From Squalus acanthias (taxonomy: Eukaryota), in the NCBI GenBank assembly GCA_030390025.1, contig CM059439.1, forward strand, positions 66,898,001 to 66,962,000: 64,000 bases of DNA, written 5' to 3'. Of the stretch, positions 1-64,000 are shown in pieces; positions within the stretch are counted from its first letter, which is position 1, and the number at the start of each line of letters is the position of its first letter. The position numbers and the translations under genes are program-made. Under the pieces are notes generated by a model that was given only the letters and a program-made list of their open reading frames with translations, searched no databases and had not been told where the DNA came from.

Positions 1-2
1 AG

Positions 3-430
3 GCACTGGCAAATGTAGGTCCCGCCATGGAAAGGATGGCCGCCTCCATGGAGGACATAAATCGCCAGACTCAGGAGAACATGGTAACACTTCTAAATAG
101 ATGGTCAGTTATGGAGGATAGATGGACATCTATTGAGGAGAGAAACCAGGGGGGAAAAATTTGGTTGCTTTGCGCCTCCCGTTAGCACCCTAAGAGGGCG
201 CTAATGGGGCGCAAAGCAACTAGCGCCCGGGCGCGGCGATGTTTGGCCGCTCGTGAAATTGACCAGACATTTTGCGGCGGCGCTAAACACTACCGCCATG
301 ATCTCCTGCACCCGCCAAAGGTGTCTAAGCAGGCGCAGCAGGGAAGTGAGCAGGCTGCCTCTACATCTGCTGAAGCCACAGGAGGAGCACCACGTAGAAG
401 CATATGTAAGAGAAAGCTAACACAAATAGT
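3..430 (+). pseudogene. C-terminal part of the Harbinger second (Myb/SANT-type) gene, interrupted near 150-310
   Basis: Reads ALANVGPAMERMAASMEDINRQTQENMVTLLNRW (coiled-coil-like) and later PKVSKQAQQGSEQAASTSAEATGGAPRRSICKRK (basic tail). Lies tail-to-tail with the transposase. The Myb domain itself is not in the window. Confidence 0.55.
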
Positions 431-713
431 CACAAGGGTAGTCACTTGGGTGTTTTCATATAAATCAATGTTACGTTTGTGTTATTTAATTTTATTGTGT
501 TAAAGTAATGTCATGTGAATGTTTCAATATGTTGCCCAATGTGTGCTCACAATTGGAAGTGGCACAGTGAGGGGTGAGGGTGCCTTTCATTTGTAGCAAT
601 GCTGGTGAAAGTGCTAGGAATGCACAGTTCATTGTAGAGATGCTCTATGGTGGAAGTGGGGTCATGTCAACCTTCATGTGCATGTGGCAGCCACATGTCT
701 GTGCTGCCTAAAG

Positions 714-1941
714 TTAGGTGAATCTGCAATGGATTAGGCCATCCCTTGCCTGACGGGCAGTAATGTGCAACCGCCTCCTCCAGGTGTTCCTCATCTGTAA
801 CCTCATTCGGTTCTTCCTCCTCCTCCTTCTTCCCCTCCTCTGAAGAGGCTGTGCGCTCTGCGACTTGTTCCTCAGGCTGAGTTAATCCCCACTGCAGTGC
901 GATGTTGTGCAGGGAACAGCTGACCACGATGATTCTGGAGACCCTGGCTGGTGCGTACTGTAGGGCTCCACCAGATCTGTCCAGGCATCTGAAGTGCATT
1001 TTGAGAAACCCTATTGTTTGCTCTATGACACTTCTGGTGGAAATGTGGCTCTGATTGTAGTACTTCTCAGACTCGTTTGATGGCCTTCTCATCGGTGTCA
1101 TTAGTCACGTCTTCAGGGGATAGCCCTTGTCTCCAAGGAGCCAGCCATAAAGTCCGTTTGGTGGATCGAAGAGCTGAGGCACAGTGGACTGGCGCAGGAT
1201 GCAAGAGTCATGGCAGCTGACAGGGAACTTGGCGCACACATGCATGATGCTCTTCCTATGGTTGCACACCAGCTGCACGTTAAGGGAATGGAAGCCCTTG
1301 CGCTTGACAAAGACTCCTGCATTCTGGTGGGGTGCCCTGATGGCCACATGTGTGCAGTCGATGACGCCCTGCACCCATGGGAAGCCAACCAGATTGACAA
1401 AGCCGAGCGCCCGCTCAGTAACACTGGCTTCATCAGTGGAAAAGTGGATGTAATTGGCGGACTTGTCAAAGAGTGCATCGGGGAACTGCACGATGCATCT
1501 GTGTGCGGCCGATTGGGAGATGCCGCTAATGTCTGCTGCTGATTCCTGGAAGGAGCTGGACGCAAAGAAGTTGAGGGCGGTGGTGACTTTGACAGCCACT
1601 GGTAAGGGATGTCCACCCGCTCCTCTGGGCTGCAGGTCTTGATCGAGTATTGTGCAAATGTCTACGACTACCTCTCGCGAAAGTCTCAGCCTCCTTTGGC
1701 ACTGCTGCTCAGTCATGTTGAGGAAGCTCATCCTCTGGCTGTAAATCCTGTGTTGGGGGTATCTCCTGCGGTGCGGTGCAGCCCTGCGCTAATGCCCTCT
1801 GCCCTGTTCAGCATCAGGTGGCTGAGGAGAAGGTTGCCGCTCTTGTTGTTGGTGCCGCTGGTGTGCCTGGTTCTGCTGCTGCCGCGGCTGATCCTCTTCA
1901 GATTCTGAGAACCAGGATGAGAGAGTATAAATGGTTCCCAT
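714..1941 (-). pseudogene. Harbinger (HARBI1-like) DDE transposase, near-intact
   Basis: One frame from ATG at 1941: MGTIYT...[19 protein letters not shown]...LPVAVKVT...VIDCTHV...HDS...[13 protein letters not shown]...RSVIEQTIG...LHNIA. Nonsense codons at 1789-1791 and 1105-1107. A frameshift near 765 precedes the end ARQARDGLIHCRFT* (stop at 714-716). Confidence 0.93.
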
Positions 1942-2775
1942 TCTGCTGTTATATATGGCAGTTGAGGATGAGATGTTATCAACAGTAAGTCAATGGGGAG
2001 AGAGCTTATTCCAAGGAGGTGACAGTGCTCACAGCATACACTTACAGCCTCAATACAGCTCAAATGTGTCTCCCAAATCCTCAAATCAGCAACTTCTGGC
2101 ATTGGAAAGTGAACTGAGAGGTTAGTTTTTATGCTGCAGTTGCAGCTGTGAACTATTCAGTTCGTTGGAAGACCCGAGACACTCAGCTGGCGTGTTTGCC
2201 GAACGACGTGAAACACGTTGAAAATGTGTGAAAATAGAAAAGGCCTGGCAAAATAGCAGTTAACAAGGAGTTGACAAACTGTTAACTACCTTAAGTGCCT
2301 CTCCCGCCGTTTGGTGTCGGGTCTGTTCTGAAGTCGCAGACCCGACACTTTGGAAACTGGCGAGGAGGCGGGTTCGCAGTGGGTTCCCAACCCGCCGTCA
2401 ATCATTTCGAATTTAACAGCTGACCCGGCTCTGAACCCGCCCTCTGACGCCGGCAAAATCGCGGCCTAATTGTGGTTCAACAGCTGCTTGGCTCCTCTTC
2501 TTGCAGAAAGGCTAGCTTGGCTCAAGGTCAGAAAATCAGCAGGAAATTATTCTTTTTGCACACTTTAAAAAAAAGCATGTTCAGTTGAGTCATGTTGGTG
2601 GTTAACACAAAGTGTGAGATCTGAAATATACTGAAGGAGTCATAAAAACTTATTTTATATTTATCAGCAGATCTGCCCTGGGTGTTATTCACAGTGAGTC
2701 AGAGGATAAGCTGTTTTATCCCACGTATCTTAAATTCTACGGACCACTGACTTACGGTCATTGAATACTGTAAAT

Positions 2776-5385
2776 TAAGAACATAAGAGGAGTAGGCCAT
2801 TTGGCTACTCGAGCCTGCCCCGCCATTCAATAAGATCATGGCTGATCTTCTACCTCAACTCCACTTTCCTGCACTATCCCCATATCACTTGATTCCCTTA
2901 ATATCCAAAAATCTATCGATCTCTGTCTTGAATATACTCAACGACGACTGAGCCGCCACAGCCCTCTGGGGTAGAGAATTCCAAAGATTCACCACCCTCT
3001 GAGTGAAGAAATTTCTCCTCATCTCAGTCCTAAATGGCCGACCCCTTATTCTGAGACTGTGACCCCCTGGTTCTAGATTCCCCAGCCAAGGGAAACATCC
3101 TCCCTGCATCTACCCTGTCAAGCCCTGTAAGAATTTTGTATATTTCAATGAGATCACCTCTCATTCTTCTAAACTCCAGAGAATATAGGCCTAGTCTACT
3201 CAATCTTTCCTCATAGGACAATCCCCCATCCCAGGAATCAGTCTGGTGAACCTTCATTGCCCTCCCTCAATGGCAAGTATATCCTTCCTTAGGTAAGGAG
3301 ACCAAAACTGTACACAATACGCCAGGTGTGGTCTCACCAGGGCCCTATATAATTGCAGTAAGACGTCTTTACTCTTATACTCAAATTCTCTTGTAATAAA
3401 GGCCAACATACCATTTGCTTTCCTAATTGCTTGCTGTACCTGCATATTAATTTTCAGTGAATCGTGTACAAGGACACCCAGGTCCCTCTGAACAACAACA
3501 TTTCCCAATCTCTCACCATTTAAAAAATTCTCTGCTTTTCTACTTTTCCTACCAAAGTGGATAACTTCACATTTCTCCACATTATATTCCATTTGCCATG
3601 TTCTTGCTCACTCACTTAGCTTGTCTATATCCCCTTGAAGCCTCTTTGCATCCTCCTCACAATTTACATTCCCACCCAGCTTTGTATCATCAGCAAACTT
3701 GGATATATTACATTTGGTCCCCTCATCCAAATCATTGATATGGCTTGTGAATAGCTGAGGCCCAAGCACTGATCCTTGTGGTACCCCACTAGTTACAAGC
3801 TGCCAACCAGAAAATGACCCGTTTATTCCTACTCTCTGTTTTCTGTCCATTAACCAATCCTCAATCCATGCTAATATATTACCCCCAATCCCATGAGCCC
3901 TAATTTTGTTTAATAACCTCTTGTGTGGCACCTTATCGAATGCCTTCTGAAAATCCAAATACACCACATCCAATGGTTCCCCCTTATCTATTCTGCTAGT
4001 TACAACCTCAAAAAACGCTAACAGATTCGTCAAACACGATTTCCCTTTCATAAATCCATGTTGACTCTGCCCAATCCTATTATTATTTTCTAAGTGCCCT
4101 GTTACCACGTCCTTAATAATAGATTCTAGCATTTTCCCTACTACTGATGTCAGGCTAACTGGTCTGTAGTTCCCCGTTTTCTCTCGGCCTCCTTTCTTAA
4201 ATAGTGGGGTTACATTTGCTACCTTCCAATCCACAAGAACCATTCCAGAATCTATGGAATTTTGGAAAATGACAACCAATGCATCCACTATCTCTATAGC
4301 CACCTCTTTCAAAACCCTAGATGTAGGCCATCAGGTCTAGGGGATTTATTGGCTTTCAGTCCCATTAATTTCTCCAGTACTATTTTTTTACTAATACTAA
4401 TTTTTTTCAGTTCCTCATTCTCGCTAGACCCTTGGTTCTCCGCTATTTAAGGAAGTCTTTTGCGTCTTCTTCTGTGAAGACAGACAGCAACGGGGTAATT
4501 TTCCCAGCCCTGAGGAGGCGGGTTTGGAGGCGGGACTGCCGAGAAAATGGCAGAAACTGGGAGTGGGTACCGACCCCGCTCCCAACCCGCCTCCGTGCTA
4601 TCTTCCCGGGAAGCGAGTCCCCGAGTCGCGCAGGGACCCGTCTCCTCGAGGTGGGAAGGGGATTAGAGCCAATTAACTGCCTGTTAACAGATAGTTAACA
4701 GGCAGTTTTGAGGCTTTTCCCCATTTTACGCCTGCAATTGCGGACTTCCCAACGGCTGCGAACCTCGCCAGGGTCAGCGAGGTGAGCAGTGGGTCTGCAG
4801 GGGGTGAGAGGAGTCGAAATGTCAGCTGTAGAGGTGAGTGATGGGTGCAAGTGTGGACAGGTAAGTATGAGAGGTGAGTGTAAAGTGTTGGAAAAAGTTT
4901 CCTTACCTTTGCTTCTTTCTGCAGGCTTCAACCGTTGAGGATCCAGAGGTGCCTCATCTCAACGGCAGAGATGACAGAATGGCTGCTGCATTCTCAGATG
5001 CAGCAGCCATCTGCTTTCTGCTGAGGAGAGAGGTCTTGGTATGCCTTTGTGCAAGGGCTCACCTTAGAACAGAGATTGTCAGTGTGTGACAGCTTCTCAA
5101 AGCTGTCAAACGCTGACAATTCATCTGTCAAAATTTTTTCGACAGATGAAGCATCATACGCTGACGTCATCTGTCACCGGCTTTCCCTTAATTGGCCGGT
5201 AAGCCCGCAGGGCGGGTTTAACATTGCCAACCAAGGGAAAATAGCGTCTGTTTGTCAGACGTCACTGGGAGTGGGACTAGAACCCGGAAGGCTGCAGTCC
5301 CGCCCCCAACTCGTCTTTGCTGGCAAAATCCAGCCCAAAGTATTTGTTTAATTTCTCTTCCATTTTCTTATTCCCCATTAAATTT
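2776..5385 (-). mobile_element. CR1 LINE, 5'-truncated (RT domain plus 3' tail), split by a MITE
   Basis: ORFs 3608-4312, 3254-3592 and 3030-3257 carry [36 protein letters not shown] and KFADDTKL. The 3' tail ends in TTCTTATG-type repeats near 2780. CR1 sequence resumes at 5337. Confidence 0.95.
4491..5336. mobile_element. Non-autonomous Harbinger-type element (MITE family 1, copy 1)
   Basis: Imperfect TIRs CGGGGTAATTTT / AAAATCCAGCCC, flanks CAA/AAA. Inserted in CR1. Colinear with 5681-6547 and 18066-20117. Confidence 0.85.
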
Positions 5386-5680
5386 GTGTTTTTATTAGAG
5401 TATATAGGATGAAATTCTACAATTATGCTGAGATTTGCATGGAAACTGTAAATCAGTTGCCTTGATTACCATTAATAGTTCTTGTAACTATGTAGTTAAC
5501 TTCATCTCTTATCTCTCACCTTTTTCTAAAACCCACAATACAGAGGAAGTTGAGATGGAAGATGTTTCAATTTGCAGGTAGATAGGAGGTATGTTGTAGG
5601 TGCTTTGTGTAGCAGTGCTGGCTGTGTGGGCTGGTAGTGTTGGGAGGATACTCCTGGCCTTTGGAAGTTGGAGACATGGG

Positions 5681-6547
5681 GGATTGGATTTTACCAGCCC
5701 TGAGGAGGCGGGTTTGGAGGCAGCACTGGTGGGAAAATCCCCAAAAATGGGAGCAGGTTTGGGACCCGCTCCCAACCCGCCTCCAACCAATCTTCCCAGG
5801 AGTCGGGTCCCCGATTTGCGCAGGGACCCAACTCCTAGCGGCGGGAAGAGGATTATAGCCACTTAACTGCCTGTTAACAGGTAGTTAACAGGCAGGTAAG
5901 AGGCTTTTTCCAATTTTTCGACTGCTGCTGCGGGCTTCCCGACATCGGGGAACCCTGCCAGGGTAAGTGAGCCATACTGTGGGCCTGTTGTTATGTTGGT
6001 GTTTGGATGGCAGCTGCAGAAGTGGTGTGAAGGATGCAATGGGACACTGGTTAGTATCAGAGGTAAGGACATGTTGTGAAAGTAATTTTTAATGTGGTTA
6101 GATGTTTCAGCAGGTGACAAGCTGTGAAGTGTTTGTGCAGCCTCATCTCATTGGGAGAAGTGACAGATCGCTTCTGCAATCTCACAGGCAGCTGCTATCT
6201 GTTTCATCCTAAGGAGAGAGTCACAGGAGAGCCTGGGTACAAGGGCTCATCTTTGGACAGTGATTGTCAGTGTTTGACAGCACCTCAATGCTGTCAAACA
6301 CTGTCAAATCATCTGTCAAACAAGTGTGGTGCATATGCCTTTAAGAAAACCGGCAGATGAAGCGTCATCAACTGACGTCATCTGACTCCGGCTTTCCCTT
6401 AATTGGCCGGCAAGCCTGCAGGGCGGGCTTAACAAGGCCAATCAGGGCAAAATAGCGTTTGTTTGTCAGACGTTGCTGGGGGCGGGACTAGAACCCGGAA
6501 GGCAGCAGTCCCGCCCCCAACGCGTCTCGGTGAGTAAAATCCAGCCC
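5681..6547. mobile_element. MITE family 1, copy 2
   Basis: TIRs GGATTGGATTTT / AAAATCCAGCCC, 3-bp TSD GGG. Confidence 0.85.
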
Positions 6548-8679
6548 GGGGTGTAGGAGCATTAGGGAGGTGTGAGAAATAAAGTAGCACATAGAATAAT
6601 ACAATAGAACATGTAATGAGCGAACATGGTGGCATTTTATTACATATATTAACACTCCAAGTGTGGTGAATTGTGTCTTAATCCACATTTATCTTGCAGT
6701 TTTCAACACTTATGATCACAATCCATTGGTTATTTCTCCTGGTTAAGCACATAGTGCTTTTCTACTGTCACCTTATCAATTGATGATTTTGATTTTAAAC
6801 TATCTGTCCCTTACTGTTTTTCTAAGAGGAGTGAGTTGAGTGCTCAAAGCCTCAAACTTTAATGATGTAAGATTCAGAACAGTTACCTTTCTTTGAACCA
6901 TTTCCAATGGTCCCAGTTCTTTTTATAGAAAAGATGATCTCACACATGCTTTATAAAATATCTGAACCTTTTTTTGGGACTAAAATCATAATCTCGTAAG
7001 TGTGAAGGAAGTTCCAATACCTGGTGAACAGTAACATCAAGTGTGCTCCACTCTTGTCAATCATTGGTACTGTTCTTCATCGTGTGATCACAATTACTAT
7101 TTGAAATGCAATACGCAGTATCTTACATCTGTTAACATTAAGTATTCTTTGCTGTTCACCTGTCCATTTACTAAGTTACCAGAAAGGTCTTTGAATGCTG
7201 ACCCTCTCCTTCGAACATTTTGCTTCTCCACAGTTTGTAATCATCAACAAATATAGAGCTTCTACTTACATTACTTTCAACAAGACATTATTCATCCGTA
7301 GTATATGATCACATGACATAAATAACTTAAATGTTTCGGCATAACAAAGTGATAAGACAACAGGATGTTGGGTCAAGTGTAGCGGGAGCTCTGGATTGCA
7401 ACTGATCCTAGACAATTCTAAACTGAGGAAGAACAGTCCATTCTCCAGCACTGTCATCCTCATCGCAATGAATATATGAACTGCCCCAAAATGCAAACAG
7501 GAAAACGTTGTAAGATACAGGACTTTTTGTTATATAAAAAGCTGCTTTACTTTGACAGGTGAACTAATCTAGTTCACATTGATAGAATGCAGCTCCAAAT
7601 ACCTGATGCTCAGTCATTAATATAAAATCCATTATTTATGTGATGGGAGCCATGATCGTTTAATCACTATATCCTATATGGCTATGTCTTGGAGCACCAA
7701 ATGGAAAAACTGGTCCTCTTAGTTTTCTGGGGACATAGAAAGATGAAACTACTCAGCTACACGCTCTGTCTATTGGAATGAAATAAGAAATCAATGGATT
7801 AAACAACTTTAGCAACCGTCAGCTTCCAGTTAAATTCAAGTGTACTGATTACTATCATTTATACTATATTAGTGAATGAAATCTAAATTAAAATCTCCTG
7901 CAGATTGTAACCTGTGGGTCAAACTCATTTAAAGACTCACGGCTAAAATGTTAATGGACCTTCAGCAAGTACATCCTACCCTGGGACCCCACAGTTAAAG
8001 GGGGGAGGAGCGACCACTCACGAACTCACAAATAAAGTGCTTCCTTTTTAATGGAGATTACGGTAAGAACAAAATGAGGCTGTGGTAACTGAACTCTCTG
8101 GAGTATCAATCCCAACTTGAACAAAAGTTAATTACGTGACCAGCACTTAATGACATAACATGGAGGCCCATTATTCTGCCGATGTCTGCCGTTCACATGA
8201 AAGACAGTTCAATAGCTGTCAAATTTCTGATCCCATTGATGCTTTTGTGCACATAAACTTCTAAATGTTTAAAAAAAAGACCTCATGGACTGTTTTGTAC
8301 ATTACATTAACAGGAACACTATTCAGTGCAACGTGCATTAGCCTTATGCACTGAATCTTCATAATATAAAATGTTTTAACCCTAAAAGTGAATCATTTAC
8401 TTCTGCCTTTCTGTTAGGTTCAAAACTATTACAAAGACATATTTTGATTTATTGCTAATAATAAAATGAATTCAAAAAGAAATACAAGCCTGAAAATTGC
8501 TGTAGTTGTGCTGATTGGGGATTAACAGTACATCACTGATGGTTTTCTGGAGAATGCACACCCGCCCATTAACCCCCAATACTGCTGTGTTTTCCATCAT
8601 GTTTAAATTGTGCAGGCTCCCGCCCATACATCAAGCTCACCAATAATGCAGCCACGGTTGAACTGTCATTCACAGTACA

Positions 8680-9040
8680 TGTGGAGAGACTGGAGAAGCT
8701 GGGGTTGGTCTACTTAGAGCAGAGAAGGTTAAGGAGAGATTTAATAGAGGTGTTCAAAATTTTGAGGGGTTTTGAGGACACAGATTTAAGGTAATTGGCA
8801 AAAGGGCCAGAGGCGACATGAGGAAACATTTTTTTACTCAGCGAGTCATTTTGATCTGGAATGTGCTGCCTGAAAGGGTGGTGGAAGCAGATTCCATAAT
8901 AACTTTCAAAAGGAACTGGATAAATACTTGAAGGGGAAAAATTTGCAGGGCTATGGGGAAAGAGCAGGGGAGTGAAACTAGTTTGATAGCTCTTTCAAAG
9001 AGCCGAATGGTTTCCTTTTGTGCTGTATGATTCTATGATT
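8680..9040 (+). mobile_element. CR1 3' fragment
   Basis: ERLEKLG...RLRRDLIEVFKI-like coding remnant and tail ending CTGTATGATTCTATGATT. Confidence 0.8.
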
Positions 9041-9159
9041 TGCATTTTTAAAAATTCGTTTATGGGATGTGGGCATCACTGGCAAAGCCAGCATTTATTG
9101 CCCACCTATGCATATAGGAGGGCAGGGCAGGAATTACATTGTGAAGTCCCAGGGAAATG

Positions 9160-10441
9160 GAGGCTTCTCGCATTGTTAATGCATCGCTGGAGCCACAGAT
9201 ACAGGATGTGCAGGAAAGTAGGATTTTCCTCATTGGAATGGTAGGCACCTTCCTCAAAGGTGGCTAGTACAGTAAGCCTGGCAGGAGGTATTAGACGGCA
9301 CCAATGTGGACACAGGTTGGACCGAAGATGGCCGAGCTGAAGAAAGCTACCAAGATAAGGAAAAACAACAGATTTCTAATGCCAGGTACCTGCTTCAAAT
9401 ATGCATGCCACAAAATATTCCCTCATAACCCGTAGCCCCTTTTACTGTTGCCCCATCCTAAACATTCATACCAGTTCATACAATGAGTATGGTTGTGTAG
9501 TGGTTATGTTACTGCACCAGTAATCCAGAAGCCTGGACTTAATAATCCAGTCTAAACATGAATTCAAATCCCACCACGGCATTTTGAGAACTTGTATTGT
9601 TTTAAAAATCAGGAAATAAAAAGCTATTCAAAGTAAATGCCTTGCCAGCGATGCCCACATCCCGAGAATTAATTTAAAAAAGTTTAAGAGATAAAAAGCC
9701 CACTGAATGCTTCATACTTGGCCACCCTGCAGCACCACATAAACACAAGCAACAATTTAGAACTGAAATTGTTGTCACACTAACATTTTAAAGGGATTTA
9801 ATACAGGAAACTCTTCTCAGATAACCTAGCTGCATGATGCATGTTCATTTGCTGTCAGACAGGTTGAATGACTGATTTATGTAACTGTATGTGCTCCGTA
9901 ACTTCCAATTTCTCAAGCCTACCGCCAGGAATTCCCTTGGGGGTGGTGGGGACCTCGCGATTGGCCGGCGTACCTTCGGCGGAAAGCCCAGGCAGATACG
10001 TGAAGGGGATGTCCGATGATCTGCTGCGTAGTTACTGCAGCTGATTAGGAGAACCCCCAAAGAAATTCTCAGCTTATTTCTCCAAGACTATGGCAACTGG
10101 AGGAGGTCCCTCGTACTAGAAGCCCCCGACTCCATTTGAGGAGACCGACATTTGGCACAAGAGCATTAAGTGATTAAGGGAATAGGCTGAAACTGGAGGC
10201 TTTCTCCAAGTACCATCCATCCTCTCTTGTCCTACCACCCTACTCACTCACTGCCACCCTCGCTATAATCCACCACAAAACATCACCGGCAGTACAAGCA
10301 CTGCTTTAAAGTGGTTTTTTGGAACCAGCATTATAACATATGTTACTCTTCTTTTTTTTATAGGCCTGGAAGAACAGAGTGCCAGCACAGTTAGTGTCCC
10401 TGAGCATGCCAGTACAACATTAGCCAGCTGCATTCATCCTG
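9160..10441 (+). pseudogene. Decayed Harbinger Myb/SANT-like gene remnant, interrupted by a SINE near 9480-9680
   Basis: Fragments ASRIVNASLE...AWQEVLDGTN (resembling APRFSDASLE...AWQEV) at about 9160-9305 and ATGGGPS...PTPFEE at about 10090-10145. A possible exon follows ttttttatag at 10364-10441. Confidence 0.55.
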
Positions 10442-10772
10442 GTAAATCATAGCTGATGTGTGCTGGAGACTTATTCCATGTGATCTTCATCAAATGGGGA
10501 AACCTAATCTGAGTTTCACATAAGCAACGACGGTGCTTGTGTTTTGTGCTGTCAGGTTTAAGTTATCACACACAATTGCCTTTGATGCACCTCCTTTAAG
10601 CTTTCAATGTTGTGGAAGAAAAGACTGTCCCATCAGAACTTTTCACCATCAGTCAGAGGCTGATGAGCAAAGCTCACGTCGATTTAAGTGGAGAGTTTGT
10701 GTAGAGCGCTCAGCTTTCTCATAAGAAACTGGTGTAACCAGGACACTGGTACTAAGTGCTGTCTGTCACAAT

Positions 10773-11513
10773 GGGGGCAATTTTAACCTTAAAAAATGGG
10801 TGGGTTTGGAACGTGGGGGCAGTTAAGTTGTTAAAAATGGGATTCCCGACCTGAACCCGCCTGCAAACCGCCCACTTCCGGTCTTAACGGAGGCGGGATG
10901 GGGGGCAGGATGGGGAGGTATATTTTTTAACCTCTATTTTGTTTTTAACTACATGTGGATGGGTTTCACACAATCTGTGAAACCCGGCAGTTACAGCAAG
11001 ACGGGATCCAGGAGTTAAGTGCCTTTATACCTACCCCCTGGATCCAGGGTCCCTACCTAACGCACCCCCTGCGATCGGAGAGCCCCTCACAAGGCTTCCA
11101 ATCACCCCCCCTCCCCAGACATTCCCCCCACCCCCACCCCAGCGATGATGCTGAGGCCGGCCACAATCCTCCGGTGGCCGACCATGATCTTCTCTTCACC
11201 TCCCCCCCCCCTCAATCCTCTGCCTGACCCCCCCTGCCCCTCCCCCAATCCATTTAATGGCCCGGCCTGTTCCCGATCCTCTACCCACCCCCCCAATCTA
11301 TAAAACGGCCCGGCCTCCACGGGAACCCTCCCTTCCTCCTCTGTGTAGCCGAAGGCCTACCTGCCCGCAGCCAGCCAGCCTTTCAATCTGGCTGGCTGCG
11401 GGCGGGTAACTGAGGCCTTGCATGCAAATCAGGCCCTGTCGGCAGGGCCTGCGGTAAACCCGGCCTCCCGACCCCCCACCCCCCAACCCGCCTTCCTCCT
11501 TAAAATTCCGGCC
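10773..11513. mobile_element. Harbinger-type MITE with C-rich interior
   Basis: TIRs GGGGGCAATTTT / AAAATTCCGGCC and CCCGCC subterminal motifs. Confidence 0.75.
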
Positions 11514-11549
11514 GATAAGTGTCACAGGGTGCAGCGTTAAGAATTTACA

Positions 11550-11995
11550 TAGAAATACATAGAACACAGAATCAGGCCACCCGGCCCAACTAGTGCATGT
11601 TGGCTTTTACCCTTTCACCCTCTACATGAACAAACAGTCCTAATCACATTCACTCATCCTGTTTCCATATCCCTCTATCGTCTTTTCTTGCATTCGCCTA
11701 TCCAATCTAAACTTAAATGTTGACATAGTTTCTGCCTCCACCACTAACCCTGTAAGTGAATTCAACAGCCTGAACTCTGTGTATAGTGGTTTCTCTAGTT
11801 CTCTGTTCTAAATTTCTTGTATCTATGTTCCTTCATTCTAGGCCCACCAACTACTGGAAACAATCTGCTTCTATCTACCTCGTCCCATCCTTTCATAATT
11901 TTAAACACTTTTATCATATTGCCCCATAATCTGCGTTGTTCTAATGAAGAAAGCCTCCGTTATTTGTAGTTCCTCATACCAGGAAGCATCCTAGT
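11550..11995 (-). mobile_element. Degraded CR1 3' end
   Basis: CATAGAA tail repeats followed by CR1-like 3' sequence. Confidence 0.65.
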
Positions 11996-12709
11996 GTTGG
12001 AAGATCATAACTCAAAGAAGCATTGTTACAGAATACATTATCACAATTTTTTACATTTCACCTGCTTTAGTTACACAAAATAAAGCTTCAGTCCAATTTG
12101 TTGCAATTCATGGTGTTGAAAATCTCTCTTCCCCCAAAAACATAGTGCACGTAGGAGAGTTAAAAAGCCTCAGGCGATGACCAGTTAGCTGTATGGAGAT
12201 CCATGCCAGCAGCATACTCCATTGTTTTAATGACAGAAGTTAAAATCTTATTGACCTTGGTTGGAACCCAATTTGCATCGAGTATTATTTTGATATATTA
12301 ACTGCTGCACTGAACTGGTGCCCTCTTGTTTCCTTAGGATCCTGAATATGTAACACATTGGGTTCAATATAAGAGTTCCTGAATATTGAATGCATGAAGC
12401 AACATGGCTCACTCGCAGGAGCTTGAGGTCCATATCCCTCCCTCCATGCAGAAAAACCCGACCATGTCAAATCAAACGTTGCGGCTCTCCACAATAGTTG
12501 TTTTGGTAAAGTCACTGGATTATCTTTGTTAAATTCTAGTGAGAGTCAGAAGGGCCCTCAGATTCTGTCTTTTGGAATTGTTGCAAGAAGTAAGCAATGC
12601 TTCATAATAGATGAGAAAACCTCGGGAGGAAACAGACAGGAGGGAGAAAAGTGTTTTTGTTTTGAAGAGAAGAAAGTTACAATTTTGACCCCTTTTTGTT
12701 TATTCAAAC

Positions 12710-12955
12710 AACAGCAACAACAACTTGCATTTATATAGCACCTTTAATGTAGCAAAACGTCCCAAGGGGCTTCACAGGAGAGTTATCAAAAAAATGTTTA
12801 CACCAAGCCACATTAGAAATATTAGGACAGATGACCAAAAGCTTGGACAAAGAGGTAGTTATTAAGGGGTGGCTTAAAGGAGGAAAGAGAGGTAGAGAGG
12901 CGGAGAGGTTTAGGGAGGGAATTCCAGAGCTTAGGGCCTCGGCAGCTGAAGGCAG
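12710..12955 (-). mobile_element. L2 LINE 3' end
   Basis: (CAA)n-CTTGCATTTATATAGC tail, matching the 3' end of the L2 at 36607. Confidence 0.8.
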
Positions 12956-12993
12956 TAGTCCCAATAAAACATACTGCTTTGAACCAGACTTAC

Positions 12994-13049
12994 GTAAACT
13001 GGACCAGTGGTCTTGTTCCTTCCTCCGGGCATGCCATCTTCACGAATTG
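12994..13049 (-). CDS. NR6A/GCNF-type nuclear receptor, 56-nt exon for the C-terminal extension (T/A box)
   Basis: ttatttttcAG|CAATTCGTGAAGATGGCATGCCCGGAGGAAGGAACAAGACCACTGGTCCAGTTTAC|GTaagt encodes (A)IREDGMPGGRNKTTGPVY. Its phase-1 start joins the DBD exon in frame. NR6A1 has AIREDGMPGGRNKSIGPVQ here (recalled). Confidence 0.93.
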
Positions 13050-13544
13050 CTGAAAAATAAAGTTATTCTTTTCACGAAAAGGTCTTTACAATATAATTAA
13101 TGAGGGTTCTTCAATGGAACCTCCAAATTCTTTCAGCTCTTGATGAACGACGCCATTTTGCATTGACATGCAAGACAGCAAGTCATTTCTGGGTTTGTTT
13201 TAATAAAAAAATGCTTTTAACACGACTGCCAAATTGTATCATAATAAAATCACTATGTTAATTTTGAAATTCAACTAAGATGCTTTGTGTAGCTTCCACA
13301 GTCCTTACATTATTGTACTGCAGTGCAGCAGTATCAATATCCACACATCAGTCTACATTTTCTGTTGTTTAATGTCTGATTTTTGAGTGTATAATGGACG
13401 TAACTGTTTGGAAAATCAGCTGGAGATCTGTGCTGCTGGATCTATGCCCATTTTTTGGCCTGTCTGATGTTGTGCCATTAATTAGCACAGCTAATGGCTG
13501 CAGGATGTATCACCAGTTTGTGAGTACACCATGCAAATGAGAAA

Positions 13545-14010
13545 ACATGGGAACATTCAGAACAGGAGTAGGCCATTCAGCCTCTCGAGCCTGCTCCACC
13601 AATCAATTAGATCATGGCTGATCTGCACCTCAACTTCATTTTCCCACCTTTGCTCCATAGCCCTTAATACCCATACCTAACAAAAATTGATCAATCTCAG
13701 TCTTGAAAGCTCCAATTGTCCCAGTATCCACAGCCTTTTGGGGGAGAGACTTCCAAATTTCCACTGCCCTTTGTGTGAAATAATTTTGCTCCTGAATAGC
13801 CTAGCTCTGATTTTAAGATTGAGCCCTCTTGTTTGGGATTTCCCCCACCAGTGGAAATAGTTTCTCTATATCTACCTTATCGAATTCTTTATCATTTTAA
13901 ATATCTTAATTAGATCATCTTTCAACCTTCTAAACTCTAGGGAACACAAGCTAAGTTTATGCAACCTGTCCTCATAATTTAACCCTTTAAGTCCTGGTAT
14001 CATTCTGGGA
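13545..14010 (-). mobile_element. CR1 3' fragment
   Basis: RMIPGLKGLNYEDRLHKL...LEFRRLKDDLI and the GGAGTAGGCCATTCAGCC tail. Confidence 0.85.
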
Positions 14011-14208
14011 AACACTGGGAAAACTGGAGCCGTCAGCATTGGTTCTTCTGCTGCATCGGAATCAATCTCCAGCAGCCCACGTGGCAGAGATTCCACAACG
14101 AATGATCCTGACTACTTGAAACATTGAGGTCACGCGTTCATAGATTTATTAAGCATACAGTACATGCAATAATACTTAAGCATACACTTAAAAGATAGTA
14201 TTTACAAC

Positions 14209-14381
14209 CAATGTTCCCTGTAAGCTGTGCTTTGTTCTGCGCTGCCTGTTTCTTTTAATGTGCAGTCCCTTTAAATGTCTGTGTACGCCTGGTATTTACA
14301 CTGTAAAAGCCGGTGAGTGACCTGCATGGGACCTTTCAGATTACTGCGCGGCCGCGCGCCTGCACCTTAGCGGGAACATTG
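14209..14381. mobile_element. hAT-type MITE, 173 bp
   Basis: TIRs CAATGTTCCC / GGGAACATTG, exact 8-bp TSD TTTACAAC (14201-14208 and 14382-14389). Confidence 0.9.
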
Positions 14382-15345
14382 TTTACAACCACGCATGATG
14401 GTTGGGGACTCAAACGCATTACATTTCTGAGTTCAGTATTCCAGGCTGATCAAACCATTATGAATCAAAATGGTCAATACAGTCTGCTACTACTGCTACT
14501 GCATGGCAATTCGCACATTTTTGCAGTTCACGATTATACCAAAAGTTAAAATATAATTCCAAATAAGGAAAATCTTCAGCTAATCTGCTGGTTTCTTTAT
14601 TAACAAGTTATTTTTCCATTGAGCTAACAAGATCAGAATAACTCCCTTACTTTGTTATCTTATCAATAATGTTACTCTTGTTCCATATAATTGCTATTCT
14701 AGCAAGTGAAACCTTTAAATATAAGTCTGTCTTTGAGTCTGTACAATCAAACGAACCTTTCCCCCACCCGCACAAAAAAAATAACCTCCCAAAGTCAAGT
14801 CACAGTCCCCGAAAAACAACTCCTCTCACACGGTCTGGTAGAGAACTGACAAAAGCCACCTAACGAATAGGCTAGTCGATCTGGTGCCAGAAACCATACT
14901 GATGTTAAGTGAGCGCCCCAACTGCAGTAGCATGGAAATGTTCTGAGTGCAACGATTTTGTTTGCTTGATTATAAATTGAGTTTTGATTATTTAATCCAC
15001 ACCAGCCCTTTCATTTACAAGAATGGCACCTGTTTTGCCCAGGGCACAACTTTGACTGCAGTTCAGATCAGGCAAAGTGCTCTCTTTATGCTCCAAGTGT
15101 CAGCCAATGACTTTTGTGATTTAGGAGCAAGATTTTTTTTCAAATAATCTGAGCAAGAATATTTCCAGCGTAATATACAAGGTGTGTGACATAAATGGTT
15201 ATTTAATGGGTTTGTTTTGCCGTCACTTTTATTCGAAAGCCCCCATATATATTTTTATGATGTGGAGATGCCGGTGTTGGACTGGGGTGGACAAAAGTGA
15301 GAAGTCGCACAACACCAGGTTATAGTCCAACAGTTTTATTTGAAA

Positions 15346-15383
15346 TCACAAGCTTTCGGAGCTGCTGCTCCTTCGTCAGGTGA
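15346..15383 (-). ncRNA. Minimal type I hammerhead ribozyme
   Basis: UCAC-CUGACGA-A-GGAGC(AGCA)GCUCC-GAAA-GCUU-GUGA: complete core, stems I and II, palindromic AAGCUU in place of stem III. Confidence 0.8.
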
Positions 15384-15398
15384 AGTCTTCACTTCACT

Positions 15399-15435
15399 TC
15401 ACCTGACGAAGGAGCAGCGCTCCGAAAGCTTGTGA
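15399..15435 (+). ncRNA. Minimal type I hammerhead ribozyme
   Basis: UCAC-CUGACGA-A-GGAGC(AGC)GCUCC-GAAA-GCUU-GUGA. Confidence 0.8.
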
Positions 15436-16099
15436 TTTCAAATAAAACTGTTGGACTATAACCTGGTGTTGTGCGACTTCTCACATATATATTTTTAGGA
15501 AGAGGTAAGTTTTTTCGTGGTGCAGTTGGTTAGCTCTCTGTCCTGTCTTCTCTGCAACCAGGGGTTGATTTCAGCAGAGGGATGGGGCTTAAGGATCCTG
15601 GCTGAAATACGTTCATGCAGTCTTAACGTAGCTCCTCAAACTCTTAAAAGTCTGCAGGCCGACCCCCTTCTGCTGTCTCCTGGGCAGCACAAGATTCAAA
15701 GTGTGCACTTGAGGACTCTGGAAGACTGGTAGCGCTATGTTACATTTGACTTCTATACGCCTTCCAATTGGCTGAGCCACTAGTAACATGACCTGTCACC
15801 TCTCGTGAACTGGACAGCTGATGACAGGCACTGCATCTGGGGGGGTGGTGGAGAGGGCAGAGGAGTCTCTTATAGACATACGTACACACAAGCAACTCGA
15901 TAAAGTCACATTTTTTAAATAAGTGAAAGCAAAAGTGGAGATAATAGAATCTAAAGAAATGCAGACAGTCGTTCGAGTTCAACTTACCAAGAGAAAGAGA
16001 GGAGAATGAACCAATAAAAGTAATATTATTTTTAATATTATATAAAATCATCACAACCCTCTGCAGTGGAGCCCAAAGCAGTGAAGGGCTCTAATTGGT

Positions 16100-16640
16100 G
16101 ACCCTAGCCTACTAGAAGTCAACAATTCAACCTACGGGGCCCCTCAAAGAGTTGCAGCACAGGGGACTGTTGAAGAATGATTGAGTCATGGCTGTTTCCT
16201 GGGAAACGGGCAGTGACATGCAAAATGGTCTTTCTGTGGTCGCTAACAATCGTCACATTTATAGAGTAGCCACCTGGGTTCCATCCATGACGCTCTGCAC
16301 CCGTGGAAAACCTGTCATTCTGATCCACTCCAATTGCTGGGTCCTTTCCCCTTGGAAGCAGATGAAGCTGCTTTCCCTTGGCTTCTGTCACTTGTTTGAT
16401 GCATCTGTGCCAGCTGGCAGATTATAGCTGATGCCCCCTGTTGTGGCCTGGAAGGATTCTGTGGCGGTAAGATGTGGAGGCCTCTGTGACTTTCAAAGCT
16501 ATGAGTAGCGCTGTTCCATTTCTGGAGGTGGTCTGTAGACCAGCAGCAACAGACAGCATCACTCTGCCAATGTCTCGCTGGTGAACCTGATTCAACAAAA
16601 GCAATAGCTCCTCGATATCAAGGCAGCATTCGGCTGAATG
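16100..16640 (-). pseudogene. Harbinger transposase remnant
   Basis: GYSINVTIVSDHRKTILHVTARFPGNSHDSIILQQS and ALLIALKVT, homologous to the 714-1941 transposase. Confidence 0.8.
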
Positions 16641-16689
16641 TGGCACTAGAGGGCTCGAGCAAAACAGAAGTTAGTGGGGATCACAGGAA

Positions 16690-16890
16690 AAACCGTCCAG
16701 CAGCTGGAGTCATACCTGGCACAAAGGAAGATGGTTGCAGAGGTCAATCATCGCATTCAGGGCATCGCTGCAGGAGTTGCCTAGGGAAGTGTCCTTGGCC
16801 TAACCATCTTTAGCTGCTTCATCAATGACCTTCCCCCCCATCATAAGGTCAGGAGTGAGGCTGTTTGGTGATGATCGCACAATGTTCAGC
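16690..16890 (+). mobile_element. LINE RT fragment (CR1-like, different family)
   Basis: LESYLAQRKMV...AGVA*GSVLGLTIFSCFINDLP...FGDD. Confidence 0.7.
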
Positions 16891-18065
16891 TCCAGCCAGA
16901 CTTTATCCCTGATTGCACTTTAACCCAGGACCGAGTGGACAGGCCACTGTGGTTTTCCCAGGTGGGCAGGTGGAGACACCTGTCACCAGGATGAAGATGC
17001 CCTCCAAAAGTAAGTGGGAAACTTTCCTTTGTGGGGCCAGCAGGTGCAGGAGCGCTCGTCGTGGCCGCCCCTGCCACAGATTCCCTCAATTCCATCCTTT
17101 GAGACCCTCTCGAAACCCCTTCTCAGCAACTTACCTGCTTGTTGGAGAGGCTCTTTTGGTCCCGGCCCGCTGCAGAAACTTCCTCTCCCACCCTCCGGCC
17201 AGCTGCTACTTTCTGCCCATTTCAAGTGGGCAGCTGACCGGCGACATGAAGATGAGGCCCGGGAGTTAAAATACCCTGAGCCTCAAACCTATTTTGTTTT
17301 GTACTCACCGTGTGCCCCAACTGCCCGAAACCTGCTGGGGGTTAAAATCGAGTCTCTTGCAGTAATGCAAAGTAAAGGACTTAATCACGTTACAAATGAT
17401 TCAGTTACAAATGTTAGCAGCCTACTTTCTTTACTCGTCGTGAACTGGCTGAATCAGCGGCAGTTGCAACTATTTCCAGTTGCATGTTGGAAAACCACAT
17501 CTCAATGATTCTCTGTTTTGCATTCCCACAGTTTGAGTTTCCAGATCTTGTGGGAACCCACAGTGAGGGAACACCCCCAGGATACACAGTTCATTCCTAG
17601 ATTGAAGAAAGCTTGAAAATCCAAAATTGATCCAATATTTATATAACTTTAGATTTGTCACCGAATACAGGTTTGAGCTTTCCTTGTGCCAGTAGGACTG
17701 TGAGCCATTTTGTATTCAGGTCAGAGAGCGATTGCAGCCCTAACTATTCAGAGAAAAACACCATGAATAAACAGGCACACTCCCTGCCCGCATCCTGTTG
17801 ACTGTCCCACCCTCCTCTTAATCAGTGTTGAAAGGACTTGCCCTCAATCAAACTCATCTTCCCTGTGTGGTAAAACAGTGTTCTAACAAGGTTTCTTTTT
17901 AAAGTACCAACATATGGCTTACATGGAGGACGTTAGGACAGATGCAATAAATATAAAGTCGTTTCTCTTGTTTGAGCTCTGTCGGGCAAAATTAAGTCTT
18001 CCTAAAAATGTTAACGAGGGTGGGACCGTAACAACAGGCCGGTGTGGGCTGACTGGTGATGCTGA

Positions 18066-20117
18066 GGGGGCGATTTTGCCAGCCCTGGGGAGGCGGGTAT
18101 GGAGGCGGAACTGCCGGGAAAATGGCAGATTTTGGGGGCGGGTGCCCAACCCGCCTCCATGCCATCTTCCTAGGAGGCGGCTAGCTGTCCCGCGCCGGGT
18201 CCCATCTCCTTGGAGGCGGGAAGGGATTAAAGCCTATTAACTGCCTGTTTACAGGTAGTTAACAGGCAGAAAATAGGATTATCCCCTTTTTGCCCTCACA
18301 AGTGCGGGCTTCCCGAAGGCTCCAAAACCCGCCAGCTCAGCGAGGCGAGTACTGGGTCTGCAGGGGTCGGGGGGGTACAAAAGTGTGGTGTGATGGTAAG
18401 TGATGGGTGCAAGAGTGTAGAGGTGAGTATCTGAGGTAAGTGCAAAGTGTTTTTAAAAGTGTATTTACCTTTGTTTCTCCCTGCAGGCTTCAGTCGGTTT
18501 GTATGCGGAGTCTCGGACCTCCATGTTGCAGATGAGAGATGGCCCTTGCATTCTCAGATGCAACAACCATCTCATTTCTGTAAAAGAAAGAAGGTTGATG
18601 AGGTCTTGAATACAAGACCTCATCAAACTGCATGAGAGAGCCGTTTGCGGGTAGTTACAGAAACATTTGGAAGCCCCAAAAGCCCTCCAGGGAGAATACT
18701 GACCGGTTACACAATGGGAGAAGTATTAACGGGTACTCAGGCAGTTACAAGTATCACCGAAACCCATTAAACGAAGATCACCCTATACAAGAAGTTTGGG
18801 CGCCAAAACCCTGACAAAAGAAAAGACATTAAGATTGGGCGGGAAAAGAGGAATTACAGCACTATAACTGTAAGGTACAACCGTCCATCTGTCTCTTGAC
18901 TCTTGCCGGTTGCTCTTGACTCATGGATCCTGACTCTTGACTGCTGTCTCTGCCTTTTGCTGCTCGACTCTGTGTAGAACTGGGCTGTGAAGCCTTGAAA
19001 CGGGCACACCATCCCGAGAACTCGGTAAACGGTGTTGGAACCGAAGGCCCGAGATGAGATGAGATGAGATGAGATGAGATGAGATGAGAAGAGAAGAAGA
19101 CAACCATACGTATCGCCACGGTCAGTAAGCCCCGACCGCGCTCGATAAATCAGTAACTGCTTCCCAACTGGCATCGGAAGACTGTTCTTCGAGTTCTACC
19201 GACAACTGGTGTCGGGCACAGTAAGACTCTTCTTCGAACTGTATCTGGAGTCCGAGGTCAACACAGATCTTCATGACAGCAGACGGTCCAGCCTGCTAGC
19301 CGGAGCAGAAACGAGTAAACAAGTGGGGTACAGAGACCCCTGATCAACACGTGGGTGGTCAGGTGCTGCGGTAAAAACATCCGAGCAGAGTTTCGGAATT
19401 CTCCGAGTTATCACGAGTGGTGAGCATGAGTCTCGATCCTACAAATCTAGTTTAGGACAGGTATTGATAGGGGAGGGTTTAAGTTTTAAGGATAATTGTA
19501 ATGTGTGCCCCCTTTTACGATGTGTCGTGCGCTCCTCGTTTCCCTAAAATTAGTTACATAACTGCGTGTAAGATTGTACTGTCATTAATCTGTGCTTATG
19601 ACATGTATTTCGTAATCTTGAATAATATGCAATAAAGATTTTCCATTTCGCACTATTCAACCGGGTCTACCTGAGTTTTCTCTGCATTATTGCTCTCGCA
19701 CCTAAGTCCAGTGTCAGAACCGTAAGGGCGAGTGGGTCGAACCACTCACAGGTGTCTAGTGTTACCCGGCTGGCTGGAGACCAGAACAGGCAACAAGGCC
19801 TAACCCCGCACTAGCACCTAGGCTACGCACAGAGCCACAGGTCTCACCCCTTACAAATGTCAGTGTTTGACAGCTTCACAGAGCTGTCAAACAATGACAA
19901 TTCATCTGTCAAAAGTTTTTTACAGATGAAACGTCATACGTTGATGTTCTCTGCAACCGGCTTTCCCTTAATTGGCCTGCTAAACCCGCTGGGCGGGCTT
20001 AACAAGGTCAATCAAGGGAAAATAGCGTGGGTTGGCCAGAAGTTTTTGGATGCGGGACTGAAACCCGACAAGTGGGAGCCCCTCCTCCAAAAGCTCCCCA
20101 TTGAGAAAATCACCCCC
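18066..20117. mobile_element. MITE family 1, copy 3, with a nested LTR-like insert
   Basis: TIRs GGGGGCGATTTT / AAAATCACCCCC, flanks TGA/TAA. Homology to copies 1 and 2 stops near 18632 and resumes near 19856. Confidence 0.85.
18633..19855 (+). mobile_element. Probable solo LTR, about 1.2 kb
   Basis: Clean insertion into the MITE, TG...CA ends, TATA-like TATAA near 18863, (GAGAT)n at 19051-19088, AATAAA at 19631, no credible ORF. TSD not resolved. Confidence 0.65.
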
Positions 20118-21002
20118 TAATTCTCTGCTGCAAATCTGACTGTGAGCTTTCAAGGTTCTACACCCATGGTTTCATAAAAGGGGTTTGAGATCTTTACAAT
20201 TGCAAATGAGAGCCCAACTGCTTGTTTGTCACAGTTTTCACTATGTTTATCCATCTACCTAAATATCTATCTGACTATAATATATAAAAAGTGTGTGCCT
20301 GGCATATAGTTCCTATCTGTTGCACTTAGTTCCTGTGTCCTGATTTTCTCACTCATGCTTTTGTATTATTATTTTGAATTGTAAAGTAATACATACTTAC
20401 CATGATACTTACCTTTCAGTTCTCCAATGCTAGGTGGCGACATTGCTTCTCCAAGGTCCAGCTCCCAGATCAGCTGCAAGTTGGTGTTATTTAAATGTTA
20501 TGGTCCCAAAATTCCTGGAGCAAGATTGAGAGGAGGAAGAGGGGAGAGGAAAGGAGGGGAAAGGAGAGGGACGAGCAGGAGATTATGGAGATGGAGAAGA
20601 TCAATGAAAAAGAAAGCCAATCTGAACTGTAATTGACCTGAGGGACTGCCCAAGAACAATCAGCCTCTAATTGATCCAGGAAAGCACAGTAATTAGATCT
20701 TTTGTATTTAAAGAGAAACTAAATTACACATAATTCGTTGTCCATTCATGGTATAAAGCTCCTTTCCTTATAAAACAGCGTTATCTTGCAACCGAACATA
20801 AGCAATACCACAAGAGATCTTGGAGTATTTAGAAATACTGTGTCCTTAATGAACTCCCTCTAAAGAATGTTAGAAACCTTTCCACAGATTAACACTTCTT
20901 CAATCACAATTATAATTTTATACTCAACCTATTAGTATGTTCCTTCATCCTACATGTAAATAAAACCTGCTGTCATTTGAAAGGTGCTGATGTGGAAAGA
21001 AT

Positions 21003-21180
21003 GGAATATAAATTCATTTTGGGTGGCAGTGCAAAATTGGCGCTAGCGAATCGGCAGCCTGTTTTACACCCCGCCCAATTGTCTTTTTCATCGAAGTCAA
21101 TAGAAATGAATATCGGGCAGGGTGTGAAACAGGCGACCATCGGCTGTTTTGCGATTACCGCCCAAGATCAATTTATACCC
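21003..21180. mobile_element. Short palindromic MITE
   Basis: Ends TATAAATTCATTTTGGGTGG / CCGCCCAAGATCAATTTATA and inner arms CCTGTTTTACACCCCGCCC / GGGCAGGGTGTGAAACAGG. Confidence 0.75.
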
Positions 21181-21929
21181 GAATGTTTTTGGGTGGCTTG
21201 ATATCACTGCATTGAGTTGTTGGCTATAAAAGCTGTGAGTTCCTTTGCACATTTGCCAAAAGTCTCTGCGATTTGAGATCTGCCCCTCACATTGATAAAT
21301 GTCACACTCGACTGGAATGAGGTGACAATGTAGTCATTGCATCACTCCTAGCTGGTTGCAGTGACGACCATGTATGTGAGAACACATAAACACAGAGGAA
21401 CCTCACCAGTGTACATTGCAATGCTGCCCACATGACCAGCTCCCCTGGCAACTGAGAGCAGATATGGATCATGCTGGGGGTATGATGGTGCAATTTAATT
21501 TAGTGATTAATAGGTATTCCTTAACCCGGATACTTTAAATAAAGTTCTTGATATATTGGTAATTACAAATAATATCAATGTTAATAGATGCTACAAACAA
21601 AAAATTAAATACAAACATAGCAAAAGGGTAAACCACTGCCAGCTCGATGACTTTTGGTTTGGCTAGATTTATTCCTTCAGAAACATGGGGAGTGCATTCA
21701 GTTCTGGGTGCTGGCAGGTTCACTCTGCTTTTTTTCCCACTAGTTTTTCTACCACTGTCTTCTCCCTGTTCCTCCTCCGCTCATTAAATCTGTCAATTTA
21801 CATTTCATAATTAATATTCTGCAGTAGACAAAAAAGAGTCTCAAGTTTCTTTACAGATGATGCATCTGAGTCAACCAACCAACAGTGCTGGTAGATACTG
21901 GGACTCACTTTTAACTGGGCCTTTTTACA

Positions 21930-22155
21930 ACTGCAACAACTCGCATTTATATAGCACCTTTAGCATAGTAAAACATCCCAAGGTGCTTCACAGGAGCGTT
22001 ATCAGACGAAATTTGACACCGAGCCACATTAGGAGATATTAGGGCAGGTGACCAAAAGCTTGGTCAAAGTATTAGGTTTTAAGAAGCGTCTTAAAGGAGG
22101 AGAGAGGTAGAGAGGCGGAGAGGTTTAGGGAGGGAATTCCACAGTTTAGGGCCTT
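21930..22155 (-). mobile_element. L2 3' end
   Basis: Same tail as at 12710 and 36607; GPKLWNSLPKPLRLSTSL. Confidence 0.8.
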
Positions 22156-24400
22156 GGATACAATAGAACAGGAAACAACTTTGAACAGTCAGGTTCATTT
22201 CTCCAGAACAAAATACCAGCTCCTGCTGTGGGGATGTGTCGCTACGTTTTGATGGACGCTTTCGGCTCAGAGTGAGTCTCTGGAAAGGTCCGCGGTTCAC
22301 AACTGTTTTGCGTTACAACGGTGTCACAGCAGAATCTATCAACAAGTTTCTTAAATGCAAAGCTGTGCTTAGCCATGGCGATGGAGATACATTTGAGAAC
22401 AGCTCATAATTTTTTCCAGAGCTGAAGATGCCTAAAGTATGAAATTAGCCCCAAAGGACTGAACATGTCAAACCCCTTGGAAATGTTAAAGACTTTGATT
22501 TGAGCCCATGCCTGATGTTTGTGTGGCCTCAATCCATGTTGCTAAGAGAACCAGGCCCCAAGAGTACGTTAACCCTCTCGAAATTTAACTTTTTAAAAGC
22601 TTTTTCTTTGCCTTCTTTAAGATGCATTTTCCTCCTCCTCTGGCTCTCCCTCCTCCCCAGGTCAAGATGGATTCCCCACCAAGAGGTTGCAAACTTTTGT
22701 CAAGAGCAAAAACTGGACAAATGCAGTGGCTTAGGGGGAAAAAAACTTTTCCAAAATTACATTAAAGGCAAATTATTTCAACAATTATGTGGCTTGACAT
22801 TTAACTGTCATATAGAGGGTACATTTATCTCAATCCAGTTTCTCTCTTTGCTGTGGCTCCTACTCATTTGCCAGCATTTGGTTTGGAAGCTGGAATTAAT
22901 TTTTCGAGACCTTTGTAATTTTGCAGTCATGGGAACAACTCAAATCTCCCAAAAAACCACACCAAAAGAATTGGAATAAAAAACTGCTAACACTTACAAT
23001 AAAAAAATGCTCAGTCTGCTCAAACATAGTCCAAATGGCCAAAAAACCCCAGACAGGTGACACCCTGACCAAGCGGAATCTGACAGTGTCACTCTTGAGC
23101 CAGTCACCACTGGATGTACGATGGGCTGGCTGGTCCTCTGACTGACCCTCTCTATGGAGACGTGTGGGACCTCCATTCACTGCCCCTCTCCCGAATGCCA
23201 GGACTGCCATTAGAAGTCAGCACTTTGCCGAGTTTGAATCCAGCGCTATTAGTTCGATGGTTTGGACCACAAAGACGCATTGCTGCCAGTTTACTATTCA
23301 TTAAAAAAAGCCTTTTTAAAGCTTTGCAAAGCTAATATTAATCAGGAATAAGCTGCACGGGGGAAAAAAAACGATTGCCCGGCCCTCTCAATTTATGTAG
23401 CTAACAACTACAGTATCTGGTACTCGTAAATCCTGCCTCTATCAAACAGTTACAACCAACGTTCTTGTACATTATTTGCAAAACAAGGTTTACAGTACAA
23501 CTCTTGCATCCCCGTGATTGCTGTCAGTTTTTAATTTGCTGTCTAGTTTCCAGCTGCTAATGTCACTGGTTTGTGCTGGTAAATGCATTTCCATTACAGT
23601 TTGTATTTTGATTCAATAACAAATTGGTAGATTTAAAAAAAAACAAAAGACAGACCTGCATCCTTTTCTGGCTGACTCAGACTCTGGATCATGACTTGAA
23701 AGTGTGTTCATTTGCAACTCTCTCAATATACATTACCAATCGCAAGTGGGCTTTGTTAGGAAGCTGAGTAATTGGTCAGATCTGAGCATTCCTTTTAATT
23801 TGGCCAGCCCTCTCAGTTGTACTGTTTTGCGAGCATTGAACTGCAGTGACCTGCGGAGTGGTGGCATGCTCCTCCCAAGTATAAAACCTAATGCCATCTG
23901 ACAGCAAGATGGTTGTTGGCTCACTGCCTCTGCGTGGCTGTAATCCTCTCAACTTAACTCTCCACTTTCAACTCTTTCCAGTCTGGGGTATCTAAAGTTT
24001 GCACAGAAGCAGCTTGGAATCGCCAAACAACATCTGATTTGGATTTTAAAGAGCTTTGTGTAAAGGGAGAGAGAATTCAGTCGATCTGCACTCAATCCAA
24101 GTTAGAAATAGTCTGGACAGCAACCAACCTAATTTACAACTCAGTACGGTCTAGCGATACTGTGTTTCGGCAGTCAAATCAACTGAAATATGATGTTTGA
24201 AAGGCAATCGGGTTGCTTTTGCAGTCCAGGTGTGGACTGGCAGGAGGGAGTTGCTGCAGGTTTTGCTCCTGCCAGATTGGAAGAGGATGGCCCAGGTCGA
24301 ACTTACAATATCATCTAGGCCCCAAGCTCTGGAATTCCTGCCCTAAAACTCGCTACCTCTCTCTCCTCCTTTAAGATGCTCCTTAAAACCTACCTCTTTG

Positions 24401-24865
24401 GCCTCCTACACAGTTCCAATGAAACTCAGTGTAAGCTTGAGGAACAGCACCTCATCTTTCGATTAGGCGCTTTACAGCCTTCTGGACTCAACATAGAGTT
24501 CAACAATTTCAGACCATACCCTCCGCTCCCATTTTATCGGACGGCAGCTGTTGATGATTCTGATATTCCCATTTAAACCTCATCTAGACCCATCTTTTGT
24601 TTCTTTACTTGTCCCATTACCATCTCCTTTCATCGTGCACCATCGTCCCTTTTGTCATTGAATCTCTCCTGCCTTCCACCCTATCACAGATCTTGCCTCT
24701 GTACTTGCTTAAAACCTGTTACATCTCTAACCTTTTCCAGTTCTGACGAAGGGTCATCGACCTGAAACGTTAACTCTGTTTCTCTCTCCACAGATGCTGC
24801 CTGAGTATTTCCAGCATTTTCTGTTTTTATTTCAGATTTACAGCATCCGCAGTATTTTGCTTTTG
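24401..24865 (+). mobile_element. Penelope-like element 3' fragment inserted into an L2 tail (24315-24995)
   Basis: KLEEQHLIFRLGALQPSGLNIEFNNFR plus 3' pseudo-LTR. TSD TCTTTG (24395-24400 and 24866-24871) splits the L2 sequence. Confidence 0.88.
24739..24775 (+). ncRNA. Minimal type I hammerhead ribozyme, second family
   Basis: AGUU-CUGACGA-A-GGGUC(AUC)GACCU-GAAA-CGUU-AACU, with palindromic AACGUU. Confidence 0.78.
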
Positions 24866-25089
24866 TCTTTGACTAAGCTTTTTGGTCACCTGTCCTGATA
24901 TCGCCTTCTGTGGCTCGGTGTCAAATTTTTTTAAGTGAAGCACCTTGGGATGTTTTACTATGTTAAAGGCGCTATATAAATGCAAGTTGTTGTTGTCAAC
25001 CTCATTTTAATAATTCCAGCGAGCTCCCAGTCCAAATGGGGCCTGGCTGTGAGAGCTCACCGAAGGGGACAGGAATCCACGTTTCTGCA

Positions 25090-27180
25090 GCCTTGGTCGT
25101 CTTCTTAGTGGAGTTGGTTATATTCCTTATCTGGGTGCTCCATAGTTATGCCTTGTAGGACCACGATCAGGAAACGTTGGTGATTCTTGAGAATGTGGCT
25201 GAGCTGTTTTGTAGGATGTCCCCAGAGCTTTTTAGGGAACTGAAGCACTGCTTAATATGCCAATAGTTGTGCTCCAGGATACCTCGGGTAGCTGCATGCA
25301 TTCCATTGCACTTGTGTGTGGCAGCTGAATGTGGCTGGTGTAGAAGGAGTCGTGAACGAGGGTTCCAGACGGTAGCCTTGGTTTCTGGGGCTAACCGTGC
25401 GCTTTTCCCTGTGGGTCAAATAATGGAGATACAGTGGATTGCCTTAAAATAACAGCATTATGGCAGCCACCAGGGTAGCAGGCGTTCACCTGCACAACAT
25501 TGTGCTGAGGGTCGCATACAAGCTGCACACTGATGATGGGTTAATACTTTCCATTCATGAATGCACAACTCTTGTGTGCCATGGACGCCATCAATGGCAC
25601 CCTGGACTTTGGGGAATCATGCTAATTAAAAGAAGTGCTGTTGCCAGTTGACCATGGCGAAAGTGATGAAGTCACTAACGCCGGCAAACAATGCAAACCA
25701 TCTTCCTTTTTCCTCAACTGAGAATTCCCCTTTCCCGTGGTTGACGGGGCCCTTGACCGTGTCTGTTCCATTTCCTGCACTTCTGCTCTCACCCCTTCCC
25801 CTCCCTCCCAGAACCACGATAGGGTTCCCCTTGTCCTCACCTTTCACCCCACCAGCCTCCACATTCAACGGATCATCCTCCACCATTTCCGCCACCTCCA
25901 GCGTGATCCCACCACCAAACACATCTTCCCCTCACCTCCCCTTTCAGCATTCCGAAGGGACCGCTCCCTCCGCGACACCCTGGTTCTCTCCTCAATCACC
26001 TCCAACACCCCTTCCCCTTCCCATGGCACCTTCCCACGCAAGTGCAGGAGATGCAACACCTGTCCTTTTACCTCCTCCCTTCCCACTGTCCAGGGCCCCA
26101 AACACACTTTCCAGGTGAAACAGCGATTTACTTGTACTTCTTGCAATTTAGTATACTGTATTCGCTGCTCACGATGTGGTCTCCTCTACATTGGGGAGAC
26201 CAAACGCAGATTGGGTGACCGCTTTGCGGAACACCTCCGTTCAGTCCGTAAGCGTGACCCCGAGCTTCCGGTCGCCTGTCACTTTAATTCTCCGCTCCAC
26301 TCCCATTCTGACCTCTCCGTCCTCAGCCTTTTACACTGTTCCAACGAAGCTCAATGTAAGCTCGAGGAACAGCGCCTCATCTTTCGATTAGGCACTTTAC
26401 AGCCTTCTGGACTCAACATCAAGTTCAACAATTTCAGACTATAACCTCGGCCCCTATTTTTTTTTCACATGGCAGCTGTTGATGATTCTGCCATTGCCAT
26501 TTACACCTCTTCCAGACTCATCTTTTGTTTCTTAACTTGTTCCATTACCATCTCCTTTTGCCTTGCACCATCATCCCTTTTGTCTTTTAATCTCTCCTGC
26601 CTTCCACCCTTCCCTTTTGTTCTTTCCTCCCCTCCCCCTTTCCCTGCCCCTGCACTTGCTTAAAAACCTGTTACATCTCTAACTTTTTCCAGTTCTGACG
26701 AAGGGTCATCGACCTGAAATGTTAATTCTGTTTCTCTCTCCACAGACACTGCCTGACCTGCTGAGTGTTTCCAGCATTTTCTGTTTTTAATGTAAACCAT
26801 ACATGTGCGCTACAGATTGGCTGATGTTGTTGGCATCCTCGGTTGCAGCCTGGGATGAGCCTGAGGCATAAAAGGTCAGGGGGTTAAAGTGACTGCGGAA
26901 GCCAGTGGCGGTACGGTGGCCGTGGTGAAGCTTGGTTTAAGCTCCGATTCCGGCATGTCCCATACGTCTGGCACCTTCCCCCTGGAGAATCTTCGTCTAT
27001 GAGGACAGAGGTCCTCAGAAAAATCAATGTAAGCCTGCCTCAATCTGTGTACATGGAAGGGAGCGGAATGGCAGGTGATGGGAGTCCTCTTCTGGTGCAA
27101 ACGCACCGGCCTGACATGATCCCTCTGTTGCTTTTCCTCTTCTTCATCCAGAATTCAGGGATTCCCATTGGGACACCCAT
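25090..27180 (-). pseudogene. Decayed Harbinger transposase, interrupted by a Penelope element
   Basis: FPKVQGAIDG and SVQLVCD motifs at about 25510-25620. N-terminal part (PLASAVTLT-like) at 26800-27180. Confidence 0.7.
25702..26788 (+). mobile_element. Penelope-like retroelement, 5'-truncated, with GIY-YIG endonuclease
   Basis: ORF 25737-26444: PLVLTFHP, CRRCNTC, NLVYCIRCSRCGLLYIGETKRRLGDRFAEH, PSGLN. TSD AATGCAAACCAT / AATGTAAACCAT. Mutated hammerhead at 26691-26727. Confidence 0.93.
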
Positions 27181-27968
27181 GGTTCTGACTTTTTCAGAAA
27201 AAGATATAAAATGGTAGTGCCAAAATTCTTAGCACAAAATCTTTTAAACATTCAACTACAATAACATGCATCTATAGTACATCTAACGCAGAAAAAACAT
27301 GGCTAACTTCAGCCCTTTTCCTCCTCTCTATTGGGGGCTTTTTTGCATTTGAATTGATGACAATGCTTCAAACAAATCAGAAGTATAGTAATATGATATG
27401 AGGAGTGACACAAATAGAGCAACAGAAACTGAAAATATTTGGGCAACAGGATTCCTCAGTTTGATCAGCTGTCCTTGTTGTTTAGGGACTGTGTTTGCGG
27501 ATCGAGAGGTACACATAGTATAGATAACCAAATCTTACAACGGACAGATGTGGAGCTTGGAGTTTAAACATTTCAAACTAACCCAAACTTTTTTTTCCCT
27601 TGAAAGATTAATTTGCCAGCAGAAACGAGGACTCCAGAGCTCGATGGGAAACTGTGTTCAGAGTGATACATCATAGCCTGTAAAGGTAAATCACCAGGAC
27701 AGTATTAACAGCAATCCAGCTGAGGTCTGAGGTTCACTCAATTCTCCTGCTTATACTGGAGCCAGTTGTCAACGCTTGATAGATGTGCTTGAGTGTAGTT
27801 AAAGGGGCATTGCAATCTGGTTGGGAAGGTGAGAAATTGTGATATGAGGGAGAAGGGGAAGGTTCCGCAGAAAAAAATAGAAGTAAAATACTTGAAAGAA
27901 AAACAAAGAATAAAACAAGAGAGCAGTGACCAGAAAGCCTTTTGCTAAACAGCTAAGAAAGAGATAAT

Positions 27969-28752
27969 GGGCAGAATTTGCGGTCGGTATGCTGATGTAC
28001 TCTCAGAGTACGCTGTCATACTGCCTTTGAAATGGACAGCAAGTTCAGGATTTCCGCATGCGCTTGTGCATGCACTAAATCCCAAACTTGCGATCTGTCA
28101 AGTTCCGACTTGACAGATCACCTGCTCCGACTGTATTGTCCTCATCACTGGCGCAGAGTTGGACTAATTGCCCACCAACCGTCCAGCAATTACGCATGAA
28201 AATTTTACGGCTGGTGCAAACAGGCGCAGGAGCCTGTTTGGACAGTGTAAGGGGGCACCCATCATGATAAAAAATCTTCATCTGATGCTTTGTTGTTTAA
28301 ATTACTATAAATATGTTTGCCCTTTACACTGAGCCTGCCTGAGGGATTAGCAAACCCCCAAAAGTTCAGTTGAATATTATCCGAATGTACATCTCTGCTT
28401 GAATAAAATAATTAAGCAGCCTGTAGTGTAGTGTGATTGCTTCTGGTCTATTGATAATTTTCCCCAAAATTAATTTCTAATTCTAAGAATGTAAATCCAG
28501 ACTGCGGTGAGTGAGAGACTGGGGGTGACTGAGAGACCTTCTGTTTCCTGATTGGAGCACCGCCCCACGTGATCCCAGGCACGCTTACGCACGTGGTGCG
28601 CCTCTGGGATCCGTGGGCCACTATGCTGAGTGCAACTCCACAGCGTCTGACAGCAACTTCTCGAAGGAGGGCTCCCAGCACGTAAGTGCGCATCCTGTTC
28701 GGAGGTCGGCGGTGTACTCCGTAGCTACGTCATCGACCACAATTTCAGGGCC
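27969..28752. mobile_element. Harbinger-type MITE, family 2
   Basis: Ends GGGCAGAATTTG / CAATTTCAGGGCC. Shares GAGTACGC, CGCATGCGC and CACGTGATCCCA with 55476; AT-rich middle. Confidence 0.7.
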
Positions 28753-29400
28753 ATTGTTACATTAGATTAGGTATTTCACAAAGGCTTCACTATGTGCTGT
28801 CCCAATCCAGTTTATCGTATCTGCTTGTTTAAATGCAAATTCAGATGTACGCACAGTATTTCAGTTCCTAAGGTAAGACATTTCCCTTGAGTTAGTTTAA
28901 GTTGTTGATGAGCTGGTTACCTCGTCACTCTTTTTTGGTCGTCGGCTCAGATAATTTCTGAATCTTGCTGTGCACCGTGATAACGATTGGCTGATATTTA
29001 AACAACAATCCGCGATTAAATTAAACACGTAAAGTTAGCTAGTTCTGTAACGCTCGGTGCTCCAGAACAACGAGAATTTAACCGAACAGTTCTAGTGAAT
29101 GCCAACGTCAAACTGAGGCCTATCTGTGAGAAAATACAGAGAATGTTTAGAGGTTCCATGGGAACCAGGAGCTGTCTGAGAGCAGGTGGTCCATGTACCT
29201 GTGATATTGGGTCAGTTGCTCATTATGCATCTCGTCCGATTTTCATCCAATGAGAGATGTATAACAGATGTCTGAGCCAATATTGCCTGTTTTCCTCTAT
29301 CGTCCAAAGTCAAAATTACCCCCATTGAGTGCACCACCTCGAATGGAAGCTAAGGTCAGACAATAGTGTGTTTAATGAAGCTGACACAAACATTACCAAC

Positions 29401-29631
29401 CTTTCCTGTTCATGCCCATTTGCAAGCACTTCATCAGCCGGCAGTACTGGCATTGGTTCCGCTGCTTTCGTGTCATGGTGCAGTTCTTGTTCCGACTGCA
29501 TTTGTAAATCCGCTTATTAAATATGCTTCGCTTGAAGAATCCTTTGCACCCTTCACAGGAGGTAATTCCGTAATGTAATCCTGTAGCTCTGTCACCACAG
29601 ATTAGGCAGACTCGTCTGTCTGAGCAATCAC
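29401..29631 (-). CDS. NR6A/GCNF-type nuclear receptor DNA-binding-domain exon (both C4 zinc fingers)
   Basis: gttttacAG|GT...AAAG|GTtggt, 231 nt, phase 1-1, open: [97 protein letters not shown] and a single-exon DBD are NR6A hallmarks. Symbol withheld because orthology is unresolved. Confidence 0.96.
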
Positions 29632-29879
29632 CTGTAAAACAAAAATAACATATTAAATCTTACTTCAAATTAAATTGTTTTGATTTTATAATGGATTCAC
29701 TTGGATTTTTCAAGGGATGAGGAAGGCAATAGAAATGTGATGTCATTGCATATTCATATTTGTCCATAACTGTTAGAGTGTTGTACAGTTCCAGTAATCA
29801 GTTTCAGTTATACTCTCCACTGCAGTGTATATACTCATTACATATCTAATATGTCCAATTAATTTCTGCTATCAACTAA

Positions 29880-30200
29880 AAAGAAAGACTTGCATTTATA
29901 TAGTGCCTCAATGACCTCAGAATGTGCCAAAGTGCTTTACAGTCAATGAAAACTTTTGAAGTGTAGTCACTGTTGTAATGTAGGAAACGCGGCAGCCAAT
30001 TTTATGCACAGCAAGGTCCCACAAACAGCAATGAGATGATGACCTGATAATCTGTTTTAGTGATGTTAATTGAGGGATAAATATTGGCCAGGATACCGGG
30101 GCGAACTCCCCTGCTCTTCTTCAAATAGTGCTATCGGATCTTTTAGCTCCACCAGAGAGGGCAGACAGGGCCTGGGTTTAACGTCTCATCTAAAAGCATA
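29880..30200 (-). mobile_element. Deu-domain SINE, partial
   Basis: GAGGGATAAATATTGGCCAGGA...AACTCCCCTGCTCTTCTTCAAATAGTG core and L2-like tail. Confidence 0.75.
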
Positions 30201-31274
30201 GACCAGCTAAATTAAAGAAGAAAGAAAGAAAGACTTGCATTTATATAGTGCCTTTTGCGACCTCAGGACATCTCAAAATGCTTTACAGCCAATGAAGTAC
30301 ATTTGATTACACATCAAACTTAATGCAGATTGAAGTCCGAAGCTAACAGACTGTGTCCTTATCTCTGAGCCATTGATAGAGCCACTCAGATTACGTTTTT
30401 AAACCAAATTAAGTGATTCTCGTTTCAAATGAAGGCAAGTTGATGGGTCTGTATAATACACATCATTTATGGCTCCTTCCTTAATATAGAAACTGTGTTT
30501 GAAACACATCTTCACTTAGCACACACTAATTTATGGTTCCCAAAGACAGCCTCTAGAGTTTTTATTTAAGTGTCTCATCTTGCTCTGCTGGGGAAAAGCA
30601 TTCAGGCTAATCTGAGTTTCAAATGTTTAAATTCCATATAATCTGAAAACAAAATTAGTTGATGTACGAGTTGGGAGAACCTCAAATACCCACCAGGGAA
30701 CTTGGATGTCAGAGACCCCAGTAAACCTTCTCCTTCTCCACCCTCCCCTGAAAAAAAGTATTTTACATTTCTTTACAAAATATTTAAAAAATATATATTT
30801 TATTTGCTGAAAATGTGGAAATCAAAAGCAGGCAATGAGCTAGATGAGCTTTGATCACTCTTATTTTCTGATGTGGTTGTTCATTTATACAAAGTTATTA
30901 AATATTAGTGGAAACTTTCAAATAAAACATCTGGAGGAAGCACAACATTTAGGGAGTTGTGATGACTTCTTCCTCAACCTCTCACAGGGAGTGTCACTTA
31001 GGGAGCAGTCCAACACCCCAAACTACAAGTAGGACAATCTCAAAACTCTTACTGCCCTAGTGGAGTGGATACGTAATAATATCATTACATGCTTTCCTTT
31101 GCAACACTGCCACAAGTATTTCTTTTCACAAAGAGCCCTCCACCTCTGGAATGAGTTGCCAGTGCATGCAGTGAGTGTGGGCTCACTCCAGACCGTCAAA
31201 AGGGAGCTGGATGAGTTCCTGCAAGTGGAAGACATCTTGAATTACAGAAGATAGGTGAATTAACTTGGACTAAA

Positions 31275-31703
31275 AAGAAAGAAAGACTTGCATTTATATA
31301 GCGCCTTTCACGACCACTGGAAGTCCCAAAGCGCTTTACAGGGAAATGTGGCAGCCAATTTGCGCACAGCAAGCTCCCACAAACAGCAATATGATAATGA
31401 CCAGATAATCTGTTTTTGTCATGTTGATTGAGGGATAAATATTGGCCAGGACACCGGGGGATAACTCCCCTGCTCTTCTTCAAAATAGTGCCATGGGATC
31501 ATTTACGTCCAACTGAGAGAGCAGATGGGACCTCGGTTTAACATCTCATCCGAAAGACGGCACCTCCAACAGTGCAGCACTCCCTCAGTACTGCACTGGA
31601 GTGTCAGCCTAGATTTTTTTGTGCTCAAGTCTCTGGAACAGGACTGTGAACCCACAACCTTCTGACTCAGAGGCAAGGGTGCTACCCACTGAGCCACAGC
31701 TGA
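31275..31703 (-). mobile_element. tRNA-headed Deu-domain SINE (SacSINE-like), near full length
   Basis: Minus-strand head GTGGCTCAGTGGGTAGCAC (A box), Deu core and L2-like 3' tail. Confidence 0.82.
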
Positions 31704-31959
31704 CTAGTGATGCCAGTCACCATGGTATGCTGCAATTTGCTTGATTTCATTTGGGGGAGAGGTCGGAGTTTTTTCCTAAATTGGCCTAACGTTTTTTCTC
31801 TGTTTCTTTTGCCTCTCCCAGGAGATTTCATGACTGCGCGATGGCAGGTGGGAGGTGCGTGCAGGTTGCACCATGTCGGGACAGGACAGCCTTGATGGAG
31901 CAAGTTATCTTCTGCTGTCCTCTTTCATATGTGGAATGTTGAGTCTACTAAGCCCCTTA

Positions 31960-33660
31960 GCTCTCCTTAGCTATTGCAACACCATTCATGGTGAATGTAT
32001 GTCATCTATTTTTCTGTGTTATGTGCAGTACCTTGTACTTGTCTGCATTAAACTTCATCTACCATTTTTCTGCCAACTTATATATTTTGTCCAACTCATT
32101 CTGTAATTTCTGTGCTGCCACCCCTGATTCCACTTCCCCTCCTGGATTTATACCATCTGCATATTTGACCCATTTGAGTTTTTGAATATAAGTCATTGAT
32201 GTTAATTAGAAACAATCCCAATACTGAGCCCTGGGCTACCCCACTTAGTACCTCCCTCTGTCCCAACATAACCCCTCTAACAAGTGCATGCTGATTTCTA
32301 CTCTTCAGCCATTTTCTTATCCATACCCAAGTTTTGCTCTGACTCCCCACAGTTTTGAGCTTGATTAATAGCCTTTCATGTGGAACTTTGTCAAATGCCT
32401 TTTAGAAGTCTAGGTACAACACATTGTAGGGCTCTCTGCAGAGTTTACATGGTATAGCACTTCTTCAAAGAGGTCAAGGAAGTTGGTCAGGCAGAATTTT
32501 CCCATTCTGAACCTGTGCTGATAATCCTCAGATAATCCTCAAATTATCTTTTGATATTCAATTTCATATGGGATTGAAGTAAGACTAATGGGCATGTAAT
32601 TGTCTGTTTGGTCACCCTTTTTGAATAGAGGCACCATGTTGGTCTATTTCCAATCTACTAGCACCTCCATAGTGTCAAGTGACTCCCTCATAATGATTGA
32701 AAGTGCCTTGGAAATCTCTTTTCTAGTTTCTCTTAGCATTCTGGGATAAACAGCATCTATCTCTGGGGATTTATTGGTTTTGAGCCCTTTTCAACTGTCT
32801 AGGACTTCCATCTCATACATACCAAAGTCAGTCAATTTGCCGAGGTTATTTCTGTTTGGGGAGGGCATGTTGCTCATATTTTCACTTGTGAATACCTGGA
32901 GAAAGCAAACACTATGAATGTTTACTATCTAATGCTGATGTTCTGTTCCCAGCTGGTTAGCATCTTTCATGGCTTTCCCCTCTTTACTGACTATTCTCTT
33001 ACTGCTGAAGAACGGAAAGCATTTCTTATTGTTATATGTTTGCCTCCACAGCTATGTTTTTTTTCCAGGTCTCTCTTTACCCCACTGAACACCCTTTTAA
33101 CATTTTTCAGCCTGTTCTTATATTGATCCTATGAGCCCTTTCCTCTTTCTACCTATAGGATTTGCAGAGGACCATATTCCCTCTTGATTTCACTTTTGAT
33201 TGTTTGTTAATCCATTTAGGGTCACGTTTGTTTAGTCTGCGCTTGCTGATTCTAGGTATGTATTTATTGTCCTTTAAAGGTGTTCCACTTGACCTCTACT
33301 GAAGGGTTATGGAACCTCCTCCAATCTGTTTGCTTGAGTTGATCCCTTATTTCTTGAAAGTTATCCCTTTTAAACTTATCTACCTGGTCCTCATTTGAGC
33401 AATTTCGAATCCCACATCATTATGAATTTAATTTTTCTGTAGTTGCTGTCCCCTCGGGATGCCATGGCCTCCATTTTCTGTACAATATCTGTGTAATATT
33501 AAGTACAAGGTCAAGATAAGCACTGGCTGTCATGGCTTTGCTTACACGCCGTGTCATAAAGCAATCATGCATTACATTTACCAACTCTGACTCTGAACCA
33601 CTTTGGTTTTCCCAATTTATATTTGATTGATTGAAGTCGCCCATTAAAACAGCCCACCTT
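31960..33660 (-). mobile_element. Old degraded CR1 (endonuclease to RT)
   Basis: MGDFNQSNINW, LDLVL, WIRKWLKSRNQ, SGVAQGSVLG; many stops. Confidence 0.8.
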
Positions 33661-34800
33661 TCCTATCTCCTCATAGGGCAAACTGTCTTCCTTCTCATTC
33701 TTCCCTGCTGGTCTGTAGGGAAGCTCGTGGTGATATTTAAAATAACACTGTACATATACAAACCAATAAGTGCCTCTTGATCATGCATAGTGTCATTTTG
33801 TTTCAAAGGTAAGGTGATTCCAAATGGATCTAAGTTCAGCCCAAGTGCAGATTTTGTTTTGAAATAGCAAATGTTTACCCAAATTGAAATCAATTTAGAT
33901 TTAGACTCCTGCCCTGGCATCTGTCCATAGTTTGTATATACAATATATATTTAAGTAGCAGATTAATTACCCTATTTTTTTTTACATACGTGTCATTTCA
34001 TTGTCTATCCCATTATTGGCAAAGTAGAAGGTTTAAATTGATGTAAACTCTTCAAATATAAATAAGGATTTGTGCCAGTGTCAGTTTTATTTGTAGTCTT
34101 CCTCTTATTTCCACATCCCAAATCCTTTGTATAAAATGTTCTGCTGTCAATTATATGTCAAAGGATAGTCCTCTGTATTGTGAGACAATGGGATGTTAAT
34201 GAGGTTGGTGGGAGCTGGCATCAATCATATCCACCTTTCTGTTAGACATGCTCCTCGCACTGAAGCTTCTCTGCTCAAATTCACGACTACTGTGCAAGGA
34301 TTCCCACAAAAGGTAAGTTATCTAAATGGAAAAATATAATCTCAAGAAATCCCTACAACTTAAAAGCTTTCCTCATCTCACAAAGCCAGGCTGCTTCCAC
34401 ATGCTGAAGTGTGCATGTGACGAGAGCAATGATAACATATATTCAATTGGATCAAAGTAACAAATATTGGAATCTGGAATCTGGAACCAGCACATTCTGT
34501 CAGTTCATAGGTAACAGATGTAGATTCTAGTTTTGATAGTGGAGAAACATGTACCGTATAAAAGGAAAGCAAACTTCCAGACATCAAATTTAGAATCACC
34601 AAATCTTTCATGTAAATCTGTTCCGAATTGTAGTTCAAAAACATTTCAGATGCAGACAAGATGTAACTGATCTGAAAGGGCATGTAAAATGTTCTTTCTG
34701 TCCTGTGATCCTTCCTCATAACAAACATATGTACATATGCCAACTGAATGCAAAGGTTAACCATTTTTTTAATCCTAGTCGAATGGGAGGTTCTGTTATC

Positions 34801-36554
34801 TGTAGTTGTAAAGGAAATAGCCATATTCCAAAAGATACACCATCCTATGAACAGATTTCTGATATTATTAATACATGACATACTGGGTTTAAAAGTCTGG
34901 AAAGCCTCGGCGACACAGGTTGCAAACAGAATACAGGCTTTTGAGATAAGAACAGTTGATAACAAAAGCTGTAAACACCAAACAAGCTTTGAAATGGGAA
35001 TTGGTTTGTAAATACAAAGACAAAGGCCTTATTGGAAAAGCAAAGGCTTGCTTCCGAGATGTCCGTAGTTTGGAACCAAAACAATACCATTACCCAGGTC
35101 GAACAGGTGCACAGAACATTAAAAAAACAAGTGCCTTTGAAAAAATGACATGAAGTAAAAGAAATACCTGCCGTAAAATAGTTTTATGTTAAACTTAGAA
35201 GAACAAGGAGACATGATTCTTAATACAACCAATTGAAGTAAATAAGAAATGCAAAGAACACCCTAGATGAAGTGTTTTTGATTTACAAGTTGTAAAAGGT
35301 ACAAATAGGCAGGCTTTGAAGATATATCAATAGATGACACCAAGCAATCACATTGTGTTTGTATTGAAAATGGAATAGTTAGGAGACACGACGTCTGCTA
35401 ACAAGCAGTTAAGGTGATATAAAGAATTGAAATGAAAGACTTCCTAAGAATAGCATCAAATAGATAAATCGATAATAACCATAAAAATGATAAGTTTTTG
35501 AAACACCTATACAGCAGACAGGATTCTAAAAGTTGGCAGCTGAAATGACAGTAAGAATAGAAAAGAATTCAATAGAGAATGACTAGAGATAATTAGCTTA
35601 CATCAGCAGAAAACGTCAAAGAATATACCACTAAAAAAAGGTACAAAAATAGAGCTTTTCAGATAGAGAGTCAGAAGTCGCTGGGAAGGGACAGAGCGAT
35701 TCTCGCCTTCAGAACCACTCTGTAGGCCTACAACTCTGAGTCTCGGGTAATCAAGGTATTTGATTTTGGTGGATATTCTGGATTAATAATAAGTAGAAGT
35801 GTGGAAATGTAACGAAGTTAAGATTTGAGAATAAGGATCTCTGATAAGAAATGTAAGCTATTTGTATTTTGAACGGTTAAAGTTGCGATTGCCATACCAG
35901 CTGTTAACTAAATGTCGGTTCTTTAATAAATCTATATATTTTAAAAATTGTCTCACAGAGTAATTTCTTTATCAATCTCGCGAACTCAATTTCTGTACAC
36001 TCTTCAGAGAGGAGTTGCAATATTCTGGGGGGGTTTCCGGACCCTCATAATGTCCGGAAGGTTACAGTCTAGTCAAACTTGTTAAAAGTGCTATCCGGAG
36101 GACGGTAACATCTTCAGGCCATTCCTTTCCTTTAGGGAGAGATAGTCTGAACCTTTAGACCCAATTAAGCATCTCTAGGATTCGGCTACCGCTAACTTTA
36201 GTTGAAGGTGAACGTCTGGGGAATACGCCTGATCTGGGGTAGCCCGAAAAGGGCTAGGACTTGTAATTATCCCTTCATAGTGGTGCTAAAAGGTTTGGCT
36301 AGGATCACCAGTCTTATATCGTAACTGTCAGTTAATAAAGGATTTGCGTAAATGTGACTGAGGTCGCTGGAGAAGTCCTGATGTTGTGGACTATATAATC
36401 TGGGGGTGGTAGCTTGACCATATCTAAGGTGTTTCTTATTGACTGTGTAACCTACTGTGAGAAATACAAACAATAAGCTATTTTCTTGTGTCTGCAAAGC
36501 ACATTTTTTTGTCGAAGGGTCACTATAGATTGCAGAGAGATCCCATTTGCTACA
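34801..36554 (+). mobile_element. Long LTR-like segment, boundaries uncertain
   Basis: A-rich U3-like 5' half, AATAAA near 35925, then a GC-richer U5-like stretch. TGTAG...CTACA ends, or an alternative end at 36420 giving a TATC 4-bp duplication. Confidence 0.45.
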
Positions 36555-36606
36555 TTTATGTTATTAGGTCTGTCCAGATCTGAGTATTTCTGGGCAATCA
36601 TTCACA

Positions 36607-39262
36607 CAACAACAACAACAACAATTTGTATTTATATAGCCACCTTTAATGTAGTAAAACGTTCCAAGGCGCTTCACAGGAGTATTATAAGACAAAAAAT
36701 TTAACACCGAGCCACACAATGAGAAATTAGGGCAGATGACGAAAAGCTTGGTCAAAGAGGTAGGTTTTAAGGAGCATCTTAAAGGAGGAAAGAGAGGTAG
36801 AGAGGCGGAGTGGTTTAGGGAGGGAATTCCAGAGCTTAGGGCCTAGGCAACAGAAGGCATGGCTACCAATGGTTGAGCGATTATAATCAGGAATGCTCAA
36901 GAGGGCAGAACTAGAGGAACGCAGATATCTCGGGGGATTGTGGGGCTGGAGGAGATTACAGAGATAGGGAGGGGCGAGGCCACGGAGGGATTTGAAAACA
37001 AGGATGAGAATTTTGAAATCAAGGCATTGCTTAACCGGGAGCCAATGTAGGTCAGCAAGCACAGGGGTGATGGGTGAGCGGGACTTGGTGCGAGTTAGGA
37101 CTTGGGAAGCCGAGTTTTGGATGACCTCAAGTTTACGTAGGGTAGAATGTGGGAGGCCAGCCAGGAGTGCATTGGAATAGTCAAGTCTAGAGGTAACAAA
37201 GGCATGGATGAGGGTTTCAGCAGTGGATGAGCTGAGGCAAGGGCAGAGACGGGCGATGTTATGGAGGTGGAAATAGGCAGTCTTAGTTATGCCGCAGATA
37301 CGTGGTCAGAAGCTAATTTCAAGGTCAAATATGACACCAAGGTTATGAACAGTGTGGTTCAGCCTCAGATAGCGAACGGATTTTGTGGCGGGGACCGAAA
37401 ACAATGGCTTCGGTCTTTCCAATATTTAATTGCAGAAAATTTCTGCTCCTCCAGAACTGGATGTCGGACAAGCAATCTGACAATTTAGAGACCGTGGAGG
37501 GGTCAAGAGAAGTGGTGGTGAGGTAGAGCTGGGTGTCGTCAGCGTACATGTGGAAACTGACGCTGTGTTTTCAGTTGATGTCGCCAAGGGGCAGCATATA
37601 GATCGGAGGGGGCCAAGGATAGATCATTGGGGGACACCAGAGGTAATGATGCAGGAGTGGGGGGCGAAGCCATTGCAGGTGATTCTCTGGCTACGATTAG
37701 ATAGATAAGAATGGAACCAGGCGAGTGCAGTCCCATCCAGCTGAATGACGGTGGAGACGCATTAGAGGAGGATGCAGTGATCAATCCTGTCAAAGGCTGC
37801 AGACAAGTCAAGAAGAACAAGGAGGGCTAGTTTACCTTTGTCACAGTCACAAAGGTTGTCATTTGTGACTTTGATGAGAGCTGTTTTGGTACTGTGGCAA
37901 GGGCGGAAACCTGATTGGAGGGATTCAAACATGGAGTTGCGGGAAAGATGGGCACGGGTTTGGGAGGCGACAACGCGTTCAAGGACTTTGGAGAGGAAAG
38001 TGAGGTTGGAGATAGGGCGGTAGTTTGCAAGGACGGAGGGGTCAAGAGTTGGTTTTTTGAGGAGAGGGGTGATGACGGCAGATTTGAGGGAGAGGGGCAC
38101 AGTACCTGAGGAGAGAGAACCATTAACAATGTCAGCTAACATGGGAGCCAGAAAAGGAAGTTGGGTGGTCAGCAGTTTGGTGGGAATAGGGTCGAGGGTG
38201 CAGGAAGTGGGTCTCATGGACAAGATGAGTGCGGAGAGGTCATGAGGGGCTATCGGAGAGAAACTGGAGAAAAATGTGGGTTCAGGGCTAGGGCAGGGGG
38301 AACCTTAGAAGAAGTTTGGCCCAGTGGGCTAGGGGAAGGAAGGGAAGTGGCAGAAGCAGCTGAATGGATGGTCTCACTCTTAGAGACAAAGAAGTCCATG
38401 AGCTCCTCACACTTGTTGTCGGAGGTGAGGGTGGAGGAGACAGAGGAGAGGGGTTTAAGAAGATGGTTAACAGTAGAGAAAATAAGCCAGGGTTTATCTT
38501 TGCATTCCAGTATGATTCTGGAATAGTGTGCAATTTTGGCAGATGAGAGCAGGACCCAATAATGCTTAATGTGGTCCAGCCAGATCTGGCGGTGAATGGC
38601 TAAACCAGTTGTCCGCCATATCCGTTCAAGTCTGTGTCCCTTGGTCTTAAGGGAGTGAAGATGAGGGCCGTACCAAGGGGAACGGTCTGGGTGAGAGAGA
38701 GTAATTGTTTTAATAGGGACTAGGGCATCAAAGGTAGTGGTGAGGGTGTGGTTGAGCAGATCAGTAGCTGCAGAAATGTTGTGGTGAATGGAGGGCCAAA
38801 GGCTGGACAGTTGGGATTTCGCAAGTGCAGTTGTAAGAGAGTTGGGAGAGAGTTTTCCCCAGGGGGCGGACCCAGAAGGAAGTAGGGTTGGCGGGGGTGG
38901 AAGGGGGATGTGGGAGAGTGATACAAGGATGTGGTCAGAGATGGCCTGTTCTGGGATTGACACGATGGGAGTAACGAGGCCACAAGAGATGGCAAGGTCG
39001 AGTGGGTGGCCGTGAATATGGGTTGGGGAGTTTTCATGGAGGGAGAGATCAAGGGAGGATAGGAGGCGAGTGAACTCAGAGGAGAGAGAGTATGATGAAT
39101 TGAGATGGAGGTTGAAATCACCGAGGATGAGAAGTCGTTCGGTGCAGAGGCTGAGGGAGGAAAGCGGTGAAGATATCGCGGTAATAACATTTTTATGGTA
39201 TTTGGGTGAGTGGTAGAGAACGAGAATTTTAAATGAGAGGTGAGAGGGGTGGAATAAGGTAA
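36607..39262 (-). mobile_element. L2 LINE ORF2 (APE endonuclease plus RT), 5'-truncated and frameshifted
   Basis: LILGDFNLH, PTHIHGHPLDLAIS, NYRPISNL, QSGFR, LLDLSAAFD, YADDTQLY, LHWLPV; (TGT)n tail. Confidence 0.95.
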
Positions 39263-40455
39263 CAGCAGGACTGCACTGTGATAAAAGATGTAACAATGAG
39301 GTCAGTGTAAAATCTGATGTATAAGTTGTACCTCTACCTTACCATTGCCGTATTTGGTTAAAAAAAAAGCCTATAAATTGTACTGGCAAAAAAGACTGAC
39401 AAAAATATCTGTTACATCTATATTTAATTTTTGATTTGTATTCTTTCCCCAGAGAGTGATAAAAATGTGGAACTCACTACCACAAGGAGTAGCATAGATG
39501 CAATTAAGGGGAAGCTAGATAAGCACATGAGGGATAAAGGAATAGAAGGATATGCTGATGGGATTAGATGAAGTAGACTGGGGGGAGGCTCATGTGGAGC
39601 ATAAATGACAGCATAGACCAGTTGGGCTGAATGGCCTGTTTCTGTGCTGTAGATTCTGACATAAGAAAACTACTAGGCACTTGGTCAAAGCGTTAAACAA
39701 AGCTTTAATCAACTGTTTTTCAACATGGAGATCTAGTTGTGTCCTTCTCTAGTTCCTGTTGAGGAATGTCTTAAGCAAGCTGGGCCCATGCCCAAGTATT
39801 TATACTCTCCCTGGACAGCGCCACCATCAGGCCGCCCAGTATTACTTCATACATGGATGACAAGATTCATGTCAGATTCTATGTAATTTTATTTACTATT
39901 GTTTATGGCTAAAATCAAGATTAAAACAGGTCACATGGGGTAGTGCGGGCTAGTTATTTTGCTGCATGATGGAAGCAATTCACATACAGTATAGCAGTCT
40001 AACATGCATTTCTCCTCAGAAGCACTTTGTGGCACCTTACTGCCTAAGGAGTCATTTTTATTCAACTTACTCAGATTGACACTTTGGTCAGAGTCAGGCT
40101 GTGGGATGTCACTACTGGAAATGGTGATTACGTTTGGCTGTTCCCAAGCCACCCTGACACAGATGAAGGAATTGGGCTTGGCCTAGTGTTTGATTGACAG
40201 CTAAACGTGAGACCTTTGAGAAGAGGCAAAGTTATTGTTTGGCTGCGGTCTTCTTTGACGAACAGCTCGGTGACCATGGGGGTCCACAATTACTGATTGT
40301 ACCTAGCTTTGTGTGTTTTTCATGAGCATTTGAGTTCTGTAGCCACAGTTTGAGGGCTTAGCATCTGAAGGCTTTGTGTTTTTTAAGTGTTGGGGCCAGC
40401 CAGCATAGCTGTCTGTTCTATACGATAAGAAATGAGTCTATAATTTGAACGCAAT

Positions 40456-41049
40456 AGGACCGATTTTAACCCTGCCCACCCGGCAGAAACTGAGCGGGCG
40501 GGCAGTTAGAATGGACCGTGTGACTTGCCCGCACTGATCCTGCCACCTTTCTGTGGATTGCAATCTTAACCTGCTCTTCTGAGCAGGCGAGAGGGGCACC
40601 AGGCAGAAGCCAGAATATGGAGATTCCGCTTTGATTACATCATCAGGGCCCGACTGCGTTTTAAGAAGAGAAGCTGGAGCCAGAAGAGGCCCAGAAAGGT
40701 AAGTCTATTTGTTTTTTTTTTAGTTTTCTTGTGGGCCAGGAAGAGCAGGAGAGCTCCTCCGGGCACCACCAGGAAACGGTGGGCCTCTCCTGTCCCGGGC
40801 TTCCCTCCCACCTGCTCGGACCGTGAGGCCCTCCCGACCCCCCCGCTCCCAATTACTTACCTGAGTGCTGGGGACCATTCCTTCGGATCCCTGGTTGTGG
40901 TCGCCCGACATCCCTCTCCCACCAACCGGCCAGCTAATGCTTCTCGCCGGGATCAGGTGGGAGACTGACAGAGTTCAAATCTCCCAGGCCTCACGTTGTG
41001 AAGGTTTACGGCCTGCCTCAACTCCTGAACGAGAGTTAAAATTGGGGTC
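40456..41049. mobile_element. Harbinger-type MITE
   Basis: Ends AGGACCGATTTT / AAAATTGGGGTC. Confidence 0.7.
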
Positions 41050-43595
41050 TAGTTTAGAGAAAGTGAGTGGCGACTTTGTTATTTTATGAACATTACACTA
41101 CTATACTGCTTATGTAAATAAAACCACTTGTTGGTCCAAAGCCTGAGCCTCGATCTGGTACAAGTATATATCCAGTCCACTTTCAATTTCATGTGGTGGC
41201 ATGTGATACATTCTCGCAGTTAGTGTACAGAGTAAGAGAGTCCTGTTATCATCCATGGATCTTGCTCTTGTTTACCTAGATATTGGGTAAAATAAAAGGT
41301 GCACTCTTGATTGTTATGGATGTACGAGCGTAGTTGGTGATGCTGAGCCAAAGAAAATATTTGGAAAACATAGAAACAGACACACATATGAAACTTTGAA
41401 TATAAGATTTAATAGTAACTTTCGAAAGGAAATTGGATAAATACTTGAAGGGAAAAATTTGCAGGGCTATAGGGAAAGAGTGGGGGAAAGAGTGGGAGAG
41501 TCGGACTAATTGGATAGCTCTACCAAAGAGCCGGCACAGGCTCAATGTGCCAAATGGCCTCCTTCTGTGTTGTGTCATTCTATGATTCTAAGTAAAATAA
41601 ATGGACATCTTATAATGCCAACTAACAATGTATTGGCATGTGATATAGATCATTTCTAAATCAATCGCAACATTAGAACAGGGAACATGAGAGTAATATC
41701 TATCAGCAAAACTGGGAAAGAAAGAACTTAAGTATTATCATATCCAGAGTGAAGATGCTGTTAACAAAGTGTATCATACTGGCATCTATCTCAACGACAT
41801 TTCATCAGATGAAGCAAGATATTCTAAACTTCTACAGATTAGATGTCGTTGCAACATCTGGACTGTTGCATGTCATTTTGGTCACACTAACTTCAGAAGC
41901 ATCTTGATGTGTTGGAAGAAAAAGCAGAGTAAAAAGTATCTGTTTCTGAGATGCATGTCTGAGTTGTGGAGGAAGAAGTTTAGAAGTGAACTGACCCAAG
42001 ATTTTACAATGCTGAGAGGAATGGATAATGTAGCTGAAAGCAGGCTGGGTTATTTAACTTGGACTGTGAGTGCAAAACTAGAGTACAAGCATAAAATTAA
42101 GAAGCTTCAAGCAAGGCGCGAGATTAAAAGGATTCCCCACCTCATAACAGTGGACTCCCCACTAAAGGAGCTAATGCCGTATTAATTGACACCTTTAAAT
42201 AAAGGACTAGATTAATATCTGGCTAGGATGGCATAAAGAGTCATAAGGATGAGTGCAGATAGAGATGATTGAATGGCGTGTGGATCAGAATGGCTCCTGA
42301 GCTGCTGTAACCGTCTAAAGGTAATGTAAGAAGGATGATAAACGTGGGCTATGAGGCTGGGTAGATATCTGGGAGTTTTGCTTGATTTGACTTTGAGGAA
42401 GTTGCAACACCTTTCTTCAGGAGAATAAATGAATTGAATAGAGCCCACGATAGGCCCATGAAGGAAGCGGGCTTGATAAATCCAAAGCTTTTTTCTTGTT
42501 CGCCGCTTTAGGTTTTTAATCAGCAGGTAGAAGAGGGTCGTGGAGGGAGGGGCTTCCATTACTCTGCTAGCTGATCACAGCTATTAATGCACCAGGGATT
42601 GAACACAATCATTTGGAAAGGCTGTGAGCAATAAACCACAAAAACAGCAAAAAAAATAAACACTATTAATTCTGTAGGGGTATCCACAGAACAATTATAC
42701 ATTTCCTTGAGTAAAACAGCATCCACTTCCACATCCATTTCCAAGAATAATTTGGGTAGATGTACAAACTATTCCTGGAAATTCATTTCCCTCACAAATC
42801 AATGACTGGTGGGCAATCATATCTGGAACAAGATTTTTCAAGTTGCACATGCTAAGAATTAAATATGTTTTATATATGGCTGAAAGATAGGATCCAGTCT
42901 GTTAACTGTGTGCCAGTCATTGATTTCTCTAAATAATGCCTTCTGTTCTGGCTGGGAGCTTGCAGTTACTGTGCAACTGTTCAGCTTAAGTTACAGTAGG
43001 AGATGTGAGGGAGTCAGTTCGAAGAAAGATTGCAAATGATACGTGCAGGGCTGTGTTCTGCATTTCATTAATCAAAGTTAAAGGGTGATCATCATGTTGA
43101 GGAGCAACTTGGGAGGGAGAGAGAGCCTAGAAGAGCTGGGCAGGATGCCTGTCCCGATGATAACACGCATCAGTCACAAATGACTATCTTGGCTCACAAA
43201 TGAGTGACGTCACCGAATAGCACATTTACAAATCAGTCAAGAAATCTCCAGTGCCTCTACGATTTCTTCAGCCGATAAACCAATGCTACCGTACATTCCA
43301 CAAAGTGAGGAGCCACACAAGCAAATAAACTGAGAATATGAATTGATGGCTAAAACAATTACAGAAATATTAAAGTCACCCTCGGTGAGATCTCACACTC
43401 TGAAACACAGAGCATCTCCAACATTACGCAGAAATCAGTTTTGTTTTCTGCCTTGGTGGATGGGCCGAGGGTAGATCACAGAATCAGTGTCAGTGTAATT
43501 GTAGCCATGATGTGGAGATGCCGGTGTTGGACTGGGCTGGACAAAAGTGAGAAGTCGCACAACACCAGGTTATAGTCCAACAGTTTTATTTGAAA

Positions 43596-43633
43596 TCACA
43601 AGCTTTCGGAGCTGCTACCCCTTCGTCAGGTGA
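43596..43633 (-). ncRNA. Minimal type I hammerhead ribozyme
   Basis: UCAC-CUGACGA-A-GGGGU(AGCA)GCUCC-GAAA-GCUU-GUGA; stem II is kept by G-U pairs. Confidence 0.7.
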
Positions 43634-43835
43634 AGTGAAGGAATACGAATCGGCAAAGCATATATAGACAGAGAACAATGCCTGTGTAACGTACAATGTC
43701 AGACGACTACAGTTAATCTATCTGACTGACTATCTATCGGCAGTCAGATAGATTAACTGTAGTCGTCTGAGATTGTACGCTACACAGGCATTGTTCTCTG
43801 TCTATATATGCTTTGCCGATTCGTATTCCTTCACT

Positions 43836-43872
43836 TCACCTGACGAAGGAGCAGCGCTCCGAAAGCTTGTGA
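43836..43872 (+). ncRNA. Minimal type I hammerhead ribozyme
   Basis: Identical to 15399-15435. Confidence 0.8.
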
Positions 43873-45009
43873 TTTCAAATAAAACTGTTTGGACTATAAC
43901 CTGGTGTTGTGCGACTTCTCACTAGTGTAATTGTAAATGATGTATGCATTGGAGGCCTCATTCTCACCCAGGAACTGTCAATATCTCTGCTACACGTTGC
44001 ATCATAAACACCTTTAGTTAGTTTACTTCGGCGGACAGTGCCAGTTGATTGGTGGGCATTGAAGCATTAACTCGGCAGAATCACATTTGAAAACGGCTGA
44101 CCAAATGGATAGTTTCTGCATCGCTGATTCACTGTGGCACAAATTCTGCTTAACAATTCGGCCAAGAAAGGCCGCAGCAAGGTCATTTAATCCATTTCTA
44201 GCTGTCGCTCCTGGTTTTTCAATGAGGTGCCAATTAGACCACATGGCGGGATGGGCGCAGGGCTTCTAAGCCCAAAAACCATCCCTATAAACATGAAATA
44301 ACTTTACAGCGGGGGCAGGGAAATATATTTCTACATTTTTAACACATTCTTCATTTAGTTTTAGTGGATCCTGAATGTATTTTAAAGGGAAATGGCATCC
44401 TGACCGAGCCACAGCCAGAGTCATTCCGCAAGCTCATGCCGCTAAGCCAAAAAGAAACAGCAGCTTTGGCGATGGCACATCATCTTAGATATGAAGAGGG
44501 TTTGGTTTATTTTCATGGTACAACAACACATTTGACACTCAAGCACAGCTTAGTCAAGCACAGTTATGCCAAGTGGCACTGGAACTATTTATAAATGTAA
44601 AATAAAGCTCCGTGTCCTAACAACAAGATTACCAGAGGACACCGGGAAAAACTCCAACTTTTCAAAATTTAAACAATTACTAGCTCTTGGAAAGGAAAAC
44701 CTCCGTGGACTACTGGGAATTGTGATTCTCTGCCTGGTGCCGCACTTCATATCCTGGAGTTTATCTCCGCTAAAAGGAGGCAGTTAAATTGTGCTGTTGA
44801 GAACTACAGATTTATTAGCACCCAGGACGTTAATTAAGTGCTCGTATTGTTCGTCCTGCTCTCAGATCACCAGCGATATGATGATAAACTGAGTAAAAAA
44901 AAAACAATTCTACTGTGGTACATAACATGCTCAAATTCAGGTGGTGGGTGCTGGCACCATTTGGCATCAGGGACGGAATGCCTATCTTCACCACAGTGCA
45001 CATTGTTAT

Positions 45010-45458
45010 GGGCAACATGGTGGCATAGTGGTTAGCACTGGTGCCTCACAGCGCCAGGGACCCGGGTTCGAATCTGGCCTCGGGTGACTGTCTGTGTGGA
45101 GTTTGCACATTCTCCCCGTGTCTGCGTGGGTTTCCTCCGGGTGCTCTGGTTTCCTCCCACAGTCCAAAAATGTGCGGGTTAGGTTGATTTGGCTATGATA
45201 AATTGACCCTTAGTGTTAGGGGGGGATTAAATATGTGGGGTTACAGGGATAGGATGGGATATGTTAGGGGGAATTAAATACGTGGGGTTACGGGGATAGG
45301 GTGGGATATGTGTCGGTGCAGGCTCGATGGGGATTCTGTGTGAGAAAGCAGAGACAGGGTACTGGATTTGGATGATCAGCCATGATCGTATTGAATGGTG
45401 GAGCAGGCTCGATGGGCCGAATGGCCTACTCCTGCTCCTAGTTTCTATGTTTCTATGT
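45010..45458 (+). mobile_element. V-SINE (HE1-like)
   Basis: tRNA head with A box TGGCATAGTGG and B box GGTTCGAATC, V-domain GTGTGGAGTTTGCACATTCTCCCCGTGTCTGCGTGGGTTTCCTCCGGGTGCTC, CR1-type tail. Confidence 0.92.
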
Positions 45459-46485
45459 TCCCCTTCATGGCAGACATGGTGGATGGTGATAGCTTTCAAG
45501 GTTTCAGTGGTGTGATGGGGGAAGCACACTAATCGGCGTATATAGATCACCAGGTGCAATGGGCAGCAATGTCACCCACTGCAACTACAGTTGGTTCTAA
45601 TCATCTGAGATTATGGAACATACCACCGATCGGCACAAGACCGAGGAAGATGCAGCACAAGTCTTCCTTACTGTAAACAACTTCCTTCACCATGCCCTGC
45701 TATATTTGCACAGCACTGTGACACAGTTGCTGAAAATACACCATCATTATGAATGTGTGATTAGTAGAAAGAAACCTCAGGAAATCTGAAATAAAAACAA
45801 GGAAATGTACAGCAGGTCACTCAGCATCTAAAGGAAGAAGATTCCAATGAACGTCAGTTCCAGTAAAGAGTGGATTGAGCTGCGATGTATCTTCGGTTTT
45901 TTACTTTGAAATCAGCCATTCACATCTTGCACGGTGAAAATTGATTTCTGATGCATTGTCTTTCTATCATAATATGGTTTGACATCCTTTCAAATGAAAA
46001 GCTTCACAAAATCAGATATGGTATACGCTTATGGGCGATTCAGGTCATGCTGCTGCCCACAACCTGAATCGCCCTGCTCACCACACGGACTGCAGTGATT
46101 CAAGAAGGCAGCTTTCTACCTCCTTCTCAGGGGCAATTAGAGATGGGCAATAAATGCTGGCCTTGCCAGCGACGCCCACATCCCAGCACCGAATAAAAAA
46201 AAAATATGTAGGCCTGGGAAAAACAATGCACCTTCATTTAAAAACCCTTCAATGGGTTTTTAACAAACTTCATGTATCCTCGTCTCAAAACCAGTGAAAA
46301 TTCTGTTACAATCAACTCTAAAATATTTAGAACATAAGAACATAAGAATTAGGAGCAGGAGTAGGCCGCACGGCCCTTCGAGCCTGCTCTGCCATTCAAT
46401 AAGATCATGGCTGATCTTCGACCTCAACTCCACTTTCCCACCTGATCCCCATATCTCTTGATTCCCACTATTGTTATAACATGAT

Positions 46486-47136
46486 GGGCCGTATTTTGCG
46501 ACCCCCACAGGTGCGTACGAATTCTCTTGACAGATCATCCGCCTCCCCGGGAGAAGGGCCTCTGCAGGTGGAGAGTTGCGCTATTTGCCCAACCTCCGCC
46601 CGCTGAATGCCTGTCAAATTCTTACACCTGGTAAAAGCAGGCATAAGATCTGCTTTTACCAGCGTAAGAGTTTTAACAAATAGAAAAATAAAATTTGATC
46701 ACTCGTTTATAAATTAAAAATACGCTTCAAAAAGGTAAGTTTATTTTTAGCCCCGTAAAAACATTTAATTTTGTTTTCAAAAAATTACATTTTTGTTTAA
46801 AATATTTAATTAAATGGCATTTTAATTAATTTTAAATATGTAATTTAAAAAAAAATAATTTAATGTGTTGGTGTATTTTTTTAAGCGATCCCCATTCATA
46901 CTTATGGGAGTTCCGTACGTACAGAACTGTTTATTGGTTGGGCCAGCCCAGGTGATCCCAGGAGCGCCTATGAACCGCTTGCGCCCCTAGGATACGTGGG
47001 GCTCTGCCCGCTCGGAACCCAGAGAGGCCCAGGATCACAAGCCGCCATTCTTCCCGGGCCACCAGGTACTTTCGTAGAGATTTTGCAGGTCGGAGGTGTC
47101 CGCTCCAGGGAAGCCTCAGATCGCAAATGTTGGCCC
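46486..47136. mobile_element. Harbinger-type MITE, family 2
   Basis: Ends GGGCCGTATTTTGCGA / TCGCAAATGTTGGCCC, 3-bp TSD GAT. Confidence 0.82.
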
Positions 47137-47605
47137 GATGTTACTTTAGAGCCAATACTGAAGCATTGTTTATTAACCTATCTGCAGTAAGTCTATTCCT
47201 TGTCCATTCACCGCCACCATTCCCCAAAGCTCATTTCGACTAATGGCCTTGATTCTTGATGGGCACAAAGGGTTAAGAAGTGAATCCCAGAGAGAAGCGT
47301 GGGTTAAATGCACAATCATATGGCACTCTAACTCCTAGTCCAGAGAGTGAGAGTGACACATATACAGAACTTATATATCTAGGAACTGCAAGTAAATGGA
47401 AAATGAAGGATTATTCTATTTGATAATTTAATGTTTGACAAGGAGAAGATTTGAACATTCTGCAAATACTTCACATTACAACAGCGACAACACTTCAAAA
47501 GTACTTCACTGGCTGTGAAGCACTTTGGGACGGCCTGAGGTTGTGAAAGGCGCTATATAAATGCAAGTTCTTCCTTTCTTTTACTTGCTCTGTAAGAAAT
47601 ACCAT

Positions 47606-48420
47606 GGGGGGAGTTTTAATGGGCGGGAAAGGGTCGGGGGTCAAATCTGTAAAAATGTGAACCCCGACCCCAAGCTGCCACAATGCGCCTATCTCTCGCC
47701 CCTCATGTCTGCGTTGGATTTGGGGGCAGTGAGTAACCCGCTCTGGACAGGCAGGTCAGTGATTAGAGCATTTAAATGAGGCTCCGTTCCACAGATTTTG
47801 GCAGCCATTTAAATTTGATGGCTCAGGGTCGAGATTCCTAGGGCTCTGGAAACTGGGAAGCTAAAGGGAGGTGGGAGCTACCAGTTCCAGCAGCTAAGTG
47901 TTTTTCCAGCACTGCTTGTGGTCCAGGAGGAGCAGGCGTTCTTCCCCCCGTCCCCTCAAATAAATCTTCTGCCGAGCAATCTGCCTCCCTCTCCTCGGTC
48001 CCTCCCCCTGCGATCTCTCCTGCCATCTGCAATCACACCCTCCACGATCTCTCCCCGCCACCGCGCGATCTCTCTCTCTCCTCCCTCCCTCCCTCCCTCC
48101 CTCTGCCCCGCGCACGATCTCCCCCTGCGATCTTTCTCCCCCTCCCACGATCTCCCCCTCCCGCGATCTCTCCCCCTCCCGCGATCTCTCCCCCTCCCCC
48201 GCAATCTCCTCCCTCCAGCCGCACGCACTCTCTCTCCGCCCCCCCCGCAATCTCCTCCCTCCAGCCGCACGCAATCTCTCTCTCCCCCCCCGCGATCTTT
48301 CTCCCTCCCGCGATCTCTTTTCCTCCCGCGTTCTCTCGTTCCCCCCGACCCCCCGCGATCTCTCATTCCCGCCCCCCGCCCCCGGTCTCTCCCCCCCGCA
48401 CCCCGCAATGCCCCTACTGT
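47606..48420. mobile_element. Harbinger-type MITE with an expanded C-rich low-complexity tract (about 47980-48410)
   Basis: Left TIR GGGGGGAGTTTT and repeated CGCGATCTCTCCCCC units. Right end not found. Confidence 0.6.
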
Positions 48421-48975
48421 TACCCGTTTGAGATTGCCTGACTCAACACAGACTGGGAATTGGAGCAGGCACCACCTTGGTCCGCACGGCTCAGTTACTC
48501 ACTGGGCGAAGCTGCTGAGCTCCTACGCAAATGGGGAATAATAAAATCATTCGTTCCATTACATTGAAGTCTCAGGAATTTTTATGCCTTCATCTGTCAG
48601 CAGATGGTGCTGTACCTTTCTTAATACAAACCATCGTCCTATCAGGAGGTTTCGAAGCTGTCAGTCATGTACACAAAGCTCCCTTGGTTATTTTTATTAA
48701 ATGATACCATGCTGGTGTGTTTACTGCGTGCTGCCAGCAGGTGGCTCTCTACTTGTACTGAAATACAAGCCAGGCTGCAGGGAGGCCATGGCCTAGAACC
48801 CATGATGCTTCCTGTTTTGTTTATTTTATGTTTTCATTATGGTTTCAGCAATTTTGCTGCTGCCCTTATCCGCAAACTTTCAACAGAAAATGTGTCCTCA
48901 TCATTTCCACTGCAGGTAAACGCCCAAAGTATACAACTTTCCGTTTAGGTCTTAACATGAACATTCTAATAGCCA

Positions 48976-49496
48976 ATTCCAATAATTCTGATGAGTTTAA
49001 CAACTTTAGATCTTAGACACCACTCCCATTTTCTCAGACAGCAGGCTCCTGAGCCACTCGGAGTGGAGGAGGCGTGGGCTGGTGCTTGGGGAGGGGAATC
49101 CCCTATGGTCCGCCCTCCTGGGGTCTAAGCACCTTCCTCAGCCACATTCTTGGGCCATGGGAGCCTTCGCCTCTTTGCCAGATTTGCCATGCTTCCCTCC
49201 ACCTCTGCTATTTTGCTTTAACCATTTACACCTCCTCTGGACCCATCTTTTGTTTCTTTACTTGTCCCATTACCATCCCCTTGTGCCTTGCACCATCATC
49301 CCTTTTGTCATTTAATCACTCCTGCCTTCCACCCTATCACAGACCTTCCCTTTTGTTCTTACCTCCCCTCCCACCCCCTGACTTTTCCCTGACTCTGTAC
49401 TTGCTTAAAAACGGTTAAATCTCTAACATCTTCCAGTTCTGATGAAAGGTCATCGAGCCTTACTGGCTGAGTGTTTTCCAGCATTTTCTGTTTTTA
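48976..49496 (+). mobile_element. Penelope 3' fragment
   Basis: Homologous to the 3' region at 26440-26788. 13-bp TSD ATTCTAATAGCCA. Hammerhead truncated after CTGATGA-AAGGTCATCGA. Confidence 0.82.
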
Positions 49497-49639
49497 ATTC
49501 TAATAGCCAGGCCTCGTCAAACCCTTTGTGGCGTGATGAATCAGTTATAAAACCAGGTTAACCTACGAAACCAAACTGACAAATAGACTTATGTACCATA
49601 TACTACATATATATAAAACAAAACATTGCTCATTGATTA

Positions 49640-50030
49640 TCATAGAATCATAGAATAGTACAGCACAGAAGGCGGCCATTCGGCCCATCGAGTCTGTGCC
49701 GGCTCTTTCGAAGAGCAATCCAGTTGGTCTCGCTTCCTCACTCTTCCCCATATCCCTGTAATTTTTTTCTCCTTTAAGTATTTATCCAATTCCCCTTTGA
49801 ATCTGTTTCCACCACTCTGTCAGGCAGTGCATTCCAAATCCTAACCACTTGTTGCGTAAAAAGGTTTTTCCTCATGTCGCCTCTGGTTCTTTTGCCAATC
49901 ACCTTAAATCTGTGCCCACTGGAAACAGTTTCTTTATTCTATCTAAATCCTTCATCATTTGAAACACCTCTATCAAATCTCCTCTTAACCTTCTCTGCTC
50001 CGAGGAGAACAACCCCAGCTTCTCCAGCCT
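49640..50030 (-). mobile_element. CR1 3' fragment
   Basis: CATAGAATCATAGAA tail; reverse homology to 8680-9040. Confidence 0.8.
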
Positions 50031-51252
50031 AGTTCAAGTTTGGATTAGTTCTCAGGTGCACCTTAGGTTGAACGCTTAGCATTTTCTTTTAAAAGCAGAT
50101 TGATGATATTTTGATAAATTAGCTCTTAGCATTTTTATTTTGGAACTTGCTTCAACTTGAACAATGGTATTGGCCAAATGAACTGCAGCAGCAACCATTT
50201 TTGAAATAAGCTCTGTACATTCTTCCTTCCTGGAAACCCATTGGCCAAAAGGCAAGGAATATACAGCATTACCCATACAGGACTTTTGTTATTATTGTTT
50301 CAGACTGACCCGTAACAGACGCAGCTGTTTGTGACTTGATACGTGTTTGAGGTTACAGTTCCCAGATGGTACTTTAGGAATGCTATTAGCAAATACTTGT
50401 AGAGCTGTCTTTGGATTTCAGCAAGAGATACATACTGTTTCTTTATGGGTACTGAAGGGAAATTAGTAATGGTATTAAAATTGCAGCCATTCTGTTGTGT
50501 AGATCTCTTCATTTCAGTGTTAGCCATCTTGAATTCAAAGCAGGAAGTAATATTGTTCACACGACGAGAGGATAGCCGTGACAAAGGGAGGGTGAGCAGG
50601 GGTTGAAGGAACAGTTAAATACTTACCTATTAATATAAAACTCATTAGACATAACTTATCTGAATTAGCAGCTAGCACAAATATTGGTATCACAGAAAAA
50701 TGAACCTCATTAGGCAATGGGCAAGAGAGGGATCAGGAAGGTTCCTAGGAATAAGACATACAGATGTTGGAAGGATAGAAATAAGAATAGAAACTCTGGA
50801 ATTTCCTCCCTAAACCTCTCCGCCTCCCTCTCCTCCTTTATTTCGCTCCTTAAAACCTACCTCTTTGACCAGGCTTTTGGTCATCTGTTCTGATATCTCC
50901 TTATGTGGCTCGGTGTCAGATTTTGTTTGCAAACGCTCCTGTGATGCGCCTTGGGACATTTTACGGGCGCTAGATAAATGCAAGTTGTTGTTGTGGTAGA
51001 AAATGAGATGGCAGATATAAGATTAGTAGTAAGGCTATCAAATTAATAATTGCTAATGTGTATAGACTACATCCTCAAGGTGAATTGGTAGATAGAGTGT
51101 TTGGACAGCTAAGGGAGGCACTCGGGAATCACTAGGGACTGGGTTGAGACTCCTCAAACTCCTTGTGCAATGAACCACCCAATTGTGTGCTAACCCATTC
51201 CCCTCTAGTAATCGTTACATAGAAAAGTATAAAAGCAAAAAAGTATATATTT

Positions 51253-51677
51253 TAGAAACATAGAATCTAGGAGCAGGAGTAGGCCATTCGGCCCATCGAG
51301 CCTGCTCCACCATTCAATACGATCATGGCTGATCATCCAAATCCAGTACCCTGTCCCTGCTTTAATCCCCACAGTACACATATCCCACCCTATCCCCGTA
51401 ACCCCACGTATTTAATTCCCCCTAACATATCCCATCCTATCCCCATAACCCCACATATTTAATCCCCCCCTAACACTAAGGGTCAATTTATCATAGCCAA
51501 ATCAACCTAACCCGCACATTTTTGGACTGTGGGAGGAAACCGGAGCACCCGGAGGAAACCCACGCAGACACGGGGAGAATGTGCAAACTCCACACAGACA
51601 GTCACCCGTGGCCGGATTCGAACCCGGGTCCCTGGCGCTGTGAGGCACCAGTGCTAACCACTATGCCACCGTGATGC
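51253..51677 (-). mobile_element. V-SINE (HE1-like)
   Basis: Close reverse complement of 45010-45458. Confidence 0.92.
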
Positions 51678-51879
51678 AGCGAGTAGGAGGAAGAATCAGA
51701 ATGTGTTTGCATACTCTTCTTTCACCTCTTGGGACAGGGGTTCAAATCCAGTCCTGACTGAAAAGATGAGAGTGTCATCTCGCTGCTTATTGAAATTTGT
51801 TTCAGCGGCCTCAACCCAGTGGGTGTGGATCTACGGTGATCAATTCTAGGACGTTTTGTGGTAATTGGCGTTAAATCAT

Positions 51880-52870
51880 CTCAGAAATCTGTAACAAATG
51901 TAGAAGTCAATAAAGGGAAGATTTCCAAGAAACTTAAAGGATTAGACGCCCGCAGGGGCCTCAACCAGATGGGATACAGTGTAAGACCTTCAAGAAAAAG
52001 AGTGAGGATTTCACCAAAGCTTTCTCTAATATTTCCATGAGATCCAAGACTATCGGGGCCCATGTAATCCCAATATTTGTGAAAGGATTCAGAAGCAAAT
52101 CTGGGAATTTTAGGCTCTGGAAGGGGTATAAAACATAGTTTTATTCTCATGCCTCATGAATCTACTGGAATTCTTTGAGGAGATCATTAAATGAATGGAT
52201 ATAAGGTGTGTCTCCCTAAACTGATGCTCCCAGCAGGGATCATATTTTGGGAGATGATAAGGAGCACCGAAATGTGGATTCACCCCTATAGGGAACTTAG
52301 ATTTTCTACATTTGGAGCTTCTGAAGAAGATAAATGGATGTGGAATTAATGAAAAATCAACCAATTAGATTGAAAATAGGCCTGGCCATAGAAAACAGAA
52401 ATGATGATAAAGGGTTTGCTTTGGGGAGCAGTGACTTGTGGAGATCCACAGGAGTCTTTGAAGCTACACTTATGTAAGAAAATCTAGATCAAATTTTCAT
52501 ATCACAGGTGATAGTTGCAGGGGAGTCTGATAGTATTCAAAGAGATTTGGGCAAATGTGAGTGAATCTAAAACGCAGGGTCATAAATATATGATAGTCAC
52601 TAATAAATCCAATAAGGAATTCAGGAGAAACTTCTTTATCCAGAGAATGGTAAAAATGTGGAACTCGCTACTACATGGAGTGGTTGAGGTGAATAGCATA
52701 TATGCATTTAAGTGGAATCTAGATAAGTACATGAGGGACGAAGGAATAGAAGGTGATGCTGATAGGGTGAGATGAAGTAGGGTGGGAGGAGGCTCGTGTG
52801 GCGTATAAACAGCAACATAGAATAGTTGGGCTGAATGGCCTGCGTCTGTGCTGTCATTTCTATGTAATTC
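51880..52870 (+). mobile_element. Degraded CR1 RT region plus a younger CR1 3' end
   Basis: TQGHKYMIVTNKSNKEFRRNFFIQRMVKMWNSL and TTCTATGTAA tail repeats. Confidence 0.7.
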
Positions 52871-55475
52871 TATGTAAATTCAGAAGATGAGTTAACACAA
52901 AGCAGATGGCATCAACGGGTATAAAAATGCAAGATGAATCACTGGCACAAGAAACATGAAATGGATGCAAGGTGGAGAAGGAAAAGGATTTGGGTGTGAA
53001 GAGCACATTGCCAAAAGCATGGGAGTAGCTAACCTGCCTGTCTCTTAACTGTGGGCAGTGGCTGGTGCAGGGGTAGAAAATGCAATCGTAGAAAATGAAA
53101 CCTGCTGCTACCAGCCCTCCTATGTTTTGTTTGTTCCTGTCTTTGCGGTGTTTAAATACATTTTTGGAAGTGTCTTTCTTTGCTTCTCTGCAGAGTGAGA
53201 AAAATAACAAGAGACACAGAGAAAGAGAGAGAGAGAGAGAGCTAGAGAGAGCTATGGTAGCAGAGCTATCCCAGCATCCATAGCAGTAGTGAAATGCCTC
53301 TAAGAAATCAATAGGGCCAAATGTAAAGTTGGTAGATGGTGGGGTAGATTATTCAGACTCTGCTCGGTATGCCCAACATTTGCCCCCTTGAAAATGAGAA
53401 GCTAAGGCTGCATCACCGCAAGCTCACCAGAGACTTGACGCAAACATGTGTAATTCTGCCTCAACTGATCCACAGTAAGGGAATCTGGGTAGTTACTTGC
53501 ACAAGCAGAAACAAATCAGTGTAATTTACGGGGCTATAGTTTAAAGAGTCAAAAGAAAAACCAGCAGTTGAGAGCTGTAACACCAGCGCAGGCCAGTTTA
53601 GGTTGACGATAGCAAACATCCACACACGATACACTGTGTCATTCTGAAAGGGTGAGATGAAGCAGGGTGGAAGTAGGCTTGTGTGGAGCATAAACCAGTT
53701 GGGCTGAATGGCCTGTTTCTGTGCTGTATTTTCTACTTAATTCTACATAACAATCCTATCGACCAGTTCAGAAGGCTTTTATGTACAATGTAAGCAATGC
53801 AAACATGTGAGACCCCAACATAAATTAAATAGACATCTTTGCAACAAATCATTAAAAGCAGCAAAGCAACGCTCTAACACACTATTGTTCCAGACTATAA
53901 ACAACTACAGAGAGGTCTCACTCGCATGAATTCAGTTGTACTTAATTTTGTAAATGTGCGCTCTGTGTTTTAGCGCAAAGGATTTCTTTGATACAAAACT
54001 AGTTCTGTATTAGCTCCCATTGGAAATATTCTCATGTGCTTCCCATTGTGGGCAGTTTAGTGCTGTGCCCTCTCATGGTTACAGTTCAGTCAGTATCAAC
54101 AAACAAATCCTTTCAGCATCTCATATTCTAGTGCTGGGTACCAACTAATATGTGCTATACAGTGGATTACACATTGAAATCTATAGACCACAACAGTGCA
54201 TTATACAAGGAACAGCTTTGAGTTGAAAATTAAGCAGAGTGGTTCAAGAATTACATTATTGTCACCAGATATGTAAGCATTGTCTGGAGAAAAACTCAAT
54301 AAAACTATTTCACTCTGATCAAAGGAAGATTGCACGCGAGGATTAACGCAAACCTACAAATGATCAAAACATAAAGGATACAAATAGTATGTCATTATGA
54401 ATAGGTCTCCAGACAGATGTCGAAGACTTAATTGCAACCTTTGAATACATAATAGATTTAAATGCATGATATGTTAAACTATCACAAGTTTATAGGTCAT
54501 TAATAAAGATATCTAAAAATGGAAAAAAAGGGAACTGTTACAGGAAAGGTGGGGTCCAAAAGAAAAAGCAGACATTAAGAATTATAAAATGTCATTCGTC
54601 TATTTTGAACCCAGTCCACTCCCACCAGCATCAGCCCACTGGTATAGTTTCCTGCCATGGTCTCATACTGACATCAATACAGTTTCACCATTTACAGTCT
54701 AGTAGTTTCACAAACATAACCCACCTCATCAACACCAACTGCAACAGCTTCATTCAATGCAAATGTTTGCAATGCCTGTACGCCCACATCGATAAACTGT
54801 GCTTTAGTGCGGCATTTGACAGCAGCTAAACAGATTTTTTAATCTGCGGTTATATATTGGCTAAACAATAGTTATTTGAAAGACATGTAATAATGGATGA
54901 TAAGAACCCACAAGGACTTATTCTGGCCATGAGCACTGAAAAGTGCCTAAGCTAACTGTTATAGTGGAACCTCAGTTATCTGCCAATTGCATTATCCGCC
55001 GGGATTATCCCCTCCATTATAACACATAATTAAGATTTAACTGTAACTTTCTCAACTACAATATTTTTTTAACTAATCCCAGGACAAATAGCTTACCACC
55101 ATACCACTTACACACATTAACCACTGTTACGCTTCAGGTATTCTTTCACAGTGCCATTTGCTATTTCAATGATTTCAGCTGTTGACATGACTGGACCTCA
55201 TCACCTGTGATCCAGAAGCTGCCCCTTTACTTAGTTTGCCCTTTACACAGGTCAGAGCTGTGACAGACTAAAGTAAGTAAAAGCAAAGGAAAGAAGGAGA
55301 GCTTGAATTTATATAATGCTTTTCGCAACTTCAGGACATCTCAAAGCATTTTACAACCAATTAAGTGCTTCTTTAAATTGTAGTCATGGTTGTAATGCAG
55401 GGAAACATTTGACAATTGTTGACAATTATAATGCATACTATAGTTTAACAGTCCCTGCTGTCTGCAAGAGATATT

Positions 55476-56216
55476 GGCCCAAAAATTAGTCCCGCGACGC
55501 GAGAGTACGCACTGCGTACTCTCGCGTATTCTGTCACCAATTGCCGGTTTTCTGCATGCACTGCGCATGCGCTGAAAACCGGCACTTGGTTTTTGGAAAA
55601 GGGGGCGGTTCCTCGGTGCACCGCGTGCGCGCTACAGGCTGCGCGCACGCTGTGCACTTAGTGCTTTGGACGCGCAGGTAAGGACGGAAGATTTTAGAAA
55701 TGAAAAAAGGAGGAGTAAGACCCACTTTTAACAAGGTAAGTAGTGAATTAAGTATTATTTTGAATTTTTTTTAACAGGTATATCTTTTTTAGAGACTTTA
55801 AAGACAGGTAAGTTTATTTTTATAACTTTTTAAAAGATTTTAAATTTTTTCAAAAATTTAATTTTTTATTTAAAATGGTTAATTTATTTAACAATACTTA
55901 TTTTATTAATGTGATGGTTTTTTTTTATTTAATTGAGGTTTAGCTGTTATTTTGGGGGTGTGTAAGATTCATAGCTTTCACAGCACGTATGTGAAACTTA
56001 TGAATGGAAGATGGTGTGCTGCCATTGGCTCTAACTGAGTCACGTGATCCCACAGCTCGCACGAATTCACTACGCCGGTGGGATACGCAAGCACTGCCCA
56101 GCTGATGTCTAGAACATCAAGTTCGTGCGAGCTGGATCTGAAAAAGCCAACGTGGAGTGAGAGATCGCGGGGAAGCCTTACCCCCGCGTCAACACTCAGT
56201 CTTTAATTTCTGGGCC
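55476..56216. mobile_element. Harbinger-type MITE, family 2
   Basis: TIRs GGCCCAAAAATTA / TAATTTCTGGGCC. Internal hairpin CGCGAGAGTAC-gcactgc-GTACTCTCGCG. Confidence 0.8.
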
Positions 56217-56639
56217 AATATTTGGCCTTGGAATTTAAATATGACAACCTGCCGGAGGTCAGGAGCTTGTCCTTTGTATTCCACTTGTTTTTAATAAACA
56301 ATCCTCAACTTCGAAAGCTATGTGCATTCCTCCTTTTACTTTGCACTGCTGGTTTTGGCAGAGCAGTGTCACGTCACCCTCACAGTTCCACTCTCCCCCT
56401 TTTACATTCCCACCGCAGAGCCAAGCAGAAGCAGAACCAGCGAATCACCGTCAGCTTGTAAGACCAAGCAGTTTATATTCCTGGTTGGAGCTGGCGGTGA
56501 GACAACCACACGTTTGCCGTTAGCTGCAGATTTTAAATGCAAAAAGTGTCTTCTGTCATGGTGACAGGTGATAAAGGTTTGCAAACATGGATGAAAGTTT
56601 TCCAAAAGAGGTATTGTTTTGGCAGAGATTAAGTCAAGT

Positions 56640-56820
56640 ACTGATTATCTGTTCATTATTGTGTTGCTGTTTGTGGGAGCTTGCTGTGCACCAACTGGCT
56701 GCTGCATTTCCTACATTACAACAGTGACTACACTTCAAAAGTACTTCATTGGCTCCCAAGTGCTTTGAGATGTCCTGAGGTTGTGAAAGGCGCTATATAA
56801 ACGCAAGTTTTTTCTTTCTT
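56640..56820 (+). mobile_element. Deu-SINE 3' part
   Basis: GTTTGTGGGAGCTTGCTGTG...GGCGCTATATAAACGCAAG tail. Confidence 0.75.
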
Positions 56821-57539
56821 GACTGAATCAGGCACAAGCAAGTTACTACATGCCCACCTCAACGTCAATATTCAACTGTGTTTGCTTTAAATTCTTAATA
56901 TTTTCTTATTCAAGTTCCAATGGCACATATTGTCTTTCGTATGTTATGTAACAACAGGAGCAGTGCTGCTAAATTGGAGTACCTATTATCATCATCAAAA
57001 CAGTTGGTGGGGAGGAACAGAACGAGCAGAATTCCAATGTGGCAACAGTATTCAATGTCCATGTTCTACAGCGAGCACTACATTTTCTTTAACCAGTCAG
57101 AATTCTTCATTCAGTCTCCCCATAAGCTACTATTTACTCAATTAGAGTGAGGCACAGATGTAACAGTCCTTAAAAAGTCAGTTAAGTTCAGAAACAGTCT
57201 ATCCCCATACTTATTATATCCTCCCTCCTTGTGGACGTGCTTTGAGAAAAAGTAAAGGGAGCAGTACTGACAGAAAGAGCTTCTCCCCTTGAAAAGTGCT
57301 AATTGATGTTTATGAAAGATAGAGTGAGTGTAATGAGAATCAATACACAGGCAAGTCCTATCAATGCAGCAACTGAAATGTCGGTCATGTAAAATGCATT
57401 TAAAACTTTGATATGTTTCATTTTTACTTCAGCTAGAAACATCACCTAACCAATTCTAAATCTGCTGCTGATCAGACAACTGAACTTAAACTGCACTCAC
57501 CAAAGGGGGCTCCCAAAACAACCAAGCTGCACTAATCAA

Positions 57540-58360
57540 TACACAACCAAACTGCCTCACCATCCATCATACAACCAAACTTCCCCCACCACCACACCAC
57601 CAAACTTCCCTCACAATCACACAACCAAACTTCCCTCACAATCACACAACCAAACTTCCCTCACAATCACACAACCAAACTTCCCTCACAATCACACAAC
57701 CAAACTTCCCTCACAATCACACAACCAAACTTCCCTCACAATCACACAACCAAACTTCCCTCACAATCACACAACCAAACTTCCCCCACCACCACACCAC
57801 CAAACTTCCCTCACAATCACACAACCAAACTTCCCTCACAATCACACAACCAAACTTCCCCCACCACCACACCACCAAACTTCCCTCACAATCACACAAC
57901 CAAACTTCCCTCACAATCACACAACCAAACTTCCCTCACAATCACACAACCAAACTTCCCCCACCACCACACCACCAAACTTCCCTCACAATCACACAGC
58001 AAACTGCAATTACCATCCACCACACAACATTGCTTCACCAACATCATAACCAAACCTCTCTCAGCATCACACAACCAAACTGCCCTTACCATACATTCTC
58101 ACCACCATCCATCACAGCCCCAAACTGCCTCCCTATTGCAGCAGCAAACTATACACTCATCATCCATCACAAACCAATCTGCCCTGACCATTGCACAACC
58201 AAACTGGCTTCATCACACATCACGCAACCATACTGTCTCACCATCACACGAGAAAATGGCACTTACCACTGATCTCACAACCAAACTGCCTTCAGCAACA
58301 TACAACCAAACCACACTTACAATCCATTACACAACCAACCTGGCCTCACTAGTGCACAAC
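57540..58360. repeat. 25-bp minisatellite
   Basis: Unit CACACAACCAAACTTCCCTCACAAT, with a variant ending CCACCAC. Homogeneous over about 57570-58000, degenerate on both flanks. Confidence 0.95.
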
Positions 58361-58999
58361 TAAACTGGACAATTATGTGTGATGGATGTTGAGTGTATCA
58401 ATTATCTTTAACCTACTGGAATTATTCTTGTACCTCCACAAGATCTATCACCAGTCATCGATAGTTGATAGAACATCACATCTTACTTCAGTCTCATTTA
58501 AAAATATTAAGCAAATTTATTAAATAAACAATAAACAAGTAAATATGCGACAATACAAATATATATATTTATAATAGAAATTCTATTTCCTCACAGGAGA
58601 AAATAAAAGGTTGTGAATCGGAATGCTAATTGAAACAATTTTATATGCACACCTCCCATCCGTCTTATCTCCTTGCAGGCTGGGGAAGCTAACTAAAATG
58701 CATCAGCCTCTCAATCAAGTCTCAATTTGTCCATTCAACTATACTCAAAGGAATATTGCCCATTGCCTGATTTTTATAGCTCTTGAACTGTTAAAAAATA
58801 ACAGGCTGTCAAATTCAAAACTGAACCAATCACACAAAGTCTGTATATATTTCAGAATCGTGCTGTAGGACTTCCTATCAAGCTTGTTACCATGGTAACA
58901 ACAAACTTCACAAAATATATGACTAAATGGGTTGCAGGTGGCTTTATAAAATGTTATATATTGTGCCTGATTTAAAGGGACAGCTACTATACCAAAGAA

Positions 59000-59250
59000 A
59001 GAAAGAACTTGCGTTAATATAGCACCTTTCACAACCTCAGGACATTCCAAGGCACCTCACAACCAATCAAGTAATTTTGATGTGTAGTCACTGTTGTAAT
59101 GTTGGGCAACAAGGCAGCCATTTTGTGCATAGCAAGGTCCCAGAAATAGCAGATAGATAAATGACCAGATAATCTTTTTTATTGATGTTAGTTGAGGGAT
59201 AAATATTGGCCAGGACACTGGGGAGAACTCCCCTATTCTTATTCGAAACA
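59000..59250 (-). mobile_element. Deu-SINE, partial
   Basis: Same core and tail as at 29880. Confidence 0.75.
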
Positions 59251-61249
59251 TGACAGAACTGCTTCATATTTGTTATAGTCACTATCACATGAGCAAACTG
59301 CCACCATCATCCGTCACATAAAGTCATACCAACAGTGTCTTACTTTTGTAAAACAACAAGTCTGGATTGGACAACTCTTAATTAATGTTGACATTAAGCA
59401 GACAATTTTCTTCCTCCTCCTCCCCCCACCCACTCTTCCAGCATAAATCAGAGCCAGTCTTAACCTTGCCTGAACTCCCAGCTACATTTCAAGCTAGCTT
59501 AGGTGTGTTGGGTGAGTGCCGGGTGAGTCTTCCGCCTGGGAACCAGTGTTCACTCCAAATCAGGGGAGAGAGGCTTTACACCAATGCAACCCTTAAAGGC
59601 CTTGTAGCAGTGCAAATGCTAGACAGTTGTTTTGGCAGGCAGACGGCCCTCATTCCTGTAATGCATCCCTGCCACAACCAAGAATTCAAAAAACTACCTG
59701 TGTTAGGTGGTGTCTGGCTCGCTAAAAATCCTTCGATGTGAGGGTCCTGTAACATCTAACACCTGGTTTCCAAGGGTGGTCTTCGATGCAGGCATCAGCC
59801 CAACGGAATCCCAGGAAGCTGTTGTGATCAGTGTCATGATGTCACCACTGCATCCTTTCCATGCAATTTAAATGCTCCTGCCAGTTTCAGGTGGGGCTTT
59901 CCCATTCCCAACCCCGCTGGGTAAGGCACAGGATATGGGCGCAAGCACAAACAGGGTACATTGTGGGCCTGCGCTCCTATAACTACTCCCTGAGGCTCTG
60001 GGGACTGGCACACACAGGGCGTTAGGTGGAGGAAAACCTTGCCCCAATGATGCATTAAAGGCAAAGCTAGATATACACATGAGGAAGAAAGGAATAGAAG
60101 GATATGCTGATAGGGTTAGATGAAGTAGAATGGGAGGAGGCTCGTGTGGAACATAAACACCAGCATGGACCAATTGGGCTGAATGGCCTGTTTCTATGCT
60201 GTACATTCCACATAATGTTGGAATAGTTAGTGAAAAATTACATTCTTCCCCCGCCCGCCAATAACTGAGATGGGAAACGGACTTATTTCTGTAGGCGGTA
60301 AGGTCGTAGGGTTATCCATCTGAAGATCGCTCCAGACAAACGCTGGAAAACGTTTTTGTCTGCGAGATCAATTCCCAACACATTTATTTTTTGGGTGCCT
60401 TGGTCCCTTACTTTACCCTGTTGTCGCTCAGTGGTGGGCTCATGTCAAATCTCCAATCTGGGTCTTGCCCAGAATTTCCTTTCCCAGTGTTACAAAGCTA
60501 GCATATTACTGCTTTTTACACTGTTTTTCTTTCTTAATGTGGAAAGAACTGCACTTGGAGGTAACACAAATTCTCAAGCCAGTGCTGGTGTCAGAAGCAT
60601 CCAGTGTCACACAGGCATTTGTGGTGATGCTGGTGCTCACTGAAAAAAAAACGAAGGCCCAAGATTTTGGCAAGAGGAAATCATTGATTAACGCGGCGGA
60701 AACCTAATTCAACAATTTTCAGGCAGTGCGACGACAAGCTACCGTACAGAGACAAAAACAAAGAGCGTTTCCAGCATTTTCTGTTTTTATTTCGGAGTTC
60801 CAGCATCCGCAGTATTTCGCTCTTGTCTTATTGTACAGAGACAGCAGTCGCACAGGAACGAGCTCTGATTTCCACTGGGCTGGAACCGAAGAGAGGAGAC
60901 AGAAAGTGCATTAGTCCCCAACCCGTCGCAGCCTGCCATTGACTGGCTGGCTACCGAGCTACACATCTGCTGCTCTTCTGACCTCCAGTCTTTGAGGTGG
61001 AGGCAGAAGTTCCCGAATCAATGGAAATGCTGAGCTCCTGCCCAGACCTTTCTCGGCCTTGACATTCAGATACACCGGTACAGTTTTAAGTGTAGTGGTG
61101 GTACAAGGAGTAGAAATAAACAGGGACGAGGAGATACTTGCTCAAGGTGCAGAGTGCACGGAGCCATTTGAAACAGATTTGCAAAGATGCAGTTCTCTGC
61201 GTGACATGTTTAAAGCGTTGCCCTCAAATAGCTGATCTTTTTCTGTGAC

Positions 61250-62080
61250 AACAACTTGCATTTATATAGCGCTTTGAATACAGAAAATACCCCAAGGTGC
61301 TTTACAGAGAAGAAAAGAAGAATCAATAGAAAACAGATGCTGAGCCACGCAAGGAAGCGATTAGGAGGGGTAACTGAAAGCTTGGTCGACAAGTTTTGAG
61401 AAGGCTTTTAAAGGTGGAATGGGAAGAGGAACATACGAACATTGATGGACAGGTAAAGACCCTCTGGTCCATCCAGCTTGTCCCACACAATTGTGATACT
61501 TTGTGTATCACGATATAATATACACTCTCCACCCCACTCAAAACCATGTGATCTCCTGGGAGAGGCGAAAAACCAGACAAAAATCCAGGCCAGTGTGGGG
61601 GAAAAAATCTGTGACATTCCTCTCCGACACCTCCCTCCCCCCAAGACAATCAAAACTAGTCCAGCACATCACCTTGGCCCTGATAATTCGATGCAGTACC
61701 TACCTTTTGTAGGAGGTGATCTCTGCCCCAGCCAGATGCTTGCAGGACTAAGGAGAGGCACAGGCGTTTGTAAAGTGAGATCCAGAGAGGAGGCCGAGGC
61801 AGCGGAAGACTCTGCCACCAAGGATGGCCTGAAGATAAAGGGGGATGCAAGAAACGGCCAGAGTCGGAGAACCGAATGCTGCAGCAGGGGACATAAGGAG
61901 GCTGCAGAGATGAGGGGAGGGGAGGCCATGGGGGGATTTGCAGATGAAGAAGAGAATTTGAAATTCAACATGTCTGGGGGCTGGGAGCCAATGTAAGTCC
62001 ACGAGGACAGGTGTGAAGGGTGAGCAGAAGTTAGGATGGGACAGGATATGGGCAGCTGGGGTTTGGATGAGTTCCAGTAG
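61250..62080 (-). mobile_element. Degraded L2 3' region with an internal insertion (about 61430-61730)
   Basis: TPVLVDLHWLPA...FQILFFICKS. The insert is reverse-homologous to 31720-31930. Confidence 0.7.
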
Positions 62081-63829
62081 TGATTCCACAATTATGATTT
62101 ACAGATTCGTTGAACATGAATTACAGTAAAGGGCACTTTAAGCTTTGGGATAGGTTCCTATATGTCTTTAAGTCTAGCAAAACTCTGATTACAACACAAT
62201 AATTGAAATTGTGATATTATGCTCTATTGAACTATGTGGGTGGGGGATAAGGCAGGACTTCCAAAATTTGACATACGAAGCGATTTGCTATATTAACCAA
62301 TATGATCTTATCAGGATCTCATGACCACAGTTGATAAAGGTCAGTATTTTCAGATGTTTCACTCACTTCTGTTATGTCTGATTACAGATGAAAGGAAATG
62401 AACAGTATAGGTCATATAAAGAGCATGTTGTTTCGGCTGCACATCATATAAAAATATGTTCTTTCATTGATCAGAGAACTGAAATGCCTCTTTCTCCACC
62501 GCCAACGAGTTCTTCAGTTGGGGAAGTACATATTTTACGGCGATCAGCAACTGGCCAGGAAGCTATTTATTTTATTTACCAGGGAGAGGACTTTGAGCTT
62601 CTGGAACTTTTAGTACGGCAGGAGGTTAAAGGTGTTGCATCAGCCTGTGGGAGTCAGGGCAAGTTGTTTCCATGGCAATGTCATCAGGTTTGTACAATCA
62701 AAGACAACAACAGCTTACATTTGTGTAGTTCCTTTAAACATAAGATGCTTCAAGGTGCTTGGCGTAGGAGCGAGAGGGGCCGAGTAGGAAAGGATTTAGG
62801 AGGGTCAGTCAAAGGCACAGTCCAGAAGGTGGCGTTTAGGGTTTTTAAAGGCGAGAAGGAAGTAGTGAGGCAGAAAGATTTAGGGCGGAAGTTCTAGAAG
62901 ATGGAGCTAAGACAGCTAAAAACACCTGTTGTAGCTTATGTTTATATCGAAATTATAAACATTCTATAAATTTCAGAAATGTATCAAGGTGAGAGAGGCG
63001 GAGCAGGCTCGAAGGGCCAAATGGCCTGCTCCTGCTCCTATTTCTTATGAGACAGAAAGGGAAAGACAAAGAGAGACAGAGCTCAACAGAGACACCGAGA
63101 CAGAGAGGTTCTAGAATTCCTGAGCTCCTGGAGAGCGGAATAGTTGATTTCTGCCCGGGGAGGCCAGGAATTTGGGCTGGATGTGCTAGGATTCTCAACT
63201 ATTTGCAGTGACACTTTAAATTCCGATGGGGAGGCAGTGGATGGAACTTTGGCCCGCCCCCTTCTCCCCTCCCACATCAGGGGGTTGTATCTGGGAAAGT
63301 TCCTAGGCTACCCCATGAAGGCCTCACCAGAGCTCTCGTTGTCTGAGAGCTGGTGTCATTCCTGCCAAGGACCTAGGGACTCCAAACCGTTACAAGGGGA
63401 TGGTAAGAGGCCCACTAGCAGAAGACCAGAAGAGGATCCTTTTCATCAGGCCCTTGCCGGGCCTCCTCTCCACTGATGGAGGGACATAGCATCGTTCTAA
63501 CACTGCGGCCCGTGGTTTGGGGCAGATGCCACCGATGTGCGCTTGAAAGCATAATGTGCCCATCTCAGCCATGTAATTGGCCCCATTCCCTGCAATTTGG
63601 GACAGGATTTGTGGCTCCAACCGTGAGTGAACAGGGCTCCATTGCACTACATGCACACTGATGGAGCAGAAATTTCAGGGCCAGTGTCCTTGCTCATTCT
63701 AATTTGTGTTCAATAAACAAGGGAAAAGGAATTGAAATTTCAAAGCCTCTCCGGCAAACAGAAAATAATTTATTAATAACTGGGCTTTGTTGCTAGAAAA
63801 TTTTAAATCCTAATTAGTGACAGCTGTGA

Positions 63830-64000
63830 GAAAGAAAGACAGAGTCAGAGACTTACAGAGGAACACAGAGAGAGACAGACTGTAAGGGAGAGAGCGCGGG
63901 AAAGACAAACAGACAGCGAGACAGACAGACAGTGACAGACTGTAAGAGAGCATGAGAGAGAGACAGACAGAGAGACAGACAGACAGTGACAGACTGTAAG
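63830..64000. repeat. GA/GACA compound microsatellite
   Basis: AGAC and AGAG runs with a repeated GACAGACTGTAAG motif. Confidence 0.9.

Follow-up and report, generated by a model that had tools for sequence, protein, structure and literature searches.

A second NR6A gene beside NR5A2 in Squalus acanthias, very likely an ohnolog of NR6A1

The orphan nuclear receptor NR6A1 (GCNF) controls the exit of cells from pluripotency as well as Hox timing and the number of trunk vertebrae; bound to DR0 sites as a homodimer, it acts as a repressor by way of NCoR/SMRT and DNA methylation factors, and miR-181a-2/b-2 lies antisense at Nr6a1 (PMC10909835). The same 2024 review presents NR6A1 as the sole member of subfamily 6, without close homologs, and its ligand-binding domain (LBD) stands without a solved structure in a 2021 table (PMC9909358). 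Insect HR4 is listed as "NR6A2" (PMC7827873); it carries the same subfamily label and is a nonvertebrate receptor, not a vertebrate paralog. Because that name is already in use, a second vertebrate member would need another, such as NR6A3. Teleosts likewise have two NR6A genes per genome, nr6a1a and nr6a1b, but both copies fall inside ray-finned NR6A1 in our tree (100/97) and stem from a later duplication, distinct from the gene described here. A parallel in retention is NR5A5, an ohnolog that cartilaginous fishes retain and mammals have lost. The gene analyzed here shows the same retention in sharks and chimaeras; unlike the NR5A5 case, its family has been considered single-member and its loss is also under way inside the sharks.

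The DNA that we analyzed, hereafter the window, is a stretch of 64 kb from Squalus acanthias (G000:C15:66898001-66962000; genome 3.7 Gb). A sequence-only reading had proposed that it hides a divergent NR6A gene, represented by two open exons with canonical splice sites and matching phases 16.35 kb apart; this description was borne out in every element, with an intron of 16,351 nt (Table 1). Spliced together, the two exons encode a full two-zinc-finger DNA-binding domain (DBD) and the T/A box, as had been claimed, with the P-box and all zinc-binding cysteines intact. The top match of the spliced peptide in the PDB is NR6A1 (5KRB, E 1.2e-39; runner-up RXR, 1e-26), and in a sequence search its leading named protein matches are NR6A proteins. 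Identity is 57/66 in the DBD core and 20/23 in the extension, both to bat NR6A1 (P0099) and to the NR6A1 that S. acanthias itself carries on contig C14, giving exactly the nine core and three extension changes that had been counted against human NR6A1. The exon pair is not a chance resemblance, since all intron positions and phases agree with canonical NR6A1. The reported absence of the reading frames from the window's list of 82 ORFs holds for the DBD exon: its open frame is only 88 aa long, and the list starts at 100 aa. An Rfam search of the 64-kb window gave no matches.

Table 1. Features of the C15 NR6A paralog and its surroundings. Positions without a contig prefix are window positions; the others are contig positions.
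Feature	Position	Strand	Remarks
First coding exon	C15:67015237-67015222	-	16 nt; ATG and GT; 87.6 kb upstream of exon 2
Intron 1, 3' part	29632..64000	-	inferred intron of 87.6 kb
Coding exon 2	29401..29631	-	231 nt; AG/GT; both zinc fingers of the DBD
Intron 2	13050..29400	-	16,351 nt; GT...AG; phase 1
Coding exon 3	12994..13049	-	56 nt; AG/GTAAGT; T/A box (C-terminal extension)
Intron 3, 5' part	1..12993	-	intron of 88,337 nt
Exon 4	C15:66822656-66822493	-	beyond left window end
Exon 5	C15:66816853-66816629	-	beyond left window end
Exon 6	C15:66815242-66814988	-	beyond left window end
Exon 7	C15:66790164-66790043	-	beyond left window end
Exon 8	C15:66743207-66743055	-	beyond left window end
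Exon 9	C15:66709688-66709600	-	beyond left window end; 3' limit of the coding exons
74-nt element common with NR6A1	C15:67015363-67015436		right of window
Antisense miR-181a/b pair	C15:67318182-67318484	opposite to NR6A paralog
CAMSAP	C15 65.74 Mb
NR5A2	C15 66.40-66.58 Mb		hinge matches human NR5A2, E 8.6e-40
PTPRC	C15 67.49-67.51 Mb		top match CD45, 1e-26; runner-up 1e-15
V-ATPase G	C15 67.787 Mb

The whole gene comprises nine coding exons over 306 kb and an open frame of 436 aa, the first splice being inferred. Exons 4 to 9 were located by aligning database orthologs to 254 kb of C15. These six coding exons lie 3' of the window and encode the hinge, the LBD and the stop; the sequence-only reading had pointed to this side for LBD exons, and all five LBD-coding exons are present and open, with none missing or disrupted. 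Exons 2 to 9 measure 231/56/164/225/255/122/153/89 nt, are all bounded by AG/GT, and give 430 open codons followed by a stop, with no internal stop. The 16-nt first coding exon is the sole match in 484 kb to a pattern taken from the chimaera N-terminus. A horn shark RefSeq isoform (P0287) begins with the same six residues as the product of this micro-exon and splices the same micro-exon onto the DBD; by this parallel it would join the DBD exon in the C15 paralog as well. Other candidate first exons were discarded: the sawshark and sevengill models begin with N-terminal stretches that correspond to repeats (among them window positions 50884-50837 and 49894-49844), and a peptide at C15:66981351 that resembles the short N-terminus of NR6A1 has no GT at the right place.

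A second, canonical NR6A1, which the sequence-only reading had suggested seeking in the same genome, is present on C14. A genome-wide search with the DBD exon returned 56 matches, of which two are of NR6A type (100% and 83%) and the other 54 lie at 38-63%. The C14 gene, with exons of 231/56/158/225/255/122/153/89 nt and 98.8% identity to catshark NR6A1, is by locus and identity the NR6A1 ortholog, and the C15 paralog is not. The window's gene is thus not the only NR6A locus; the NR5A1-adjacent gene is a separate one, on C14. The two proteins share 248 of 427 residues (58%), 119 of 234 in the LBD, and the genes have the same intron positions and phases. With jawed-vertebrate NR6A1 the paralog also shares the P-box, the zinc ligands, the T/A-box core, the position of the stop, a short first coding exon with an upstream element, the tandem place upstream of an NR5A gene, and an antisense miR-181 pair. 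In contrast to its 57/66 DBD core, NR6A1 itself is 66/66 from shark to bat. Between S. acanthias and the sevengill shark the paralog kept 360 of 388 residues and NR6A1 419 of 421, in this comparison a ∼15 times greater change in the paralog, whose survival is also patchy, unlike that of NR6A1. The long NR6A1 isoform has three further exons upstream, which were located on C14; 564 kb of C15 yielded nothing comparable to them. The genome-wide DBD matches include no third one of NR6A type, on contig C22 or elsewhere. C22 carries a third NR5A, miR-181 pair and CAMSAP.

The surroundings of the two genes correspond. On C14 the order is NR5A1, NR6A1, an opposite-strand miR-181 pair inside the long 5' region of NR6A1, and an olfactomedin gene, the last identified by motif. 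NR5A, miR-181a/b, CAMSAP and V-ATPase G genes are present on both contigs; NR5A, NR6A and miR-181 have the same order and strands on both, and CAMSAP and V-ATPase G sit 6-11 Mb away on C14. The NR5A genes were assigned by their hinge exon, since with the last LBD exon both genes score best on human NR5A2 and cannot be told apart as NR5A1 and NR5A2; against the hinge of bird SF-1 the C14 gene shows 72.7% and the C15 gene 64.5% identity. PTPRC was located through its phosphatase domain, the Pfam family profile for CD45 having given no match. The suspected paralogon equivalent to the NR5A1-NR6A1 block thus took concrete form: NR5A2-paralog-miR-181-PTPRC on C15 mirrors NR5A1-NR6A1-miR-181 on C14. 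We take human 9q33 (NR5A1-NR6A1-OLFML2A) to be the counterpart of the C14 block and 1q31-32 (ATP6V1G3-PTPRC-miR-181a-1/b-1-NR5A2-CAMSAP2) that of the C15 block; we know of no NR6A gene annotated at human 1q31-32.

The two genes also share noncoding sequence. A 74-nt element, 85% identical between C15 and C14, lies ∼130-200 nt upstream of the ATG of the 16-nt exon in both genes. It has two matches genome-wide, at the C15 paralog and at NR6A1, and the element and the 16-nt first coding exon likewise belong to the short isoform of NR6A1. One strand of the element bears four RGKTCA half-sites on C15 and three on C14, and each copy has a pair of these spaced 7 nt apart. Over the 3-kb loci RGKTCA is not above chance (11 vs 8.35 and 4 vs 6.82), and only its clustering inside the element stands out; the element may be a nuclear-receptor response element. 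In a comparison of the upstream DNA of C14 and C15, 6 of 13 filtered matches are collinear, both miR-181 genes among these. The other seven were treated as low-copy repeats or low complexity, and a 45-nt noncoding match at C14:81247585 was dropped after passing one repeat-filter run and failing the other.

Annotated proteins were screened through 120 listed of 175 matches, 6 LBD-region matches, 150 listed representatives and 45 short matches. Among the matches listed, paralog-type proteins came from four species: the sawshark Pristiophorus japonicus (UPI00398EF87A; 92.6% identity to our model), the sevengill Heptranchias perlo (XP_067845709.1; 90.1%), the chimaera Callorhinchus milii (XP_042190907.1, XP_007885551.1 and A0A4W3I7F9; 70.4%) and the horn shark Heterodontus francisci (XP_067893717-25; DBD only). 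All are RefSeq or UniProt models labeled "NR6A1-like", automatic labels that leave the paralogy unstated for what are orthologs of the C15 gene. Several have wrong or repeat-derived 5' ends. Repeats account for the 5' ends of the sawshark and sevengill models, and the last exon is missing from the sevengill one; these defects point to poor transcript support. The annotated-protein matches listed include no paralog from any bony vertebrate, and none from rays, catsharks or bamboo sharks. The NR6A1 of those rays and sharks is present in the protein collection. The horn shark models, of 112-137 aa, have no LBD and show changes at conserved arginines and a glycine. Contigs from runs X1-X3 (two samples from one study of related sharks, ∼96-97% identical to S. 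acanthias in flanking introns) have a DBD exon whose second finger is interrupted by a premature stop and from whose end 10 nt are deleted. The copy therefore appears broken in at least two shark lineages. The proposal that the gene was lost in mammals agrees with mammalian annotations, which do not contain it, and has to be widened to some other sharks; because it is broken in these, the paralog may be in the process of disappearing.

Whether it had been described before has a divided answer: no description was found among the papers searched, while automatic "NR6A1-like" models exist in the four species. Our literature search, by listings and the starts of abstracts and with the Fonseca 2020 shark receptor survey outside its scope, returned no description of a second vertebrate NR6A gene. 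The abstract of that survey, by Fonseca et al., reportedly stresses new NR0B genes, and its tables could list the paralog, a chimaera model having been available. We rate the odds that no publication has yet described the paralog as roughly even.

The relationships of the proteins were examined in a 31-row tree with rows picked from full-length matches, including 4 paralog rows and 25 jawed-vertebrate NR6A1 rows. The C15 paralog and the sawshark, sevengill and chimaera "NR6A1-like" proteins form one clade (100/100), with the chimaera outside the sharks. Its stem is long (0.88) and placed outside the 25 NR6A1 rows, the monophyly of NR6A1 without the paralog being weak (91/31). The same topology resulted from 21 rows that included hagfish, Ciona and brittle star (81/87 with the hagfish, whose row is too long to place, inside). 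The paralog groups with vertebrate NR6A1 apart from invertebrate GCNF in both trees (99/95 and 97/96, respectively), and Branchiostoma and Ciona have one GCNF type each among the protein matches listed. In the best trees the duplication precedes the divergence of bony from cartilaginous fishes. An AU test, however, did not reject a grouping of the paralog with shark NR6A1 (p = 0.113), and for this reason the dating rests on synteny. That result, along with orthologs seen in cartilaginous fishes only among the annotated-protein matches listed, speaks for an alternative in which NR6A1 was segmentally duplicated or transposed in the cartilaginous-fish ancestor and then evolved fast, the copy being no whole-genome duplicate. 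Such a copy would have had to insert between NR5A2 and the other miR-181a/b pair with gene order and orientation preserved and with noncoding matches collinear through the miR-181 genes. The NR5A1/NR5A2, miR-181 and CAMSAP counterparts on C14 and C15 are themselves old paralogs; we regard this origin as very improbable. An assembly artefact or haplotype copy of NR6A1 is already refuted by the 58% protein identity, the different chromosome-scale contig with different neighbors, and the orthologs in four named species. Synteny and the collinear noncoding matches make it very likely that the C15 paralog arose as an ohnolog of NR6A1 in the genome duplications of early vertebrates, which supports the sequence-only reading, although a duplication confined to sharks is compatible with the tree taken by itself.

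An equally ancient copy could nevertheless be nonfunctional or nearly neutral, a unitary pseudogene without a stop so far, helped by slow substitution in sharks. Close relatives of S. acanthias have a broken copy, and against runs X1-X3 two exons differ by 13 nonsynonymous or stop codons (one in a single run) vs 4 synonymous ones. Moreover, the ∼4 amino-acid changes on this lineage compare with 6.7 expected if neutral (p = 0.20). On the S. acanthias terminal branch changes fall in 4/166 deeply invariant and 6/260 other columns (p = 1.0), and pooled over three terminal shark branches private changes number 13/490 vs 29/754 (p = 0.34), so that on these branches they do not avoid invariant columns. 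Within the paralog clade as a whole, 24/166 deeply invariant columns vary vs 82/260 others (p = 5.5e-5), a clade-wide signal of purifying selection. Against a pseudogene stand the nine intact exons, eight introns and ATG of the C15 gene: in a rough neutral model with hand-entered rates, ∼3 disabling events are expected since the split from X1-X3, with P(none) ∼0.05. The upstream element has also remained 85% identical to that of NR6A1, and the sawshark and chimaera models are likewise open through the LBD. Presumed RNA runs are evidence neither way, X4 and X5 giving no cover on two LBD exons and X6 covering a short piece of the DBD exon. We consider a nonfunctional copy unlikely, if a good deal less so than a shark-only duplication, and judge the C15 paralog likely functional in S. 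acanthias.

The protein itself suggests what such a function might be. Because the zinc ligands, P-box and T/A-box core are kept, the paralog likely binds the same AGGTCA/DR0 sites as NR6A1. At 25 of the 166 invariant columns every paralog row with coverage shows a change; 19 of these columns lie in the LBD, and 8 of the 19 fall in two helices (model residues 398-419 and 426-444). The structure model is that of the sawshark ortholog (mean pLDDT 57.6 overall, with a low-confidence DBD part); it shows an all-helical LBD that matches nuclear-receptor LBDs, with block pLDDT of 67-94 over residues 270-460. The two helices are presumably LBD helices 9-10, which form the dimer surface of the nuclear-receptor family. 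Since residues invariant from hemichordates to mammals are replaced there, dimer and cofactor contacts are predicted to differ from those of NR6A1.

In the scheme that we propose, the short internal promoter would drive a second NR6A receptor, which would bind AGGTCA/DR0 sites through its kept P-box and T/A box and, once bound, repress or compete with NR6A1, its remodeled helix 9-10 surface altering dimer and cofactor contacts. A burst of change on the stem would have been followed by purifying selection in chimaera and shark ancestors and by more than one loss, and the gene would be partly redundant. Our main reading, to which we give a probability of roughly 0.7, is that of an intact ohnolog whose short promoter would yield a repressor acting at DR0 sites, its dimer or cofactor contacts altered; the gene would be partly redundant with NR6A1, under weakening selection and being lost. 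A bolder version is tentative, and we lean against it: that chimaeras and certain squalomorph sharks retain an undescribed, functional second vertebrate NR6A receptor, which combines a conserved DBD with rebuilt helices 9-10 and competes with or modifies NR6A1 at DR0 sites.

If that bolder version were true, the NR5A-NR6A-miR-181 block would predate the genome duplications, the mammalian miR-181a-1/b-1 cluster beside NR5A2 would mark the site of a lost GCNF gene, the short promoter with its nuclear-receptor half-sites would be the ancestral GCNF promoter, and the role at DR0 sites might extend to trunk patterning. The C15 paralog would also explain the placement of the miR-181 cluster, and the 74-nt element kept in both copies offers a direct candidate for the switch that turns NR6A1 on. 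A second vertebrate member would offer a within-vertebrate comparison for an orphan receptor, and the intact, truncated and stop-containing copies in living sharks would make the loss of an ohnolog observable in progress.

Contig C22 of the source assembly (G000) is a third paralogous block, beside that of the canonical NR6A1 gene (C14) and that of the second NR6A copy (C15). It carries an NR5A gene, a miR-181a/b-like pair (C22:10.43 Mb) and a CAMSAP gene (C22:12.32 Mb); no NR6A DBD was found on this block. The NR5A gene, which is likely NR5A5, is 63% identical in its hinge to the NR5A gene on C15 versus 59% to that on C14. The mature arms of the C22 miR-181 pair are a/b-like, with its members lying 3.7 kb apart, as against 0.2 kb on C15 and 5.9 kb on C14. 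Receptor or CAMSAP exons were also observed on the small unplaced contigs C2063, C3365, C839 and C2335. One LBD match on C839 and one on contig C21 have equal scores, which suggests haplotype duplicates.

Features on C22 and in the window
Feature	Position	Remarks
Third NR5A gene	G000:C22:16.12-16.16 Mb	loci L030, L080, L088
Third miR-181 pair	C22:10432003 and C22:10435745	loci L052, L055
Long open stretch interrupted by a stop	window 667-1788	minus strand
Further piece of Harbinger/PIF-like transposase	window 16119-16421	
LINE-type reverse transcriptase and endonuclease fragments	window 3254-4330, 25722-26444, 32096-32401, 36727-39338	intronic
Tandem repeat array, short units	window 57450-58363	several frames open

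Within the window, the introns of the C15 gene are filled with LINE-type fragments, and the interrupted open stretch resembles a transposase, presumably of Harbinger/PIF type. The 5′ end of the sawshark (Pristiophorus japonicus) RefSeq model is repeat-derived, because its N-terminus matches repeat pieces at window positions 50884-50837 and 49894-49844.

A further short alternative first exon of NR6A1, at C14:81213834, precedes that of the short isoform by 860 nt; no C15 counterpart was found for it. The short first exons of the two genes both have an out-of-frame ATG 5 bases 5′ of the start codon (C15:67015242 and C14:81212979), a shared arrangement that might damp translation.
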